From a virus, in IMG/VR virus record IMGVR_UViG_3300036985_009306, positions 32,001 to 96,000 of that record: a stretch of 64,000 nucleotides of DNA; one strand, written 5' to 3'. The notes below the pieces were generated by a model. The model saw nothing but the letters and a program-made list of their open reading frames with translations. It made no database searches and had not been told where the DNA came from. The position numbers and the translations under genes were made by a program. Below are positions 1 to 64,000 of this stretch, piece after piece (the first letter of the stretch is position 1; every line of letters starts with the position of its first letter).

Positions 1-657
1 GCTGTGAGAAGAAATTCATGGTTGTTAGATCAAGCAGGAGAGAGAACACTTCTTTATATTAAGAAGAAAGCCGGAAAAACATGTCATTGTGTCTATAGAG
101 ATTTAAAAGAAAGAACTCATAGAAGACCTGATCAGGATTGTGAGACATGTTTTGGATCTGGATTTGATGGAGGATTTGATGGGCCTTTTCCAATAAGAAT
201 TGGGCCTTTGACTACAGAGCAAAGAATACAGCAAACTGATAGAGGTTTGAAGTTGATGTATCAAATTGAAACTTGGATGGGACCAGCACCTGTAGTTTCA
301 CAGAGGGACATGATTGTTAGAAGAAATGGAGATAGATGTTTAGTTGGTCCCATAACGCCTGTAGAGGGTCCAGGTGGAGTGATGACCCAACAACATTTTG
401 TAATAGAAATTCTTGATAATACAGATATTAGATATAAATTTGGTGTTCTTCCTCTTCCAGACAAGTATCATTCCATAGGGATTAATAAGAATTCGACTTA
501 TGTATTAGACGGAAAAGATCTTAATGTTTCAAAGATTGATAGTCCTAAAGAAAGAGAAGAACTTTTTACAAGTGAAGATAAGGTTTCTCATGAGAATGAG
601 AATGTCGATCATATAGTTAAGGGAAGATCGATATCGTTTGAAAATATAAATTTTTAG
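1..657 (+). CDS. Head-completion/neck protein with CxC...CxxC cluster (5' partial; frame is open at base 1)
   Basis: KTCHC...DCETCFGSGFDGGF motif resembles the Cys-cluster neck proteins found upstream of tail genes in large myophages. Codon 1-3 (GCT) is in frame, so the gene starts before the window. Confidence 0.55.
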   Translation, partial: AVRRNSWLLDQAGERTLLYIKKKAGKTCHCVYRDLKERTHRRPDQDCETCFGSGFDGGFDGPFPIRIGPLTTEQRIQQTDRGLKLMYQIETWMGPAPVVSQRDMIVRRNGDRCLVGPITPVEGPGGVMTQQHFVIEILDNTDIRYKFGVLPLPDKYHSIGINKNSTYVLDGKDLNVSKIDSPKEREELFTSEDKVSHENENVDHIVKGRSISFENINF

Positions 658-659
658 TT

Positions 660-790
660 ATGATTCCTAAAATATTACATCAAATATGGGTTGTGAAAAA
701 CAGATATCTGATTATTATATAGATATAAACAAACTTGGTTAAATTTGCATCCAGAATGGGAATAGTTAGTTTGAATCAGACATTGATGAA
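660..790 (+). pseudogene. Decayed DXD/GT32-type (OCH1/capsular polysaccharide synthesis-like) glycosyltransferase 5' fragment
   Basis: ATG at 660 reads MIPKILHQIWV, a hallmark GT32 N-terminus. A frameshifted continuation gives EKQISDYYIDI, then another frame gives KQTWLNLHPEWE followed by TAG at 763. Confidence 0.7.
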
Positions 791-900
791 TCAATTGTTA
801 AAAACTTGATGAAGTTTTACACAGTTTTTATTAAGTGGTAAGATTATAGCGTGTCATCAAGTGTGTCTCAAAGTATAGTAAATTTTATTAAGGAGAAAAA

Positions 901-1629
901 ATGCATATACTTTCTCAACCTAAATCACAGTATGTTAGAGATGGAGCTGCTTTGCAGTTGTTCATTAATATTGGAGGGGGTTCTGGTTCTTATACTTATC
1001 AATGGAAAATTAATGCTGTAGATATTCTGAACGCAACAGCAAATGTTTATGTTATAGAAAATTTTTCAATTCAAAATGTAGGAACATATACAGTTGTTGT
1101 GACAGATACTGTAACATCAGATACAGTTACAAGTTCTGCTGCAGTAATGCAATTAGCGCTTCCATTTTCATCAGAACAAAGTAATCTTATTAATTTTGAC
1201 AATCTTTCTGCTTCTAAGAGTAATTCTACAATAACTATACCAATGTCAAGTAGTTTGAATAACGACATGATTGCTCTTACAAATCAAAGAAGAGCAAATT
1301 TGAAAGCAAATGTTGAAAAACCTTTATTGGAAGCTGCAAAACAACCCATAACAGGTCCTGAGAAAATTAATGGAGGTGCATATTTTGATCCTCAGAGTGT
1401 TTTCCCTACATCTACTTTTAAACAAACTTTAAGACCTGTTTTTGCTCATGCTGTAGATTCTGCAAGCAAATTGAGTGATCCATTAGATTTGGCAACACAA
1501 GATAACTATGTTTATAAAGTTGATGAAGTAAATTATCAAAAATGTTATTATACTGATAATACTTGGAGAGATTCTAAGGGAAGAATTAACTTGTTTGAGA
1601 AACCGTATACTCGTATTTCATTGAGGTAA
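901..1629 (+). CDS. Protein with N-terminal Ig-like (I-set type) domain, probable virion protein
   Basis: SQPKSQYV...YTYQWK...NATANVYVIENFSIQNVGTYTVVVTD...TSSAAVMQL matches the Ig I-set pattern. AAGGAG SD upstream. Confidence 0.65.
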   Translation: MHILSQPKSQYVRDGAALQLFINIGGGSGSYTYQWKINAVDILNATANVYVIENFSIQNVGTYTVVVTDTVTSDTVTSSAAVMQLALPFSSEQSNLINFDNLSASKSNSTITIPMSSSLNNDMIALTNQRRANLKANVEKPLLEAAKQPITGPEKINGGAYFDPQSVFPTSTFKQTLRPVFAHAVDSASKLSDPLDLATQDNYVYKVDEVNYQKCYYTDNTWRDSKGRINLFEKPYTRISLR

Positions 1630-1630
1630 T

Positions 1631-1975
1631 ATGCAAAATCTTGTTATTGCCCCTACAGCTACATATAAGCGCTCAGGTACTAGATTAACAGTTGATGATA
1701 TTATAAAAGATTCACCTGATGCTGTAAGAATAAATCAAGTATTGAACAAGCCGGGTTTTTATCCAACAATACCTGCTGGTGGTGCTGTAAAAAATAGCAG
1801 AGGGGTTGGCACAAAACAGTATTTTGACATGAGACAAGTTCATAGTTTAAATAATTATAATAGAACTAAGGCTCTTCAGGTATTTGATTTAGATTATTTA
1901 TATGATGTGAGACCAATGTACAATATTTCATTGCCAGACATGAAGTTAAGAAAAAAAGATTTGGGTCAGATTTAA
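1631..1975 (+). CDS. Hypothetical protein
   Basis: 114-aa ORF abutting the previous stop codon; no recognised motif. Confidence 0.6.
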   Translation: MQNLVIAPTATYKRSGTRLTVDDIIKDSPDAVRINQVLNKPGFYPTIPAGGAVKNSRGVGTKQYFDMRQVHSLNNYNRTKALQVFDLDYLYDVRPMYNISLPDMKLRKKDLGQI

Positions 1976-2091
1976 AATTAAAAGAGATTAAGTTTTTATG
2001 TTCCTCAGATTATTTCTACATGTGTTCTTCTTATACAATTTTTTAGATATATACTTCTTGAATAATATATAAATACAAGAACAAATTATGG

Positions 2092-3150
2092 ATGAATATG
2101 AAAATTACAGTAAGCATTCCATTTTATGCACAAGATAGTGGTGGAATAATGAGACAAACAACTTTAGCCAAAAAGCTTAATAAATTGTGGACTGTAGAAG
2201 TTCCTAAATATTTAACTACAAGTGGTGGTGTCAATCAAATGTATGATGTAGCATGCAATTTGAAAAAGAAATATGATGTTCATTTGAGAATTCAAACTTT
2301 GAACCCAAAGTTAGATTATTCAAAAATAGATTTTGAAGTACCATATAGTGTAGGGCTGACAGATTCTACATTTCCTGAGTCTGACATTGTAATAACTTAT
2401 TCAGACAATCCTTATACAGATATTTTAACCAGTCTTCCTCAGGTAAAAAAAGTTTTGATTTATATGTTAAGTTATGGTATGTGTCTTGAACGAGAAAGGA
2501 AAAATGTTTTAAATCCTAAAGTTACTGTAATGAGCAGCACTATTAGAACTCAGAGATTAATTGAAAAAGAGGGTGTTAAATGTCATTATGTAGGTTTTGG
2601 ATTAGACATGAATTTTTTTTATGAAAATCCATCTATTAAAAGAGAGAGATATGCAGCTCTTTTATATCATTATTCACTTGATAAACAGTATGAGTTGGGA
2701 GTAAAAGTATGTGATAATTTGTACGAGCAAAATTTAATTAATGGAACTATTACTTTTGGAACATCAAAAGAGTATACAAATTTTAAACATCCAAAGTTGT
2801 TAATTAAGAATTATCTTGATGCAACACATGAACAAGTGAGAGAAGTTTTTAACAAATGTAGTGTTTTTGTTATGCCTTCAAGAACTGAAGGATTAAATTT
2901 GACACCAATAGAGTCAACTCTATGTGGTTGTCCAGCTGTTATTTGTGATGGTGCAATAGGTGATGTGTTTCTTGATGGTAAAACATGTCTTATTGCAGAA
3001 AAAGATAATTTTTCAGATATTTTAGAGAAGACAAAAGAATTGTTATCTAATTCGACTTATTCTGTTGTTTTTAAAAATAATATTCAATCTTTATTATCAA
3101 AATTTACTTGGGGAAATACAATTTCTAATATAGAAAGAGTTTTAAAATGA
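2092..3150 (+). CDS. Glycosyltransferase family 4 (GT-B, WsaF-like)
   Basis: N-terminal SGGVNQM and C-terminal FVMPSRTEGLNLTPIESTLCGCPAV (E-X7-E motif). Confidence 0.85.
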   Translation: MNMKITVSIPFYAQDSGGIMRQTTLAKKLNKLWTVEVPKYLTTSGGVNQMYDVACNLKKKYDVHLRIQTLNPKLDYSKIDFEVPYSVGLTDSTFPESDIVITYSDNPYTDILTSLPQVKKVLIYMLSYGMCLERERKNVLNPKVTVMSSTIRTQRLIEKEGVKCHYVGFGLDMNFFYENPSIKRERYAALLYHYSLDKQYELGVKVCDNLYEQNLINGTITFGTSKEYTNFKHPKLLIKNYLDATHEQVREVFNKCSVFVMPSRTEGLNLTPIESTLCGCPAVICDGAIGDVFLDGKTCLIAEKDNFSDILEKTKELLSNSTYSVVFKNNIQSLLSKFTWGNTISNIERVLK

Positions 3151-4568
3151 TAGATTTTATAGATATAGGGTGCGGTACAGGGGGTTCAATAGAGTGGGCT
3201 AAAACTAAATTTGGTGGTTCTACTCATCTTGGTATAGATAATAGAGAGAAAGAAGTTAAGGAAGCTACAAAAAATGGGTATAATGTTACACTTGCTGATA
3301 TTACAAGTGAAGATGTAGTTTTGCCACAATGTCGATATATTACAATGTTGCACGTTCTTGAGCATTTGAAGAATGAGGAAGATGTTGAAAAAGTAATTAA
3401 AAAAGCTGTCAATGCTGCAAGTGAATTTGTTATTATAAGATCGCCTTCTTTTGATTCCATAGAATATCTACAATTATTAGGTTTTAGACTTACTTGGACA
3501 AATTGGATCGGTCATCCAACAGCAGTGACAACAGACATGTTAAAAATGATTACAGATAAATTAGGATTTAAAGCAGAAACAGGACATTTGATGCCTGTAT
3601 TAAATTCTGTTTCAAATGAAATAGTTCCTATTTCTTCTCCAGTAGATACTATTGTTTATGATCCTTCTGTTCTGGAAGCAAAAAAGTTTGTTGAATTTGT
3701 TGATGTCTATAGAGAAGTTTATTATATCATAAATATAGGAACATCATTTTTAAAACAAATTAAAGAATCACTTAATAATTCATCTTCAGAGTATTATTTA
3801 GCTCCAAAAACAACATATTTATCTGCAGAATATTATATTGATTTGATAAAAAACAACATACCATTTTCTTTTGCAAGATATGGTGATGGTGAACTGATAA
3901 TAATGTTTAATTATAAATCAGTCATAGGTAGAGACATAGGAGATATGATAAAGTCTATAGAACCTATGAAACAAATTTTTAGAAATCATTATGATTATTT
4001 TCATTGTAAATTAAATTGTACATTTCATACACATTCATTAAAATGTTTCGGGGTTGATATAGACGAAGTATGCAAGTTTATGATTGAGACTTGTCCAGAT
4101 ATGCCATTTTATGATGGTGAAATTTGGCAAGGGCTTTCTTTTAGTGGAAAAATAGAACAATTAACAAGAGAATTAAATTTATATACACCGGTATTCATAG
4201 GCGGTAAACATTTATCTAACATTCAGTATCTTAATGGAATAACTAATATGGAATTAATTACAGTACATGATAGAAAAGCATGGGATGATTTTGAAAATAT
4301 TAAACAACAGATACGACAAAAGATAGAATCTGGTAGAAGAATGTTTTGTTTTTCTATGGGATATGCAGGAAAAATAATGATCGATGAACTTTATTCAGAA
4401 ACTAGAGGCAAATGTTTTATGATAGATTTTGGAAGTTTATGGGATCCATATTGTGGTGTTCTTTCACGAAATGGAATGAGAAATGTTGGGTTTCAAAAAT
4501 TTCAATCTTTTACTAAATATAAATTACCATTATCTGTTTCACTTGAAGATTATTTTAGTAGAACATAA
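3147..4568 (+). CDS. Fusion of class I SAM methyltransferase and GT-D-fold (DUF1792-like) domain
   Basis: N-terminal FIDIGCGTG and HVLEH; C-terminal half starts PFSFARYGDGEL, a GT-D signature. Confidence 0.7.
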   Translation: MIDFIDIGCGTGGSIEWAKTKFGGSTHLGIDNREKEVKEATKNGYNVTLADITSEDVVLPQCRYITMLHVLEHLKNEEDVEKVIKKAVNAASEFVIIRSPSFDSIEYLQLLGFRLTWTNWIGHPTAVTTDMLKMITDKLGFKAETGHLMPVLNSVSNEIVPISSPVDTIVYDPSVLEAKKFVEFVDVYREVYYIINIGTSFLKQIKESLNNSSSEYYLAPKTTYLSAEYYIDLIKNNIPFSFARYGDGELIIMFNYKSVIGRDIGDMIKSIEPMKQIFRNHYDYFHCKLNCTFHTHSLKCFGVDIDEVCKFMIETCPDMPFYDGEIWQGLSFSGKIEQLTRELNLYTPVFIGGKHLSNIQYLNGITNMELITVHDRKAWDDFENIKQQIRQKIESGRRMFCFSMGYAGKIMIDELYSETRGKCFMIDFGSLWDPYCGVLSRNGMRNVGFQKFQSFTKYKLPLSVSLEDYFSRT

Positions 4569-4583
4569 AAGGAAAAAAAGTAA

Positions 4584-5210
4584 ATGGCGAATGGAGTTTA
4601 TAAAATAACAGAAGATTTTGAAGAAGCATTATCTAAATATACTTGTTCTCCTTATGTAGTTGTGCTTGATAATATGAGTAATGCTTTATTTCTTTCATTG
4701 TATTATGAGAATATAAGAGGAAAAACCATAACTATTCCTAATAGAACTTATCCATCTGTTCCTTGTGAAATTATACATGCAGGAGGGAAAGTTAATTTTA
4801 GACATGTAGAAGGAAAAACTTTAAAAGGAGCATATTCATTGGAAGGGTCTAAAACTTGGGATAGTGCATTAAGATTCACATACAATATGTACATTCCAAA
4901 AACATTTATGTGTATAAGTTTTACAGGTCCTTATAAACATTTGAAACTTAGCAAGGGAGGTGCAATATTGACTGATGATTATATTGCATATTTATGGTTT
5001 AAAAGAGCTAGATATTCTGGCAGAAGAGAATGTTCATACCATGATGATAACTTAGATATGTTAGGATGGAACTTTTATATGATGCCTGAATTAGCTGCAA
5101 GAGGGTTGTTATTAATGAATCAGTTTTACTTAGGTGAAACACCTAAAGTTAATGAAGATCTTGAATTGCCATATCCAGATTTGTCTAAATTTGTTATCTA
5201 TCAACAATAG
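4584..5210 (+). CDS. Short DegT/DnrJ/EryC1/StrS-family PLP aminotransferase-like protein
   Basis: FEEALSKY...NALFLSL, WDSA, SFTGPYKHL (Schiff-base Lys), GGAILTDD, GWNFYM..LAARGL. Confidence 0.75.
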   Translation: MANGVYKITEDFEEALSKYTCSPYVVVLDNMSNALFLSLYYENIRGKTITIPNRTYPSVPCEIIHAGGKVNFRHVEGKTLKGAYSLEGSKTWDSALRFTYNMYIPKTFMCISFTGPYKHLKLSKGGAILTDDYIAYLWFKRARYSGRRECSYHDDNLDMLGWNFYMMPELAARGLLLMNQFYLGETPKVNEDLELPYPDLSKFVIYQQ

Positions 5211-5213
5211 CAT

Positions 5214-6488
5214 ATGAAAAATGTTTTAGTATTTCCTTGTGGTTCTGAAATTGGACTTGAAGTAAATCGTGCATTAACTAATTCAACACATTTTACTTTA
5301 TTTGGAGGAAATAGTGTCAATGATCACGGAAAATATGTTTATAGAAATTATATTGCAGATCTTCCTGACATTGAAGAAAAAAATTTTATAGAAGAAATTA
5401 ACAGAGTTATAGATGAATTCAAGATTGATTTTATTATACCTTCTCATGATTCTGTAATCTTAAAAATGGCTCAAAACCAACAAAATATCAAAGCAACAAT
5501 AATTACGTCATGTGTAGAAACATGTGAAGTTTGTAGATCAAAAGCAAAGACTTATAAATTATTTGAAAAAAATATTGAAACACCCAAAGTTTATTCTTTA
5601 AAAGAAGAAATCAAATTTCCTGTTTTTTTAAAACCTGATGTGGGACAAGGAACAAAAGGGACATATAAAGCAAATAAAAAAGAAGAAATAGATTTTTATT
5701 TAAAGAAAGATTCTACATTACTTATATTAGAATATTTATCTGGGAAAGAATATACAGTTGATTGTTTTACTAATAAAAATGGAAGATTATTATTTGCTAC
5801 TGGAAGAGAAAGAATAAGAATTAATAATGGTATAAGTGTAAATTCTAAAGAATTATTTGATAATAGGTTTCAAGAAATTGCAACAATTATAAATAATACA
5901 TTGTCTTTTCAAGGTTCTTGGTTTTATCAAGTTAAAGAAAGATCTACTGATGAGCTTGTTTTAATGGAAATTGCTCCCAGAATTGCTGGAACATCTGCAT
6001 TATTTAGAGTAAAAGGAGTCAATTTTGTACAATTAAGTTTGTTTGATAAGATGGGTGTTGATGTAAGTATTTTATGCAATAATTTTGATGCTGAAATAGA
6101 TCGTGCTTTATTTTCAAGATTTTCTTCAAATGTTTGTTATGATTATGTGTATATAGATTTTGATGATACGATTATTGTAAATAATTTAGTGAATACTGAC
6201 ATTATGAAATTTCTTTATCAATCTAAAAATAATGGGAAAAAAATAGTTTTACTTTCAAAGCATAAACAAGACATCAAACAGAGTCTAAGTAATTTTTCAA
6301 TCAGTGATTTATTATTTGATGAAATAATCATTTTGAAGGATGATGAGAATAAATATGAACATATTACTGAATTAAGCTCTATATTCATTGATGATTCATT
6401 TTCTGAAAGAAAAACAATATACGACAAATTTCATATACCAGTTTTTGGATTAGATAGTATTGAATTTTTATTGCTTTGGAAAGTTTGA
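5214..6488 (+). CDS. ATP-grasp protein with C-terminal HAD-like domain
   Basis: FPVFLKPDVGQG, EYLSGKEYTVD, MEIAPRIAG; C-terminal YIDFDDTII and IFIDDS. Confidence 0.8.
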   Translation: MKNVLVFPCGSEIGLEVNRALTNSTHFTLFGGNSVNDHGKYVYRNYIADLPDIEEKNFIEEINRVIDEFKIDFIIPSHDSVILKMAQNQQNIKATIITSCVETCEVCRSKAKTYKLFEKNIETPKVYSLKEEIKFPVFLKPDVGQGTKGTYKANKKEEIDFYLKKDSTLLILEYLSGKEYTVDCFTNKNGRLLFATGRERIRINNGISVNSKELFDNRFQEIATIINNTLSFQGSWFYQVKERSTDELVLMEIAPRIAGTSALFRVKGVNFVQLSLFDKMGVDVSILCNNFDAEIDRALFSRFSSNVCYDYVYIDFDDTIIVNNLVNTDIMKFLYQSKNNGKKIVLLSKHKQDIKQSLSNFSISDLLFDEIIILKDDENKYEHITELSSIFIDDSFSERKTIYDKFHIPVFGLDSIEFLLLWKV

Positions 6489-6493
6489 TTTAA

Positions 6494-7489
6494 ATGCAAG
6501 ATAAAAAACAAAAAAAATTCTATAAAGAATTGAGCAATATTGTACCTGTAAATCCTAAATCAATAAATTTAGAGTTAACTAATAACTGTAATTTAAGATG
6601 TATTTTTTGTCTTAATTCTTTGCATAACTTCAGAAAAAAAGGATTCATGAGTGATGAAATTTTTTACAAATTAATTAATGAAGCATCTGAGGATACAACT
6701 ATAATTATATGTGGAATAGGAGAACCAACTTTACATAATAAGTTTGATGAATATGTTACAAAATTATCTGATAAATTTAAAAACATATTTTTAGTTACCA
6801 ATGGTCACTTTGAGAACAAAAGAATAAGAACAATATTGAACTCAAATATAACAAAAGTGACTTTTTCATTAGATTTTTTTGATAAAGATGCTTATTGTTC
6901 TAATAAAAATGGCAAAATTGATAAGGTGATAAAAAATATTGAATCTTTGTTAAAATTGCGGGGTTCAAGGAACATGCCGATTTTGCAGATAAATATGTTA
7001 ATGGAAAAAGGAAAAGAAAAACAAATCAAAGATTGTTTATTGTATTTTAATGCTATTTTGGGAAAAGATGATTTTGTTTATAGCAGAAATGTTAAATCAC
7101 TTTCTGAACAAATAAAAGTTGAAACAATTGATAATTATGAAGATTGGTTAAGTCTTGAGAAAATTAAAAAGATAATTTCTAAAGATGTCAATACAGATAA
7201 GTATTTTGTAGAAAATTGGTGTAATTTTTTAGGTTTAGAAGAACCATTATCATCTAGGCAAGTATGTAGACATCCTTTTATTTATGCTATGGTATTATAT
7301 GACGGAAGAGTTGTTTTTTGTTGTATTGATTTTAATGCAAAGATGATAGCGGGTGATTTAAAGTTTGAAAGTTTGCAAGAAATATGGAATGGGAAAAAAT
7401 ATAATAATTTTAGATCGGATATGATTAATTTTAGATTTGATGCTCACCCATTATGTATAAATTGTACCGAATGGTATAAACAAAAATAA
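6494..7489 (+). CDS. Radical SAM/SPASM-twitch domain protein
   Basis: CNLRCIFC (CxxxCxxC), GIGEPTLH, C-terminal CRHPF...DGRVVFCC...CINC. Confidence 0.9.
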   Translation: MQDKKQKKFYKELSNIVPVNPKSINLELTNNCNLRCIFCLNSLHNFRKKGFMSDEIFYKLINEASEDTTIIICGIGEPTLHNKFDEYVTKLSDKFKNIFLVTNGHFENKRIRTILNSNITKVTFSLDFFDKDAYCSNKNGKIDKVIKNIESLLKLRGSRNMPILQINMLMEKGKEKQIKDCLLYFNAILGKDDFVYSRNVKSLSEQIKVETIDNYEDWLSLEKIKKIISKDVNTDKYFVENWCNFLGLEEPLSSRQVCRHPFIYAMVLYDGRVVFCCIDFNAKMIAGDLKFESLQEIWNGKKYNNFRSDMINFRFDAHPLCINCTEWYKQK

Positions 7490-7509
7490 TTATAACAGAA
7501 GGAATAAAA

Positions 7510-8256
7510 ATGCTTTGTGATGAGAAAAAATTTCTTGATAGTATGTATTCTACTTATAGACTTAAAATGTCTTCACAAAATAGGATAATTAGAGAATTAG
7601 TAATAAAAAACATCATGCCATATATTGAGATTGATAAGTTTGTAGGTTTGCAATTGGGATGTGCAGATGGATATGAGACTAAATTACTTGCTAAATTATT
7701 GAAACAATTAGATGTTCTTGAGGGTTCAACAAAATTTATTAATGATGTCCGAAAAAAAAATATATCAAAAGTTGATTTAATTTATTCATTATTTGAAGAA
7801 TTTCAAACACCAAAAGATAAAAAATATGATATTGTTTTTGCAACATTTGTGCTTGAACATGTTTTTGATCCAACTTTGTTGTTAAAAAAAATAAGAAATG
7901 TTCTTAATGAAAATGGTCTGCTTTATATTGTTGTTCCAAATGCTAGAGCATTATCACGACAATTGGCTCTTCATATGGGAATTTTAAAAAATTTATATGA
8001 GTTAACTCCAAATGATTTAGGACATGGACACAGACGTGTTTTTGATCGTAATTCTCTGAATAAATTATTAGAATCATGTAATTTTCAGACAATTGCTCAA
8101 AGTGGAATTATGTTAAAAATACTAGCTGATTTTCAAATGGATAAGCTTATTGATTCTAATATTCTTAAATCTGAACATATAAATGGGTTATATTCTCTTG
8201 GTTTAGAGCATCCTGATCTTTGTGGTGCAATTTACAGTATTTGTAAAAATGTTTGA
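7510..8256 (+). CDS. Class I SAM-dependent methyltransferase
   Basis: LQLGCADG, YDIVFATFVLEHVFDP, GLLYIVVPNA. Confidence 0.85.
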   Translation: MLCDEKKFLDSMYSTYRLKMSSQNRIIRELVIKNIMPYIEIDKFVGLQLGCADGYETKLLAKLLKQLDVLEGSTKFINDVRKKNISKVDLIYSLFEEFQTPKDKKYDIVFATFVLEHVFDPTLLLKKIRNVLNENGLLYIVVPNARALSRQLALHMGILKNLYELTPNDLGHGHRRVFDRNSLNKLLESCNFQTIAQSGIMLKILADFQMDKLIDSNILKSEHINGLYSLGLEHPDLCGAIYSICKNV

Positions 8257-9179
8257 ACTTTTTAAATTTTCTTGTCATGAGAGAAAAGCAAATGATAACA
8301 TTTAGTAATTTAGGAGCTTTTGGAAGATTAGGTAATCAATTGTTTCAATATGCGATATTATTATCAGTTGGTGCAGAAAATGATTATGAAGTAAAAATAC
8401 CGAAACTTGATGATAAAGAATGGCATGGACAAAAGTGTTTATTAAAAAATTTTAATATCAAAGCAAAGACATTAGATTGTAATGACGTAATAAAATATTT
8501 TTATAATGAATTAGAACGTTCAAAAGGTCTATATGATCCAACAGTAGGTCTATATGATCCAACAGTTTTTAATGTCCCTGACAATTCAGATTTATTTGGA
8601 TATTTTGGTGATTATCGATATTTAAAAAAACATGAAGATTTGATAATAAATGAGATGTCCCTTAAAGAGAATATTTTAGAAAAAAATAGAAAAAGGTTTT
8701 TTGAAATAAAACAAAAATATGCTGATTGTTTAATAATTTCACTTCATATAAGACGTGGTGATACTGCTTTAGATATGTATAGTAAAAAAGAAACTCTTGA
8801 AATACTTGACATTAATTCTCCTTGGCAAATATATTTCTCTAATGCAAGGAAGATGTTTGACAATAAAAAATGTAAATTTTTAGTTTTTACAGGAGGATCA
8901 CATTCTAACAATAATGAGCTTGATTATATATGGTGCAAGAGAAATTTGAAAGGTGATGAATTTATTTATTGTGATGATAATATTGATAATCCGATAGATG
9001 ATTTTGCTATGATGTACCTTTGTGACGCACATATTTTATCTGCATCATCAACATTAAGTTGGTGGGTTGGGTTTTTAGACAAAAAAAATGATAAGATTAC
9101 TATTGCACCTGAAAAATATTGGTTTTTAACAAAAGCAATGCATGAAGGATTTTATCCTGATAATTTTATTTTAGTATAA
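8253..9179 (+). CDS. Alpha-1,2-fucosyltransferase-like protein (GT11); the start may be the ATG at 8292
   Basis: GRLGNQLFQYA, LHIRRGD, STLSWWVGFL are GT11 motifs. Confidence 0.85.
   Translation: MNFLNFLVMREKQMITFSNLGAFGRLGNQLFQYAILLSVGAENDYEVKIPKLDDKEWHGQKCLLKNFNIKAKTLDCNDVIKYFYNELERSKGLYDPTVGLYDPTVFNVPDNSDLFGYFGDYRYLKKHEDLIINEMSLKENILEKNRKRFFEIKQKYADCLIISLHIRRGDTALDMYSKKETLEILDINSPWQIYFSNARKMFDNKKCKFLVFTGGSHSNNNELDYIWCKRNLKGDEFIYCDDNIDNPIDDFAMMYLCDAHILSASSTLSWWVGFLDKKNDKITIAPEKYWFLTKAMHEGFYPDNFILV
8525..8566 (+). repeat. Exact 21-bp tandem duplication (AGGTCTATATGATCCAACAGT x2) in the GT11 gene
   Basis: Read directly; encodes GLYDPTV-GLYDPTV in frame. Confidence 0.95.
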
Positions 9180-9182
9180 ATT

Positions 9183-9854
9183 ATGAAATTAGAAGACATA
9201 AGAATACATTGTATAGGAGATAGTCATGTTTCAGTTTTTACAGGAAAAGATACAATAAGCAAAGGTTGGCCTTGTCCACAAGATTCAATACAATATTTTC
9301 ATACTTATTGGCTTGGACCAGTATTAGCATATAATCTTTATTCTGTTGGACATCAATCAAGGTTGAATTTGTTTAATGTTTTAGAAAGTATTTCTAAAAG
9401 TGATTATGTGATGCTTTGTGCAGGAGAAATTGATTGTAGGATGCATTTGATTAGACAAAAAGAATTACAAAACAAATCATTAGAAGAAATTGTACAAGAA
9501 TGTGTATGTAGATATTTTCAAGTGATTTTAGAAATAAAAAATATGGGATTTAAAGTGATAATATGGGGAGTACCAGGTACAGCAAATATTGATTGTTTTG
9601 AATTAAAAGATAAAAATACTTTTCCTCATTATGGCACGTATAAGGAAAGAAATCAGGCTACAAAAATTTTTAATAACAAAATAGAATATTTATGTAAATT
9701 AAATGATGTTTTATTTTTATCTATTTTTGATGATCTAATTGATGACAATGGAAAAACTAAAATAACAGAATATTATATGGATGAGTTTCATGTAAGTCAG
9801 AAAGTAATGCCTTTGATAATTAGTAAACTTAAAAATGTTTTAAACAAAGAATGA
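9183..9854 (+). CDS. SGNH/GDSL hydrolase-family protein (acetylesterase/acyltransferase-like)
   Basis: IGDSHV block I, GEIDCR, and DEFHVS catalytic D-x-x-H. Confidence 0.75.
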   Translation: MKLEDIRIHCIGDSHVSVFTGKDTISKGWPCPQDSIQYFHTYWLGPVLAYNLYSVGHQSRLNLFNVLESISKSDYVMLCAGEIDCRMHLIRQKELQNKSLEEIVQECVCRYFQVILEIKNMGFKVIIWGVPGTANIDCFELKDKNTFPHYGTYKERNQATKIFNNKIEYLCKLNDVLFLSIFDDLIDDNGKTKITEYYMDEFHVSQKVMPLIISKLKNVLNKE

Positions 9855-10564
9855 GATGTTTTATGAATAAAGAACAATATGAAAATCAATTTATACTTTT
9901 TAAAGAGAAATCTAAATTGGATGAAAGATTTGTTGTTGAAGAAACAAATAAATACATGATATTGAATGAAGACACTTACAAGTGTTCATATGATCAACAT
10001 TACATATATCATACTGCTTGGGCTGCACGTAGAATTTGTGAAAATAAACCCAAAAAACATGTAGATATTTCATCTTCTATTTATTTTTCAACTATTGTTT
10101 CTGCTTTTGTACCTGTAGATTTTTTTGATTATCGTCCTGTTGAACTTGATTTAGAAAACTACAATTCTGGAAAAGCTGATTTGACATGTTTACCTCATTC
10201 TGATAATAGTATACAGTCTTTATCTTGTATGCATGTTTTAGAGCATATTGGTTTAGGAAGATATGGAGATGCAATAGATCCTTTAGGAGATATTGTTGCT
10301 GCAAATGAATTAAAAAGAGTATTGGCTCCTGGAGGAATTCTTTATATGGTTTTACCAGTAGCATCAATAAATAAGATATGTTTTAATGCTCATAGAATTT
10401 ATTCTTTTAAAAGCGTACTTTCTCTTTTTAATGGATTGGTTTTAAAAAGTAATACTTTACTTTCATTATTTTCTAATAAAAGTGCTTTTATAAAAAATGC
10501 TTCAGAAAATGACTATAACCAACAAACTTATGGTTGTGGTTGTTTTGAGTTTCAAAAAATATAG
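9851..10564 (+). CDS. DUF268-family methyltransferase-like protein
   Basis: YDQHYIYHTAWAARRI, HVDISS, SCMHVLEHIGLGRYGD..DP.GD. Confidence 0.75.
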   Translation: MRCFMNKEQYENQFILFKEKSKLDERFVVEETNKYMILNEDTYKCSYDQHYIYHTAWAARRICENKPKKHVDISSSIYFSTIVSAFVPVDFFDYRPVELDLENYNSGKADLTCLPHSDNSIQSLSCMHVLEHIGLGRYGDAIDPLGDIVAANELKRVLAPGGILYMVLPVASINKICFNAHRIYSFKSVLSLFNGLVLKSNTLLSLFSNKSAFIKNASENDYNQQTYGCGCFEFQKI

Positions 10565-10575
10565 AAAAATTTGTT

Positions 10576-11085
10576 ATGCCTGCAACTATAGAAACTTATT
10601 GTATAGCATATGAATTTTCAACTAAATCCACTTTTCTTGAATTGGGTGGATTTTTAGGTGATGGAATATTGAAAGCACTTAATGTAGGTTTTAAAAATGT
10701 GATTTCTGTAGAATTATCAGAAGATTTATGTATGTTTTTAAAAAAAAGGTTTGTAAGTGATAAAAAAGTTATGATTGTACAAGGGGATGTTGAAAATGTA
10801 TTACCCGACATAATTAAAGACTTGAATGAACCATGTGCTATTATGTTAGATGCGCATTATAGTGGAAATGGTACAGTACGAGGTATTCATGATGACCCCA
10901 TAATTGAAGAACTTAGCATAATTGGTAGTAGTAAATTTAAAAATCATGTTTTAATGATAGATGATATGAGACTTCTTAATGATGAACAAATAAGAAAAAA
11001 AGTGCTTGAAATAAATCAAAATTATACTTTTATGTATGCTGAAGGTCACGTGAAAGATGATGTTCTCATCTGTTACATGAAATAA
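10576..11085 (+). CDS. Small methyltransferase-fold protein
   Basis: FLELGGFLGDG, ISVEL, MLDAHYSG, LMIDDMR. Confidence 0.6.
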   Translation: MPATIETYCIAYEFSTKSTFLELGGFLGDGILKALNVGFKNVISVELSEDLCMFLKKRFVSDKKVMIVQGDVENVLPDIIKDLNEPCAIMLDAHYSGNGTVRGIHDDPIIEELSIIGSSKFKNHVLMIDDMRLLNDEQIRKKVLEINQNYTFMYAEGHVKDDVLICYMK

Positions 11086-11089
11086 TAAA

Positions 11090-14000
11090 ATGAATATATC
11101 TATTGTAATCCCAGTTCATAATCAATGTCAATTGTTGCAAAATTGCATAAACTCTATTTTTGAAAAAACAAATACTGAGTTTCAAATTATTATTGTAAAT
11201 GATGGTTCTGATGAACAAACAACGAAATTTTGTCATCAACTTTATGAAACAAAGAAAATCAAGAAACTAGTTCATAATCCTGTTGCAAAAGGATTTAGTG
11301 AAAGTTGCAATCAAGGAATTGTTGCAAGTCAAGATTCTGATTATATTTGTCTTTTAAATTCTGACACAAAAATAGTCACAAAAAATTGGTTAGAAAAAGT
11401 GATTTTATGTGGAGAAAGTGATGAAAAAATAGGATGTCTTGGAGTATTATCTAATTGTGCAACTTGGCAATCTATAGGTAAAAACTTTGTCAAAGAAAGT
11501 GAAATACAAAAATATGGTGATTTGATCGTTTCTCTTTCAGAAAATCAATATCCCAGAACTAATTTGATTAATGGATTTTGTTTTTTTATTAAAACTAATG
11601 TTCAAAAACAAGTTGGACTTTTAGATGTTCAAGTTTTCCCTCATTATGGAAGTGAAGATGATTTTGCTTTAAGAATTAGACAAAAAGGATATGAGCTGGC
11701 AATTGTTGATAATGTCTATGTCTATCACTATTCTAATCAGTCTTATAAAGAAAAAAGAGAAAAAATAATGCATTATTCTTTGCCCAATTTATTAAAGAAA
11801 TGGGGAAACAAAAGAATAGTTCAAGATACAAATGTGTCAAATAATTCATTAAATTATTTAAAAAAGAAAATCAATGAATATTTTTCTTCTATGTCTTGTG
11901 ACATTATTATTGTTGTTCATAATGCTTTATCATATCTTAAAAAATGTATAGAAAGTATTCAAAAATACACTGATTATGAGCATAATATCTTTATTGTAGA
12001 TAATAACTCAAATGAAGAAACTAAATCTTATTTAAAAAGTCTTAAACATGTTCAAATTATTTCAAATAAGAAAAACTATGGTTTTGGTTATTCTAACAAT
12101 CAAGCAATAAGAAAATCAAAATCTAAATATGTATGTTTTTTAAACAGTGATACGATAGTTACGAAGAACTGGTTGACAAATTTGATTGAGTGTTTAGAAA
12201 AAAATAATGCAGGAATTGTAGGTCCAATTTCAAATGAAGTATCATCTGAACTACAAAAGGTAGATTATCTTTATGATGATAATGATGAAAATATTCAAGA
12301 TTTTGCAGAAAAAAGATACTTACAATATAAAGACAAAGTTGCAGAGTATAACAGACTTATTGGCTTTTGCATGGTCATGAAGAGAGAAGTCTTACAGAAG
12401 ACAGGATGTTTTGATGATAGATATAGATTTAATTTTGAAGATGATGATTTATGTTTAAGAACTGTAGAACAGGGATATAGACTTTATTGTTCATTTGGTG
12501 TATTTATATATCATTATGCAGGACAATCATTTAAAGAAAAATCAATAAACGTAGACTATAATAATATGCTTGAAACTAGTAGAGACTTATACAAAAAGAA
12601 ATGGTATGAAACTCAAAAAATAAAGTTTATTAATGAAAAAAAAGATAATATTTCAATAATCTATCTTTTAGAGTCAAATTCACCAAGTGGTGGAGTTAAA
12701 GTTGTTTTTGAACATGCAAATAGACTTAAAGATAGAGGTTATAATGTAAAGATATATTGTAGAAGAAATGAAACAGGAACAAATTGGTTTGATTTATATA
12801 CACCTATTGTCTATTTTTCTGAACCTCAAGAAGTTCCTCATTGTGACATTGCAATAGGTACCTATTTTACTACACTTCCTATTCTCCAAAAGATTAATAG
12901 TTCTATTAAAATTCATCTTTGTCAAGGATATGAAGCTTCTCTTTATGACAAAGTCAAAGAAAAAATGTTAATTTCTACTATACAAGATAATTATAAAAGT
13001 ATTAAAGAAAAAATAGTAGTCTCTAAATGGTTAAAAGAAATAATTGATAAAGAATACAAAATAGATTCTTATTATGTACCAAATGGTCTTGATCAATATG
13101 TGTTTTCATTTTCAAAACATCAAAGAAATAGAACACCGAGAATTCTTATTGTAGGAAATTATGGGCTTCAAATTAAAGGAGTAGCAATAGCTTTAAAAGC
13201 TGCAGAAGAATATTTAAAAGCTCATTCTCGTAATGAACCAATAATGCATCGTCAAGTTTATACAGCAATAAAAATTGTTAATAAAAAAGTTCAAGGAACG
13301 ATTGTAAGACTTGCATCTGAAAAAACTCAATTTGATGATAAATGTGAATTTCATGATATGTCAAAGATGACACAAGATGAGATTGCTAAAGTTTATGAAT
13401 CTTGTGATGTAACTCTTTGTGCCTCTTATAAAGTTGAAGGTTTTAGTTTACCACCTTTAGAATCTATGGCTAGTGGAACTCCTGTAATAACAACAGACTG
13501 TGGGGGTATAAATGATTATGCAATAAATAATGAAAATTCAATTATTGTACCTCCTGGTGATGTAAAAGCATTACAACAAGGTCTTGAGATGGTATTATCT
13601 AATAACGAGTTGTATTCTCGTTTGGTAGAGAATGGTTTAAAAACAGCCAATGAATATCCATGGTATAAACAAATAGATATACTTGAGGGATTTCTGCATA
13701 GGCTCTATTATAAACAAATTGCTCTGAGTAGAGAACAGCTGTCTGTATGTATGATTGTAAAGAATGAGCAATTGTGTTTAGCAAATTGTTTGGAATCTAT
13801 TAAGGGTCTTGCAAACGAAATAATAATTGTAGATACTGGTTCTACGGATGACACTATAAGAATAGCTAAAAGTTTTGGAGCAAAAATTTTTCATTTTGAG
13901 TGGATTGATGATTTCTCTGCTGCTAGAAATTTTGCTCTAGAAAAAGTGACTCAGTCTTGGACTTTTATTCTGGATGCTGATGAAGTAATAAGTCCAGTAG

Positions 14001-14962
14001 ATATATCAAAAATAAGAAATTTATTGAAACAAAATAAAGCTTATAGTTTTGTTTCTAGAAATTATGTTAATTCTACAAATATTGAAGATGTAGTTTGTTG
14101 TAAAGGTGAATACAAAAATGAAGAGAAAGATTTTGTTGGATGGTGTAGATCAGGTAAAGTTAGATTATTTCCTACGACAAAAGGTGCAAAGTTTAATGGG
14201 CAAATACATGAGCTAGTAGAAGATTCATTAGAAGAATTAAATATTAAAATTGAGATGTGTGATATTCCAGTTCATCATTATGGTTATCTTAAACAAAATA
14301 AAGAAAAAGGTGAGATATATTTAAAGTTGGGGAAGAATAAAGCAAAAGTTGGCGATAAGAAAGCACTTTATGAATTAGCATCGCAATATATGGCACTTAA
14401 TAATTATGATGAATCACTTGTTGTTTGGAGAAGATTGTTGTCAATAGAACCTAAAAATTATGATTATTTGTCACATATAGGAACTGTATTTAACTTGTTA
14501 AATGATTATGATCAAGCAGAGAAATATTTTCTTAAGTCTATTTCTATATGTCAATCTGAATATGCTTTTAAGCATTTAGCGATTTGTTATTCAAAATTAG
14601 ATAGATATAATGATGCATATTTAACGTTTAAAAAGATTGTTTATAAGACTGATGATTTGAAAACAATGGCAGATTTTGCATATTGTTGTAATACATTAAA
14701 GAAATATGACGAAGCGATTTCTATTTTAGAAAAATGTTTGAAAATTAATAGAGAAATAACTGTGTCTTGGGGGCTGTTAGAATCAGCTTATAATGAGAAG
14801 GGAATAGAGTTTGCAAGTGCAAATAACCTTAATCAAGCATTGGTGATGTTCAAAAAAGCTTTAGATTTAGATTGTAGATTTGAAGCAGCTCAAACAAATC
14901 TAAATGTGGTCAATAAACTTTTAAGTACTGGGTCATTTTCTAAAAGTTTTATCAAAGTTTAA
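11090..14962 (+). CDS. Multidomain glycosyltransferase GT2-GT2-GT4-GT2-TPR
   Basis: Two SIVIPVHN/DIIIVVHN...LNSDT GT2 units; SGGVKVVFEHANRL...EGFSLPPLESMASG GT4; LSVCMIVKNE...VDTGSTD...LDADE GT2; C-terminal TPR-like helical repeats. Confidence 0.9.
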   Translation: MNISIVIPVHNQCQLLQNCINSIFEKTNTEFQIIIVNDGSDEQTTKFCHQLYETKKIKKLVHNPVAKGFSESCNQGIVASQDSDYICLLNSDTKIVTKNWLEKVILCGESDEKIGCLGVLSNCATWQSIGKNFVKESEIQKYGDLIVSLSENQYPRTNLINGFCFFIKTNVQKQVGLLDVQVFPHYGSEDDFALRIRQKGYELAIVDNVYVYHYSNQSYKEKREKIMHYSLPNLLKKWGNKRIVQDTNVSNNSLNYLKKKINEYFSSMSCDIIIVVHNALSYLKKCIESIQKYTDYEHNIFIVDNNSNEETKSYLKSLKHVQIISNKKNYGFGYSNNQAIRKSKSKYVCFLNSDTIVTKNWLTNLIECLEKNNAGIVGPISNEVSSELQKVDYLYDDNDENIQDFAEKRYLQYKDKVAEYNRLIGFCMVMKREVLQKTGCFDDRYRFNFEDDDLCLRTVEQGYRLYCSFGVFIYHYAGQSFKEKSINVDYNNMLETSRDLYKKKWYETQKIKFINEKKDNISIIYLLESNSPSGGVKVVFEHANRLKDRGYNVKIYCRRNETGTNWFDLYTPIVYFSEPQEVPHCDIAIGTYFTTLPILQKINSSIKIHLCQGYEASLYDKVKEKMLISTIQDNYKSIKEKIVVSKWLKEIIDKEYKIDSYYVPNGLDQYVFSFSKHQRNRTPRILIVGNYGLQIKGVAIALKAAEEYLKAHSRNEPIMHRQVYTAIKIVNKKVQGTIVRLASEKTQFDDKCEFHDMSKMTQDEIAKVYESCDVTLCASYKVEGFSLPPLESMASGTPVITTDCGGINDYAINNENSIIVPPGDVKALQQGLEMVLSNNELYSRLVENGLKTANEYPWYKQIDILEGFLHRLYYKQIALSREQLSVCMIVKNEQLCLANCLESIKGLANEIIIVDTGSTDDTIRIAKSFGAKIFHFEWIDDFSAARNFALEKVTQSWTFILDADEVISPVDISKIRNLLKQNKAYSFVSRNYVNSTNIEDVVCCKGEYKNEEKDFVGWCRSGKVRLFPTTKGAKFNGQIHELVEDSLEELNIKIEMCDIPVHHYGYLKQNKEKGEIYLKLGKNKAKVGDKKALYELASQYMALNNYDESLVVWRRLLSIEPKNYDYLSHIGTVFNLLNDYDQAEKYFLKSISICQSEYAFKHLAICYSKLDRYNDAYLTFKKIVYKTDDLKTMADFAYCCNTLKKYDEAISILEKCLKINREITVSWGLLESAYNEKGIEFASANNLNQALVMFKKALDLDCRFEAAQTNLNVVNKLLSTGSFSKSFIKV

Positions 14963-14967
14963 AGAAT

Positions 14968-15348
14968 GTGAGACAAATACCCAAAAATATAAAAGGAAGA
15001 GTAAAAAATTTTTTTGATACATATTTAAAGAGTTTAGCTATTTCAGGAGATGAGAATATTAAAACTGAATTAGCAAAACGAGGCCAAGAAGCCGAAGTTG
15101 AACATTCTATAGGAAAAAATGAAATAGTTTTTACTGTAAAACCAAAGATAGAGAAACTAGAGACAAAAAAGGTTCCAAAAAAGGAAGCTGCAAAGTTTAA
15201 AAAGGTATTAGGTCCTGTACCATTAGAAATGTTAAATCAAGAAATGAGTGATCAAGAGATTTCTGAAGTAGCTGTCGACGAAGCTATGCAGATTACTCAG
15301 GATGATTCATTTAATAAATTTAATGAATTAATAGAAAAAATGTATTAA
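14968..15348 (+). CDS. Hypothetical protein
   Basis: 126-aa ORF with GTG start, tightly packed. Confidence 0.55.
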   Translation: MRQIPKNIKGRVKNFFDTYLKSLAISGDENIKTELAKRGQEAEVEHSIGKNEIVFTVKPKIEKLETKKVPKKEAAKFKKVLGPVPLEMLNQEMSDQEISEVAVDEAMQITQDDSFNKFNELIEKMY

Positions 15349-15357
15349 TTAAAAGTT

Positions 15358-15981
15358 ATGTGCATTTGGGTAAGGAAAAAAATGAAAAATTTTCAACAAA
15401 CTTTGATGAGAACAATGTGGAAACCTCAAAAAAGATCTGGTATAAGTATGGTAATTAGAGGAAAAATTCTAAATGTAGTTCAATTAATAGACATAAATAG
15501 AACAGTACAATGTGGACAGGAAATAAGTCTTGATGAGTTTGAAGTTAACAGATCAAGAGACTTACAGAATGCTATTAAAAGAGATTGGGTGGAAGTAATA
15601 TTTGATAAATATAAACAAATAGAAAATAGACATGGAACTGAAGATGTTGTTGGTATTGCAAAAAAAATGGCTCAATCAATGGCTGAAGAGATGATAAAGA
15701 ATAGTCCTTTGGTAAAAGAGATAGCAAAAGAAGTTGCAAAAGAAATGTTGTCGGGAATACAAGATAGCTTAAAAGCGCATCCTCAACAAATTGTAATTCA
15801 ACAGGTAGGAGAAAAGAAGATAGATCTTAAGGATTCTGATAACGTTTTTGTAGAATTTAAAGATGAAGAAGTTGGAATGACTTCAAATATAAAAGAGATA
15901 GGAAAAGTTGAGATACAGAAAGATGATCTTACGAGTTCATTAGAGAAAATGAAGAAATTTAGACAAAATCAAAAAGGGTAA
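15358..15981 (+). CDS. Hypothetical protein with helical C-terminus (true start possibly 15448)
   Basis: ORF track; MAQSMAEEMIK...AKEVAKEML helical stretch. Confidence 0.55.
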   Translation: MCIWVRKKMKNFQQTLMRTMWKPQKRSGISMVIRGKILNVVQLIDINRTVQCGQEISLDEFEVNRSRDLQNAIKRDWVEVIFDKYKQIENRHGTEDVVGIAKKMAQSMAEEMIKNSPLVKEIAKEVAKEMLSGIQDSLKAHPQQIVIQQVGEKKIDLKDSDNVFVEFKDEEVGMTSNIKEIGKVEIQKDDLTSSLEKMKKFRQNQKG

Positions 15982-15982
15982 T

Positions 15983-16180
15983 ATGGACACAGAAAAGTTA
16001 GTTTTTGAAATAATTGCTACAGGTCCTTCAAAGTCTCAAAAAGGTGATGTGGTTCAATATTTGCTTGAACAAGGTTTTTTTGATGATGACAAGTCAATGG
16101 CAGATTCACTGAAGAAGAGAGACAAGCTACCAGGTGGAAATCCAATAGATGTAAAGAAAGAATTTGATAGACAAAATTAA
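15983..16180 (+). CDS. Small hypothetical protein
   Basis: 65 aa, packed between neighbours. Confidence 0.5.
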   Translation: MDTEKLVFEIIATGPSKSQKGDVVQYLLEQGFFDDDKSMADSLKKRDKLPGGNPIDVKKEFDRQN

Positions 16181-16201
16181 ATTAATGAAAGGAAAAAATT
16201 C

Positions 16202-17266
16202 ATGAATATTAATGTAGATGAAAACAAAACAGATTTAAGTGAGCAATTGATTTCAAGAAAAAAATCTGAGATCAAAAGACAACCCGGAGTAGGGTTAGAT
16301 TGTGGTACAATGTTTACTGTTAGTGCAAGTTATTATAATGGTAATACATCATTCGCAAGTGAAAGAAATGCATTTTTTGATATTGAAAATAGTTCAATTT
16401 CAAAAAGTATGTTATCAAAATTAAAAGCAAATTTTGTAGAATCATCTGATAAAAAAAGTTTGTATGTTATTGGTAATGAAGCTCTATTTATTGCAGACTT
16501 TTTTAACAAGGATTGCAGACGTCCTTTTTCAAAAGGCGTTCTTTCAACTAGAGAAACAGAAGCTATTTTTATTATAAAGATGATTTTAAAAAATTTGGTT
16601 AGAGAACCAGTTGTTGAAAACGAAAAACTATTCTTTTCTGTTCCAGCTGATCCTATAGATGCTGATTTTAATAATATCTATCATCAAAACATTATAAAGT
16701 CGTTTTTGATGTCTTTTGGGTATAACCCTCAACCAATGAATGAAGCATTTGCAATTATATGGTCAGAATTAGAAGATGAGAAATATTCTGGGATGGCTTT
16801 GTCATTTGGTGCAGGTAGTGTAAATATTGCTCTTTCTCTTTATGGAATATCAAATAGTAATCAACAATTTTGTCTTGCAAGGTCAGGAGATTATATAGAT
16901 TCGAATGCAGCGCAAGCATTGGGTGTTAAAACATCTAGAATAACAACAATAAAGGAAGCAGGTTTAGATCTTTTGAATCCTAAGAATAGAGAAGAAACAG
17001 CAATAAAAATTTATTATGAAAATTTAATATCATATACTTGTAATGCAATAGAAAAAAAATTTAATAATACACAAGATGTACCTAATTTTAAAGAACCTAT
17101 ATCTATTGTAATTAGTGGTGGAACATCAAAAGCAAACAATTTTGATAAGTTGTTTGAACAAGAAATAAAGAGTAAGAGTTTGCCATTTTCTATAAAGCAA
17201 GTAAAAAAGGCTTCAGATCCTTTGAATGTTGTTGCTAAAGGTTGTTTATTGAATGCATTGGAATGA
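16202..17266 (+). CDS. Actin-fold ATPase (ParM/MreB/MamK superfamily)
   Basis: Phosphate-1 GLDCGTMF, FSVPAD, connect-1 MNEAFAII, phosphate-2 SFGAGSVN, adenosine VISGGTS, connect-2 DPLNVVAKGC. Confidence 0.85.
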   Translation: MNINVDENKTDLSEQLISRKKSEIKRQPGVGLDCGTMFTVSASYYNGNTSFASERNAFFDIENSSISKSMLSKLKANFVESSDKKSLYVIGNEALFIADFFNKDCRRPFSKGVLSTRETEAIFIIKMILKNLVREPVVENEKLFFSVPADPIDADFNNIYHQNIIKSFLMSFGYNPQPMNEAFAIIWSELEDEKYSGMALSFGAGSVNIALSLYGISNSNQQFCLARSGDYIDSNAAQALGVKTSRITTIKEAGLDLLNPKNREETAIKIYYENLISYTCNAIEKKFNNTQDVPNFKEPISIVISGGTSKANNFDKLFEQEIKSKSLPFSIKQVKKASDPLNVVAKGCLLNALE

Positions 17267-17269
17267 TTT

Positions 17270-17581
17270 GTGAATATTCAAGAATTTAAAAAAATTTTAG
17301 AAAGTGAGTTGTCCAAAGACAACAAGCTTATTGCAGGAAGATTTTTTGGTAAAGATATAGATAAGAGAATTAATAATAATTTAAAATGGAAAACTACACT
17401 TGAAAAAGGATATGGATTAGTCATTGTTTGGGTTAAAAAATTTTTTATGGAGCTTTGTCTTAATGATATTAAAAAAATAGATGATAATCTTTATTTAGAA
17501 AATAAGTTTGTTGATTTTAATGAAGACAACTTAAAAAAATGTTTTGTTAATTGGTTCAATAGTGAGGGTAAGCTAATTTAG
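17270..17581 (+). CDS. Hypothetical protein
   Basis: 103-aa ORF with GTG start. Confidence 0.5.
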   Translation: MNIQEFKKILESELSKDNKLIAGRFFGKDIDKRINNNLKWKTTLEKGYGLVIVWVKKFFMELCLNDIKKIDDNLYLENKFVDFNEDNLKKCFVNWFNSEGKLI

Positions 17582-17642
17582 ATTTTTCACTTTAAAGATG
17601 ATATCACAAAATTTGTTAAGATGACTTAAAAAGGAGAATATC

Positions 17643-17996
17643 ATGAAAAAAGAGATTTTGGCTGATCTATCTAAAGTTGTAAAAGAGACTATAACCTTAG
17701 ATCAACCTATGTCAGAAGATTTGAGCATACTTGCAAGACATTTGGCATCTGCTCTTTCTGATGAAGAATTGGATGAAATGACTGAAAAGAGTGCAACTTT
17801 AGAAAAAGATGCAAAACTTATTAATGAAGGTGACACTGTAGTATGTGTAGATAATTTTAGCCCTCTATACAAGGGCCGTCGGTATATTGTTTCAGATGCA
17901 AGTATTCCTGGTTTTTTGGTAGTGCGTGAAGAAGACGGGTCAGATGTGGGCATTTTTGCCGTAAATAGATTTTCTCTTGATTGGTCTGGATATTAA
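17643..17996 (+). CDS. Hypothetical protein with possible small beta (SH3-like) C-terminal domain
   Basis: AAGGAG SD; INEGDTVVCVD...YIV...LVVRE. Confidence 0.6.
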   Translation: MKKEILADLSKVVKETITLDQPMSEDLSILARHLASALSDEELDEMTEKSATLEKDAKLINEGDTVVCVDNFSPLYKGRRYIVSDASIPGFLVVREEDGSDVGIFAVNRFSLDWSGY

Positions 17997-18031
17997 GTAA
18001 TTTATGCAAAATATTATAGATCAAGAATTTA

Positions 18032-18241
18032 ATGAAGACAATTTTTACAAATCTTAAATTTGAACAATTCAATTGCAGGATAATCATGTCAGAAAAACAA
18101 TTAAAAACATATAAACCTGGTGAAATTATTTTTATTAGAGACAAAGGTGATTTTGAAATAATCAAAGATTTGGGTTCAAAATTAATGATAAGACGGAAAG
18201 ACAGTTGTGTCAAAATAATATTAAATAAAGACAGAATTTAA
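18032..18241 (+). CDS. Small hypothetical protein
   Basis: 69 aa; YKPGEIIFIRDKGDFEII. Confidence 0.45.
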   Translation: MKTIFTNLKFEQFNCRIIMSEKQLKTYKPGEIIFIRDKGDFEIIKDLGSKLMIRRKDSCVKIILNKDRI

Positions 18242-18319
18242 ATGTCGCTTTGTCCAGTTTGCAATAAAGAGTGTATTCGTGTTAGTAATCATTTGACTAT
18301 GTCAAGAGATGAAGCCTAA
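18242..18319 (+). CDS. 25-aa CxxC peptide (MSLCPVCNKECIRVSNHLTMSRDEA), not in the ORF track
   Basis: ATG immediately after the previous TAA; zinc-finger-like CPVC...H; ends just before the next SD. Confidence 0.35.
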   Translation: MSLCPVCNKECIRVSNHLTMSRDEA

Positions 18320-18330
18320 GGGAGGTCTAT

Positions 18331-19554
18331 ATCTATTTTATTGTTTCAAACGGGCTCAAGAAGAGGCTTGTTTTAATCTTTCAGGATATTTTGTCTAAAC
18401 ATCCTATTTTTGAGAAAGCAAAAGTTTATACTAAGTTTCCAACAGATGAACGTCCTAAGTATGCAATAATAATTCGTTCATCTTCAGGAATGGCTCAAAA
18501 GTTAAGTCTTGACAACTTTATTGCTACTCATAGAGGATTTTGTGCTCTAGCAAATCTTAAGGATGTTCCAGGAAATTCAATCGAATGGGTGCGAGATGAT
18601 CAGAGTAACCTGGATAACCTTTCGGCCCCAGGTTACTATATAGTAAAAATAACTGGTCACGATCCATCTACTAATTTATTCCAATTTACAATAGATCCCT
18701 ATCTTATAATTAATGATGAACCATTGTCTATCCAAACAATAAGTGGTAAAGATGGAGGAATTCTAAAAAATTTACCTGTTAATCCTAATTCTGAGTTTGT
18801 GTTTTCAGAAAGTAATAGATTCCAGTTCAAAAGAGATATAGAATATACAATTGATTATACTACAGGTCAAATTTTGTTTAACGATCTTGTAACTGATTTT
18901 ACACCAATTGTTGTTGATTATCAATCACTTTGTCCTCAAATGGGACCATTTACTACAGAATATTATAAACTTCATAACGATGCTCTTCCGGGTGTGATTC
19001 TAGCTTTTGGTGACAGACTTAAAGTAAATGATGAACAAGTTGTTGTTGTCACAAAAGAAGACAAAGATATTGCTAAAGTTTTTGGTGGACGTTGGGTAAT
19101 GGATTTTGAAATCATTGGGTTAGCACAGGACCCTGATCAACAAGAAAGACTTGTAGATTATGTAGTAACATCATTGTGGGCGGAATATCAGGATGCTTTG
19201 ACAAATGAAGGAATTGTAATTAGAGATTTTACTCTTTCAGGAGAAGCTGAGGATTTAGAAGTAGAAATACCTGAAGAATATAATTTTACTGGTGGTATAA
19301 GTTTTTCAATGGAAGCTGATTGGGAAGTTTATGTGCCAACTATTTCTGAAGTTCGTAGAATTAATGTTTCTTATGGTAAAGAAAGTTTTAAAGAGGAATT
19401 AGATTATCCGACGGAAGTCAAATATGAAGAGACGCAATTTGATGAAAGAATGTTAAATTCCGGTCATCAATTAGGATTACAAGTAGTACCCTCTCTTGAT
19501 GCATATATTGTACATCCAAGTCCATTTCCGAGAGTTTCTCCAAGAAAATACTAA
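18331..19554 (+). CDS. Putative tail terminator/tail-completion protein with inserted beta domain (track start 18391; frame open from ATC 18331)
   Basis: FPTDERPKYAIIIRSSSG and acidic C-terminal EAEDL...EEYNF...SFSMEADWEVYVP resemble tail-terminator proteins; lies upstream of fibre and sheath. Confidence 0.5.
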   Translation: MYFIVSNGLKKRLVLIFQDILSKHPIFEKAKVYTKFPTDERPKYAIIIRSSSGMAQKLSLDNFIATHRGFCALANLKDVPGNSIEWVRDDQSNLDNLSAPGYYIVKITGHDPSTNLFQFTIDPYLIINDEPLSIQTISGKDGGILKNLPVNPNSEFVFSESNRFQFKRDIEYTIDYTTGQILFNDLVTDFTPIVVDYQSLCPQMGPFTTEYYKLHNDALPGVILAFGDRLKVNDEQVVVVTKEDKDIAKVFGGRWVMDFEIIGLAQDPDQQERLVDYVVTSLWAEYQDALTNEGIVIRDFTLSGEAEDLEVEIPEEYNFTGGISFSMEADWEVYVPTISEVRRINVSYGKESFKEELDYPTEVKYEETQFDERMLNSGHQLGLQVVPSLDAYIVHPSPFPRVSPRKY

Positions 19555-19581
19555 GTTTTTTAAAGCCTTTATTAAAAACAT

Positions 19582-19613
19582 CTCTTTAATAAAATTTTTA
19601 TTAAAGAGTTTTT
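19582..19613 (+). terminator. Perfect 13-bp inverted repeat followed by a T-run (terminator or operator)
   Basis: CTCTTTAATAAAA-T-TTTTATTAAAGAG then TTTTT, intergenic. Confidence 0.45.
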
Positions 19614-19628
19614 AAAAAAGGAAATCCT

Positions 19629-22600
19629 ATGTCTGTACCATTTAAAGGAAGTTATTCTATTGATAGTTTTGATGCTTCAAAAAGATACAGAATGCAATTT
19701 CAAAAAGCAACACCTCTTTCAGACAATGAATTGCTAGATATAGGAGAAGTTTCTAATTCTTTTGTGCAAGAACTTGTTGCTGTTAACTTTTCTCGTGGTT
19801 CATCTCCTAATGATGGATTTAAAGTCATAGAGTCATCTTTTTCAAATGTTAATAATTTTACTATTAAGGGTGGAGATGCAACTGTTAATGGTGCAGGAAT
19901 TCTTTTTGTAGATGGTTATATATTATTTCTTAAAAGTGACATTGAATATACAGCACAACAGTTGACCAGTTCATCAACTTCTATGACAATAGGAGTTGGA
20001 ACTCAATCTCCAATTGTTGGACCCGGATTGCCTTTACTATCAGGTCAACAAATAGTTATTAGCACTTATGACAAAAATAATACAATGTCAGGTACTATTA
20101 CTTCTTATGATACAGGTACAGGAGAAATAGTAGCTAATATTACATCAATAACAGGTGCAGGAGCATATTCTGCTTGGACAATTTCTTCTCCTTCTCTTCT
20201 TGTTTTAGATTCATATACATCAACTTTGATTTCTGGTCTTACAACTCCTGGATCTAGTCGTACAGATTATGTTTATGTTGATTTTTATTTTGCGGAAGTT
20301 TCTGCTGATACTCAACATGTTTCTGAGTATGTTGATCCTTCTCTTATTGTTGCTGATGTAGGAAGAATTACTGCAAATAGAATTAGACAAGTACAAGATA
20401 TTAAAGTAGCAGAAGGTGTTGCAATGCCTACAGATGATTATGATAGTGCAGGAATTTTTCATAGATATGTCAAAATTGCTACAATAAGTCGTCTTGCAGG
20501 AAACAATCAAATTACAAGTGCAATGATTCAAGATGAGAGAACTTTTGTCAATTCTAATGCATGGTTTAGTGAATACATACAATTGATGCCAGATGGAACG
20601 GTAAATATAGGCGACAATACTCACAGAATTACTACAATTTATATGGCATCATCAATTGATTATGATACTGATTTAGCTTTTATTCATAGTAGTTCTGAAA
20701 AAATGAGATTGTCAATTGGAGGTAATCTTGGTATTGGGACAACAACTCCAGGAAGTCTTTTACAAATAAATGGTGGAGCTGCTATCGGATTTTCATCATC
20801 AACTTCTGCGCCATCAAATGGTCTTACTGTTAGAGGAAGAGTGGGAATAGGGACATTGGTCCCTGGTGCAAATTTAGAAATTGCAGCAACAACTTTACCT
20901 GAAGTTTTGTTTACTCCTACATCTGGTGATTCAGTTATAGATACAACAACAGGAAATCTTTTAATTAAAAGTGCAGGAACTACACAATTGAATGTTAGTT
21001 CTACAGGAGTTACAATTCCTGGTGATTTAACTGTTAATGGTATAACTGAAGTAATTAATACACATACAACAACTTCAGATAAGATGTTGATAAGTCAAAG
21101 CACAGATAATGTAGCATTGGGGGTAGAACAAACTGGTAGTGGTAATTCAGCAATAGTGATGACAATTAATAATGCTGGAAGTGGTCCAGCATTGACAATT
21201 ATAGGTACGGGTACCGGATCAAGTGGACGTGTAGGTATTGGAACAATAAGTCCACTAAGTAACTTGCATGTTGATGGCTTGAGTACTGTTGCATTAACTC
21301 TTGGTTGGGGTGATGGATTATCATCAAGTAGGAGTTTACATGGAGTTATAGAAACCAATACAGGCGACATCATAGGATCAATGCTGAAAGTGCAAGCTTG
21401 GGCAAGTAATTCTGGAAATACTGTTGGCACACTTGAATGTGCTAAAATAGATTTGTATAAAGACACTCAAGGAGGTAATGGGTACAATACAAGTATCAGA
21501 TTTCATACAAAAACTGGCACAGGGGATACTCTTGCAGAACAAATGAGAATTACTTGTGATGGTAATGTTGGTATAGGGACAATAAATCCTGGTGCTCGTC
21601 TAGAATTATCTACTCCATCGACATCAATTCCGACTTTAATAATTAGTCGTGCATCTGGACAGTCAAGTATAAAATCAGTTGCAAGTGAAGATTTGATTTT
21701 AGAATCAGGTGGAAGTTCACATTCAGTAAAGCTAAATTATTATAGTACTGATAATGTTTTGCTATGTGAAGGTGGTGGCAAAGTTGGTATTAATGCATCA
21801 AGTCCAGGAAGTTCTTTACAAGTTGGAAGTGGTGGGACAACAGAAAGGGTAATAATAAGCTCTCAACGTAGTACTCATAGTCAATTGCAGATAGGAAATC
21901 CAGCATCCAATGCTGAAGCAAGTATAAATTTTAATTCAGGAGTTACTGCATTTGGTGATTCTCCGACATCTGTAAATGGAACGACAAATATATGGGGGAT
22001 AGGAGCTGGTGCTTATGGAGTTGGAGGTAATAAATTTGGAATTGGAAATGAAGCATTTGGTGATTCAATTTTGACTATTCAATCTAATGGTTGTGTAGGT
22101 GTTGGAACTACAGGTCCACTTCAAAAATTGCATATTAGTGGTACATCATTATTTGAGGGCAATATACGCTCAGGTGCTAATTCTGCATTATCTTCAGGTA
22201 GTCCAACTGACCCGGCAATTACAGTGGGCGGTTATACGCATGCGGGAATATATTTTGAAAATTCAGGAGTGGGATTAGGTTCTGGAGCTGGAAATTATTT
22301 ATTTTTGAATTCATCTGGCGGCGTTGGCATCGGAATAGCACCAGCAGCAGATGTTAATTCATTATATATATGTAATAGATTATGTGTAGGAACATCTACA
22401 TCATCATCAATGGGACTTACTGTAAATACTTCAACAAGTGATCCTGCAGGAACCGCTGCAATTGCAAATTTTGCATCTACATTAGGAAATTTTTATATAT
22501 TTGTACAGTCAGGAAATGTCACACAGATGCAATCTTCTGGTGGTATGCAAGTAATAAGTCCAAGTATTAATTTGCCTGGTACATCTATTGGTTATTTTCC

Positions 22601-23531
22601 AAGTTATGTCACACCTCCTAATTATGGACTTGCTGTTAGTGGAAGAGTGGGAATTGGAACAAATATTCCAGATTCAGAATTAGAAGTTGTAGGTAATATA
22701 CATGCTACTGCGTCAGGTTACCTTCATACTGAAGGTGGAGTTAATTGTGACGGAAATCTAAATGTTTATTCAAGTGCAGGAATTTCTGGAAGTTTACATG
22801 TAGAAGATAATTCATCATTTGACGCTATTTTGGGTGCAGGTTCTTTGGTTGTTTGTGCTCCATCTCCATCACCACAACCTACGCCTACTCAGCTTCTCCA
22901 TGTTTATGGAGGATCTTCTCTAGGAATTGGACTGACATTAGAAAATACTTATGGGGGTAATCCTGGGAAAATTACTATTGAAGCTCTTGGTGGCTTGCAG
23001 ATAATTGATGATAATGCATCTACAACAAGATTGACAATAGATAATTCAGGAAATCTTGGTGTTGGTGCATTAAGTTATGCAGGACCCTTTTCAAATGTGG
23101 GTATAATAAAAGCTAATACTTTAGGTGCACTTTCAACGTCAGGTAGTCCAACGACAGATTTGACTGATTGGAGTGCAAGTTCAAGTCCAGTAGGATTTGA
23201 TTCAGTTAGTATAAAGTCTGTTTGGTATAAGATTGTTGATGGTATGTGTCATCTGTTTTACTATATTTATGGTCCAGGTGATGCTTCAGGACTTTTTAGT
23301 TTTACTTTACCAATCGAATTAAATTCATCAATTGCTGCTGCGATGGGGGGAAGCTATTATCAAACAATACCAGCTGTAGTTGATAATGCTCAACAGTCAA
23401 CACCTGGATTGATGAATGTGGGAACTGGGGTATCACATACTACAGCAAATTTGTATAAAAATTGTGCACTTGGTGGTTGGTCTAGTAATGTGGCAAAAGG
23501 TGCAAATGGATATATTTGTTATCCAGTCTAA
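19629..23531 (+). CDS. Long tail fibre/adhesin-like structural protein with GxVGIGT repeats
   Basis: N-terminal FQKATPLSDNEL...DGFKV...GILFVDG...RTDYVYVD baseplate-anchor-like region; about 9 G[NRKC][VL]G[IV]G[TI] repeats; S/T/G-rich; C-terminal beta domain WYKIVDG...FSFTLP. Confidence 0.7.
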   Translation: MSVPFKGSYSIDSFDASKRYRMQFQKATPLSDNELLDIGEVSNSFVQELVAVNFSRGSSPNDGFKVIESSFSNVNNFTIKGGDATVNGAGILFVDGYILFLKSDIEYTAQQLTSSSTSMTIGVGTQSPIVGPGLPLLSGQQIVISTYDKNNTMSGTITSYDTGTGEIVANITSITGAGAYSAWTISSPSLLVLDSYTSTLISGLTTPGSSRTDYVYVDFYFAEVSADTQHVSEYVDPSLIVADVGRITANRIRQVQDIKVAEGVAMPTDDYDSAGIFHRYVKIATISRLAGNNQITSAMIQDERTFVNSNAWFSEYIQLMPDGTVNIGDNTHRITTIYMASSIDYDTDLAFIHSSSEKMRLSIGGNLGIGTTTPGSLLQINGGAAIGFSSSTSAPSNGLTVRGRVGIGTLVPGANLEIAATTLPEVLFTPTSGDSVIDTTTGNLLIKSAGTTQLNVSSTGVTIPGDLTVNGITEVINTHTTTSDKMLISQSTDNVALGVEQTGSGNSAIVMTINNAGSGPALTIIGTGTGSSGRVGIGTISPLSNLHVDGLSTVALTLGWGDGLSSSRSLHGVIETNTGDIIGSMLKVQAWASNSGNTVGTLECAKIDLYKDTQGGNGYNTSIRFHTKTGTGDTLAEQMRITCDGNVGIGTINPGARLELSTPSTSIPTLIISRASGQSSIKSVASEDLILESGGSSHSVKLNYYSTDNVLLCEGGGKVGINASSPGSSLQVGSGGTTERVIISSQRSTHSQLQIGNPASNAEASINFNSGVTAFGDSPTSVNGTTNIWGIGAGAYGVGGNKFGIGNEAFGDSILTIQSNGCVGVGTTGPLQKLHISGTSLFEGNIRSGANSALSSGSPTDPAITVGGYTHAGIYFENSGVGLGSGAGNYLFLNSSGGVGIGIAPAADVNSLYICNRLCVGTSTSSSMGLTVNTSTSDPAGTAAIANFASTLGNFYIFVQSGNVTQMQSSGGMQVISPSINLPGTSIGYFPSYVTPPNYGLAVSGRVGIGTNIPDSELEVVGNIHATASGYLHTEGGVNCDGNLNVYSSAGISGSLHVEDNSSFDAILGAGSLVVCAPSPSPQPTPTQLLHVYGGSSLGIGLTLENTYGGNPGKITIEALGGLQIIDDNASTTRLTIDNSGNLGVGALSYAGPFSNVGIIKANTLGALSTSGSPTTDLTDWSASSSPVGFDSVSIKSVWYKIVDGMCHLFYYIYGPGDASGLFSFTLPIELNSSIAAAMGGSYYQTIPAVVDNAQQSTPGLMNVGTGVSHTTANLYKNCALGGWSSNVAKGANGYICYPV

Positions 23532-23562
23532 CATATTAATTAATAATTAATTAGGAGGTTTT

Positions 23563-23844
23563 ATGTCTGATGAAAAAGAAGTACAAGTAACAGATCAAAA
23601 AGAACAACCAAAAGCTGAACAGATTAATATAGATGTTGGAACAGCTTTTAATCTCAAACTTCAAGAGTTTGACAAGAAAATTGCTGAAGCAGAACATGCT
23701 GTTGCAACTTTGAAAAAAGATAAAGCAGCTTATATTTATGATCAGAATGTACAACAGATAGTTTTTAATCATAAAGAACAGATGCTAAAAAACCAGATAG
23801 AACAAGAAACAAAGAAAAAACTTGCTGAACAACAAGCAAGGTGA
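23563..23844 (+). CDS. Small coiled-coil protein (possible fibre chaperone)
   Basis: AGGAGG SD; heptad-rich sequence directly after the fibre gene. Confidence 0.55.
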   Translation: MSDEKEVQVTDQKEQPKAEQINIDVGTAFNLKLQEFDKKIAEAEHAVATLKKDKAAYIYDQNVQQIVFNHKEQMLKNQIEQETKKKLAEQQAR

Positions 23845-24188
23845 ATATGCATATAAAACCCATAGTTAGTTATGTTGCACATAATCTAATTTCATTGATT
23901 CCTCAACTAAATGTTCCAATTGTAAGGAAAAAAGAATCAAAAGATAATTATAGGAATTGGATCAATAAAGTTGAATTGACGGATTATGTTGATGCTCTTT
24001 ATAAACCTCCGGCATCGGATTGCTACATTTATATAAAATGCAAATGTGGTGTTGAGTATGAATATACAAATAAACAAACTGTTCCAGACAAGAATGTTAT
24101 TTGCAAGTGCGGCAGAAAAGTTGTTGAGTATGGAATCTTTGATAATAATGAAAAAATTGATAAGAATAATTTAGCAATGATTTTATAA
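23841..24188 (+). CDS. Hypothetical protein with paired CxC motifs (Zn-ribbon-like)
   Basis: IKCKCG...VICKCG. Confidence 0.5.
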   Translation: MNMHIKPIVSYVAHNLISLIPQLNVPIVRKKESKDNYRNWINKVELTDYVDALYKPPASDCYIYIKCKCGVEYEYTNKQTVPDKNVICKCGRKVVEYGIFDNNEKIDKNNLAMIL

Positions 24189-24357
24189 ATAATAGCAACA
24201 GATGATTCTCTGTAATGTTTTCTCTAGATAAAAACAAAAATGACAAAAATAGAAAAGATTAGAAATCAAAAAAGACTATTTTAGACTAAATGAAATCTAG
24301 AATTAATTTATTTGCTAGTTAAAAGAAATTTATTAACATTTTTCATAGGAGTAAAAA

Positions 24358-27087
24358 ATGGGACCCTTCGTTGGATATAGCCCTCCTGCAACATACACGC
24401 AATCATCGTTACAGTCGGGTATAGCAGGAATTCTAGCAAATTTGCGTATTCCTGCACTTATAGGAACTGCTGATGAAATACAGCAAGTCAATGGTTATGA
24501 ACTTTTTAGAGGTTCAAGTGCCACACAAGACAACAAAAAAGTAGGGGAAGATTTATCTGCTCAGGCTGATGGTACGAATAGAATGTTTCAAGTTATAAAT
24601 TACCCTATTGTTGTAGGTGATGGTCTTGGAAGAGTTACAACTAATACTAATGATGTGGAAGTCATTGTCAACAGTGTAAAAGTAATTGTTGCAAAAGTTG
24701 ACGGATTAAATGGAAAAATATATCTTGCATTAGCTCCTCATCTTCATGATGTTGTAACTGTAACTTATTTTTATAAGAAAACAGACACAAGAATTGTTGA
24801 TGAAGATCTCAGTGATCAGATTGATGGAACAACTACAACATTTTTCACTCATCACTTGCCCATTGTTGATGGTACAAATGCAGGAAGACCTACAACAACA
24901 ATTGAAAATATTGTTGTTAAGATAAATGGAGCAATAGTAACTAATGATGTTTCCCATCTTGATGGTCTGAATGGAAACTTCACAATGTCTTCTCCTCCTA
25001 CTATAGGTCAAATTATCAAAGTCACATATTATTTCAATATGTGGGCTAATACTTATGATGATCTTCCTTATCCAGGTGAAACTCAGATGATTAGAGTTGG
25101 TGTTTCTCCTGAGACATCCAATTTCATTGAGAATATTGACTATATAATTATAGGTGATCAAATTAACTGGGGAACTGGTTACAAATTGGTCCCTGTAGTT
25201 CATACTACTGGTAGTGAATTTTTTGAAGACCAGATTGTTGGAACTTTGATTGATGATAGAATCTATAATGAAGATGTTTCAAGTCAATTTGTGACATCCG
25301 GTGTGACTTCATTGTCTGTTTTGCATCTACCTATTGTAGATGGTACTGGAAATGATATTATCACATATGATCCATCACACGTTATAGTAACAATTGGTGG
25401 TCCGTATGTACCGTCAGGAACATATACAGAACTTGATGTAAATAGAGTTGATGGAGAGACAGGAATAGTTTATTTGCAAACTGCTCCTGCAGCTCACAGC
25501 CAGATATTTGTTACATACTGGTATTCAAGAGTTACTGATGACACATATGCATTAGAAGTAGTGGTACCAGGTGTGACAGGAGTTGGAACATATACAATAA
25601 CATCAACTTATACAGGAGCTGAGATAGGAAATGCAACTCCTGATACAGTTTGGAATAGTTCACATTCAGCAGTGACTCCTACTTGGTTGTCGGGCCCTAT
25701 GGTTTCTAGAGGTCATACTATTGATGAAACAGTAACTTTGACTTTTACATCAAGTACTCAGTTTACTGTGACATCAACTGTAGTAGGAGGTTCAAGTGGA
25801 GTAGGTGTTACAGGAACAACCTATATTGATTCAACAACACAACTCATTTTTACTTTAAAACCGGATAGTTATGTTATTGCTAATTCACTTAAGATAGATA
25901 TAGTAGAAAATGCTACATTTTTGACAAGTGTTATACCTATATTAAGTGTAGGAGGAATGCAGTTAACTGTTAATAACACAACAGATATTACTACAGGTGA
26001 CATAACTGATATGATTGTGTTTGATAAGTCGGGTGAACAACCTAATGTTGGTGATAACTATTATGTGTCTTATTTTTATGAAAAGACAGATTATGAATGT
26101 GCTTTTTATAGCAAGTTTACTGACATTACAAACAATTTTGGTAATCTTGGTGCTTCGAATAATCTAGTTTTGGCTTCTTATCTGATGTTCTTGAATGGGG
26201 CACCTGCTCTTATTCTTTGTCAGGCTAAGAAAGCTTCAGGAAGTGAACTTGCACCTGATCAGACATATTTTGATATTTTGACAAGGCTTCAAAATGATGT
26301 TAATGGCATTAATCCTGATGTGATTGTACCTCTTACAACATCACAGGCGGTTATTAATGCAGTTTCAATTCATTGTTCAACCATGTCTTCAAAGAGAAAT
26401 AGAAGAGAGAGAATTGGTTTCTTTGGATATGCAGTTGGAACTGAACCAATGGATGCTGCAAGTTATGCTCAGACTCTTTATAATCAGAGAATGATTGGTC
26501 TTTATCCTGATGGTGCTGTCGTAGAATTAGTAGCATCGGATGGCACGGTGAATGACAATGTGATTGATGGTTCTTTCTTAGCTGCAGCTCTTGCTGGTTT
26601 GAATGTTAATCCAGTATATGATGTGGCTACTCCGATGACTAAAAAGACGCTTATTGGGTTTACTCAACTTGTACGCTCTCTGGATGAATCAACTATGGAC
26701 ATGGTTGCTACAAGAGGTCTGACTCTTATCCAGAATATTCGGTCCTCATTTGTAGTTAGACATGCTTTGACAACAAACATGGATTCTACTCTTACAAGAG
26801 AAGTGATGGTGATTACAATTATAGATTTCATTCAAGAGCAAAGTCGCATCGTCATTGATCCTTTTATTGGTCGTAAGATGACACCTAATATGCCAGGTCA
26901 GATTTCTGCTACTCTTGGCTCAATGTTGGCTTCAGCAAAAGATTCTCAGATTATTACAGATTATAAAGGGATAGCATCTGTAAGAGATCCAAGACAGCCT
27001 GATCTGATTAATGTGACAGCATTCTTTATTCCTATGTTTGGTTTAAATTGGGTTTCAGTTTCATACCAAGTACAAGTAAGTTTTTAA
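24358..27087 (+). CDS. Contractile tail sheath protein with inserted surface domains
   Basis: N-terminal Y.PP..YT, C-terminal ERIGFFG...AAALAG...RHALTT...I.DFIQE...FIGRK...DLINVTAFFIP sheath signature; precedes the tube gene. Confidence 0.9.
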   Translation: MGPFVGYSPPATYTQSSLQSGIAGILANLRIPALIGTADEIQQVNGYELFRGSSATQDNKKVGEDLSAQADGTNRMFQVINYPIVVGDGLGRVTTNTNDVEVIVNSVKVIVAKVDGLNGKIYLALAPHLHDVVTVTYFYKKTDTRIVDEDLSDQIDGTTTTFFTHHLPIVDGTNAGRPTTTIENIVVKINGAIVTNDVSHLDGLNGNFTMSSPPTIGQIIKVTYYFNMWANTYDDLPYPGETQMIRVGVSPETSNFIENIDYIIIGDQINWGTGYKLVPVVHTTGSEFFEDQIVGTLIDDRIYNEDVSSQFVTSGVTSLSVLHLPIVDGTGNDIITYDPSHVIVTIGGPYVPSGTYTELDVNRVDGETGIVYLQTAPAAHSQIFVTYWYSRVTDDTYALEVVVPGVTGVGTYTITSTYTGAEIGNATPDTVWNSSHSAVTPTWLSGPMVSRGHTIDETVTLTFTSSTQFTVTSTVVGGSSGVGVTGTTYIDSTTQLIFTLKPDSYVIANSLKIDIVENATFLTSVIPILSVGGMQLTVNNTTDITTGDITDMIVFDKSGEQPNVGDNYYVSYFYEKTDYECAFYSKFTDITNNFGNLGASNNLVLASYLMFLNGAPALILCQAKKASGSELAPDQTYFDILTRLQNDVNGINPDVIVPLTTSQAVINAVSIHCSTMSSKRNRRERIGFFGYAVGTEPMDAASYAQTLYNQRMIGLYPDGAVVELVASDGTVNDNVIDGSFLAAALAGLNVNPVYDVATPMTKKTLIGFTQLVRSLDESTMDMVATRGLTLIQNIRSSFVVRHALTTNMDSTLTREVMVITIIDFIQEQSRIVIDPFIGRKMTPNMPGQISATLGSMLASAKDSQIITDYKGIASVRDPRQPDLINVTAFFIPMFGLNWVSVSYQVQVSF

Positions 27088-27100
27088 TTTTTAACAACTT

Positions 27101-27135
27101 AGAGCAAGTGCTCTTATAAAGCACTTGCTCTTTTG
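27101..27135 (+). terminator. Hairpin between sheath and tube genes
   Basis: AGAGCAAGTGCT-CTTATAA-AGCACTTGCTCT followed by TTT. Confidence 0.65.
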
Positions 27136-27179
27136 TAAACAAAAAAATATGAAGCAACATTTACAAAGGAGAAAAATCC

Positions 27180-27788
27180 ATGGCTCAGGCATATGTCTAT
27201 CGTGAGGGCGTATCCCCAAATACTCGTCTTCTTAATCCTCAAAGAGTGCGAGTGTTTAGCACTGATGCAGAGGATGGTTATCAGCAAATAGGTCTTATTC
27301 AGACTTGGAATCCGTCTGATACAAGAGCTGTTGAAGCAGTACGTGGAATTGGTTTTGGTGACCAGATTGCAGAACTTGCTGTTGGTGTCACAGATCTTAC
27401 TGCTACAGCAACAGTTATGATGATGTACTTGAGAGATATTCAACAGTTGTTCGGTTACAAAGCAGGTAGTTCAGGATTTGTTCGTTCATTAAAACACCAT
27501 CAGTGGCCGTTTGATGTTTATGAGACAATTCTGATCCCTGATTATATTTCAGGTCAAGCAAAGGGTGGTGCAACTGTTGATAGTGGCAGTATTGTTGTAA
27601 AAACTTGGTACGAAGGTTGCTGGATGTCAGATTTTGCAAAAACATTTGACATTGGTGCTACTTCGGTTACTCAAGATATGACATGTCAGATATCTGATGT
27701 TTATGGTGGAGATAGTAGAACAACAGATACATCAGATTTCTATGCAAGCAATCAGAATTCTATGAGAGGTGCTGGTACTGCTGTATAA
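27180..27788 (+). CDS. Tail tube protein
   Basis: Follows the sheath; IGLIQTWNPSDTR...RGIG.GD...E..G, WPFDV, YEGCWMSD pattern; AAAGGAG SD. Confidence 0.8.
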   Translation: MAQAYVYREGVSPNTRLLNPQRVRVFSTDAEDGYQQIGLIQTWNPSDTRAVEAVRGIGFGDQIAELAVGVTDLTATATVMMMYLRDIQQLFGYKAGSSGFVRSLKHHQWPFDVYETILIPDYISGQAKGGATVDSGSIVVKTWYEGCWMSDFAKTFDIGATSVTQDMTCQISDVYGGDSRTTDTSDFYASNQNSMRGAGTAV

Positions 27789-27794
27789 TTTGTG

Positions 27795-27832
27795 AAGGGA
27801 GTAATTAAACTAAGGTTTTACTCCCTTTTTCT
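27795..27832 (+). terminator. Rho-independent terminator after the tube gene
   Basis: AAGGGAGTAA-N13-TTACTCCCTT followed by TTTCT. Confidence 0.75.
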
Positions 27833-27834
27833 TC

Positions 27835-27890
27835 AACTGCATTCTACGCAATACTCATTGACTATGCTTGCAGTCATAGGAGAGCGTTGT
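27835..27890. ncRNA. Candidate pseudoknot RNA motif, copy C (divergent)
   Basis: ACTGCA(27836-41)/TGCAGT(27869-74) crossed by GCAATACTC(27848-56)/GAGCGTTGT(27882-90); shares TCATTGAC, GYAGTC and GGAGAG with copies A and B. Confidence 0.45.
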
Positions 27891-27932
27891 TAAATCTTAT
27901 TTTCTCATTTTAATTTTTGGAGTTAATGCTAA

Positions 27933-29336
27933 ATGTCTTCTACTAGAGTTGTCAACAAAAATGATTTAGAGATTCTTTCAAGTTTAGTTTTTGACTCATA
28001 TATCTCTAAAGAATTAGAATTTCAGGGATATTATTTTGTGATTAGAACTTTGACTCCAGAAGAAAGAGAAGACATTTCTAGAAAACACAAACATCTCTCA
28101 GAAAAACATAACATTTATTTGGTTTTAGAGATTCTTTCTAACTCAATCATGTTCATAAATGGGTATGAATTCAAAAAAGATCAACATGCATTTTTATTGA
28201 ACAGATTGAATTCAAGATTGATTTTACTTCTTTATAAGTTTTATCAAAAATTAGATGAAGAAACAATAGAATCTTCAAAATTTATTGATTATTATATTGA
28301 AACTAGAGAATCAAGAAATCTATGGACTATTTTTAAGAGATGTAGTAGAATAACAGAGCCTTTTTCTATTAGAAAAATTAATCAATATAGATATTATTGG
28401 ATAGTGATGAATAGTTTTAAAGATTCATTTGAAGAAGAGAAGAAGGCATGGTCTAAAGTAGAGTATATGACTAATTCTATTTGCGCATTTACTAATCCAA
28501 AAGCATTTAGAAAGTCAAGAGGACAAATGGGAATTGTAGATCAATTAGAGAGAAATGAAGATAAATCAAAACAACTTATTGTAGAACAATTAGAAGGTGG
28601 TACAAGTGAAGTTAGAGATAATGACATTTTTTCGACATTAGAAAGATTACCAGGTGAAGAGAGAGATGAACATGAAGCACGTTTGAATATAATGATGGAG
28701 AAAACTTTAAAAGGTGAGTTAGTTGATGATTATGACAGAATAGTTAGACAGGATGAGATTAAGTTGTTTAAGAAGTATTTAAGAGATGAAAGAAAGAAAA
28801 TTTTAGTAAACAGAGAAATATTAAAGCAAAAAGGTGAAGAATTTGATAATTCTGAAGTTTTAACTAACTCAACAAGTAGAAGTAAAAAAATTGAAGAAGA
28901 TAAAAAGAAGGGTTTCTTTTATGAGGATTATAGTTATTTAGAGATTGTAAACATGAAGGATTTTAAAGCAATACCTAAGAAAGAGAAAGAAGTTGCTTTT
29001 GATGAAGTTATGCTTGAGCCAATAGACATTAAGAAAGAGGTAGAGAATTTTTTAAAATGTTTATCGAAACCATCTAGTGTTAATGAGAATGTTCAGGAAC
29101 CTGTTACTATGGTTGATAAAAAAGATGAAACTACGCAATTAGAGTCTGACTCGAGTGGAATTTTGAGGACACCAGCAGAGAGAGCATCTAAAATGAATGT
29201 TGATGTAAAAGGTGTGGATTTGATGAAACAGAGACAGAATAAAGTTGATAGAATTAATAGTACAATGAACCAAAGACGACAAACAATAGAACCTGAAGAG
29301 GGACTTGATGTTATAAAGTTTGGAGATATTAAATAA
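27933..29336 (+). CDS. Tail assembly chaperone-like protein with long charged C-terminal extension
   Basis: Between tube and tape measure; N-terminal IRTLTPEE...SIMFING...LLYKFY is similar to ORF 29592. Confidence 0.55.
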   Translation: MSSTRVVNKNDLEILSSLVFDSYISKELEFQGYYFVIRTLTPEEREDISRKHKHLSEKHNIYLVLEILSNSIMFINGYEFKKDQHAFLLNRLNSRLILLLYKFYQKLDEETIESSKFIDYYIETRESRNLWTIFKRCSRITEPFSIRKINQYRYYWIVMNSFKDSFEEEKKAWSKVEYMTNSICAFTNPKAFRKSRGQMGIVDQLERNEDKSKQLIVEQLEGGTSEVRDNDIFSTLERLPGEERDEHEARLNIMMEKTLKGELVDDYDRIVRQDEIKLFKKYLRDERKKILVNREILKQKGEEFDNSEVLTNSTSRSKKIEEDKKKGFFYEDYSYLEIVNMKDFKAIPKKEKEVAFDEVMLEPIDIKKEVENFLKCLSKPSSVNENVQEPVTMVDKKDETTQLESDSSGILRTPAERASKMNVDVKGVDLMKQRQNKVDRINSTMNQRRQTIEPEEGLDVIKFGDIK

Positions 29337-29355
29337 ATATTAAAAAGGAGAGGAT

Positions 29356-29574
29356 ATGGAAGAAGACAAGTTTATTGTGAAAGCAAAGGAATTGAGAGAG
29401 AAGCTTGGAGAGAAGAAAAAACAAGAAACTGAGCAGCAGACAAAGCAAAGAATGAAAAGTGTTTTAAGCAGTAGGGATAAAGCGATGAGACAGATTTGGG
29501 ATTATCAAGATGTTACAGGTATGCCGACACCACAGGAAACTGAGAAAAATTTTTTAGAGAATGAAATGAGTTAA
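29356..29574 (+). CDS. Small hypothetical protein
   Basis: AAGGAG SD; 72 aa. Confidence 0.6.
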   Translation: MEEDKFIVKAKELREKLGEKKKQETEQQTKQRMKSVLSSRDKAMRQIWDYQDVTGMPTPQETEKNFLENEMS

Positions 29575-29591
29575 AATTAAAGGAGAAAATT

Positions 29592-29996
29592 ATGGATGCA
29601 TTCGAATCATTGACAGAACTTGCTAAATTGGGTAAGATGACTAGAGAAGTTGAGATGGGTGAAATGAAGATTTTGTTGAGCACATTAGATGTTAAAGATG
29701 AGGGTGATGTGTTTATTTCATGTTCAGATTTGACAGGTAATGCATATTTTTATAAATTGAAGTGTGAAACATTGAAATATGCTATTAGGGCTGTAAATGG
29801 ACAGAGATTAGATGGTTATGAGAGTTTAAAAAATGGCGACGAGAGAGATAAGTTAAGAAAAGAGACATTGGAGAAGTTAGAAAAGATTTTGGGCACATGG
29901 GATCAGAATGTTATATCATTTTTGTATAAGAGGTGGGTTGATCTTTCAGAAGAATCTGAAGATCAACTTAAGTCAAAGGGAATAGTTGTTGAATAA
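29592..29996 (+). CDS. Tail assembly chaperone-like protein
   Basis: Immediately upstream of the tape measure gene; LSTLDVKDE...AIRAVNG...FLYKRW. Confidence 0.6.
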   Translation: MDAFESLTELAKLGKMTREVEMGEMKILLSTLDVKDEGDVFISCSDLTGNAYFYKLKCETLKYAIRAVNGQRLDGYESLKNGDERDKLRKETLEKLEKILGTWDQNVISFLYKRWVDLSEESEDQLKSKGIVVE

Positions 29997-30007
29997 TTGA
30001 GGTAAAC

Positions 30008-33000
30008 ATGGCCACTACTTCTAAGGAATATGTAAGTAAGCTTCAAATTCAGTCTAATATTGAAGAGGCTTTGGAGAATTTCCAGAAGCTATATATTAAG
30101 TTTTCTGAGATGCCTAAAGCTGTTGAGGGTTTTAATAAAGCTCTCAAGAAGAGTGAGGGATTGGAAAAAGTTTATTATGACATGATGACAGCTATACATA
30201 AGACTACTAAGAGAGTGTCTGAGTTGTCAAAAGTGGTGGCATTGCCTAAAAAACAGTTAGAGGGTATTTCAGATGTTGTGACTATGCTTGAAAGTGCTAT
30301 GAAGGGTTTTTCTGCTAAGGATTTTCTTGATCCTACTGTGATAAAAGATGCTAAGAATACTTTAGATGGAGCTGTTTTGAGTTTGAAAGAGCTTGAAGCT
30401 ACTAATCAAAAAGCTGTTGATAATTTTGATAAGCAAAGTATGCTTCTTAAAGATATTTCAAAACTTGAAGGAGTGATTGAAAGTAATTCAGATAGATATA
30501 GAGATTCAACAAGAGCTGTTTTAGGTACATATGGGAGCATTGTAGGTAAAGTAAAGACAATTAAGGATATGTTGAAGGAAGCTGAAACTGAAGGGCTTAG
30601 TGCAAGATCTATAGAGACTATAGAGAAAAAAATAAGAGAAGTTAAAAAAGATACTATTGGTCTTAATAATCTGACTGAAAATTATTCCAGAAAACTTGCT
30701 GATGTAGATAAATTTTTGAAAGATTCAGCTACTGTTGCAAAGGATTTTACTAATGAAACAGCAAAGGCAAATTTTGATAATGTCGTAAAACGGGCAGAAG
30801 AATTAAAAAGAAAATTAGAGGATTTAAAAAAGACAGGCGTAAAAGAAAGTTTTGAAGGATCAGAAGAAGAATTAAAAAAGATAAATGAAGATGCTAATAA
30901 AACAGTAGATTTCATGCTACAAATAAAGAAATTAGAGGATCAATCTGTTGCAGGTATGGTGAAAAAAGCAAAACTTGAACATGAAGCAAATAAAGCCTAC
31001 ATAAAGCAAACGATGAAGAGAGGTGGAATTGGCGGTGTTGTTGATACTTTTTCAGCGGTCAAAAAAGCTATACCTACTGCCGCAGTGGCAAAGTTTGGTG
31101 AAACTGGTGTAGTTGCTATGAAGGGGATTACTACAGCTGCAACATCTTTAATGTCTATGTTTGCACCTTTAGCTATGTTTGGTGGTGTGTTAGCTGCTGT
31201 TAGTGGTATGTTTGAATTGGAAAAAAAGGTTAAAGCTGCAAGAAAACAGATGTTTATGATGGCAGCCGATTCTAATTTAGCAGGTAAAGGGATAGCTGAA
31301 GTGGATTCTACTGTAGGTGATATGTCAAAGAGATTAGATAGTTTTAATTTAGTAGGGTTGGGAATAAATTTTGAAAAGGCAACAGAAGCAGCACAAGGTT
31401 TTGTGAGGGAGGGTTTTAAAGCACAAGATGTTGTAAATGATTTGACAAGTTCAACAGGTGGCATGTTTGCTGAAGCTGTTTCTTTGGGTATGAGTATAGA
31501 AGAATTGACTGGGAGAGCAGGAGAATTGAGAAAGCAGTTTGGATTAAGTCTTAGTGGAATAGATGATGCTTTTGAGACATTGAGAAAAAGTGCAAAGAAT
31601 GCAGGAATTAACATTTCTATATTTTTTGATAAGGTTATTAATGCAGCTACTGGTTTAGCTTTGTGGGGTAAAAAAGTAGGTGATGTGAGTGTAGTTTATT
31701 CGAAACTTTTTAAAGCAATGAAGTTGCCAGAAGCAATAGGAACTGAGCTTGCTGCAAAAATGGTTAAAAGTTTTAGTGATATGTCGACAGAGATGCAGAT
31801 AGTTACATATCAGCAGGGTGGTGGAGCAAAAAGATACAAAAAACAATCAGAAGAACGTCTGGCATTAATTGATGCTGAAATTGATGCAGCAAGAAAGCAG
31901 AAAGATTTTGCAAAAGCTGATCAATTAGAAATGGAAAAAAGTCAGTATAAAGAACAAGAAAAAAAGGGCGGAAAAGATCTATCTGCTCAGATGCAACGTT
32001 CGAGGTTATTGAATGTAGGAAATCAGATAGGATCTATGATGCAATTAGCTGGGAGTAAATTTGTGGTTGATTTTGATCAAAATGTGGAAGATCTCAGTAA
32101 AAAAATGAGTGATCAACAATATTCGATGGAAAAATTAAGTGAAATAATGAATTGGGATAGAGAAATGACTGAAGGTATGACAAGAGCTTTACGAAATGTG
32201 AAGTTAACTATTGATAAACTTAATGCAGCTGCTCAAGGTATCGAGGGTAATACTGATGAAAATAAACGATTAGATGCAATTATTGATATTACAGGTGGTT
32301 CACAAAGAATAGCTGTTTATGCAAAAAGACTTTCAAAAAATACAAATAAGTTAGACAAAGCAGCATTAAAAGAGCTTGTAACTCAGTTCCCATTTTTAGC
32401 AGGTAAGATTGAAGAGGGTGAGATTAATTATGATAAGTTAGAAAAAGCTGTTAATGATGGTATAGGAACTCCTGAACAAAAATCTAAAGAAATTTTTAAT
32501 GATTTGTCAAAAATGTCTAAAAAACAGTTAGATGTTTTTGCCAAAGGTCTTGAGAGTATTCCTGGTTTAAGTGATGATCAAAGGAAAGCTTTGGCAATAG
32601 CAGAAGAAAACTCTAATTTACAAGAAAAGCAACAACAAATAGCTAATATTCTTTCTAAAGTAAATACAAGTTCTGATTTCTGGGGTAAGGCACAAGCCGA
32701 TATTGCTACAAAAGTTGAAGCTGATAAGCAAAAAGAGATCGGTGCCGAGACATTAAGGCAAACAAAATCAACTAAACAAGCAATAGAGGATGCAATTGGA
32801 ACAATACTTAGAGATGGATTTAGATGGCTTGAAAAATTGTATGGAGCTTTTGTACATGCATTTCCTTGGACAGGTGTAGTCACTGATGCTGCCACTGCAG
32901 AAGAAAATGCAAACAAACAAACTACAGAAATTAAAGGTCAAGCTGCAGGTATGATAGATAAGCCAGGAAGTAAAGCACGATCAAAAGAATTTCTAACAGA

Positions 33001-33538
33001 TAAATTAAATGAACTTCAAGATGCATATGATGAAAAATTAAAAGAATATCACAAACAAAAAACAATAAGTGATTTTGTACCTCTTGCTGATTTTGGATCA
33101 AAAAAAGCAGGTGCAAAATGGAATGAGTTACATGCTCTTGAGATAGCCATTGCTAATTTACAAAATGCATTAAATGAAATTCCAACAGAGGGCTCTACAG
33201 CTCCTCTAGTGGGCTCTAGAGCTCCATCTACAATATTGGATAAGTTAAAAGAAAAAAAGGCAAAAGGTGGTGTGGTAGGAGGTACTAGTTTTTCGGGAGA
33301 CAAAGTTCTTGCTGCACTTAATTCAGGGGAACTAGTTATACCTAAAGAGATATGGCAAAATGCTATTCCTGGATATGCTAGAGGTGGAATAACTCCTGAT
33401 GCAGGTATGGGAACAACAGGCTCTATGTCAAGTAAAACTATAAATGATAATAGAGTAATAAATTTGTATGTAAATCAAAATGACAGAAAACAAATTGAAC
33501 AAATAGTTTTGAATGCGATCTATACAGATAAAATGTAA
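30008..33538 (+). CDS. Tail tape measure protein
   Basis: 1176 aa, helical and A/K/E-rich, with a central hydrophobic segment (LMSMFAPLAMFGGVLAAVSGMF) and C-terminal AKGGVV...DKVLAALNSGELVIP motif; canonical position. Confidence 0.85.
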   Translation: MATTSKEYVSKLQIQSNIEEALENFQKLYIKFSEMPKAVEGFNKALKKSEGLEKVYYDMMTAIHKTTKRVSELSKVVALPKKQLEGISDVVTMLESAMKGFSAKDFLDPTVIKDAKNTLDGAVLSLKELEATNQKAVDNFDKQSMLLKDISKLEGVIESNSDRYRDSTRAVLGTYGSIVGKVKTIKDMLKEAETEGLSARSIETIEKKIREVKKDTIGLNNLTENYSRKLADVDKFLKDSATVAKDFTNETAKANFDNVVKRAEELKRKLEDLKKTGVKESFEGSEEELKKINEDANKTVDFMLQIKKLEDQSVAGMVKKAKLEHEANKAYIKQTMKRGGIGGVVDTFSAVKKAIPTAAVAKFGETGVVAMKGITTAATSLMSMFAPLAMFGGVLAAVSGMFELEKKVKAARKQMFMMAADSNLAGKGIAEVDSTVGDMSKRLDSFNLVGLGINFEKATEAAQGFVREGFKAQDVVNDLTSSTGGMFAEAVSLGMSIEELTGRAGELRKQFGLSLSGIDDAFETLRKSAKNAGINISIFFDKVINAATGLALWGKKVGDVSVVYSKLFKAMKLPEAIGTELAAKMVKSFSDMSTEMQIVTYQQGGGAKRYKKQSEERLALIDAEIDAARKQKDFAKADQLEMEKSQYKEQEKKGGKDLSAQMQRSRLLNVGNQIGSMMQLAGSKFVVDFDQNVEDLSKKMSDQQYSMEKLSEIMNWDREMTEGMTRALRNVKLTIDKLNAAAQGIEGNTDENKRLDAIIDITGGSQRIAVYAKRLSKNTNKLDKAALKELVTQFPFLAGKIEEGEINYDKLEKAVNDGIGTPEQKSKEIFNDLSKMSKKQLDVFAKGLESIPGLSDDQRKALAIAEENSNLQEKQQQIANILSKVNTSSDFWGKAQADIATKVEADKQKEIGAETLRQTKSTKQAIEDAIGTILRDGFRWLEKLYGAFVHAFPWTGVVTDAATAEENANKQTTEIKGQAAGMIDKPGSKARSKEFLTDKLNELQDAYDEKLKEYHKQKTISDFVPLADFGSKKAGAKWNELHALEIAIANLQNALNEIPTEGSTAPLVGSRAPSTILDKLKEKKAKGGVVGGTSFSGDKVLAALNSGELVIPKEIWQNAIPGYARGGITPDAGMGTTGSMSSKTINDNRVINLYVNQNDRKQIEQIVLNAIYTDKM

Positions 33539-33570
33539 TTTTTTATAGTTTTTATAAAAAGAGTTTTATC

Positions 33571-33795
33571 ATGAAAAATATTTCTAAATTAGCTGAACAG
33601 ATTGTTTCAAAAACATTGACAAATTTACCTTCAATTAAGGTTGATTTTAGTACTGTTAAGAAAAAAATAGAAAAACTTGAAAAAGGGATTTCTACATTTA
33701 ATGGAGATGATTCTTCTTGGGAAACCATTGAAAACTGGAAACCATTAGCTGAAGAAATAATTCAAGATTTAGAAAGCATAATGGAGAAATTATAA
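33571..33795 (+). CDS. Small hypothetical protein
   Basis: 74 aa; its stop overlaps the next start (TAATG). Confidence 0.55.
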   Translation: MKNISKLAEQIVSKTLTNLPSIKVDFSTVKKKIEKLEKGISTFNGDDSSWETIENWKPLAEEIIQDLESIMEKL

Positions 33796-35171
33796 TGCAT
33801 AAATATTCTGACAATTGTCCGTTCTGCAAAATTTTTAAAGCAGATGACAAAGATAAATCTAGTTATGATAAAGAAGTACATCCAAATAATAAAAAATTTT
33901 GGAAATCTTTACCGAGCAACTCAGAACATGCTCTTGGTCGTCATCCTGTTTTTACATTAAGTGGTGAAGAGCTTGATAGAGCTTCATACAAACATACTAA
34001 AGATTTATCTGAAAAACACAAAGTAAAAGATGAAGAATTAGGCATGCTATTCCAACAAATGATAAAAAAAGAACATGCTCATAAGAAAAAACTTGAAGAA
34101 CTTGCTGTAAGTGCTGTAGCAAAAATGATGAAAGTAGACAAGAGTGAACTTGTGGCAAAACTTACTAATGAAGTTGATATTAATGAAACTGAGCCTCTTA
34201 AACCAGAAGAAATGAAAGCCTTGCCAAAGAATCTTCTTGATGAAGCAAATAAACGTATAACGAGTAATGCATTTGCACAGGGCGCATCTGTGCATGCTTA
34301 TCTAACTGCACATTTTTTTGAAGAAATACAAGATGAGATAAAGAAGATAGACCCTAAACTTGTAGATATTTATTCTAAAATTACCACAGGTTCACATAAG
34401 TTATATTGGAAACTAGATATGTCGGTTATGGGTTTGGGAAATGCTGCTGTGGGATCTGTTAGACCAAAGCAAGATAATGATGGTGATATCAAAATGGAAG
34501 CAAAAGCACCAGTGTTTATTGTTTTAGTGCAAGAACTTGTTAAAGGAGTTTTAGAATTAAAGTATTTAAAACATTTGCAACAAAAATCATCAGAGGAACT
34601 TAGTGACGATGATATTAAAAAGATATTTCAATATGCAGATAAAATTGAAGATGAGCCAAGATTGATTCAAATTGGTCCTGAGTTATGGAGGAGATTTTTG
34701 AAAGTTCTTAATAGTTCTAAAGTTAAAGGCTCTAAGTCTCCTGTAGAAGTTTATGAGCATTTGATGAAGCTTCCACCTAAAGATTTGCATAAGTTTGTTC
34801 AATTAGTAGTAGATGAGCCTGATAAAGCTCCACATGAACTCGAGTTATTACTTGAAGATGATAATAAAGTCGATCTTGAGCAATTATTAAAAGAGCTAGA
34901 GAATCCAGAAGATATAAAATTTTCTGCTGCAGGACCAATGACAGCACCGATGCCAGTTAAAACTCCAACACCTACAAAGCAGCCTTATGAAGTTCCAGGG
35001 AAAAACCCAAGAGTAATTCCATTACCACAACCTAAGAATACAGCTCCTGTTAAGACACCTGTTAAAACACCTGTTAAAACTCCAGCACCAGCAAAAGAAG
35101 TTCCTGGGCAGAAACCTCGTGTTATTCCTTTACCACAGCCCAAAAATGATTTTATTAAAAAATCAAAATAA
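33795..35171 (+). CDS. Hypothetical protein with MHKYSDNCPFCK leader and Pro-rich repetitive tail
   Basis: ORF track; C-terminal VKTP and EVPG..PRVIPLPQPKN repeats. Confidence 0.8.
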   Translation: MHKYSDNCPFCKIFKADDKDKSSYDKEVHPNNKKFWKSLPSNSEHALGRHPVFTLSGEELDRASYKHTKDLSEKHKVKDEELGMLFQQMIKKEHAHKKKLEELAVSAVAKMMKVDKSELVAKLTNEVDINETEPLKPEEMKALPKNLLDEANKRITSNAFAQGASVHAYLTAHFFEEIQDEIKKIDPKLVDIYSKITTGSHKLYWKLDMSVMGLGNAAVGSVRPKQDNDGDIKMEAKAPVFIVLVQELVKGVLELKYLKHLQQKSSEELSDDDIKKIFQYADKIEDEPRLIQIGPELWRRFLKVLNSSKVKGSKSPVEVYEHLMKLPPKDLHKFVQLVVDEPDKAPHELELLLEDDNKVDLEQLLKELENPEDIKFSAAGPMTAPMPVKTPTPTKQPYEVPGKNPRVIPLPQPKNTAPVKTPVKTPVKTPAPAKEVPGQKPRVIPLPQPKNDFIKKSK

Positions 35172-35173
35172 TT

Positions 35174-35821
35174 ATGCATAAATATTCTGAAAATTGTCCA
35201 TTTTGTAAGATTTCTGGTATAGATATGTTTGAATTAACTCCAGAAGAGAAAATAGAACTAGAAGAAATTGATAGAGAATTGGTAAAAGAAATAGATGAAA
35301 GAAAAGATAAGTCAAGAAAATTAAGAAAAGAAAACCAAGAGATATTAAAAAAACAAAAAGAAATTTTATTGACACAAGGCATTGCATTAACTGCTGAAAA
35401 CAAAACTGACCATAAAATTAATAGTATTTATAGTTTTTCAATAGATTTAAAAAGCCCATTTGCAATAGAGATTTCTTATTTTAGAAGAATATATAATGTT
35501 GCGCATTATGATGAAATAAAAAGAGAATTTTTAGACAAATTAAATTTTAAAATGTTAGATGAATATGAGTATCTTGATACAAAAGCAAGATCTCAATGTA
35601 GACATGCTGAAATGATTAATGTAAGTTTTTTAAAAACTTGTAGAAAATTAGGTGAATTTTTAAAAAGATTTTTTAAAACCAAACAAGATACAAGATATAA
35701 GATTTATGAAGTACACATTCTTGATACAAGACTTGGTATGGTAAAAGAATATGTAAGTTTTGTTGAGCAAATAGAAAAGATTTTGGAAAAAATAAAACAG
35801 GACAAAAAACAAAATGCATAA
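35174..35821 (+). CDS. Leader-family paralog (MHKYSENCPFCK)
   Basis: Shares the leader, FELTPEEK and FLDKL..KMLDEYEYLD blocks with neighbours. Confidence 0.75.
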   Translation: MHKYSENCPFCKISGIDMFELTPEEKIELEEIDRELVKEIDERKDKSRKLRKENQEILKKQKEILLTQGIALTAENKTDHKINSIYSFSIDLKSPFAIEISYFRRIYNVAHYDEIKREFLDKLNFKMLDEYEYLDTKARSQCRHAEMINVSFLKTCRKLGEFLKRFFKTKQDTRYKIYEVHILDTRLGMVKEYVSFVEQIEKILEKIKQDKKQNA

Positions 35822-36758
35822 ATATTCAGATAATTGTTTGTTATGTAAAGTGTATTCAAATATTGACACTTTTGAACTTACATCTGAAGATAAAGTCAAG
35901 TTAAAAGAAGCACTTAATGATCTTAAAAAACAAGAAGATGATGTATTAGAAGTATGGAAAAAAATTAAAAAACAAAATGATGAAGATTTGAAAAAAATGG
36001 AAGAGATTTTGTCTAAAGTAACTAAAAGAATTCCAGAAACAAGAGCAACTTATTTTGATGTTAAGTATTTTTATGAGAAACCTTCAAAAGAAGTTTTAGA
36101 CAAGTTAGAACCTAAAATGCTAGATGAATATGATCATCTTGATACAAGAACTGAAGCTCAAGTAAAAAAGATAAGCAAAACTGATCTTTTTAAAACAATG
36201 AATTTAGAAAAAATTAAAGATTTTTTAAAAGATTTATTTAAAACAAAAATTACTGTAACAAGAGATCAGCTACATAATGTAGAAAGTTTGAATTTTAAAC
36301 ATAAAGGCAGACTTTATAAAGTTTTTTTAACAGAAACAATTTTTGTAAAGTCCTGGATTGATTTTAAAACTTCGTTAAAAGATGAAGATGATGTTTTAGA
36401 TCAAATAGAAGAAATTTTAAAAACTATTAGATCAAGAGAAAAGGTTAAGACTCATTATGATATTTTTAAAGATCTTAAGTTTACAGAAATTATAAACAAA
36501 TATGATTTAAAAGTTGATAAGAAAAAAGAAGGAACTTTCATTTTAAGAATAAATGAGCGTTCAGGTGAAAGAATAACCCTATCAGATACAGGTAGATTAA
36601 GGTATTATAGAGATAAGTATGATGAATATGCAAGACTTCTTATGACTCTTACAAGAAGTGATGAAGAAAATTTTACAAAAAAAATGTATTATGAGTTTTT
36701 AGATAAAATTGATTCTTTTCTTACGAAACAAAAAAAGAACAAAGAAAAAACAAAATGA
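35814..36758 (+). CDS. Leader-family paralog (MHKYSDNCLLCK)
   Basis: As above, plus KYDLKV..K..G.F.L...E..GE...S.TG.LRYY shared with 36755. Confidence 0.75.
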   Translation: MHKYSDNCLLCKVYSNIDTFELTSEDKVKLKEALNDLKKQEDDVLEVWKKIKKQNDEDLKKMEEILSKVTKRIPETRATYFDVKYFYEKPSKEVLDKLEPKMLDEYDHLDTRTEAQVKKISKTDLFKTMNLEKIKDFLKDLFKTKITVTRDQLHNVESLNFKHKGRLYKVFLTETIFVKSWIDFKTSLKDEDDVLDQIEEILKTIRSREKVKTHYDIFKDLKFTEIINKYDLKVDKKKEGTFILRINERSGERITLSDTGRLRYYRDKYDEYARLLMTLTRSDEENFTKKMYYEFLDKIDSFLTKQKKNKEKTK

Positions 36759-37672
36759 ACATACTTAATTTTGTTTTAAGAGAAAGCAAACCTTATATGC
36801 ATAAATATTCTGACAATTGTCCATTTTGTAAGATTTACTCAGGATTAGACACATTTGAACTTACACCAGAAGAGAAATCAAAATTATTAGAAATTGATAA
36901 AGATTTTAAAAAACAAGATGAAGAATATGTTTCTGTTATAGATAAATATAAAATTTCTAATGATGAAGATTTAAAAAGAATAAAAGAAATTTTGTTAGAA
37001 GTTACTGATAATTTACCTAAAATTGATTATTTAGTCACTTTAGGTAAAGATGGCAAGATAGAATATATTAATGAAGAGCTTAAAAAAGAAGTTTTAGATA
37101 AATTAGATCCTAAAAAACTTGAAGAATATGAATATCTTGATGCAAGAACCAGATCTAGATATAAAAAAGCTAAAGACATAACAATTGATTTTTCAAAAAC
37201 AATTAATTTTTTAAAAATTGTAAGCAAACTTGAATCATTTTTAAAAGATGATCTTAAGTTAAAAATTAATAAAAGTTTTGACAATTTTATTTATGATTAT
37301 GGAAATAAAACATATCATATATTTTTGGGTTTTAAACAAGATATTTATCAACAAGTGGAAAAAAATCTTAAGACTATGAAGAAAAAAAATGAAAAAAAGG
37401 TTACTAATAAAATTGTTGATGACCCTAAATTTAAACAAATTGTTGAAAAATATGATTTAAAAGTTCATTTTAAAACCAAGGGTGGATTTACTTTGACTGT
37501 AGATGAAGGAACGGGTGAAAAATATGATGTTTCAAGTACTGGAAATTTAAGATATTATAATGACAGATACTCTCAAGGAAGTCTTATTCTTAGTTCAAAT
37601 GACAATATTAAGATTTTAGATAAAATTGATGAAAATATAACTAAGAGAAGAAAAAAAATGGAGAAGAAATGA
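36755..37672 (+). CDS. Leader-family paralog carrying both MNILNFVLRE and MHKYSDNCPFCK (second Met at 36797)
   Basis: Read directly from the translation. Confidence 0.75.
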   Translation: MNILNFVLRESKPYMHKYSDNCPFCKIYSGLDTFELTPEEKSKLLEIDKDFKKQDEEYVSVIDKYKISNDEDLKRIKEILLEVTDNLPKIDYLVTLGKDGKIEYINEELKKEVLDKLDPKKLEEYEYLDARTRSRYKKAKDITIDFSKTINFLKIVSKLESFLKDDLKLKINKSFDNFIYDYGNKTYHIFLGFKQDIYQQVEKNLKTMKKKNEKKVTNKIVDDPKFKQIVEKYDLKVHFKTKGGFTLTVDEGTGEKYDVSSTGNLRYYNDRYSQGSLILSSNDNIKILDKIDENITKRRKKMEKK

Positions 37673-39021
37673 ATATACTTAATTTTGTCTTAAGAGAAGC
37701 ACATATTGAGAAATGGGCGCTGTTGCAACAGCAACAGTTAGACAATATGGTGCATCAAGTTTTTGCTAAATATAAAGAAAAATTGATAAACAAAAAACCT
37801 GATGACACGTATTTTCTACATCATTCTTATACAGATTATGTTAAAGAATTAAAGAAGCCTTATTTTGAATATGCTAAAAAGTTTAATGAACATGTAGTTA
37901 AGAAGTTAACAATTGATTTTAAAAACGAAAAATTGCTTTTAATTTGGTTATTAGAACAAGTTGTCACAAACCAAATAAAAGCTGTTTCAATTGATGAAGA
38001 TGTTGATGTAATTAAAAACAATTTACATCTTTATTTTGAAAATAAAGGAAAAATTCATAAAAACATATTTGATTCTACATATAATGACCTTAAAAAATGG
38101 GTTGTACCTTATCAACCTAAAGGTGAAGAAAGCAAGCATAAAAAATTTTTAAGCAAACCTTATATTGAGGGAAAAGAATACAAAATTTATAAAATAACAA
38201 AAGTTGATGAGTGTGTAAAGATAAGCAAAGGAACATCATGGTGTACTCAAGGCATAGCAAATGCTGAGTCTTATCTTAAAAAAGGTCCATTGTGGTTAGT
38301 GACAAAAAATGATAAAAGATTTGCTTTGATAAGTTTTGAGTCTGGTTCTTACATGGATGTTAATGATCAGAGGCTAAAACCTGAAGTTGTATTTGAAATT
38401 TTTGATATTTGGCCAGAAGCTGAAAAGAAATTGATTGAAAATTTGAAGGGTAATAGTTATTCAATAAAGTTTTTAAGAAATCTAAGTGAAGAACAACAAC
38501 TTGAGATGATGCCAAAGGAACCTGATGTTTTTCAACATTTATATAAACCAACTGAAAAAGTAATAAATAAAGCTGTTAAAGAAGATGGTTCTAATATTCA
38601 ATATGTCAAGAATCCTTCAAAAGAACTTCAAGAAGAAGCAATTAAGCAAGATGCAGATAACATTGAAAGAATAGATCATATAGATCCTGAAATTGAAAAA
38701 AGACTTATAGATATTAATCCAGATGCAATAAAACATATGAAAAATCCTTCTGAGGAAACTCAAGAAAAAGTTGTCAGGTTACATGGATTAGCAATTAAAC
38801 ATATCAAAGATCCATCTGAAAAGGTTAAATTATTAGCTGTAAAACAAAATGGTAAAGCAATTAGACATTTAAAAGATCCTTCTGTTGAAGTTCAAATGGC
38901 AGCTGTTAATAATAAATGGCATTCTCTTGCTTATATTAAAAATCCAGATAAAAAAGTAATAGAAAGAGCAATAGAGATTGATCCAAGAGCTGAAGAATTT
39001 GTTGACATGAAAGCAATTTAA
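37669..39021 (+). CDS. MNILNFVLRE-leader protein with WCT-motif domain and DUF4116-like helical repeats
   Basis: GTSWCTQG...YLKKGPLW...MDVND, followed by about 6 A(V/I)K.(D/N)G..I..(I/V)K(N/D)PS repeats. Confidence 0.7.
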   Translation: MNILNFVLREAHIEKWALLQQQQLDNMVHQVFAKYKEKLINKKPDDTYFLHHSYTDYVKELKKPYFEYAKKFNEHVVKKLTIDFKNEKLLLIWLLEQVVTNQIKAVSIDEDVDVIKNNLHLYFENKGKIHKNIFDSTYNDLKKWVVPYQPKGEESKHKKFLSKPYIEGKEYKIYKITKVDECVKISKGTSWCTQGIANAESYLKKGPLWLVTKNDKRFALISFESGSYMDVNDQRLKPEVVFEIFDIWPEAEKKLIENLKGNSYSIKFLRNLSEEQQLEMMPKEPDVFQHLYKPTEKVINKAVKEDGSNIQYVKNPSKELQEEAIKQDADNIERIDHIDPEIEKRLIDINPDAIKHMKNPSEETQEKVVRLHGLAIKHIKDPSEKVKLLAVKQNGKAIRHLKDPSVEVQMAAVNNKWHSLAYIKNPDKKVIERAIEIDPRAEEFVDMKAI

Positions 39022-39023
39022 TT

Positions 39024-39206
39024 ATGCATAAATATTCAGACAATTGTTTACTTTGTAAGATATATTCAAGTGCTAATACATTTGAATTAACTCCAGAAGA
39101 AAAAATAGAGTTAGAAGAAAGTGATAAAGAATTAGAAAAAGAAATAACAGAAAGAAAAAATAAATTAACAAAATCTGAATTAAAAGAACTTCTTCAAATA
39201 GAATAA
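39024..39206 (+). pseudogene. Truncated leader-family paralog (60 aa)
   Basis: Contains only the leader and the FELTPEEKIELEE.DKEL block nearly identical to 35174, then stops. Confidence 0.55.
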
Positions 39207-39220
39207 ATTCTATTTTTATC

Positions 39221-39285
39221 AAGACTACATCTTCAAGATGCTCATAGACCTGGTAGTCAAGGGAGAGCATCTCAAATTCCTCTTT
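39221..39285. ncRNA. Candidate pseudoknot RNA motif, copy A
   Basis: GACTAC(39223-28)/GTAGTC(39253-58) crossed by AGATGCTC(39236-43)/GAGCATCT(39265-72). Confidence 0.6.
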
Positions 39286-39317
39286 ATTTCTAAAAAATTT
39301 ATAAAAAGTAATAAGTC

Positions 39318-39848
39318 ATGGCCACAACAGCTGTACAAAGTCCAGTACCCATTTCCTGGAGCATTAAAGGAGCTGCAAATGTTCCTCCTTTAACAATGCT
39401 TATTAACCCAGCAAATTTAGACATAACTTATACTCCCTTAATCACAGAAACTAGAACTCTTGGCGGTTTTGTCCATGAATACTGGGGTGAACAATTAACT
39501 TCTCTTTCAGCCTCAGGAAAAACTGCAATGTTTATAGATAGAACTCAAGGTCTAACAAATGATACAAGATCTACAGAATCATATCAATACTTCATGTCTT
39601 TATTAAATATCTATAAAAACAATGGGAAAGGATACACTACAGATTTTTCTACAGATACAATTCCTGCTTTTAGAGCAAATCCTACAAAAATAGCAAGTCT
39701 TGGTATTGTATCTATGGTATTTGACAAAAGACACTATGATGGTTACTTTGAATCTTTTTCATATACAGAAGAAGCTGCAATGCCATTTAATCTTGACTAC
39801 AATTTTGTATTTAGAGCAATGCGAATTATAGGACAATTAACTGTTTGA
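39318..39848 (+). CDS. Tail tube initiator/baseplate-tube junction-like protein 1
   Basis: MLINPANLDITY...WGEQLTSLSASGKT...Y.GYFESFSYTE.A..PF; position before the hub gene. Confidence 0.6.
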   Translation: MATTAVQSPVPISWSIKGAANVPPLTMLINPANLDITYTPLITETRTLGGFVHEYWGEQLTSLSASGKTAMFIDRTQGLTNDTRSTESYQYFMSLLNIYKNNGKGYTTDFSTDTIPAFRANPTKIASLGIVSMVFDKRHYDGYFESFSYTEEAAMPFNLDYNFVFRAMRIIGQLTV

Positions 39849-39855
39849 GGAGAAC

Positions 39856-40443
39856 ATGTCTCTTTACACCAATACAAGTTCTAGGAGATACAATAGCAAG
39901 CCTATGGTGTTTGATTTGAATATTGAGTCACCACCTCCTTCATTGACATTGCTTATTAATCCAGCAAATTTAGAAATTAAATATACACCTAAGTTAACTG
40001 AACAGAGAGTAAGATGGGCTGGAACAAGTCCAGGATACATATTTCATGTTCATCATGATGAACTAGATGTTTTGTCTGCTTCAGGAAAGTCTGCTATGTT
40101 TATGTCAGATCATGGTTTAACTAGAACTAATAGAACAGATACATTGGCATATGAGAATATAGAAACATTGGTTGCTTTTTATAGGAATAATGGCTCTAAT
40201 TTTAATCCAAAGTCAAATTCAACTACAAATCCTGCAATGATAAATTCCGTTGGAAGGGTTACGATAACATATAATGGATTTTTATACAAGGGTCATTTTA
40301 TAAGTTTTACATGTACAGAGAGTGATTCGAGTCCATTTAATGTTGATTTTTCTTTTGATTTTAAGGTAACAAGAACATTTGATGTCGGTCAAGTTGGTTC
40401 AAATTTCACAGCAAATTTTACACCTTTTTCGAGTCCATCATGA
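39856..40443 (+). CDS. Tail tube initiator-like protein 2 (paralog of 39318)
   Basis: LLINPANLEIKYTP...LSASGKS...YKGHFISFTCTE...PFNVDFSF. Confidence 0.6.
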   Translation: MSLYTNTSSRRYNSKPMVFDLNIESPPPSLTLLINPANLEIKYTPKLTEQRVRWAGTSPGYIFHVHHDELDVLSASGKSAMFMSDHGLTRTNRTDTLAYENIETLVAFYRNNGSNFNPKSNSTTNPAMINSVGRVTITYNGFLYKGHFISFTCTESDSSPFNVDFSFDFKVTRTFDVGQVGSNFTANFTPFSSPS

Positions 40444-42677
40444 ATAATAGAGTTCTAGGTGACGGTCAGAATGTATTGAATCCGGGTTATAGACAACCTG
40501 AGACAGTTCAGTTGGCACCAGATGCATTAGTGTTTATTAATGGGTCAAATATGATGCAAGATCCTGAAGGTAAAGTATTTGACATCAGACAGGATATAAC
40601 AGATATAGAAACAAGTTTGTCAACAGAACAACAGGGAACAGCAGGTTTCACAATTTCTTATCCATCTACATCAGGAGGTAGAGAAGGTCAGTCTAAATAT
40701 AAGAATTTGTTGATAATGTCTGAAGTTATGATTTACTTTAGAGGTCGTTTTTTAAAGAAGAGTCAATCTACACAACAAAAGCAGTTTGTTGGGCCTCAAC
40801 TTCAAGTTGTTCCGCCAGAAGGACCTATAATATATCCATATTATCAGGCATTTTGGGGAATTATTACTTCTATAACAGAGAATTATAATGACGGGGTAAA
40901 TACAATTTCTGTTTCATGTGCAGATATTTTGAGATGGTGGCAAATTACAAATATTACAGTTAATCCTTCTCTTCTTTCTTCTGTAGATAGTCTTAAAAGA
41001 TTTTTGACAAAAAATTATGGTGTGAGTAAGACAGATTTTGCTTTGCTTGAAAAAGGTTTGAAATCAAAAGATGGTGCAGGAAGAGGGGTTTCTTTATTTT
41101 CTACAATTTTTTCAAATAAGACTATTCCAGAAATTTTTGAAGCATGTTGTAATCTTTCTTTACTTCAGATGTCTCCACTTAATGATTATCTTGTTACAGG
41201 ATCTGTTGCTGTTGAAATAGGACAAAAAATACGAGCTGAGATTGATAAAGGACAAATGAATTATTGGCGAGAACGACTTCAACAAGTAGGAAGAAATTTA
41301 AAAATTTATGGATTGAAAAAAGATACTAGAAAAGGTTCGGAAACATTAGGCAAATGGATTATTGATCCTACACAATTAATTACTTATCCTACATTAGAAA
41401 AGACTAAACAATTACAAGATATAGGGAATATAAATACTTTTTATCAGATGTTTCCAGCTGCTCCATCTATAGCAAAAAGCGATAGAAAGAGTCAGTATGA
41501 AATAGCAAATGAGGTAAAAGAAGGAATTGGTTTTGAATTTTTTATGGATGTTAACGGTGAAATTGTATTAAAAATGCCATTCTATAACTTAAATGTAAGT
41601 CAAAATATAAATTCGGTTATTCATGATATAGATATACTAAGTTGGAGTTTTGTTCAAAGTGAATCTGAAGTTGTAACAAGAATCGATGTAACAGGTGCGA
41701 TGGCTAATATATCTGATGGCGGGCATGGTGCTCCTACAGGAATTGCATATAGTCCTTTATTAACTCTTCAATATGGAGAACGAGAACAACAACGTCATAT
41801 GCCATGGCTACGCAATCCTAAACAATGTGAATTTTGGGGAAAAGTTGAATTAGCAAGAGCAAATGCTTTAGTCAGACAAGGAAGTATTTCTATTATAGGA
41901 AGACCGGAACTTAGACTCGGGTATCCAGTTTATATTCCATCAAGAGATGCTTTTTACTATGTCAAAGGAATTGAACATAGATTTAGTTTTGGTGGAAATT
42001 TTTCTACTACTTTAACTGTAGTAGCAGAAAGATCTAAAGGTAAATCTTTAACTCTTTTTAAGAATGTAGGCGGATTAACAGATGAACAAGTTACTACACC
42101 AGGAACATCTATTGCTGAATCTAATACGACAAATAATTTTGTGACACAGCTTTCTATGCCATCAGTTTGTACTCCAAGAGCAAAGGAGCATGTGTCTGTA
42201 GTCAAACCAAATTTTGCAATTGATTTATCTCAGATATCTTCAATGCCTTTTGGGGATTGGCAGCTGTCAACAGGACAGGAAGTAGATCCTACTTCTGCAA
42301 CAGGACAATTTCAAGTTACAGATGCCGATGGATATGAATTAATGGGACAAATGGGTGCTGAACCTTATATTAGTTATGGCTATGGTTTACGATTTTCGGC
42401 TAATAGCACTATTGATCAACCTCTTTCAAATGCGTTATCCTCAAAAGCAGCAATAGGTGCAGCACAAGCACTTAAGTTAAAAGTAGAAAACAATTCTCTT
42501 GTAATTAATCCGAACAATGTTGCTTGGACATTGGATTCTGAAGCAAGTCAGGGTGCCAAGATGATAGATTCTGGTGATACTGGTCCTGCAAATAATGCTG
42601 CAAAAGCACAAAAACTTTCACCTGATTCTGTTATTCCTGAAGGATTTACAGGTTCTTTGGGAGCAGCAATTCCTTAA
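40440..42677 (+). CDS. Baseplate hub protein (gp27/gpD-like)
   Basis: FWGIITSI.E.Y...ISVSCADIL, EFFMDVNGEIVLKMP, GSISIIGRPELRLGYPVY...YYVKGIEH.F..G..F.TTLT are hub motifs. Confidence 0.75.
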   Translation: MNNRVLGDGQNVLNPGYRQPETVQLAPDALVFINGSNMMQDPEGKVFDIRQDITDIETSLSTEQQGTAGFTISYPSTSGGREGQSKYKNLLIMSEVMIYFRGRFLKKSQSTQQKQFVGPQLQVVPPEGPIIYPYYQAFWGIITSITENYNDGVNTISVSCADILRWWQITNITVNPSLLSSVDSLKRFLTKNYGVSKTDFALLEKGLKSKDGAGRGVSLFSTIFSNKTIPEIFEACCNLSLLQMSPLNDYLVTGSVAVEIGQKIRAEIDKGQMNYWRERLQQVGRNLKIYGLKKDTRKGSETLGKWIIDPTQLITYPTLEKTKQLQDIGNINTFYQMFPAAPSIAKSDRKSQYEIANEVKEGIGFEFFMDVNGEIVLKMPFYNLNVSQNINSVIHDIDILSWSFVQSESEVVTRIDVTGAMANISDGGHGAPTGIAYSPLLTLQYGEREQQRHMPWLRNPKQCEFWGKVELARANALVRQGSISIIGRPELRLGYPVYIPSRDAFYYVKGIEHRFSFGGNFSTTLTVVAERSKGKSLTLFKNVGGLTDEQVTTPGTSIAESNTTNNFVTQLSMPSVCTPRAKEHVSVVKPNFAIDLSQISSMPFGDWQLSTGQEVDPTSATGQFQVTDADGYELMGQMGAEPYISYGYGLRFSANSTIDQPLSNALSSKAAIGAAQALKLKVENNSLVINPNNVAWTLDSEASQGAKMIDSGDTGPANNAAKAQKLSPDSVIPEGFTGSLGAAIP

Positions 42678-42695
42678 CTCACTTAGGAAAATTAA

Positions 42696-44789
42696 ATGCC
42701 TCATCAACTACCATTAAGATCTGGTGAAGATCCTTACAGAGGTAAAGAAGTTGATATAACTAAATACACAAGATTGGGTTATATCACTAGAGTTGACTAT
42801 GAGACTGGTTATGTTGACATCACTTGGTTAGAAGGTAGAGGTTTTACTCCTTTTGTTCGCTTGCCTCTATCACATGCTTCTTTAAGAAGCACTATCCGTG
42901 GAATGCCAGAAGTAGGAAGCGTTGTGATTTGCGGGTGGTCTCGTCAATCACAAACTTGGGAGGATCCTGTTATCCTTGGTTTCACAGATTTTAGTCTAGA
43001 GACCTTACTAGAATATAGGCTTCTTAGAAATGACAAAACTTCACAAGCATTAACAGACATAGCGACAATTCGAGAAAAAATAGGCTACAATGTAATCAGA
43101 GGAAAACGTAGAAAAATATATCCTGGTGAAATTCAAATAGAATCATCTCCAGGAGCTGAACTATATCTTGATGAAGATGTCTATCTCTCAGACAGCAAAC
43201 TTAATGAAATAGAAATAAGATCAGCTGATAAATCTATTCGTTTATCCTCTAATCAGATTTATACTCTTACTCAAGCTTCTCGTACTTGGAATGGATTAGT
43301 TGCTAGAGAACCTGGTGATTTAAAATTTAATTTTCAACCAACAACACTTCCTAATGGTCAAAAAGTACAATTTGTCACTGATTCAAATAATCCATTACAT
43401 GTCGGCGGTCAAGCATTTACAGAACATAGAATTGAAATGTATGAAACATCTAATGGCATAATGAAAGCTTCTGAAGTTAATGCCGGTTATGATGTAAATG
43501 CTCAACAGCCTTTTTTGACTTATGTTTTGGGAACATTAGTCGGTAATGATAAAACTGATATAGCAAAGTATGCTAAAGTATTAAGACCTCAAATTTTTGG
43601 GATACCTTTTGCATCTGAAGTTTCTTTAGATTATCTAGAATGTACTCCAGAAGAATATTCAAAACTTTCATCTGCTGTAAGTCTTAAATTGTTGTCTAGA
43701 GCAAGAATAGATATTGACAAAGAAGGGCATCTTTTTACTTTCTTTCCTGCATCATCTGGTGCACATTCTTTAGGAGCAGGAAGAAGTTGGGAAGGTGCAT
43801 TTGAAGGTGCAGTAAAACTTCTTTTGGGTGCTGACAATGTAGACAATAAATCTTTGTATTTAGACACTAAAGGTGGCATTAAAGCTACTTTGGGTTATGA
43901 TAGAGAAGGAAAAAGTAGCAATATTGTAGCACAAAAAGGAATGTATGTAGAAGTAATCGCTCCGGGTAATGATGGCAATTCTTATTATTTAAAAACAAAG
44001 GGTCCATATAAAGGTTTAATAGATGGACCTTATAATTTAGAAGTTACAGGTGATTATAATGTTGTAGTTCATGGAAAATATATTGTACAATCTTTGGGAA
44101 CAAGAGAAGAGAGTTTTGTCAATGACAAAAACAATATGTATGGTGGATCTTATAAAAAGATTGTTATAAAAGATAAACAAGAGCAAATAGGTTATAATAG
44201 AGATACACGAATAACAGGTAGTTTAGAAAGAGCTCCTGGAATTTTTACTCCAGCATTGCCTTCTCAAATTACAGATGGTTTGTTGTTGACCACAGGTACT
44301 AGAGATGAAAAGTATCTGAACGGGAATTTAAAGAGAACAATTCTTTTGGGAGATGAACATGATACGATTGTTAAAGGAAATATGGTTGAAGATCTTACAT
44401 TGGGTGACAAGACTACAAGTGTTAAGGTCGGAAATATTAATCAGAACATCATTAACGGATCTTCAACAGAAGCAATCGTAAATGGATCAAAAAAAATTTC
44501 TATTAAGAGTGGTTCATTTGTAGTAGAAATTGTTGCAGGTGATGTGCAAGTGAAGACAAGTTTGGGCGCAATTAAAATTAATTCAATAGCACAAACAGTT
44601 GATATAAATGGTGCGTTAGTAGTTACAATCAAGAGTGGGGTTAAATTAAATTTGTCAGGACCTCTTGTACAAATTGGGTCGCTTCCAGCTGTCGGCGGGG
44701 TCGTCACGGGCCTTCCGACACCTACACATCTCGATTTCGTCGTAGGATTGCCATTGCTTGCAAGCAAGACAGTAAGTGCATCTATGTAG
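42696..44789 (+). CDS. Central spike protein (gp5/gpV-like OB fold plus beta-helix)
   Basis: GYITRVDYETGYVDITW...RGMPEVGSVVICG OB fold; C-terminal beta-repeat region; follows the hub. Confidence 0.75.
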   Translation: MPHQLPLRSGEDPYRGKEVDITKYTRLGYITRVDYETGYVDITWLEGRGFTPFVRLPLSHASLRSTIRGMPEVGSVVICGWSRQSQTWEDPVILGFTDFSLETLLEYRLLRNDKTSQALTDIATIREKIGYNVIRGKRRKIYPGEIQIESSPGAELYLDEDVYLSDSKLNEIEIRSADKSIRLSSNQIYTLTQASRTWNGLVAREPGDLKFNFQPTTLPNGQKVQFVTDSNNPLHVGGQAFTEHRIEMYETSNGIMKASEVNAGYDVNAQQPFLTYVLGTLVGNDKTDIAKYAKVLRPQIFGIPFASEVSLDYLECTPEEYSKLSSAVSLKLLSRARIDIDKEGHLFTFFPASSGAHSLGAGRSWEGAFEGAVKLLLGADNVDNKSLYLDTKGGIKATLGYDREGKSSNIVAQKGMYVEVIAPGNDGNSYYLKTKGPYKGLIDGPYNLEVTGDYNVVVHGKYIVQSLGTREESFVNDKNNMYGGSYKKIVIKDKQEQIGYNRDTRITGSLERAPGIFTPALPSQITDGLLLTTGTRDEKYLNGNLKRTILLGDEHDTIVKGNMVEDLTLGDKTTSVKVGNINQNIINGSSTEAIVNGSKKISIKSGSFVVEIVAGDVQVKTSLGAIKINSIAQTVDINGALVVTIKSGVKLNLSGPLVQIGSLPAVGGVVTGLPTPTHLDFVVGLPLLASKTVSASM

Positions 44790-44829
44790 ATATTTTATGA
44801 AATTAGTATTTGTTTTGTAATAACAAAAA

Positions 44830-45432
44830 TTGAGATTTATCATGCCAATTTCAGGTCCAGTGTTCTCAGGGTTATTAATGGTTGAACTTGCTTCACAAGG
44901 ATTTACAGGAGCACAATTACTACAACTCTCAAATGGTATAGGTAATGGAGTTGCAAATTATTTGTTGACTTCTGCTATTTATCAAGGTGTAGGTATTGGA
45001 ACAACAGTTGGAGCAGGAGTAGGAACCGGTTTTGTTCAAGGAATAGTAGGACCTGTTGCAGGAATGAATATATTTCAAATGATGACTGCTGTTGGTTTTA
45101 CTGGTCCCAAGGCTATTCAAATGGCAATGGCAATAGGAAATGCTTTTTCATCTTTTATATCTTTGGGAATTGTTAATTCTGTTTGTATAGGTATGGCAAT
45201 AGGAACTGGAACTGGAACTCTTATAGTAGCAGGTCCTGCTATGGCGGCAAGTATTATGGGTATGTTGACAGCTGTTGGGTTTACTGGTTCTCAAACATTG
45301 CAATTAGCAATGGCAATAGGAAATGGAATATGTAACACAATTTTGTCATCAGGAATAGTAATGACTGTACTAGTTGGGGGAGGTTTTCCGCCAATTCCTA
45401 TGACAGGTGTAGATATAGGAATGTTATCTTAA
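44830..45432 (+). CDS. Gly/Ala-rich hydrophobic protein with three internal repeats (likely start ATG 44842)
   Basis: GFTG..xxQ[LM]xx[GA]IGN occurs three times at ~62-65 aa spacing. Confidence 0.7.
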   Translation: MRFIMPISGPVFSGLLMVELASQGFTGAQLLQLSNGIGNGVANYLLTSAIYQGVGIGTTVGAGVGTGFVQGIVGPVAGMNIFQMMTAVGFTGPKAIQMAMAIGNAFSSFISLGIVNSVCIGMAIGTGTGTLIVAGPAMAASIMGMLTAVGFTGSQTLQLAMAIGNGICNTILSSGIVMTVLVGGGFPPIPMTGVDIGMLS

Positions 45433-45442
45433 TAGGAGATGT

Positions 45443-48400
45443 ATGAGCACACTCTTAACACAATCTGATCAGAATATTCTTGAAGATTCTAAACAAAACA
45501 CACAAGATCAGAATCAGTCTATTCAACAATCATCTGTTACTATTACTACAGAGATAGCAAGTTTACTTTTAGTTGATGTACCTTTTAAGAAACAATTAGA
45601 TCCAATTCATGTCAATATTTTTGCATTTGAAGAAGAGTTAAGAAGATTAAATGGAACTTCTATAATTCAACCATTGCAAGAAAAAGGTTTTACAATTTCT
45701 GACACATCATCTAATTTTGCCCGTCTTTATATTAATAATGGAAGATTAATAATAACAGAAAATACAATTCTTCCAGTATCTGTTGTTCTTACTATAGATG
45801 TAGGTTTAAAAATTTTAAATGTTGGTCCAAGTTTATCATTATCTGTTGGACAATTTATTGTTATTGCTTATGATTTTTATAATCAAATGCAAGGTGAAAT
45901 TGTTGCTTATAATTCTTCTACAGGCTCACTTTCTGTAAATGTTATTACGATTACTGGATCGGGAACATATTCTACTTGGAGCATATACACGCAGATATTT
46001 AATGGACCATTGTTTCCTATGAGAGGATATAGTAGATCTCGATTTGCAGGAACTCAACAGACAGGAACAATCACAAATCTTAGTACAACTATTTCAGGAT
46101 TAACATCAACTGCAAAACTAAGATCAACAGGAATAATAAAGACAGCAGGAAGTTTTGTGATTGGAGCAAATTATATAATTGTGTTCATTGGATCTACAGA
46201 TTTTACTTTAATTGGTGCTAGTTCAAATGCTGTAGGAGTAACTTTTACAGCAACTGGAGTTGGTTCAGGTACAGGAACAGCAACTACAAATCCAGGTCAA
46301 TTTGTAAGTGGAACAGGAATCCCGAAAAATGCTTTTATTATGAGTATAGCTAGTTCTACAAGCATAATAATATCTCAACCGTGTACAACAAGTGGTTCTA
46401 TAACTATAACTTTTGGTTCAGATTTTGATATCTGGTCAAGAGATCGTTATGGTGCAACAACTTCATCAAAACAAACAGGTTCACCTTATATAATAGACAA
46501 ATATCATAAAAAACTTAAAGTAACATTTGATGGTGTAACTACTGTTGAAATAGATTTGTCTAATTTGATAAGCATTGATCAAGTAGATGAAGTGGTTATT
46601 TCAAATACATTAGGGACAGAGACCGCCGTTCAATTAAAATATTTTCCTGTAATTTCTTCTACTGATTCTATTTCTTTGTCTTTAAGTTCATTTGTACTTA
46701 TTGATAAAGCACAATATATGGTAGATTATAATACAGGAATTATTACGTTTTTGCAGGCTATTCGATCTGGTTTCAAGATGACCGCTGATTATGAGAATTT
46801 GGATGGAACTTATAGTGAAACAGTTTTTGAAAATACTACAGGTGCAGAAACTGTAGCTCAGTTAACACATATTCCTATGTTTGGATCTATAGTAACTCTT
46901 ACAACAACATTTATTACTATCAATTTAGTAAGAGGAACTGATTATAATATTGATTATTCTACGGGATATGTGACACTTCTTACACCAATAGTAGATAATG
47001 TCCAAATGTTAGCCTCATATGAAAATTCAGCGAATGTTTTACCTTCTTCATTGGCATCTTCAATTCAATTGTTGATTCAGAATTCTGATCCTTCATTAGA
47101 AAAGATTGCATGTGTTTTTAATATATCTATTAATACTTTTACAATAATATCTGGTTCTGGACCGTCTGCTTCTGTTCAGGTAGTTCCTTGTTCTGATTTA
47201 ATAGTTGGAGAGATTGATTTGATGAATTATTTGGGCTTTGATCAACAGTTTATGATTCAAGGAAAGTATCAAAACAATCTCTTAAATGTTGCAATAGATG
47301 CTACTCTTGCAGGAAATTTTGTTGTAGATGCTAAATATACAATTGTATCAATTGGAACAACAGATTTTACTTCAATAGGAGCAAGTTCAAATACAGTAGG
47401 TCTTATTTTTACGGCAACAGGAATGGGTTCGGGAACAGGTGTTGCTGCAACTTCAAGTCAAATAAGTGAGATCAAGATATCAGATTTCAGGAGATGTTTT
47501 CAAGATGCTAATCTAGGGTATGATAATGATGATCTCGGGTATGACTGGTCAGGTGGTTTAGATAAGCCTCTTGGTTATATAGGGGCAAATAAAGTAGGCC
47601 CTCTATTTTGTTCTGGCATATCAAACGGGAAGGATGTTGCAAAGTCAATAGAAGCACAACTTAGGATGGTAGGATCTGGTGGTTTTATAAATGCTAAAGT
47701 ATCTTATTTTACGAGAGATAATATTTTTATTATCTATAGTGGAACTATGGGTCCAAATTCATCTGTTCATGTTATTCCTGCATCTGATTCTGATAGAGAT
47801 GCAATGAATCTAGTTGGTTATGTGTTTCCTCCTGTTTTTCCAGAAGAAGAAAGAGGAAATGAACAATATTATAATACTTTAAGAGATCTTTATGATAAGC
47901 TAGCAACAGTATCTCATATTCAAGTTTCTGGTTTGAATAATCCATCGACATTGAGTCATTCAATTTTGTATCAACAACTTAATGGTGTTAATATTAGTTC
48001 TAGTTTTAATGATAATGTAGATCTTACTACGACTCTTATTTATGATTATGGATCAAGAGGTTTACCAAGGCTTTATCCTAATGGAAAACTAGTCATAGAT
48101 AGTAGTAATAATATGATTAATTTTTTTGAAACAACTGATATAGAACTTGCTGTAACTATAGCATCAGGTACATATACCAGTGAACATGATGTAGCAACTG
48201 TTATTCAGAGCGCCCTTGGTTCTGGGTATACTTGTACTTATAGTTCTCAACAGAAGAAGTTTACAATTGCAAAAAATACAGGAAGTTTTGGATTGTTGTT
48301 TCAAACAGGCGCAAATGCTTTAACAGGTATTGGTAATTATATAGGTTTTAACACAAGTGATAAGACACTAGCAACTTCATTTACATCTGATTTTCAAGTA

Positions 48401-51400
48401 ACTTTTCAGATGACAGATTATTTTAATCCTTTTTTGCCAAATCAATTTGATGGGGCTCCTAAAGCACCTGATTATACTGTTGATGAATATTCTGCATTAT
48501 TATATGAGCAATTAATTTTGGGATTAGAAAGTCCTATATTGGTTGCATTGCAAAATGAACTTACTCTTAACAATAATGAAGTTTTATTAGATGGATGGGA
48601 AAGTATTGCAAATATAGAATTTTTTAAGACACAACAAGAAGACACTGCTTTAAGATATCAAAAAGGTGCATATGTAAGTCATATTAGCGAAAATGATTCT
48701 GTTACAACAAATATAGATACAGCTTTAGCAAATTTAACCCCTAATTTTAATAATTTGACTTCATTAGAAACGCATATTTTATTGCACTCTCATGCGGCAA
48801 TATTAAATCTAACTCAATATTTACAATCATTTTCTGTTTCGCCTGTTACGATAGTTGCAGGAGCAGGTTCTAAGATTTACAACAATCCTCCTATATTAGT
48901 TTCTTATGAAAATGTTTTAAAACAAATTACTGGTAGATGGAATCTACCTTATCTATTTTGTTCATCTACAACTTTTACGCCCGATATTGTAATATCTACT
49001 CTTACAAATAATAGAGATGGTGTTGAAGGATATAGTTATTCAGGGCAAACACCAAGTGGATCATTTTTTATTACTGACGACACTAATGCTGTTGTGACAG
49101 GAACTACAACAGGACCATTTGATTTGTCTGTTTCTAATACTTTATTATTTGAAATTGATGGAGGAGGTGCTCAAACTGCAGAAGCTACTGCAACAGCAGG
49201 GTATACGCAAAGTAGATCTGCTGCTACATCAGGGTTTGTTATTAAAGCAAATACAAATGATTGGATAGATTTTAAAGAAGCTATAACAGAATTACATGCT
49301 CAAATTTCACCAGGAGTTTATGATGTTGCAAGTTTGACAACTGAAATACAAAACAAAATGAATGCAGCAGGAACTTATATATATTCTGTTTCTTATGCAG
49401 CAAATACTTTTGCTATAACAACAACATCTATTTTTCAATTGTTATTTCTTACTGGAGTTCATAATTCGACAAGTATTGCTTATACAATGGGGTACAGTAT
49501 TTTAGATCATTCTGGATCTTTAGTTTATATTGCAGAAGGTTTTTCAATATTTCCTGTCATTACTGGAGTAAATGATACTTTTATTACTTCGATTAATGGG
49601 AGTTCTAGTTCAATAGTCACAATTTCTCAGGGAAGATATAATTCATCTGGTTTGATAATTGAGATGACAAACAAAATTGGTTTACAAATTCCAGTCGGAC
49701 AATTTAACATAACATATTCTTCAGATTTGTTTGTAATTACTTCTACAATTCGAGGTACTGTATCTGTAGTGGAAGTTTATGAAGGGACAAATGATTTTCT
49801 TAGAACAATAAAATTGGATGCCGATGTTCCAGTTCATGGTACGGGTAATGTAGCAAATGTTGCTACAGTTTCTGTAGATGAATTTGTAAGTATTTTAAGC
49901 GTATTGTCTGGGTTTACTGTTTCAAATAGTTCTAATCATATAAAAATGCAAACAAATTCAATATTAGGTTCTTTAAGTTCGATTGAATTCACAGGTGGAT
50001 CGGCTATAGCTATTCTTGGATTTGTTGTAGGAACAACAACAGGTATAGATGCCAACAATAGATTGAAGGTTGATATAGATGGTGATTTGTCTAAACCGGA
50101 CATAATATTAACTACAGGTACTCTTACTGGTTCACAGATTGCGTCTGATATTCAGACAAAACTTCAGGTGATTGGTAGTGGAGGATATGCTGCATCTATA
50201 TGTACTTGGAATGAGACGACTGTATGGGCTAGTTTTACTAATGCTTTTAGAATTGTATCAGGAACAAGAGGAATTTCTTCTACAGTAAATGTAAGTAGTG
50301 GTTCAGCAATTCCGGTGTTGAAGTTTGATACTCAGACTATAGTGAATGGACAAATTGTTGTTGATATACAAGCAACTTTAGATAGTACAAGTTTTAAATC
50401 AGTTTTGTCATTAGGTAATTCAACGACTAGAATGGATTTGAATTTTAATATTGCTGTTGCTCCATATAATAAAGTTGTCAATTTAGTTGATGCAATTAAT
50501 ACATCACCTTTTTATTCTGATGCTACTTTGACTAAAGCAAATTTAATTTCTAGAATAGCTGAACCATATAGAATAGAAAATGTTGATACTTTAATTGTTA
50601 CTGCAAATGGTGAAGCACCGCAGACTTTAACTTTTCATGCAGTTCATGGAACATCTGTTTCAGGAAGTGGCGGTCATACAAGAATTTATAGTTCTAATAA
50701 TAGAATAGGGATTAGTTTAAATGGTTATACTAGAATTGAGATCACAATTGGAGCTCAACTTTCTGCTTATGATATTGCAATAAATATTCAATTACAGGTA
50801 AGATCAATTATAGTACCAAATGATAGTGAATTGCAAGCTGCATATTCTCAATTTACTTGTAGTTATGTAGGAACAAGGTATTATTTAACTTCTGGGACTG
50901 GAGGAACAGGATCATCTGTTGTAATTACAGATGCATTATCAAACAATGCTGCAGTAGATTTGAAACTTGGTGTTATGAATGGAGGATATGAAGATCCAGG
51001 TTCAGGTAATTTTGTAAATAGTTCTTTTGTTACTAAATCTGAGTTAGAATCCATAATATATGGATCAGGTTTTGAATGTGATTTGACAAGTGATGATTAT
51101 TTGAAGATTCAAAGTTCTACTACTGATGATACTTCTAGAATTCAGATAGCAGGTACAGCAAAATCTAAATTAGGTTTTGATTTAAATGATGATTCTTATC
51201 CTTCTTCAGATTTTAGCAATCTAGATACTTCACAACTTATGCAATTTGCAGATCAAAGCATTATGTCTCCCATAATGTATAAAGTTAGAATTGGATTTTT
51301 ATCTGGATTAGGTAGCATTAATGTCACTTATTATACTACAGATAATTCTCAAATTACTGCAAGATTACCTATAATTTCTAGTAGGTTACCTACAATTCCT

Positions 51401-51616
51401 GCAAGGTTAGCTCAGATAACTGCAAGGGCTAATACAATTGTCAGTGCATTGACTCCTACTCTTTATAATTCTAGAAAGAGTCCTGTGACTGTACGTTCAA
51501 ATAAAAAGACAGGAAGTTATGTGCAAGTAGGAAATAAACTTAATCAACAAGATAATAATCAGAGTGCAATAAGTACTAATAATGGTCTTATATCTACAAT
51601 AAACTCTATGTTGTAA
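45443..51616 (+). CDS. Giant (2057 aa) multidomain baseplate/fibre-like structural protein
   Basis: S/T/G-rich beta domains; repeated L.V.IDG...I...S.IQ..L...G and Y.VDY.TG.ITF units; located in the baseplate cluster. Confidence 0.7.
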   Translation: MSTLLTQSDQNILEDSKQNTQDQNQSIQQSSVTITTEIASLLLVDVPFKKQLDPIHVNIFAFEEELRRLNGTSIIQPLQEKGFTISDTSSNFARLYINNGRLIITENTILPVSVVLTIDVGLKILNVGPSLSLSVGQFIVIAYDFYNQMQGEIVAYNSSTGSLSVNVITITGSGTYSTWSIYTQIFNGPLFPMRGYSRSRFAGTQQTGTITNLSTTISGLTSTAKLRSTGIIKTAGSFVIGANYIIVFIGSTDFTLIGASSNAVGVTFTATGVGSGTGTATTNPGQFVSGTGIPKNAFIMSIASSTSIIISQPCTTSGSITITFGSDFDIWSRDRYGATTSSKQTGSPYIIDKYHKKLKVTFDGVTTVEIDLSNLISIDQVDEVVISNTLGTETAVQLKYFPVISSTDSISLSLSSFVLIDKAQYMVDYNTGIITFLQAIRSGFKMTADYENLDGTYSETVFENTTGAETVAQLTHIPMFGSIVTLTTTFITINLVRGTDYNIDYSTGYVTLLTPIVDNVQMLASYENSANVLPSSLASSIQLLIQNSDPSLEKIACVFNISINTFTIISGSGPSASVQVVPCSDLIVGEIDLMNYLGFDQQFMIQGKYQNNLLNVAIDATLAGNFVVDAKYTIVSIGTTDFTSIGASSNTVGLIFTATGMGSGTGVAATSSQISEIKISDFRRCFQDANLGYDNDDLGYDWSGGLDKPLGYIGANKVGPLFCSGISNGKDVAKSIEAQLRMVGSGGFINAKVSYFTRDNIFIIYSGTMGPNSSVHVIPASDSDRDAMNLVGYVFPPVFPEEERGNEQYYNTLRDLYDKLATVSHIQVSGLNNPSTLSHSILYQQLNGVNISSSFNDNVDLTTTLIYDYGSRGLPRLYPNGKLVIDSSNNMINFFETTDIELAVTIASGTYTSEHDVATVIQSALGSGYTCTYSSQQKKFTIAKNTGSFGLLFQTGANALTGIGNYIGFNTSDKTLATSFTSDFQVTFQMTDYFNPFLPNQFDGAPKAPDYTVDEYSALLYEQLILGLESPILVALQNELTLNNNEVLLDGWESIANIEFFKTQQEDTALRYQKGAYVSHISENDSVTTNIDTALANLTPNFNNLTSLETHILLHSHAAILNLTQYLQSFSVSPVTIVAGAGSKIYNNPPILVSYENVLKQITGRWNLPYLFCSSTTFTPDIVISTLTNNRDGVEGYSYSGQTPSGSFFITDDTNAVVTGTTTGPFDLSVSNTLLFEIDGGGAQTAEATATAGYTQSRSAATSGFVIKANTNDWIDFKEAITELHAQISPGVYDVASLTTEIQNKMNAAGTYIYSVSYAANTFAITTTSIFQLLFLTGVHNSTSIAYTMGYSILDHSGSLVYIAEGFSIFPVITGVNDTFITSINGSSSSIVTISQGRYNSSGLIIEMTNKIGLQIPVGQFNITYSSDLFVITSTIRGTVSVVEVYEGTNDFLRTIKLDADVPVHGTGNVANVATVSVDEFVSILSVLSGFTVSNSSNHIKMQTNSILGSLSSIEFTGGSAIAILGFVVGTTTGIDANNRLKVDIDGDLSKPDIILTTGTLTGSQIASDIQTKLQVIGSGGYAASICTWNETTVWASFTNAFRIVSGTRGISSTVNVSSGSAIPVLKFDTQTIVNGQIVVDIQATLDSTSFKSVLSLGNSTTRMDLNFNIAVAPYNKVVNLVDAINTSPFYSDATLTKANLISRIAEPYRIENVDTLIVTANGEAPQTLTFHAVHGTSVSGSGGHTRIYSSNNRIGISLNGYTRIEITIGAQLSAYDIAINIQLQVRSIIVPNDSELQAAYSQFTCSYVGTRYYLTSGTGGTGSSVVITDALSNNAAVDLKLGVMNGGYEDPGSGNFVNSSFVTKSELESIIYGSGFECDLTSDDYLKIQSSTTDDTSRIQIAGTAKSKLGFDLNDDSYPSSDFSNLDTSQLMQFADQSIMSPIMYKVRIGFLSGLGSINVTYYTTDNSQITARLPIISSRLPTIPARLAQITARANTIVSALTPTLYNSRKSPVTVRSNKKTGSYVQVGNKLNQQDNNQSAISTNNGLISTINSML

Positions 51617-51623
51617 GGAAATC

Positions 51624-51845
51624 ATGACTGAAGAATTAAGTTGGAAAAAGAGGACATCAGCCAGATCTGAATTTGTGGATAATTTAGAAAGATTGGTGAA
51701 AAGTGTTGTAATGATAGAAATTAATCAAATTAATTCAAAGATTGAAAGTTTGTGTGCTATGGGAGTTATAAAAGATGATGTTCAAGTACGAGAATTAAGA
51801 GAAAAAATAAAACAACTACAGACAGGAATGCAACATGGCAAATAA
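51624..51845 (+). CDS. Small hypothetical protein
   Basis: 73 aa; AAGGA SD. Confidence 0.55.
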   Translation: MTEELSWKKRTSARSEFVDNLERLVKSVVMIEINQINSKIESLCAMGVIKDDVQVRELREKIKQLQTGMQHGK

Positions 51846-54309
51846 TTTGACATGGAGTAAGATTGATACATCTCAGTGGATACCCAATGAAGTAAAAGCA
51901 TTAGCAAAATCTGTAGGACAAGTTCTACCTCCTTTGATTACTGCTTTAAATTTTACAACACAGATATTGAACATCATAAAGATTTTTATTGTCAATATTG
52001 ATGATGCAATGAAAATCTTACTTAACCAGATTAAAGCACTTATTGACAATTTTATAGCAAGTTTAGAAGCAACAGGTATTTATGTTCTGTATGTGCTACC
52101 TAAAGCAGGGGTAAACCCTCAGTCCAATCCTGAATATTTTTTAGATTTGCCCAAAGAGAATTTCAACATTTTTGATCCTAATAAACCAACTTGGTTTGAT
52201 GGTGTTAAAGGAGGATATTCTTCATTTGTTGCTAAAGTCGTAAATTCATTTGACGATCCAGGAGATAGTAACAGGCCTCAATTTCCTTCTAGTGCAATGT
52301 TAGGTGGCTATGTAATGATGTTTGATTCAGGAACTATAGGACCAGATGACATAGCTAATTTTGTTGCTTCAATACAAAAATTGATGAGATTGTTTAGATC
52401 GCCATTTAGAATTGCTTTTGAGCCACCATCTAATGTCACAACTTTTGCAGCAAATTCATCTGTGAGAGTAACATTTACTCCAAGTGATTCTATTATACCA
52501 AAAGAATATTTTATTTTTAGAAGTGAGATTCAAGGCGGCTATACTGTAACAGATAGTTCTGGAAATGGATATAGAGATGAATCGGGTAGACCTATTCGTT
52601 CTTGGAAATTAGTAGGAATTACAAATGTTGCATTGCAATTAGCCGAAATTATGAAAGTTAGTACAAGTCAGGCAACAACATGGTTGCAGCAAGCAACTTT
52701 TTCAGCTCAAGCATTGTCAACAGCAGTTTTGGGAGGTGACCCATTAAGGTTTGTTTTTGAAGATGATAATGTTCAGAATGATACTTCTTATTTTTATGTT
52801 ATTGCAGGTGGCTATACATCTTTAACAGTACATTCTCCTTCTGATTATCAATCTATAATAACTCAGGATAGAACAAAACTAATCAATTTAAAAGATGCAG
52901 GTACTGATTCAATGGGCGTTTATACTTCAGATTTTGATAAGAAGATAAATATTTTAGGTGTTGAAGAAGACATAATTCCTATTTCAAAGACAAAAATAGT
53001 AGCTGTAGGTAGTTTAAGTTCTGAAGTTTCTGCAAAACCAACAAATATTACTTTAGAAGTTAATGGGGGATTGGCAAGATGTAGAAATTACAGATGCGGA
53101 TTTGACATCGAACAAACAGAAGTTTTTACTATAACTCAAGTCATAAGTGATTCAAATCCATTACTTTATACTTTACTAGACAAACCTATAGCAGGTTCTG
53201 TTAGTATTAAGAAAAAAAGAGACAATGTAACTACGTCAGTAGATTCTACAGAGTATAGAGTTGATTATTCTTCTAATATTATTTATGTGAAGTCTATCTA
53301 TTATTTTCAATTGAATGATGTATTGACAATAACTTATTTAACTAAACATGAATTGAATGAAAAACAAGCTTCTGAGTCTGGTGCTCTTGGAAGTGATTTA
53401 ACATATTTGACTCAAAATAAACCTATAGATGCAGGATCAGTTCAAGTTTTTTTTGCTTCACCTGGATTGCAACCTGTTTCGTCTTCAAAAGTGACTGTGT
53501 TGAATGATAAGGATGGAAAGATAAAGGTGTCAGGTTATAGTTCAGGAACAATATTGACATTTAAGTATCAATATTTTACAGATTTTGCTAATAAGAACTT
53601 TTTTTCATGTATTAGACCAGAATTTAGTAGATATTTCTTTGATATAAAAAAGTGTGATGCAGGTTCTACTTTGTGTACTGGTTATGATAATGTTAATTGT
53701 GTTTATAATACAGGGGCGGCATGTACGAATTCTGGTAAGTCTCAGAGATTAGTATTTGGATCGGATAATTATTTTGATCCAGAGGATATTCCTTTTAGTG
53801 AGTTTTGGGATCCAATTTCATGTCAAAATGGAATAATGCAACAGAGATGTGATGGGTATAATAAATTTTCTAAAATACATCCACGATATCCTAAAAAAAC
53901 ATGGCCTGATTGGTCTGCTTATAAACTTGGTGTTTTGGAAATGTTTCCTAAAATTAAAGAAACTGTAGACATAATGAATACTTTGATTGATTCTTTGTTA
54001 AAAGGTACGGATAAAATGGATTCTGCAATATTGACTTTTATTAATTTATTGCAAAAAAAGGTTGATAGTTTGAAGCTGTTTATTGAACTTATAGATTCAT
54101 ATATAAAAATACTTGAAAATGATTTTTCTCTTCCAAATCTTTATTTTTTACAAATACCGTTTGCTGAAGGTGGAAATGAATATATTAAAACTAGTATAAA
54201 AAATGCTATAAATGGACCTATTCCTGACTCTACTTCTTATACTGCGGGAATAGTTTTAGTGTATGGAACTCCAGGCATAGGAGATGCTCTGAAAATCTTT
54301 TTTAGATAG
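51835..54309 (+). CDS. Baseplate-region structural protein with Cys-rich insert
   Basis: Helical N- and C-termini flanking beta domains; 9 Cys between about 53074 and 53855. Confidence 0.6.
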   Translation: MANNLTWSKIDTSQWIPNEVKALAKSVGQVLPPLITALNFTTQILNIIKIFIVNIDDAMKILLNQIKALIDNFIASLEATGIYVLYVLPKAGVNPQSNPEYFLDLPKENFNIFDPNKPTWFDGVKGGYSSFVAKVVNSFDDPGDSNRPQFPSSAMLGGYVMMFDSGTIGPDDIANFVASIQKLMRLFRSPFRIAFEPPSNVTTFAANSSVRVTFTPSDSIIPKEYFIFRSEIQGGYTVTDSSGNGYRDESGRPIRSWKLVGITNVALQLAEIMKVSTSQATTWLQQATFSAQALSTAVLGGDPLRFVFEDDNVQNDTSYFYVIAGGYTSLTVHSPSDYQSIITQDRTKLINLKDAGTDSMGVYTSDFDKKINILGVEEDIIPISKTKIVAVGSLSSEVSAKPTNITLEVNGGLARCRNYRCGFDIEQTEVFTITQVISDSNPLLYTLLDKPIAGSVSIKKKRDNVTTSVDSTEYRVDYSSNIIYVKSIYYFQLNDVLTITYLTKHELNEKQASESGALGSDLTYLTQNKPIDAGSVQVFFASPGLQPVSSSKVTVLNDKDGKIKVSGYSSGTILTFKYQYFTDFANKNFFSCIRPEFSRYFFDIKKCDAGSTLCTGYDNVNCVYNTGAACTNSGKSQRLVFGSDNYFDPEDIPFSEFWDPISCQNGIMQQRCDGYNKFSKIHPRYPKKTWPDWSAYKLGVLEMFPKIKETVDIMNTLIDSLLKGTDKMDSAILTFINLLQKKVDSLKLFIELIDSYIKILENDFSLPNLYFLQIPFAEGGNEYIKTSIKNAINGPIPDSTSYTAGIVLVYGTPGIGDALKIFFR

Positions 54310-54351
54310 CTTTTTCTATAGTTTTTATTTATTTCTAAATTATACACCATT

Positions 54352-54420
54352 AAGACTACATATCTTCAAAGATATTCATTGACCTTTTGTAGTCGAGGGA
54401 GAATATCTAGCTTCCTTTTT
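54352..54420. ncRNA. Candidate pseudoknot RNA motif, copy B
   Basis: GACTACA(54354-60)/TGTAGTC(54388-94) crossed by AGATATTC(54370-77)/GAATATCT(54401-08). Confidence 0.6.
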
Positions 54421-54500
54421 TCTATAATTTTTATAGTTATGTATAAATAGACACAATCCCATTAATTGTTAATCAATTATAAACAAAAGGATTTGTTAAC

Positions 54501-55022
54501 TTGGCTTTCAATTTTTTAGGAACATTAAGTTCACCTCAACTTCAAGATTTAAGAAGTTTTCTTGAAGAGCAAATAGTAGATATTAATGAAGAGATTAACT
54601 ATCTATATGTAGAAATGAATAATCTAAGACAGACGTTGTCATATTTTTCTACAGCAGATAATTTTTTTGGAGGAAGTGCTTCTAATGTTCTTTATGAAAC
54701 ACAACTTCATGATTTAGTTAAAGTTACAAAACAAGATGATAGTGTTTCAGCAGATTTAATGTCGCAAGTAAAACAGCCATTTATATCTACAATAAAGTAT
54801 AAAAGAGAGAGAAATGAATATAAAATGAAGAAATTGCTTGATGCAATAGAACAATCTAAAGAAATGATAGATAGAAAATCTGCTGCAAAAACAGAAACAA
54901 AATCATTTTTAGATCAAATAGAGCGTATGATTGCAGATGATAATAATAATATTTTGTTTCCTTCTGAACAAGCCAGAAAAGATTTTGCTAAAGGTGTCGT
55001 TAAAACAGAGTCTAAAACATAA
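54501..55022 (+). CDS. Coiled-coil hypothetical protein (baseplate region)
   Basis: TTG start with AAAGGA SD; heptad pattern. Confidence 0.6.
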   Translation: MAFNFLGTLSSPQLQDLRSFLEEQIVDINEEINYLYVEMNNLRQTLSYFSTADNFFGGSASNVLYETQLHDLVKVTKQDDSVSADLMSQVKQPFISTIKYKRERNEYKMKKLLDAIEQSKEMIDRKSAAKTETKSFLDQIERMIADDNNNILFPSEQARKDFAKGVVKTESKT

Positions 55023-56944
55023 TGTCATATGAATTTTTATTGAAAAAAGTTTGTGATAACAAAGTTATTTGGGATGATCATATTGTCGAAGACGATAACA
55101 AAACTGTTGTTATCAATGTGCCTCTTATTAATCAAGATGTTGTTGTTAGAATTAATGATTTTGAGAGACCTAGAGATTTTCTAAATGAAATTTTATTAAG
55201 AGAGGATATTTCTTCTCAAGTAACAGGGAGCAATAGAACTTTTTTTGTTTCTCAAGGTCCAATTTATAATGGTCTAAAATTAGGTCAGTTAGCAACTCGA
55301 TTTCAAGATGTGGTTGTTAAAGTAAAAGTTACAAATGAAGATGTGTCAGAACAATTTACAGGTGTTGAGAATTATTTCTTTACTCAAAGTCGACCTTTGA
55401 TGAAATCTAATAGTTATGATTTTAATAGTTTTATAGATGTAAATGATTTTCAGATAACTAAAAATGGTCGACCTTATTCTCCTGGTTTTGCTACTTCTCC
55501 TAAAAGTTGTACTGATATTGAAGTGTTAATTGAAACTTATAGTCTTATTGCAGGAGATTATTTTTATATAGATGGTAGTGATACAACAAATCAAACACTT
55601 GAACTTATAAAAGGGAATACTCTTGCAAATTATGATTCATTTCAAGTAGATAGTAGTCAGAAACAACTTGGACTTTCTATTATTCCTTCTACTTATGCTT
55701 CTATTTCTTCTCTTATTTCAATTAATAATCTTAATGTAGGTGACAAATTTTATACTTCGGATGATTCGGATACTGCAATTCCTTCTCTTGCTATAGCAAA
55801 AGCTTTTTTAACTACTATTCCACTTGCTACTAATGATTCATTCGAAGTTGGAATGGGAAATACGATAATTTATTTGGCACAGACAGTAAGATATAGCGCA
55901 ACAAGAATAGAAAGTTTTGATGCTATAACAGGTAGAATTAGTTTCAAAGAAAAGCCAATAATAAGTGATGTTATTACAATCACATATTTTTATCAAGCAC
56001 AGATAACTAATGTTAATGCTTTACAAAGCAATGTAACTATAAAGCAACTTGTTCAAGTAGGACAAGATGTCAAAATTTCTTATTTTAGTCAACAAAGTGA
56101 TGGATGGTATTTAAAAAATTCTACAAAAGCTGTAATTCCAGGATCACAAGATGTTGTTTTTCGGTCTAATAAGAAAACTAATAGAAAGTTTGTTGAGAAT
56201 GAAGTTGTTCAAGGTTCGCTTGGAACAACTAACTTTACAGGATCAGAGAGAACATTTTTTACAAAATATTTTCCTTTATTACCATTATTTCAGACATTTG
56301 AGTCTACATCAAATAATACACTTAATAATGCTGTTATAGTAACTATTAATGGAGCAATATATCCTGTAGCAGGAGTGAATTCTGCTACAGGTGAGATTAC
56401 TTTGTATCAATATCCAAAACCTACTGATATTATTTTGATTTCGTATTATTATCAAACTGATTTGATATCAGATAGAATTTCTTTAGATTACTATGTTAAT
56501 TCTACTTATTGTGATAAATGTTCAGATTATACAGATCTCATTGATTATACAATAGATCAACTTGGACAGTATAAAACTATAAAAGATTCAGACAAACTTA
56601 TTCAAGATCTTAAAAAGATAATAATAACAGTTTTGGGAAGTGATCCAGTAGCAACATGGTATGGAACAGATTTTGCAGCAATGATAGGTACTAAGATTTT
56701 CCCGGAAATAACTAAGACAAAAATTTTAAATGAGATTGTAACTGTATTATCTAAATTAAAATCAGCTCAAATACAACAAGAAGAGTATCAAACAGTGACA
56801 AATCTAGAATTCTTGAACACTATTAAGAGTACAAGTATTACACAGAGTACATCGGATCCTTCTTATTTTACTGTTAATGTTAATATTACTACACAAGCGA
56901 ATACAGTAGTTCCAGTATCAAATGTACCTATTCAGATATCATGA
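55022..56944 (+). CDS. Baseplate wedge gp25/gpW-like protein with N-terminal sheath-type insertion domains
   Basis: C-terminal KLIQDLKKIIIT.LGSDP..TWYGT.F...IG...L..I..I...D.....V.I.T gp25-like block; precedes the J-like gene. Confidence 0.7.
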   Translation: MSYEFLLKKVCDNKVIWDDHIVEDDNKTVVINVPLINQDVVVRINDFERPRDFLNEILLREDISSQVTGSNRTFFVSQGPIYNGLKLGQLATRFQDVVVKVKVTNEDVSEQFTGVENYFFTQSRPLMKSNSYDFNSFIDVNDFQITKNGRPYSPGFATSPKSCTDIEVLIETYSLIAGDYFYIDGSDTTNQTLELIKGNTLANYDSFQVDSSQKQLGLSIIPSTYASISSLISINNLNVGDKFYTSDDSDTAIPSLAIAKAFLTTIPLATNDSFEVGMGNTIIYLAQTVRYSATRIESFDAITGRISFKEKPIISDVITITYFYQAQITNVNALQSNVTIKQLVQVGQDVKISYFSQQSDGWYLKNSTKAVIPGSQDVVFRSNKKTNRKFVENEVVQGSLGTTNFTGSERTFFTKYFPLLPLFQTFESTSNNTLNNAVIVTINGAIYPVAGVNSATGEITLYQYPKPTDIILISYYYQTDLISDRISLDYYVNSTYCDKCSDYTDLIDYTIDQLGQYKTIKDSDKLIQDLKKIIITVLGSDPVATWYGTDFAAMIGTKIFPEITKTKILNEIVTVLSKLKSAQIQQEEYQTVTNLEFLNTIKSTSITQSTSDPSYFTVNVNITTQANTVVPVSNVPIQIS

Positions 56945-56963
56945 TAATGAAAAGGATAATTAA

Positions 56964-59900
56964 ATGCTACCTACTCCACCTACTGGGTTATACGTTGTTG
57001 CTTTTAGTAGTCAAGTTCAGATAAATTGGGTTCAAAATCTTGAGACTGATATTCAAGGTTATAATGTCTATAATTCTACTACTTCAGGAGGCGGGCTTAG
57101 TGGGTACATAAAACTTAATAATACTTTAGTAGAAGCAATTTCTAAAGTTCAACAAAATCTTTTGAGCACACAAGAAATTGTTCAACAAACAGGTGATGTA
57201 AAAACTACAACAGTAGTACAAAATTTTGAACAGGTAAATGTCTTTAGTTTTTTACATCAAAATATAACTGAAAATACGACACAGTATTATGTCGTCACAG
57301 CAGTTAATACATCTGGGGAAGAAAGTGTAACTTCAATTGAACTTCAAGCAATTCCTTTGACTATATCTACAGAAGTTGCAACTATTCCTACAAGAACACA
57401 GAATGATATAAGTCTAGATTATATTACAGAACTGCTTGAAAGAAGTCCTCTTTTAGATGTCAAGCCTGGCTCAGTAATTCGTCAATTGCATGTAGATCCA
57501 AACAGTTTGGAAATGTATTGGGCATTTGTTAGAGAAAATTTTGCAATGAAGTCTCAATCATTTTTAAATCTTAGACAATTAGATGATTCAAATGGTGATA
57601 GAATATCTGATCCAGTTTCTAGTTCATCATACAAACAATTATTGAAGTTAGCATTTTTCTTTACTTCTGATGATCAAGTTCAAACTCTTATAGATCAATC
57701 ATTTGATGCATTAGCTTCTAATTATGGAAAAACAAGATTGGGTGCAACATTTTCGACTACAGATGTGACTTATTATACTACAACGATTCCTTCTACAGAC
57801 TTATCTGTAGCTTTGGGAGATCCGGTAAGCACAACACCGACAGAGACACAATCTTCTATAACATTTAATACGCTTTCTAGCGGTATAATGCAAGTTTCTC
57901 AAATCAACAATTATTATAATGCTGTAACTAAAAGATATGAACTTGTAATTCCTGTTCAAGCTGCTATTGCAGGATTAAATGGAAATGTTAATGCAAATAC
58001 AATTATAAATACAAAAACTACAGGATTTTCTGTTATTAATCCTAAATCAGCATTTGGAGGTATTGATGAAGAATCAAATGCAGATTTAGCTGATAGAGTT
58101 CAACTTTCATTTGTAGGGTTAGATGTAGGAACAGTATATGGGTATAAAAGGACATGTACTCAAATATCAGGTGTTAGAGATGTGATTGTAGTTACTGCAG
58201 GTGACTCTCTAATGCAACGAGATTATGACGAAGTTAGGAAGAAACATGTCTATGGTAAGGTGGATATATACATAAGGGGTGGGGAAAATGCACAAACGCA
58301 GGATAACGTAGGGTTTTTATATGATCAATCTAATGACGAACAATTTACTATTTTAGTACCTTTGTCTACTTCACCTTCTCCTAATTATGCAATTATAGAA
58401 ACACAAAACATTAATGTCACAACATCATCTCCGATTTACATGGTTTCTAGAATATTTAAAGATACAGCAGGTCAAGATTATGATATTCTTGGCAACTGGA
58501 CTGTCTATAAAAATTCTATTTCTTTAGATAAAAGTACAGAGGTTGATGTGGATTTGACAACAGGTCAAATTACACTTTTAAACCCATTAACTGCAGGTGA
58601 TTTTGTAACTGCTGATTATCAATACAAAGTTTCAATAAGCTCAGAAGCAATACCGGGTAGTGTAGGACAAACTAATTTTACTTTATTACATTCACCTGTT
58701 GTTAAAAGATCATATACTATATTTAAAAATAGCATTGCATTAGTGGAAAATGTCGATTATACTTTGAACACATTAAATGGACAACTTGTATTAGTTGTGC
58801 CTCTATTGTTAGGAAACATATTAACTGCAACTTATCAATATATAATAACTGTGACAACAGAAGTTGTTATTGCAAGTGCTGTAGGAGGAGAGACATCAGC
58901 AAATCTTGCACATTTTCCAATTGTAGAAAGTATGTTAATAGGTGTTGAGGGTACTACTTTAGAACTGGATCCAAGTAATGCAACAAATCATTCAATAGGT
59001 ATGGATTTTTTGGATGAAATTTTTGTTACTTACAGATATAGAGCAAGCAATCCTATTCTTTTGCAGACTCAACCTGCAGAAAGTATTATTTCTATTGTTG
59101 GAAGCGTAAGTGGTCCTTTGCAAGCAGATGTGAATTATTCACTTAATAAAATAGATGATGTTCTTTTAGAAGGAAATTCTAGTAAGGCAAATAGAACTGT
59201 ACAAATAATGTATGCTAACGGTGTACCAGTAGGAACTTTGACAGTTTCATCTGAGACTGTAGTTTTAGTTAATAGTGAATATAGACAATTAAGTCAATAT
59301 GCAATTGATATTCCATCTATTGTAGTTAGTCTGGGTGCTATAGTCTATTCTATAAATTCTGACTATACATTATTACCAGAATCTAGTGGAAATAAGGTAC
59401 AAATTGCACGTTCTAGAAATTCTACTATACCTAATGGTAGTCAGATTACAGTCGGCTATGATTATGGAGAAATTTTAACTATTACATATAATGCCAATCA
59501 ATTAGTCAATGTAGTTCAAGATACTATAGATGTGACAAGACATGTTACTGCAGATGTTTTAATTAAAGATGTTTTAGAGACATTAGTAGATTTAGAGATT
59601 TCTGTCGTATTAGTTCCTGGAGCAAATTCAATAACCGTAAAAAGCGATGTTGCTACTGCACTTTCAAATCAATTTGATTCATTGAAATTGGGAATAGGAA
59701 TAGCTCAAAGTGACGTCATAAGTGCAGTTGAGGCTGTTACTAATGTAAAGTCTGTTGTGGTACCTTTGACAAAAATGGTAAAAGCAAATGGTACTCAAAT
59801 AAATAGAGAAGTCATTGGTGCATCTTTTGAACCATTATTGGGTTCTATTAGATCATATTCGACTGGACCAGGAGCTCTGTTGAATTCAACTCTAGGACCA

Positions 59901-60167
59901 TCTGTAGAAGATGGTTTTTATGCAATTTTTGAGGATGATAGACCTTTAATTTTAGTATTAAATTCAATTCTTGTCGATTTGGCTGCAGGACAAGGATATA
60001 TAGGTACTAATGGTGAGATCGTCATTTCGACAATAAATGGTGATTCACCAACATTGCATAGATATACAGTTTCATATGTTGTTTATGGGAATACAGGTTC
60101 AGGGGACATAAATATAACTAGTCTTGAATATCTTTCATTAGGCGAACTTTTAATCAGTACAACATAG
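56964..60167 (+). CDS. Baseplate J/gp6-like wedge protein with N-terminal FN3-like domain
   Basis: PTPPTGL...W.QN.ETDI.GYNVY FN3; DVKPGSVIR, V.A..AG..GNV, FGG.DEESNADLADR, GT..GY, GKVDIYIRG J-like motifs. Confidence 0.8.
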   Translation: MLPTPPTGLYVVAFSSQVQINWVQNLETDIQGYNVYNSTTSGGGLSGYIKLNNTLVEAISKVQQNLLSTQEIVQQTGDVKTTTVVQNFEQVNVFSFLHQNITENTTQYYVVTAVNTSGEESVTSIELQAIPLTISTEVATIPTRTQNDISLDYITELLERSPLLDVKPGSVIRQLHVDPNSLEMYWAFVRENFAMKSQSFLNLRQLDDSNGDRISDPVSSSSYKQLLKLAFFFTSDDQVQTLIDQSFDALASNYGKTRLGATFSTTDVTYYTTTIPSTDLSVALGDPVSTTPTETQSSITFNTLSSGIMQVSQINNYYNAVTKRYELVIPVQAAIAGLNGNVNANTIINTKTTGFSVINPKSAFGGIDEESNADLADRVQLSFVGLDVGTVYGYKRTCTQISGVRDVIVVTAGDSLMQRDYDEVRKKHVYGKVDIYIRGGENAQTQDNVGFLYDQSNDEQFTILVPLSTSPSPNYAIIETQNINVTTSSPIYMVSRIFKDTAGQDYDILGNWTVYKNSISLDKSTEVDVDLTTGQITLLNPLTAGDFVTADYQYKVSISSEAIPGSVGQTNFTLLHSPVVKRSYTIFKNSIALVENVDYTLNTLNGQLVLVVPLLLGNILTATYQYIITVTTEVVIASAVGGETSANLAHFPIVESMLIGVEGTTLELDPSNATNHSIGMDFLDEIFVTYRYRASNPILLQTQPAESIISIVGSVSGPLQADVNYSLNKIDDVLLEGNSSKANRTVQIMYANGVPVGTLTVSSETVVLVNSEYRQLSQYAIDIPSIVVSLGAIVYSINSDYTLLPESSGNKVQIARSRNSTIPNGSQITVGYDYGEILTITYNANQLVNVVQDTIDVTRHVTADVLIKDVLETLVDLEISVVLVPGANSITVKSDVATALSNQFDSLKLGIGIAQSDVISAVEAVTNVKSVVVPLTKMVKANGTQINREVIGASFEPLLGSIRSYSTGPGALLNSTLGPSVEDGFYAIFEDDRPLILVLNSILVDLAAGQGYIGTNGEIVISTINGDSPTLHRYTVSYVVYGNTGSGDINITSLEYLSLGELLISTT

Positions 60168-60186
60168 GTAAAAGAAGTCATAAATT

Positions 60187-63100
60187 ATGTCAAATGACCG
60201 CACATCTCCAGTCACCACAAGCAATATACCATTTGGTTGGAATAAAGTTGATTCATTTGAAGTCAAATTGACCGCTGTTGATTATGGTGACACGATTTAT
60301 GATGCTCCTTCAGGAGTTCTTAAGACATATTATACTACTGATGGTTCTGATCCTTCAACTTCTTCTTCAAGTGGACCTGTGGGTGGAGGAGCTCAATTTT
60401 CTGTTGCTGATCAGGGAATTACTACTGTAAAATATTTTTCTATTGACAATAATGGAAATGCAGAACAGATAAGAACAAATCTTTTAAGATTAAATAACAT
60501 AGGACCGGTAACTGTTTATTCTACAGTTCCTTCTTCTCCAGATGGAACAAATGGGTGGTTTAAAACAAATTCAACAATAACGTTATCTGTTTTTCCAACA
60601 AGTTGTGTGACTTATTACAAATGGGATTCAGGTTCTTTTCAAACGTATTCTTCTCCATTTCATATTCCTTCTGTTGAAGGTATTCATTCACTTGAATTTT
60701 ATTCTAAAGATGAATTAGGAAATATAGAGGATATTCAAACTGCTTTTTTTAAGTTTGATGATACTGCACCTGTTTCTCAAGATGATGCACCTTTTGGACT
60801 TCAAACTCAGCCTCTTACAGTAAATCTTTTTTCATCTGATAATGCTTCAGGTGTAGAAAATATTTATTACACTACTGATGGAACAGATCCAACAACTAGT
60901 TCTCAATCAGGAACATCTGTTGTGATTGCTGCATCAGGTAGCCCTGCACCTCTTTATCCCATTTTCTTAAAATACTTTTCTGTAGATTTTGCAGGAAATC
61001 AAGAACCAATTAATACAGCTATAGTTAATCTTTTCTTGAATACAGAGATTCCTCAAATCTATATTTCTGAAAATTTTGCAATTAATGGCAAACATGGTTG
61101 GTATACATCTTCTCCTTTAATTACATTGGCTGCTGTTGGTCCTCAAGGAATTAAAGAAATTCTTTATAAACTTTATCCTGTAAATAACGCTACAACAGCA
61201 AAATATACAAGTACCGTTGATATTTCTTCAACAGTTGATTTGTCACAAAATTATTTGATTAATATAGAAATTGATCAAGTTACTACATTACAAATAAATG
61301 TGAGAGGTGCAATTTCTTCTCAAACGACAATAATTGAAATCATTAATGCAATTAATAATACTTTTGGAAGCGTCATTGCAACTCAAACAGATAAATATGG
61401 TAGTTCTACAGGTGCAGGTTATATAACTTTAACTTCACCTACAGGGGGAACAGGAAGTGCAACATCAGAGATAAATTTTTTACAACCCACAAGTAATGAT
61501 GCAACTTTAGCTGTTTTTGGTCTTGATTCTGCTTATCCTCATACTTTCACAGAAACTGTAGTATTTATTCCATATACTTCTCCTGTTAGCTTGTCTCATG
61601 ATGGAATATGGCAAATAGATTTTTATGCTGTATCAATAAATAACACAATGACAGGCACCATTACTTCTTATGATTCAGGTACCGGTGCATTAGTTGTTGA
61701 AATCACCAGTATGTCAGGTTATGGTACTTATAGTGCATGGTCTATAACTTCAGGAATTAATACTACATTTTCCACAACTTCATTGACAATTAGTAAGGGA
61801 ACTCAAAATCTTACTGTTGGTTTGGGCCTTGCTTTGACTGCAGGTCAAGAAGTTGTTATAAGAAATACAAGCGGAGTAGGCTCAAAACAATATAAATTAG
61901 ATTCAGTTTTACCAGTAACTTATGTAATTAATAGTTTTAGACCTGATGCGAATAATAATTGGTATAAAACAAGTCCTCTAATTGGGTTTAATCCTACAGA
62001 TAGTCTTTCAGGTATTTTTAAGACATTTTTCCAATGGGATAATGGAATAGTTTCTGAGCTACAAAATGGTGCAATGTCAGGAGTTGTTGCGTCTTACAAT
62101 TCTGGTACAGGTGCTTTAAGTGTTGATATTACTAATACAACAGGTTCAGGTACATTTAATTCTTGGTTAGTTTCTGATAATATAACATTTTCTAATACAT
62201 CTTTGACTATCAGTACAGGACTTAAGACTTTAACTGTAGGTCTTAATCTCAATTTACAATCAGATCAACAAATTATTGTTTGTTTTGATAATGATAATTT
62301 AATGACAGGAACTGTTGTTTCTTATAATTCTGGTTCTGGGGTATTAGAAGTAAATGTTACAAGTATAATAGGTTCAGGTACTTACGATATATGGACTGTA
62401 TTATTAGTAGATTGTACTATAACATCATCAATTACTTTATTATCAATTAATACTGGTGTTCAAGATTTGATTGTAGGTACAGGTCTTAGTTTTTCTGTTG
62501 GTCAACAGATTATTATTACGCCTCAATTTACTCAAATTCCAAAAGAAGGAATTCATCTACTAAAAGTTTATTCTGAAGATATGGCAGGTAATGTAGGAGA
62601 AATTCAATCTTTTACTTATAAATTAAGTCAAACAGGTCCAGCAACTACAGATAATACAATTTTTTACCAAGGAATAATATACACAGCAATAGGCACAGGT
62701 TATCAGGACATAATTCAAGAAAATTCAATAGTTTTGGGAACATATCAGATTCAAACGGTAAATCCAAATGTTGTTTCTGTTATTAGTATATATAATGTTA
62801 CTCAAAGTAGATATTATCATCTTGAATCAATAACCGGAATAAATCGAAACATAATTTATCTTATTGATAATGGTTTTCCACTTTCTGTAAGTGATCATTT
62901 GGAAGTTACTTATTTTTATGTCATTTCTCATGATCCTCCTGTTTTAAATACTAATGAATTTTGTCTGACTGTACCTCCATTTCAGCCTTATACTATAGAT
63001 TATGATGCAAATATAAGACTTTATCCTACTGATGAATCTACTAATGAAATTGAAGTAACTTATTATACAATAGATGGTTCAATTCCTACAATAAATTCTT

Positions 63101-64000
63101 TGGTTTATGATCCTACAATAGGAATAAATCTTACAACTTCTGGAACATATGTTATAAAATATTTTTCAATTAATATTGCTGGAAATGTTGAAAGTCCTAA
63201 AACAGCACAGTATAGAGTAATTATAGATAAAGACATTCCAGTATTGGATGTGAATCTTATATCTGATCCCAGTTTAAATGGTTGGTATGGAATTAAAAAT
63301 AGTTCTTCAACAACACCTTTAACAATTTCTGTAGGAACTAAAACTTTATTTATAGATTCTGGACTTACCATACTGCAGGGTCAACAAGTTGTTATTACAT
63401 ATGATACAAATAATGTGATGACAGGTGTTGTTTCTTCTTATGATTCTATTATTGGTCAGTTAGTTGCTAACATAACAAATATAATAGGCATAGGTACAGG
63501 ATTATTTCCTTGGGTTGTTTCAATACAAGCATTTGCCATTGGAGTAGAGACATGGACTTCTGATAGAATTTTTCGTTATAATGAAACAGCAACAGTCATT
63601 GATTCTATAACACTCGAACTTTCAAATTATTTTGTTAAATCTATAGAATTAATTGAAACTTCAGTTACACATCAAGTAGTCCCATTATCTGGAATTACTA
63701 TTATTCCAGGCCCTACAGGTTTTTATAACAGAATTCAAGTAGCTACTACTTTACCTATAATATCTACAACAGCTGGATATTTTGTTATAGGTGGTATTTA
63801 TACAATTGTTTCTATAGGATCTACAAATTTTACATTAATTGGAGCAAGTTCAAATACAGTTGGAGTTACTTTTACGGCAACTGGAGTAGGTTCTGGAACA
63901 GGAACTGTAAAAGAAGCTATTTTAGTTGATTATTCTCATTATATAGGACTTGATAGAGTTGATTTTAATTTAGATTCAGATCTGGTTACTGCAGGTAATT
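60187..64000 (+). CDS. Giant (>1270 aa, 3' partial) structural protein with OmpL47/Fn3-associated-type Ig repeats; absent from the ORF track
   Basis: ATG at 60187; I translated the frame line by line with no stop to base 64000; repeats of YYT.DG.DP...KYFS.D..GN.E. Confidence 0.85.
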   Translation, partial: MSNDRTSPVTTSNIPFGWNKVDSFEVKLTAVDYGDTIYDAPSGVLKTYYTTDGSDPSTSSSSGPVGGGAQFSVADQGITTVKYFSIDNNGNAEQIRTNLLRLNNIGPVTVYSTVPSSPDGTNGWFKTNSTITLSVFPTSCVTYYKWDSGSFQTYSSPFHIPSVEGIHSLEFYSKDELGNIEDIQTAFFKFDDTAPVSQDDAPFGLQTQPLTVNLFSSDNASGVENIYYTTDGTDPTTSSQSGTSVVIAASGSPAPLYPIFLKYFSVDFAGNQEPINTAIVNLFLNTEIPQIYISENFAINGKHGWYTSSPLITLAAVGPQGIKEILYKLYPVNNATTAKYTSTVDISSTVDLSQNYLINIEIDQVTTLQINVRGAISSQTTIIEIINAINNTFGSVIATQTDKYGSSTGAGYITLTSPTGGTGSATSEINFLQPTSNDATLAVFGLDSAYPHTFTETVVFIPYTSPVSLSHDGIWQIDFYAVSINNTMTGTITSYDSGTGALVVEITSMSGYGTYSAWSITSGINTTFSTTSLTISKGTQNLTVGLGLALTAGQEVVIRNTSGVGSKQYKLDSVLPVTYVINSFRPDANNNWYKTSPLIGFNPTDSLSGIFKTFFQWDNGIVSELQNGAMSGVVASYNSGTGALSVDITNTTGSGTFNSWLVSDNITFSNTSLTISTGLKTLTVGLNLNLQSDQQIIVCFDNDNLMTGTVVSYNSGSGVLEVNVTSIIGSGTYDIWTVLLVDCTITSSITLLSINTGVQDLIVGTGLSFSVGQQIIITPQFTQIPKEGIHLLKVYSEDMAGNVGEIQSFTYKLSQTGPATTDNTIFYQGIIYTAIGTGYQDIIQENSIVLGTYQIQTVNPNVVSVISIYNVTQSRYYHLESITGINRNIIYLIDNGFPLSVSDHLEVTYFYVISHDPPVLNTNEFCLTVPPFQPYTIDYDANIRLYPTDESTNEIEVTYYTIDGSIPTINSLVYDPTIGINLTTSGTYVIKYFSINIAGNVESPKTAQYRVIIDKDIPVLDVNLISDPSLNGWYGIKNSSSTTPLTISVGTKTLFIDSGLTILQGQQVVITYDTNNVMTGVVSSYDSIIGQLVANITNIIGIGTGLFPWVVSIQAFAIGVETWTSDRIFRYNETATVIDSITLELSNYFVKSIELIETSVTHQVVPLSGITIIPGPTGFYNRIQVATTLPIISTTAGYFVIGGIYTIVSIGSTNFTLIGASSNTVGVTFTATGVGSGTGTVKEAILVDYSHYIGLDRVDFNLDSDLVTAGN

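Follow-up and report, generated by a model that had tools for sequence, protein, structure and literature searches.

A glycosyltransferase island in the neck/tail gene module of an uncultured huge phage probably serves glycosylation of virion proteins

An uncultured sediment phage (192-kb, genome 97% complete) probably furnishes certain proteins of its particle with a custom glycan coat, as judged from the sequence of a 13-kb gene island. The window analyzed here is a 64,000-nt stretch (positions 32,001 to 96,000 of IMG/VR record IMGVR_UViG_3300036985_009306), in which the island occupies positions 2092-14962. Our preferred reading, to which we assign a probability of about 0.5, is that the island would glycosylate virion proteins step by step in the cytoplasm and would include a variable branch for tailoring the sugars. 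Gene content, motifs, the soluble character of the enzymes and the turnover of the tailoring cassette are direct observations, as are the conserved slot of the core and its co-divergence with neighboring genes. A preliminary description had proposed a virion glycan coat; synteny, the likeness of the core enzyme to GmaR and SunS, and the soluble enzymes speak for this proposal, while its argument from Ser/Thr content is weak.

The ORF listing gives exactly 11 consecutive ORFs, all on the + strand and separated by -4 to +20 nt, in agreement with the earlier count of contiguous, co-oriented genes. Most of the identities then proposed are borne out by Pfam; the GT-D, HAD, SGNH and last methyltransferase assignments go back to motifs or weak matches.

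2092-3150, + strand: GT4 glycosyltransferase (PF00534, Glycos_transf_1, 7.7e-11; PF13692, 4.5e-12)
3147-4568, + strand: fusion of an N-terminal SAM methyltransferase (Methyltransf_25, Methyltransf_11) and a C-terminal GT-D-like glycosyltransferase (motif RYGDGE)
4584-5210, + strand: mini-DegT, a truncated sugar aminotransferase-like protein of 208 aa (PF01041, 2.4e-9)
5214-6488, + strand: ATP-grasp ligase with a HAD-type phosphatase-like tail (ATPgrasp_Ter, 3.9e-15; NF009405, 2.1e-33)
6494-7489, + strand: radical SAM enzyme with a SPASM/twitch auxiliary-cluster domain (PF04055, Radical_SAM, 1e-15; PF13186, SPASM, 5e-16)
7510-8256, + strand: SAM-dependent methyltransferase (Methyltransf_23, 3.6e-17)
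8253-9179, + strand: glycosyltransferase of the GT11 (alpha-1,2-fucosyltransferase) family (PF01531, 5.1e-14)
9183-9854, + strand: SGNH-like esterase or acyltransferase (motifs and Atlas fold)
9851-10564, + strand: DUF268 methyltransferase-like protein (PF03269, 5.7e-15)
10576-11085, + strand: small putative methyltransferase, weakly based (RrnaAD, 2.4e-4, under the family cut-off)
11090-14962, + strand: GT2-GT2-GT4-GT2-TPR protein of 1290 aa (Pfam)

Homology to Tunturiibacter phage Tunturi_5 places the island between a minor tail protein homologue, which ends at window position 657, and a tail terminator homologue; the connector lies at genome positions 26105-27004. This corroborates the earlier placement between neck and tail genes, with connector and minor-tail genes before the island and terminator, sheath and tube after it. 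A Hoc-like gene and a 114-aa gene immediately precede the island, and an actin cassette follows.

660-830, + strand: decayed GT32 (Gly_transf_sug) glycosyltransferase relic in three reading frames (tblastn)
901-1629, + strand: Ig-domain protein of the Hoc-like type, containing a linker rich in S, T and N (PHROG Hoc-like head decoration or tail protein, 1.9e-12 to 5.9e-11)
1631-1975, + strand: conserved 114-aa protein with no assigned function (30-47% identity in L003, L014 and L015; always precedes the island)
14968-15981, + strand: pair of small conserved genes, encoding 126 and 207 aa, after the GT-TPR gene (33-52% identity in L003, L014 and L015; no Pfam or PHROG family match)
16202-17266, + strand: actin-fold protein of the Volactin family (PF25216, 1.9e-72)
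18391-19554, + strand: tail terminator homologue that closes the slot downstream (Tunturi_5 tail terminator as tblastn query, 3.9e-11)
19629-23531, + strand: tail fibre (PHROG tail fibre, 8.9e-17)
24358-27087, + strand: tail sheath (PHROG tail sheath, 1.3e-28)
27180-27788, + strand: tail tube (match to Tunturi_5 gp329, 1.8e-35)

The Hoc-like protein may be a surface decoration as well as a glycan acceptor; the tail fibre, sheath and tube (19629-27788) are further possible acceptors. The Hoc-like gene has homologues of 42-45% identity upstream of the island in the related phages L003 and L014, and variable Ig-like or repeat surface proteins occupy the directly upstream slot in every relative. 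Glycosyltransferase DNA lies on both sides of it, namely the GT4 gene at 2092 and the relic. The latter was found with the intact GT32 gene of L003 (6054-6701; PF04488, 2.1e-13) as tblastn query, which matched MIPKILHQIW and RYKQTWLNLHPEWE in two frames (joint E 1e-6 against the fragment, 0.01 against the genome). A second, 10-kb cluster brings the genome to ~16 glycosyltransferase domains. All GT2 and GT4 matches of the genome fall into these two clusters, at 3-12.7 kb and 34-47 kb, which flank the connector/minor-tail region; this arrangement, together with the variable surface proteins upstream, argues for a glycan on the virion. Structural proteins described earlier as very Ser/Thr-rich are mildly so (S+T 19-25% against a genome median of 11%); no mucin-like tracts were found in them, and fibre proteins ordinarily reach this level.

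Four related huge phages with GC contents of 31-64% carry a multi-GT-TPR protein in the same minor-tail/actin-terminator slot, with flanking proteins 29-78% identical to those of the source phage. Identities of the GT-TPR protein, minor tail protein, terminator and actin are 59, 58, 66 and 72% in L014 (424 kb), 61, 66 (C-terminal part only), 65 and 60% in L003 (211 kb), 52, 48, 55 and 58% in L015, and 33, 33, 29 and 40% in L020 (GC 64%), where the sheath is at 37%. L003, L014 and L015 encode full-length homologues of the 1290-aa protein (52-61%), and L020 a GT2-TPR protein (33%). The GT-TPR core thus co-diverges with its structural neighbors and, as the preliminary description had suggested checking, stays in the neck/tail slot. 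This conserved position and shared divergence support the assignment to the virion. The GT4 protein 2092-3150, 59-62% identical to its L003 and L014 counterparts, is also a core member in the low-GC relatives. The tailoring cassette (3147-11085) is replaced or missing in all four. LR745208 and Tunturi_5, distant relatives that share the tail module, lack the glycosyltransferases, indicating that the island function is dispensable for assembly; the actin (38-72% identity in L003, L014, L015, L020 and L025) and the tail terminator are conserved together even in relatives of this kind. Virion-glycosylating genes of Che8-type mycobacteriophages lie near the genome 3' end (PMC11256854), so a virion-glycosylating function neither requires linkage to structural genes nor follows from it.

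The core enzyme looks like bacterial enzymes that glycosylate flagellar proteins. In Pfam, it matches Glycos_transf_2 in three stretches (1.4e-68), Glycos_transf_1 (2.6e-23) and TPR_1 (3.5e-16). In a PDB sequence search, the best solved relatives of its last GT2 domain (residues 869-1073) are without exception glycosyltransferases that act on proteins or peptides: the Listeria flagellin O-GlcNAc transferase GmaR ranks first (8e-26), followed by SunS (8.4e-14) and a ThuS-type enzyme (2.5e-12). The NCBIfam SunS model matches at 1.6e-18, with a score of 66.8 bits that falls short of the equivalog cut-off (350 bits). DADE (residue 962) and EGF (residue 783) are invariant among 14 homologues; L003 encodes the counterpart of the first GT2 domain separately, as a GT2+TPR protein. 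A substrate-recognition role has been proposed for the GmaR TPRs (PMC9638930), and flagellin binding by the TPR region has been shown for FlmG (PMC7591256). In both enzymes the TPRs adjoin the glycosyltransferase domain, as they follow the last GT2 domain in the phage protein. This GT2-TPR module is therefore likely a protein-directed initiating enzyme, and its relationships favor a virion glycan.

The natural GmaR acceptor is nevertheless a host-type protein, flagellin (PMC9638930), and the enzymes might instead remodel the host envelope, acting on lipid-linked precursors of its O-antigen, capsule or teichoic acid, or on its surface glycoproteins (flagellin, pilin, S-layer). The altered cell surface could, for example, block superinfection or progeny sticking to debris. 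LPS and capsule loci typically hold GT4, GT2, GT11 and GT9-like families, a related upstream multi-GT2 protein bears the PHROG label 'GtrB-like O-antigen conversion', and large glycosyltransferase sets of cyanomyoviruses have been read in this way (PMC12801897). In the cultured Flavobacterium phage immuto, mini-DegT belongs to a sugar cluster among lysis and unknown genes, outside the structural module; separation from structural genes, which the preliminary description had named as evidence against a virion role, is thus seen for the tailoring part. However, no island protein contains a membrane helix (no hydrophobic 19-mer above 1.5), and the 97%-complete genome has no polytopic flippase-, polymerase- or phosphoglycosyl transferase-like ORF and no Gtr-type or Wzx/Wzy-type membrane protein. 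Soluble enzymes without detectable export machinery fit a cytoplasmic virion glycan, yet soluble GT2 and GT4 enzymes also work at the inner membrane face, on host intermediates carried by lipids, so hijacking of a host pathway is compatible with missing phage export genes. Harder to reconcile with a host-glycan-specific function is the inheritance and divergence of the core enzyme with neck/tail genes across phages whose GC contents of 31 to 64% presumably reflect very different hosts. The island also lies within a tightly packed late structural string that contains no terminator-like site above chance; a terminator-like hairpin (18348-18373) directly precedes the tail terminator gene. Together, we consider host remodeling unlikely, at roughly one chance in a handful.

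The remaining enzymes would extend and modify the virion glycan, and sequence inspection finds catalytic motifs intact, which counts in favor of this reading. GT11 carries HIRRGD at residue 165. The GT-D-like domain of 3147-4568 (RYGDGE at residue 244) has no Pfam match; it aligns with a PF22882-positive protein of a relative (E 0.027) and with a separate GT-D-like gene of L014 (E 0.002), and compares to GT-D clusters of the Atlas at TM 0.57-0.66. L014 has both halves as adjacent genes, the methyltransferase (57% identity) preceding the GT-D-like gene. The SGNH-like protein, which carries the motifs GDSH (residue 12) and DEFH (residue 200), has no Pfam or PDB sequence match; its fold fits an SGNH cluster (TM 0.82) that in the Atlas is TPR-fused in bacteria and GT8/GT32-fused in giant viruses. 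The small methyltransferase shows the glycine-rich SAM-type motif LELGGFLGDG.

Mini-DegT retains the PLP-lysine motif SFTGPYK (K118) and WDSA (D93), whose aligned counterparts in a 382-aa aminotransferase are SF..K and DAA; compared with that enzyme, ~44 internal and ~106 C-terminal residues are missing. It has 7,831 homologues (best ~80% identity, ~209 aa). Its usual neighbor, a PglD-like N-acetyltransferase at 62 of 80 other phage loci, is replaced here by the ATP-grasp ligase, whose HAD-like tail is assigned from its motif DFDDT at residue 315. The radical SAM protein (CX3CX2C at 32/36/39; auxiliary Cys 258, 276/277, 321 and 324) matches the sugar dehydrogenase BtrN best in the PDB (6.4e-13, versus 5.9e-6 for the peptide maturase SkfB), and an RmlB-like 4,6-dehydratase is encoded elsewhere in the genome (213 bits). 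The BtrN match, the exchanged neighbor and the dehydratase underlie the proposed tailoring logic. The butirosin pathway uses BtrN, DegT-family and ATP-grasp enzymes, which this trio recalls. Radical SAM-SPASM and ATP-grasp enzymes are also common peptide maturases, and the last GT2 domain resembles SunS and ThuS; the product could thus be a glycocin-like peptide or an aminoglycoside-like small molecule. But the island gaps of at most 20 nt leave no room for a precursor peptide gene, which also speaks for a virion glycan; neighboring small proteins lack a Cys pattern, and no transporter or protease is present. Neither the radical SAM nor the ATP-grasp enzyme has a counterpart in the four relatives, which keep the GT-TPR core, and the seven glycosyltransferase domains of the island far exceed the need of such products. 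We regard a soluble product as the least probable reading.

Phages do use GT-A and GT-B enzymes to hypermodify DNA with glycans of several sugars (bioRxiv 10.1101/2023.12.21.572611), a precedent for building the glycan on a modified phage base as protection against restriction, as in T-even phages and 5hmC glycan systems. A divergent ThyX-like gene (genome 174838-175836), which lacks the RHR...S motif, lies in a nucleotide-metabolism region with UDG and SDR genes. However, the genome contains no thymidylate-synthase-fold match even at E 10, and no C5 DNA methylase gene was found; in the Tet_JBP search, the control was silent. Published DNA-glycan pathways are usually clustered, but no GT2 or GT4 match lies near the nucleotide-metabolism region, both clusters being more than 125 kb away. 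TPR-coupled GmaR/SunS-like enzymes are directed at protein or peptide. DNA glycosylation is therefore very improbable, and the failure to detect the known hydroxymethyl-pyrimidine routes to it favors the virion as the target.

For such a virion glycan, we infer which protein accepts it, which sugars it contains, in what order the steps occur and that the product sits on the particle. Late in infection, the C-terminal TPR array of the 1290-aa enzyme would hold a phage structural protein, possibly the adjacent Hoc-like decoration protein, fibres, sheath or tube, while the neighboring GmaR/SunS-like GT2 domain places the first sugar on a side chain. The remaining GT2 and GT4 domains, the separate GT4, the GT-D-like enzyme and GT11 would then extend the chain from nucleotide sugars. 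Within the variable cassette that decorates these sugars, three to four methyltransferases may O- or N-methylate, and the SGNH enzyme may attach O-acyl groups or cleave them off. Three genes could together provide an oxygen-independent route from a hydroxyl to an acylated amine: a keto sugar formed by the BtrN-like radical SAM dehydrogenase would be transaminated by mini-DegT, and the ATP-grasp-HAD enzyme would then couple an acid to the amine by ligation. The RmlB-like dehydratase may supply a 6-deoxy-4-keto sugar. The coat had been called far more elaborate than described phage systems, which holds against mycobacteriophages; 13 glycosyltransferases are, however, on record for a cyanomyovirus, where they were read as host-wall or DNA modification (PMC12801897). 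The island would represent a lipid-carrier-free cytoplasmic glycosylation system, one component of the gene module with which a clade of huge phages builds neck and tail.

The source record is a single IMG/VR virus of 192,143 bp, uncultured, with an estimated completeness of 97% and nearly all genes on the + strand; the window covers its bases 32001–96000. Within it, the island at window positions 2092–14962 appears in the ORF listing as 11 successive + strand ORFs spaced by –4 to +20 nt. The gene list of the preliminary description was borne out by sequence searches against Pfam, NCBIfam and PDB, as follows.

Island genes in order (window coordinates)
First gene, +: GT4 (family search)
Second gene, 3147–4568, +: methyltransferase fused to a C-terminal half without family assignment, GT-D-like (family search)
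Third gene, 4584–5210, +: DegT-family protein of 208 aa, here mini-DegT (family search)
Fourth gene, 5214–6488, +: ATP-grasp enzyme (family search)
Fifth gene, 6494–7489, +: radical SAM enzyme with SPASM/twitch domain (family search)
Sixth gene, +: class I methyltransferase (family search)
Seventh gene, +: GT11 with HIRRGD motif (family search and motif)
Eighth gene, 9183–9854, +: SGNH-like candidate without family match (motifs and fold neighbour)
Ninth gene, +: DUF268 methyltransferase-like protein (family search)
Tenth gene, +: small protein, weakly methyltransferase-like (family search)
Last gene, 11090–14962, +: GT2-GT2-GT4-GT2-TPR protein of 1290 aa, here GT-TPR (family search)

The GT-D, HAD and SGNH labels of that description are supported by lighter evidence, namely motifs, pairwise alignments and fold neighbours. 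The GT-D-like half has no Pfam match at E ≤0.01. It carries RYGDGE at residue 244, aligns weakly with a PF22882-positive protein of a relative (pairwise E 0.027) and with a GT-D-like gene of the relative L014 (E 0.002), and its predicted-structure neighbours in the Atlas fall in GT-D clusters (TM 0.57–0.66); the single-sequence structure model of the whole fusion has a pLDDT of 36.9. The HAD label of the ATP-grasp protein reflects a DFDDT motif and nothing further, and the SGNH label reflects the motifs GDSH and DEFH together with a fold neighbour (TM 0.82). This SGNH-like fold is also seen in Nucleocytoviricota, where it is fused to glycosyltransferases. Scans for promoters and terminators did no better than chance, so operon structure is read from gene packing only.

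The last gene of the island encodes its core enzyme. In PDB sequence searches the best solved relatives of its last GT2 domain (residues 869–1073) are GmaR (8e-26), SunS (8.4e-14) and a ThuS-type enzyme (2.5e-12). Each of these glycosylates proteins or peptides, and no polysaccharide GT2 ranks above them. The DxD motif (DADE at residue 962) is invariant among 14 homologues, as are the GT4 signature residues. TPRs follow directly at residues 1087–1270 (TPR_1 3.5e-16, TPR_12 1.4e-12, TPR_2 7.4e-11). The NCBIfam SunS model (TIGR04195) matches at 1.6e-18 with 66.8 bits against an equivalog cut-off of 350; the last GT2 is a relative of SunS and not an equivalog. A tblastn search with the 1290-aa protein matched 83 of 50,697 phage records, SPbeta among them and no Mycobacterium phage. 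Judged by these closest relatives, the core enzyme would be protein-directed.

The same order, a GT2 catalytic domain followed by TPRs, occurs in GmaR, the Listeria flagellin O-GlcNAc transferase, for whose TPR a role in flagellin recognition has been proposed (PMC9638930). In FlmG, the Caulobacter flagellin pseudaminyl transferase, efficient glycosylation depends on the TPR region, which binds flagellins, and all steps take place one after another in the cytoplasm (PMC7591256). Both are soluble enzymes that modify the subunits of a large polymer in the cytoplasm, ahead of their assembly. The phage module differs in sitting behind three further glycosyltransferase domains and among tail genes, and in lacking an antirepressor domain; instead of flagellin, its acceptor would probably be a virion protein. 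The glycocin S-glycosyltransferases SunS and ThuS (SPbeta prophage yolJ) resemble it in their GT2 sequence, in a helical-repeat C-terminal substrate-binding part and, for SPbeta, in phage context. Such relatives could point to a soluble glycopeptide or small-molecule product, which we regard as very improbable: in contrast to the glycocin systems, no gene for a Cys-rich precursor peptide, a thiol-disulfide oxidoreductase or an exporter lies near the island, and a RiPP reading received low weight because no space for a precursor-peptide gene exists inside it.

The island lies in the tail module. PHROG and Pfam place tail fibre, tail sheath, baseplate wedge and baseplate J genes downstream, and four landmarks come from homology to Tunturiibacter phage Tunturi_5, which is annotated and is the nearest relative in culture (sheath 32% identical).

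Tail-module landmarks assigned by homology to Tunturi_5
Genome 26105–27004: head-tail connector
Ending at window 657: minor-tail homologue
Window 18391–19554: tail terminator
Window 27180–27788: tail tube

From minor-tail gene to terminator the order is a Hoc-like Ig-domain protein, a 114-aa gene, the island, two small genes, a Volactin-family actin (match 1.9e-72) and two more small genes. The counterpart of the island slot in Tunturi_5 contains no glycosyltransferases. The actin-fold gene (window 16202–17266; L014:15076–16152 and L020:12354–13502 in two relatives; L025:13251–14294) appears to be a core gene of the tail module. It was seen directly upstream of the tail terminator in every relative examined, at 38–72% identity, including GC-rich relatives and one without glycosyltransferases.

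With the major head protein of Tunturi_5 as query, no match was obtained in the genome, and capsid, portal and terminase genes were not found. The highest Ser + Thr content in the genome (24.5%) belongs to a 322-aa protein at genome 16328–17296 (locus L001), whose repeats by eye resemble BspA-type leucine-rich repeats; pairwise comparison ruled it out as the capsid protein, and it has no PDB match. The structural proteins' Ser + Thr content, 19–25% against a median of 11%, is ordinary, and we rejected Ser/Thr richness as a pointer to glycan acceptors because it does not discriminate.

The preliminary description had proposed that the island builds a glycan coat on the virion, and had named synteny across related huge phages as a check. 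Four of four IMG/VR relatives carry a multi-GT-TPR protein in the same slot, with the minor-tail gene on one side and the actin and terminator genes on the other, and this protein has diverged about as far as the genes around it.

Amino-acid identity to this phage in four huge-phage relatives
L014 (424 kb, 98% complete): GT-TPR 59%, minor tail 58%, terminator 66%, actin 72%, connector 78%
L003/L004 (211 kb): GT-TPR 61%, minor tail 66% (C-terminal part only), terminator 65%, actin 60%
L015 (58 kb): GT-TPR 52%, minor tail 48%, terminator 55%, actin 58%
L020 (GC 64%): GT-TPR 33%, minor tail 33%, terminator 29%, actin 40%, sheath 37%

Close homologues of GT-TPR also occur on other long contigs; genomic context was followed for those of the many homologues (55–68% identical) that are present in IMG/VR. 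Single-protein searches for related loci with the tail terminator and with the minor-tail protein found nothing, and a two-sequence alignment used as locus-search query returned the same relatives and no others. A similarly distant 485-kb phage (LR745208, GC 55%) has the minor-tail, actin, terminator and sheath genes and no glycosyltransferase in its tail module; GT-TPR therefore looks like a long-standing, vertically inherited, yet dispensable module member. L014 is IMGVR_UViG_3300029288_006769 (424,144 bp, classed by IMG/VR as a virus, 98% complete). Two of its proteins (P0007, P0016) carry the NCBI label of a 'Candidatus Nanoarchaeia archaeon' MAG, and the record probably represents a huge phage that was placed in an archaeal MAG during binning.

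The genes beside the core enzyme vary. L014 encodes the methyltransferase and the GT-D-like domain as separate genes. In L003 the first GT2 domain is a GT2+TPR protein of its own, and the tailoring cassette is replaced by a GT32, a GT2+GT-D-like protein, a methyltransferase and a kinase-like gene. Neither the radical SAM gene nor the ATP-grasp-HAD gene occurs in the record of any of the four relatives.

Thus the glycan-coat proposal is partly supported, by the synteny and by the protein-directed relatives of its core enzyme. It would be a form of viral self-glycosylation by a TPR-guided multi-glycosyltransferase, inherited in the tail module and served by a swappable tailoring cassette. To the wider reading we assign a rough probability of 0.35: in this huge-phage clade a TPR-guided multi-domain protein glycosyltransferase would be inherited vertically in the tail-assembly module across hosts of GC ~30–64%, while adjoining tailoring genes would be swapped like bacterial O-antigen cassettes, giving each phage its virion 'serotype', here with an oxygen-independent sugar amination/acylation branch.

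The main rival is remodelling of host glycans, which the enzyme families and the cyanophage literature would fit and which we consider doubtful. This account does not readily explain why the core enzyme is inherited along with tail genes in phages of widely differing GC, or why no membrane component was detected. A Kyte-Doolittle scan showed no transmembrane-like segment in any island protein, and among + strand ORFs of at least 60 aa in the genome no flippase-, polymerase-, GtrA/GtrC- or initiating-phosphoglycosyl-transferase-like membrane protein was found, the scan being a simple Kyte-Doolittle one and not a dedicated predictor, with a maximum of four marginal hydrophobic segments per + strand ORF.

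Several side observations concern the region between the minor-tail gene and the island. At window 660–830, in 'intergenic' space upstream of the Hoc-like gene, lies a frame-shifted GT32 (Gly_transf_sug) relic, of which L003 has an intact counterpart (6054–6701). With this relic upstream and the island downstream, the Hoc-like and 114-aa genes are bracketed by glycosyltransferase DNA. Ahead of the island and after the minor-tail gene, L003 (341–5128) and L015 (3504–7724) encode one or two large repeat proteins (326–1033 aa, 18–20% Ser + Thr, units ending in Ig-like 'APS..QV.AG.N..G' segments). This phage and L014 have none; the repeat proteins look like swappable surface decoration.

Within the tailoring cassette, the radical SAM enzyme finds its best PDB match (6.4e-13) in BtrN, a sugar dehydrogenase that carries a single auxiliary 4Fe-4S (twitch) cluster, and the cysteines of the phage enzyme (32/36/39 as CX3CX2C; auxiliary 258, 276/277, 321 and 324) fit a BtrN-like pattern. 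Mini-DegT has 7,831 homologues, the best 120 of which are all ~80% identical and ~209 aa long; it occurs on at least 588 IMG/VR contigs with GC of 26–42% and, at 75% identity, in the cultured Flavobacterium phage immuto (L024:15001–15645). It keeps the PLP lysine (K118) and aspartate (D93) motifs. At 208 aa it falls short of the full two-domain DegT/DnrJ/EryC1 fold (~360–400 aa), missing ~44 internal and ~106 C-terminal residues (~150 in total); a structure model from a 22-sequence alignment has a pLDDT of 47.3. Judged by these alignments it is a distinct, very conserved and abundant mini family, and we found no indication of its prior characterisation.

Among 80 other phage loci (L026–L105), the gene after mini-DegT encodes a PglD-like hexapeptide N-acetyltransferase in 62 and a WbqC-like protein in 15; by analogy, its pairing with the PglD-like enzyme is the amino-sugar logic of bacillosamine-type pathways. 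In this phage the ATP-grasp-HAD fusion occupies the place of the PglD-like neighbour. From the BtrN-like match, the neighbours of mini-DegT and the position of the fusion we infer a three-step branch, in which the radical SAM enzyme would oxidise a sugar, mini-DegT would aminate it and the ATP-grasp enzyme would N-acylate it. The trio presumably parallels the butirosin enzymes BtrN, BtrS and BtrJ, and we know of no virus for which the combination of radical SAM, mini aminotransferase and ATP-grasp-HAD has been described. Elsewhere the genome encodes an RmlB-like 4,6-dehydratase (103181–104083, 213 bits) and, adjoining a UDG gene, an RmlD-like SDR (185313–186371) that may be part of another pathway; no nucleotidyltransferase was found in the genome.

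A second glycosyltransferase cluster lies upstream of the window and comprises five genes in 10 kb (genome 3050–12744, locus L001).

Genes of the second cluster, all within genome 3050–12744
1265-aa protein with four GT2 domains and a methyltransferase
GT17
GT2_5-FkbM fusion
FkbM-GT2 fusion
GT2 with a weak GT9-like part

In the relatives G001 and G002 the counterparts of this cluster are no more than weak and lie ~30 kb from the islands. All GT2 (n = 9) and GT4 (n = 2) Pfam matches of the genome lie at 3–12.7 kb or 34–47 kb, adjoining connector and tail genes; the total is ~16 GT domains in 9 genes, together with ~7 methyltransferase domains.

This distribution bears on DNA glycosylation, the other alternative of the preliminary description, which we disfavour as very improbable. 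No glycosyltransferase lies near the nucleotide-metabolism region, and published DNA-glycan pathways are usually clustered. A thymidylate-synthase-fold (PF00303) candidate was absent even at E 10, with positive controls matching, and no C5 methylase (PF00145) was found; the PF12851 (Tet_JBP) search gave no match, but its positive control was silent too. What would speak for DNA glycosylation is a divergent ThyX-like gene at genome 174838–175836 (locus L106). Its 332-aa product matches PF02511 at 1.2e-13 without the canonical RHR...S motif, and a family-4 UDG and an SDR accompany the gene in the nucleotide-metabolism region.

Self-glycosylation has precedents among viruses. The mycobacteriophages Che8 and Rita modify their own capsid and tail-tube proteins with their own glycosyltransferases, as demonstrated by mass spectrometry (Freeman et al., 2023, as cited in PMC11256854 and PMC12619734). 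The biological idea, a phage glycosylating its own virion, is the same as the one proposed here; the present genome differs in its many GT domains and tailoring cassette within the neck/tail module. Since the virion-glycosylation genes of Che8-type phages lie outside the structural operon (PMC11256854), linkage to tail genes is suggestive and not proof. Megavirinae fibril glycan clusters hold 6–33 genes, clade-specific in content and conserved in their purpose of decorating the particle surface (PMC10117803). Like the island, giant-virus clusters (Megavirinae, chlorovirus) mix nucleotide-sugar enzymes, aminotransferases, methyltransferases and multi-domain glycosyltransferases; those viruses are eukaryotic, with other structural proteins, whereas the core here is a TPR-guided GmaR-like transferase, and the likeness is one of gene content.

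The cyanomyovirus S-SCSM2R, also a lytic myovirus of ~200 kb with many glycosyltransferases and sugar epimerases, has 13 dispersed glycosyltransferases, called possibly a marine-phage record in a 2025 paper and read as modifying host cell wall or DNA (PMC12801897). Its DegT-like gene matches mini-DegT at 30% identity, but no TPR-coupled tail-module enzyme is reported for that phage (PMC12801897). The island also resembles, in its string of soluble GT4, GT-D (here a weak assignment) and GT2 enzymes, the system of streptococcal serine-rich-repeat adhesins, and the first GT2 domain of GT-TPR matches GalT1 (2.6e-8). In that system GtfA/B, Gtf3, dGT1 (GT-D/DUF1792) and GalT1 carry out stepwise cytoplasmic O-glycosylation of one protein. 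In contrast to it, neither SecA2/Y2 export genes nor a serine-rich-repeat substrate was found in the phage.

To our knowledge, phage particles have long been held to be unglycosylated, the proven exceptions being a few mycobacteriophages, whose glycans alter antibody recognition. The island offers compact multi-domain glycosyltransferases and a predicted TPR-targeted cytoplasmic protein-glycosylation module without lipid carriers, attractive for glyco-engineering, and it holds a very widespread, uncharacterised aminotransferase-like family of ~209 aa. If huge environmental phages do routinely place complex, variable glycans on their tails or decoration proteins by means of an enzyme passed on with the tail genes, glycan coats would be a general layer of phage surface biology, one that could affect adsorption, stability in sediment, escape from recognition by hosts or grazers, and competition among related phages.

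Follow-up and report, generated by a model that had tools for sequence, protein, structure and literature searches.

A short N-terminal peptide, here called the leader, heads accessory proteins of at least seven body types that are unrelated by BLASTP. It is very likely a portable tag that acts at the protein level on a changing set of accessory proteins, and it probably serves as a shared metal-binding address or docking tag. The window analyzed here is a stretch of 64,000 nucleotides, positions 32,001 to 96,000 of the IMG/VR record IMGVR_UViG_3300036985_009306. It belongs to a 192-kb uncultured sediment phage with seven leader copies genome-wide.

RESULTS

Leader copies and selection on the peptide

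A pattern search of the window revealed exact copies of ATGCATAAATATTC at positions 33795, 35174, 35814, 36797, and 39024, all on the plus strand; no further exact copy of ATGCATAAATATTC was present in the window. An in-frame C-x-x-C follows the core in each of the five copies, in agreement with the preliminary description, which had reported five starts sharing the leader. When up to two mismatches were allowed, the core gave 9 matches, compared to 2.4 ± 1.5 in shuffles. Two further copies were found in the rest of the genome (Table 1), and the leader also occurs in other phage lineages. Its consensus of about 13 residues is M-H-K/R-Y/H-S-D/E-N-C-x-(F/I/L)-C-K/N-I/V, the apparent conservation of fixed positions being inflated for the part of the leader set that was found with a peptide-derived DNA pattern. 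Of the four candidate metal ligands, only three are invariant: at position 4, six of the seven copies here have Tyr instead of His. Residue 4 is uniform per genome and is His in all three copies of L015 as well as in all three of L023.

The codon comparison also bore out the earlier claim that the copies differ mostly by synonymous changes (TCT/TCA, GAC/GAT/GAA, TGT/TGC, AAA/AAG, CCA/CCG). For codons 2–13, the NG86 method yielded a pS of 0.59 and a pN of 0.10 with six of the phage's own copies (those known at that stage, of seven in total), and a pS of 0.80 and a pN of 0.17 with 19 copies. Synonymous changes thus greatly outnumber non-synonymous ones, which shows that the peptide is what selection preserves. 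An alignment of the B family, with a mean identity of 25%, has M1, H2, K3, S5, C8, C11, and one Glu as its invariant columns. At the amino-acid level the leader evolves under purifying selection, even as the bodies diverge or are swapped.

The window's leader genes reside in an insertion among tail genes

All five window copies lie in an accessory block (Table 1). The block is absent from L007, L009, and L011, where the homologues of both flanking ORFs overlap by ATGA. Because the flanking genes directly overlap in these three relatives, the 5.8-kb block is an insertion. The preliminary description had placed it between tape measure and baseplate; the insertion holds, and the two gene names are positional only. 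Neither the ORF in the tape-measure position nor two downstream tail ORFs matched a family in Pfam or PHROGs, and a tail sheath PHROG match is located upstream of the block at 24358–27087. The leader array is co-oriented with the surrounding tail genes, and no promoter or terminator signal above shuffles was detected inside the block.

TABLE 1 Features of the accessory block and its flanks, and leader genes elsewhere in the genome (window coordinates unless marked otherwise)
Feature	Position	Strand	Length	Remarks
Left flank ORF	30008..33538	+	1176 aa	Tape measure by position and by homology to 1233–1258-aa ORFs of relatives
Accessory block	33539..39317	+	5.8 kb	Between gene in tape-measure position and first downstream tail gene
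Helical protein	33571..33795	+	74 aa	Stop overlaps first leader ATG (TAATG)
Body type A	33795..35171	+	458 aa	Leader 33795–33833; all-helical body; disordered Pro-rich tail
Body type B, copy 1	35174..35821	+	215 aa	Leader 35174–35212
Body type B, copy 2	35814..36758	+	314 aa	Leader 35814–35852
Body type B, copy 3	36755..37672	+	305 aa from 36755; 291 aa from leader start	Leader 36797–36835
DUF4116-repeat protein	37669..39021	+	450 aa	No leader; Pfam DUF4116, E = 3.5e-9; PHROG matches of unknown function
Stub	39024..39206	+	60 aa	Leader plus 46 codons of a B-type gene
Right flank, conserved tail gene	39318..39848	+	176 aa	Baseplate by position; ~70% identical in six related loci
Leader gene, third body (type C)	genome 104133		211 aa	Outside window
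Leader gene	genome 24551		207 aa	Outside window

The 74-aa protein, which has no Pfam or PHROG match, has a 54% identical homologue in L015 that likewise lies directly 5′ of a leader gene. The idea that a small chaperone always precedes leader genes was dropped, as the upstream ORF in L022 has no BLASTP likeness to the 74-aa protein. The DUF4116-repeat protein is a conserved companion of the cassette (50% identical in L015), and its N-terminal 10–15 residues also occur grafted on other bodies.

Bodies attached to the leader

For body A, a confident all-helical fold was predicted for residues 21–356, and the Pro-rich tail contains two P-Q-P-K-N repeats. The AF2 model has an overall pLDDT of 79.8, with the leader below 50. 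Body A has no Pfam or PHROG match, and a Foldseek search with its model returned no PDB match at E ≤ 0.001. A BFVD search gave a single match, an uncharacterized phage protein, and nothing above 0.77 was obtained from the ESM Atlas. VIA-align aligned A with zincin/gluzincin chains (DUF885, M32, M3, MATCAP) at Z values of 3.8–5.5, weak matches that are too low to carry meaning for helical proteins. No H-E-x-x-H motif was seen in A; H50, H167, H173, and H332 are nearly invariant. Among the 45 homologues found, the N-terminus is the leader, a decayed leader, or another sequence. The leader is present in P0002, P0003, P0004, and P0007, and decayed in P0008, where both Cys are lost. P0005 carries the N-terminus of the DUF4116 gene in place of the leader, and P0009–P0012 have neither of the two.

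In the AF2 model of B copy 2 (pLDDT 79.2; leader residues 1–17 below 50), a long helix (residues 24–67) comes after the leader, and then a mixed domain and a small beta domain. In both bodies modeled, the leader is thus predicted to be disordered and to extend beyond the folded part. In B copy 3, codons 1–10 (36755–36784) duplicate the start of the 37669 gene, the two sharing 32 nt at 94% identity, and four codons separate this prefix from the leader. The DNA of the stub is ~84% identical to the 35174 copy. A contains no Cys other than the two of the leader, and the same is true of two of the three full-length B copies. Body B has no Pfam or PHROG match, and structure searches with its model gave generic helical-hairpin matches only; a likeness of its C-terminal domain to Rv3902c/PsiB (Z about 6–6.8) was rejected as too weak. 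A predicted complex of two B fragments (residues 1–75) with Zn scored 0.02 in a run without controls, a value that favors neither binding nor its absence.

Spread of the leader and its gene neighborhoods

About 24 leader genes were found in several uncultured phage lineages. The bodies comprise the all-helical 458-aa type, a tandemly duplicated coiled-coil family, a membrane-anchored type, a pentapeptide-repeat type, and three others. Clustering by BLASTP after residue 14 gave six groups among the loci at that stage; two more bodies came later with L034 and L036, and the B and B′ groups are counted as one type. The preliminary description had claimed at least two unrelated bodies, and BLASTP indeed aligns the 458-aa and the 314-aa protein over residues 1–14 only; the alignment of C with A is likewise confined to the first 14 residues. 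Among 1.84 billion representative proteins, a leader profile built from the first 30 residues had 17 matches at E ≤ 0.001, of which ~14 are true, rubredoxin knuckles being false positives. Of 14 database clusters, 13 begin with the leader, the exception being the window's own 305-aa ORF (36755), and in-frame stops occur just 5′ of the leader in many copies.

Exact and degenerate leader DNA patterns had no match in IMG/VR viral contigs outside the phage's own record. A looser DNA pattern found one leader copy in a 424-kb relative, with Arg in place of Lys3. The 24-residue leader region gave no tblastn match at E ≤ 10 in 50,697 phage records, and a search of sequencing runs found the window sequence in a single DNA data set, the probable source sediment metagenome, and in no RNA data set. 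Six of the 14 metagenome-scan loci (L019, L020, L029, L021, L024, and L026) were chance or internal matches and were excluded.

Given the at least seven unrelated bodies, the other lineages, the N-terminal position, and the selection, recent duplication of a single gene does not explain the leader; in the preliminary description, confinement to such duplicates had been part of what would refute the tag. In homologues of three body types the leader is absent or decayed. Sequence comparison indicates that the leader can be lost while the body stays, and that leader genes duplicate, truncate, and recombine at their 5′ ends.

The pentapeptide-repeat cargo, confined to L018 and L022, matches PF00805 above the gathering score (E = 3e-20 and 1e-21) and carries tandem A(D/N)LXX repeats; proteins of this family are known DNA mimics. 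One cargo protein has a hydrophobic, probably membrane-spanning segment. The type C protein has no Pfam or PHROG match, and its homologue in L015 is without leader.

Leader genes occupy at least three loci, not all of which are structural. L034 has a different leader gene, flanked by a tail tube homologue (82% identical) and the tail gene after it. The leader gene at genome position 104133 adjoins an epimerase and a helicase-like gene, that of L013 stands amid glycosyltransferases on the opposite strand, and those of L015 are found among small unknown genes. In L036, the 424-kb relative, a trypsin-like protease (Pfam matches just under threshold) is encoded two genes upstream of the leader gene, which also has a YhhN membrane protein nearby.

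DISCUSSION

Proposed role of the leader

The preliminary description had proposed a His/Cys sorting tag. Its portable peptide tag stands (at least seven bodies, N-terminal position, selection, disorder in the models); metal binding and sorting are graded separately here. His2 (together with His4 in most relatives), Cys8, and Cys11 would bind a metal, most likely zinc, and from the sequence we put the chance of metal binding at about even. A short hydrophobic stretch past Cys11 would dock the tagged protein onto one common partner. As a full explanation, our tentative choice, held at somewhat below even odds, is a portable His/Cys handle that one small clade of uncultured jumbo phages attaches to its accessory proteins. 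Three other readings of the motif were dropped: heme-type C-x-x-C-K, as position 12 varies (K/N/D); a glutaredoxin active site, as no thioredoxin fold follows the leader; and a lipobox, as no signal peptide precedes the Cys.

The leading candidate purpose is that tagged proteins are loaded into the virion and delivered with the DNA, following the logic of the T4 internal-protein CTS and of P1 DarB. In the window phage, the tagged genes would be read through within the late tail operon. Leader genes have entered tail operons in two separate insertions, which, like the kinds of cargo, fit head or tail sorting circumstantially. Against virion loading, several leader genes lie outside recognizable structural modules. 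Inspection by eye gave no conserved protease-type cleavage motif after the leader; a search for PF03420 (S77, T4-type prohead protease) had no match in the genome, and none in the control genomes either. By analogy with T4 and P1, loading of the tagged proteins into the virion appears possible and somewhat doubtful. A rather unlikely version of it is a zinc clasp for effector injection by jumbo phages, in which His/Cys of the tag and ligands of a tail or head component would share one metal ion. The clasp would serve to inject exchangeable counter-defense or takeover effectors, such as a DNA mimic, a zincin-like enzyme, or a membrane-inserting protein, with the genome.

Other explanations

The leader may instead be a zinc-dependent handle for self- or cross-association, where two leaders, or leader and body, share one metal ion and so form homo- or hetero-oligomers in the infected cell with no virion targeting. 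One C-x-x-C knuckle is half a tetrahedral site, rubredoxin-type matches needing two; a long helix follows the leader in B-type proteins; and a genome holds up to seven tagged proteins, with a tag variant that is uniform within it. Bodies A, C, and the pentapeptide type, however, have no obvious reason to co-assemble, and a simple Cys4 bridge needs neither the invariant His2 nor the strictly N-terminal site. We therefore regard a pure association handle as unlikely.

It is improbable that the leader is a stability or timing signal that restricts the period in which the accessory proteins exist, be it an N-degron or a switch sensitive to redox state or metal, with a protease or chaperone of host or phage as its reader. 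Leader genes do not regularly have a protease gene as neighbor, although that of L036 has one (with the sub-threshold match noted above), and we know of no bacterial N-degron or ClpX/Lon tag that relies on paired Cys. Such a signal would agree with a leader that is strictly N-terminal, disordered, and exposed, and with homologues that still fold without it.

Could the leader be an inert fossil, the captured 5′ end of an ancestral gene (e.g., of the HIT family) that was spread by duplications and gene fusions and is kept just as a working start? Its resemblance to HINT N-termini and the frequent grafting of gene starts in the cassette (P0005; 36755) are what one would expect. H2, S5, C8, and C11, however, are invariant at a pS of ~0.6–0.8 across unrelated bodies and several lineages, and the leader visibly decays where it is not needed (P0008), which makes a fossil very improbable.

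The preliminary description had offered an invariant 14-bp DNA site as an alternative. In a wider form of this reading, the functional element would be nucleic acid (recombination hot spot, cassette junction, translation-initiation or operator site), with the peptide incidental. Six of the seven genome copies have an identical 14-nt core, the seventh being ATGCATAAACATTC, and partial duplicates end near leaders: the 39024 stub, the graft of 10 codons at 36755, and an exact 133-nt repeat around the genome 24551 copy, with a 16-bp inversion of SD-ATG-CAT. As a primary function this reading is nevertheless largely refuted and extremely improbable: codons in relatives vary synonymously (CAT/CAC, AAA/AAG, TAT/TAC/CAC, TGT/TGC) while the amino acids are fixed, codon bias in this genome is by itself enough to yield the core at P = 0.43 per copy, the Cys are invariant as residues although their codons are not part of the invariant 14 nt, the upstream sequence including the ribosome-binding region is not conserved, and the source metagenome is colinear with the window and has no alternative joints at leaders (a weak test, on contigs only). 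Because the leader DNA stands at the edges of partial duplications, it behaves as a recombination substrate, as a side effect.

Significance

To our knowledge, examples of shared N-terminal address tags come from very few phages (T4, P1). Such tags deliver counter-defense proteins ahead of gene expression, and protein-delivery tools have been made from them. A second tag, of different chemistry and with His/Cys ligands, would widen the address-tag concept. The leader is short enough to synthesize and occurs naturally on at least seven kinds of cargo, and as a tag it would open a direct way to learn what these uncultured jumbo phages inject or assemble. Even as an oligomerization or stability module, it would be a 13-residue functional unit that is shuffled among unrelated genes by recombination at gene starts.

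Comparison with known systems

Rad50 zinc hooks and the CD4/CD8-Lck zinc clasp are intermolecular zinc sites assembled from half-sites. The leader resembles them as a lone C-x-x-C (plus His) half-site, for which a partner chain may supply the rest. Hook and clasp, however, belong to eukaryotic or repair proteins and are neither N-terminal tags nor portable among unrelated proteins. Rubredoxins and zinc ribbons have two C-x-x-C knuckles per chain, whereas the leader has one.

When the leader profile was compared with the PDB, the top three matches were HIT/HINT N-termini, of the kind seen in 1y23, 3imi, and 5uvm, at weak E values of 0.04–0.7; a single-sequence check also gave HINT N-termini. 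Both share D/E-N-C-x-F-C-K-I near residues 5–15, with the Cys at almost the same numbers, and an N-terminal C-x-x-C with a hydrophobic x (C8-x-(F/I/L)-C11 in the leader). In CaHINT, Cys7 and Cys10 of this motif bind zinc together with two His from elsewhere (PMC6354057). In contrast to HINT, no histidine-triad body follows the leader, the AF2 bodies being helical or mixed and unrelated, and a whole-genome search at E ≤ 1 did not find the HIT domain PF01230, which was detected in 14 of 14 control genomes. To judge from these matches, the likeness is a motif resemblance, not family membership.

In P1, an N-terminal packaging signal of ~30 residues on the anti-restriction protein DarB (Dar system) is enough to direct a large accessory protein, or a reporter, to the inside of the capsid (PMC9024508). 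A tag on injected counter-defense proteins would be the common concept, although the P1 signal occurs on one protein, has no sequence relation to the leader, and lacks Cys or metal ligands.

The internal-protein tag of T4 is described in passages of PMC3012670, and of PMC9024508 citing Mullaney and Black 1996, as modular and transferable. It has no sequence likeness to the leader (tblastn, phage collection), and the leader proteins match no internal-protein family in Pfam or PHROGs. The prohead protease cleaves off the T4 tag, which has neither Cys nor a His pair; the leader is without evident cleavage motif. The leader genes are spread over at least three loci, some non-structural. The two systems are nevertheless alike in that a short N-terminal peptide is all that diverse, rapidly exchanged proteins have in common (IPI, IPII, IPIII, and the polymorphic locus of T4 and T-even phages), and in that the leader genes, too, stand in a variable, recombining array with tandem paralogues, a stub, and grafted gene starts.

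An accessory block between two tail genes

The phage record in IMG/VR from which the window was taken originates from a sediment metagenome and comprises 192,143 bp, with 31% G+C and an estimated completeness of 97%. The 14-mer ATGCATAAATATTC matched the window exactly five times, always on the plus strand, and each copy opens a reading frame reading M-H-K-Y-S-D/E-N-C-x-x-C-K, which bears out the five leader starts of the preliminary description. Two additional leader genes were found in the same genome outside the window (see table). The product of one of them, body C, contains a hydrophobic segment of 20-25 residues (about residues 62-85) that probably spans a membrane; in a 77% identical gene from another sample (L033), both the leader and the upstream epimerase gene are kept. 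In the public annotation (P0046), the 314-aa B gene is called from a GTG 12 codons downstream, which yields 302 aa and omits the leader (35814-35852). Part of the tag family is therefore hidden by automatic annotation.

Features of the accessory block and leader genes elsewhere. Coordinates refer to the window unless preceded by "genome" or by a locus handle (L006, own-genome locus outside the window; L018 and L022, metagenome contigs).
Feature	Coordinates	Length	Leader and remarks
74-aa ORF	33571-33795	74 aa	absent
Body A ORF	33795-35171	458 aa	present
Body B ORF	35174-35821	215 aa	present
Body B ORF	35814-36758	314 aa	present
Body B ORF	36755-37672	305 aa	at codon 15
DUF4116-repeat ORF	37669-39021	450 aa	absent
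B-type stub	39024-39206	60 aa	present
Leader gene, body C	genome 104133-104768 (L006:1501-2136)	211 aa	present
Leader gene, B-type	genome 24551	207 aa	M-H-K-H-S-N-N-C...; strong Shine-Dalgarno sequence
Pentapeptide-repeat leader protein	L018:830-1630 (-)		present; PF00805, E = 1e-20
Pentapeptide-repeat leader protein	L022:1169-2092 (+)		present; PF00805, E = 1e-21

Six related loci were located with the 176-aa protein encoded at 39318-39848 (about 70% identity). In L007, L009, and L011, a 1233-1258-aa homologue of the 30008-33538 ORF abuts the homologue of 39318-39848 with an ATGA overlap. The accessory block 33539-39317 is thus specific to this phage. The array had been described as inserted between tape measure and baseplate; the three relatives confirm the insertion, while the gene names hold by position only, since neither flanking ORF matched a named family in Pfam or PHROGs. 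A tail sheath PHROG match lies upstream at 24358-27087, and by position both flanking genes are tail genes. A scan for promoter and terminator signals inside the block revealed none above shuffled sequences. The block is therefore probably transcribed by read-through with the tail operon.

Another extra gene, coding for 418 or 482 aa, was observed amid the conserved baseplate-region genes of L007 (15356-16612) and L009 (15306-16754) and is missing in L011. One of the two products starts with a C-x-x-C-x-x-C cluster, and the gene may be a homing-endonuclease-like insert.

The leader is conserved as a peptide

Across all copies, the leader codons vary synonymously (CAT/CAC, AAA/AAG, TAT/TAC, TCT/TCA, TGT/TGC), and M1, H2, S5, C8, and C11 are unchanged. 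For codons 2-13, the NG86 method gave a pS of 0.59 and a pN of 0.10 among six of the own copies, and a pS of 0.80 and a pN of 0.17 among 19 copies, where the contribution of L016-L028 to pN is biased low at fixed positions because the pattern used to obtain these contigs prescribes several residues; the own copies, L013, L015, and the P-series of database proteins were obtained otherwise. The earlier impression of mostly synonymous differences was correct. Within the B family, whose mean identity is 25%, the invariant columns consist of the leader residues and one Glu only. Given the peptide, codon bias yields the 14-nt core with P = 0.43 per copy, so its invariance in this genome needs no special explanation, and the regions upstream of the leader copies showed no conservation. 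The leader is very probably a peptide-level element rather than a DNA site, and the alternative reading of the invariant core as a recombination or regulatory site is not supported.

One leader is joined to at least seven body types

In BLASTP comparisons of A with B and of C with A, only the first 14 residues aligned. The bodies fell into six BLASTP clusters, and L034 and L036 added two more; with B and B' merged, there are at least seven types, namely A, B, C, a 129-aa type (L016), the pentapeptide-repeat type (L018/L022), a 136-aa type (L034), and a 171-aa type (L036). The preliminary description had counted at least two unrelated bodies and named an occurrence only in recent duplicates of one gene, together with absence from virions, as the case against its proposed sorting tag; unrelated bodies were found instead.

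Beyond the two additional own copies, the leader occurs in contigs of several uncultured phage lineages. A degenerate DNA pattern retrieved more leader ORFs from JGI metagenome contigs, and a looser one retrieved a further gene from a 424-kb jumbo relative (G001). Of the genomes in this clade, G000 and G001 carry leader genes, and G003, which is 91% complete, carries none. When a profile built from residues 1-30 was run against 1.84 billion representative proteins, 17 matches reached E ≤ 0.001, of which about 14 are true; rubredoxin knuckles appeared among the false positives. The motif is thus rare, and these approximately 14 clusters all stem from uncultured phage-like contigs. No description of the leader was found in the phage collection, Pfam, or PHROG resources. 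Of the 14 true clusters, 13 match the profile from residue 1 onward, the single exception to the N-terminal position being the 36755 ORF of the window, and many copies have an in-frame stop a few codons upstream.

Homologues of body A were retrieved by the body, the leader not being used in the search. Four of them (P0002, P0003, P0004, and P0007) carry the leader; in P0008 it is decayed, with both Cys substituted, and in P0009-P0012 it is absent. In P0005, found on three Logan contigs, the leader has given way to the N-terminal 15 residues of the DUF4116 gene family. Distant homologues (P0013-P0034) have a different N-terminal helix followed by a Pro-rich P-Q-P-K-N segment. The same segment, with repeated P-x-x-(I/L)-P-Q-P-K-N, is C-terminal in body A of this phage (residues 374-458) and forms a separate small ORF in L015:6639-6917 and L028:3805-4212. 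This segment appears to be a mobile short linear motif. L015, a contig from an NCBI metagenome assembly, holds a similar cassette in a different neighbourhood, comprising B'-type, A-type, split-off Pro-rich, 74-aa-homologue, B-type, and DUF4116 genes, three of which bear leaders; it also encodes a leaderless homologue of body C.

Recombination at leader-bearing gene starts

Leader DNA lies at the edges of partial duplicates, namely the 39024 stub (about 84% DNA identity to the 35174 copy), the 36755 prefix, and the 24551 repeat. The first 32 nt of the 36755 ORF match the start of the DUF4116 gene at 94% identity, and this ORF looks like a duplication scar. A tandem duplication with one end within a B gene and the other a short way into the DUF4116 gene would predict the prefix. 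A second short N-terminal peptide grafted onto other bodies is the 10-15-residue start of the DUF4116 family (window 36755-36784 and 37669-37698), which stands ahead of the leader in the third B gene and replaces it in the A-type protein P0005.

The 24551 gene is flanked by a 133-nt direct repeat (L035:4504-4637 and L035:5199-5334, i.e., genome 24504-24637 and 25199-25334). Its copies are identical save for 16 bp covering the ribosome-binding site, ATG, and CAT, which are exactly reverse-complemented downstream, so that the start of the downstream copy is destroyed. This could be a true small inversion or an assembly artefact. Taken together, the data fit a shuffling of cassettes by homology at common 5' ends, which would result from the tag without being its purpose.

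Structural predictions and candidate metal ligands

AlphaFold2 predicted residues 21-356 of body A (window 33855-34862) as all-helical with pLDDT > 90 and body B with a mean pLDDT of 79; the leader had pLDDT < 50 in both models. Foldseek gave no match of the body A model in the PDB. In VIA-align, a consistent series of zincin-type peptidase folds appeared (DUF885, M32, M3, MATCAP), with low Z scores of 3.8-5.5, and no H-E-x-x-H was seen in body A.

Among PDB sequences, the leader profile best matched three HIT/HINT proteins (5uvm, 1y23, 3imi) at their N-termini, with weak E values of 0.04-0.7. They share D/E-N-C-x-F-C-K-I-x-x-G with the leader at nearly equal residue numbers. In HINT proteins, the C-x-x-C binds zinc together with two histidines from other parts of the protein (Cys7, Cys10, His49, and His104 in CaHINT; PMC6354057). 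As no HIT domain was detected in the phage genome (controls were positive), the likeness is a motif resemblance only. Every copy has His2, Cys8, and Cys11, and about half of the copies also have His4. Judging from these constant candidate ligands, metal binding by the tag is a reasonable, if unproven, proposition. The site might be tiny and self-contained, or a half-site completed by a partner.

Possible function and relation to known tags

Circumstantial evidence from the genes makes loading of the tagged proteins into the virion a tentative possibility. The array is located inside the tail operon, and the related contig L034 has a leader gene with a new body type (L034:971-1381) flanked by tail genes, with the tail tube homologue (82% identity to window 27180-27788) on one side and a homologue of window 27933-29336 on the other. 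Here a leader gene has entered the tail module a second time, independently. Cargo would include a pentapeptide-repeat protein, from a family with known DNA mimics, a protein with a membrane-type segment (body C), and possibly a zincin-like one (body A, at Z 4-5.5 only). However, other leader genes adjoin sugar-modifying, helicase-like, protease, or uncharacterised genes, and no protease-type cleavage motif was seen by eye after the tag. In G001, the only leader gene (171 aa, with Arg at position 3) belongs to a co-oriented run (L036:332-2737). The run opens with the gene of a trypsin-like serine protease, which has a GDSG motif and Pfam matches slightly below the threshold; a 59-aa ORF separates it from the leader gene, and a gene for a YhhN-family membrane protein follows.

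Somewhat less probable than virion loading is a zinc-dependent association handle without targeting, and a stability or timing signal is unlikely. We regard an inert, captured gene start as more doubtful still and, given the synonymous codon variation, a primary DNA- or RNA-level role as very improbable.

The literature on comparable tags yielded those of T4 and P1 only. P1 DarB carries an N-terminal packaging signal (PMC9024508). T-even internal-protein loci resemble the leader genes in their architecture: a variable array with frequent recombination at gene starts, in which diverse cargo shares a single short N-terminal tag. N-terminal tags common to phage accessory proteins are thus already known from T4 and P1; new here is a tag of different chemistry.
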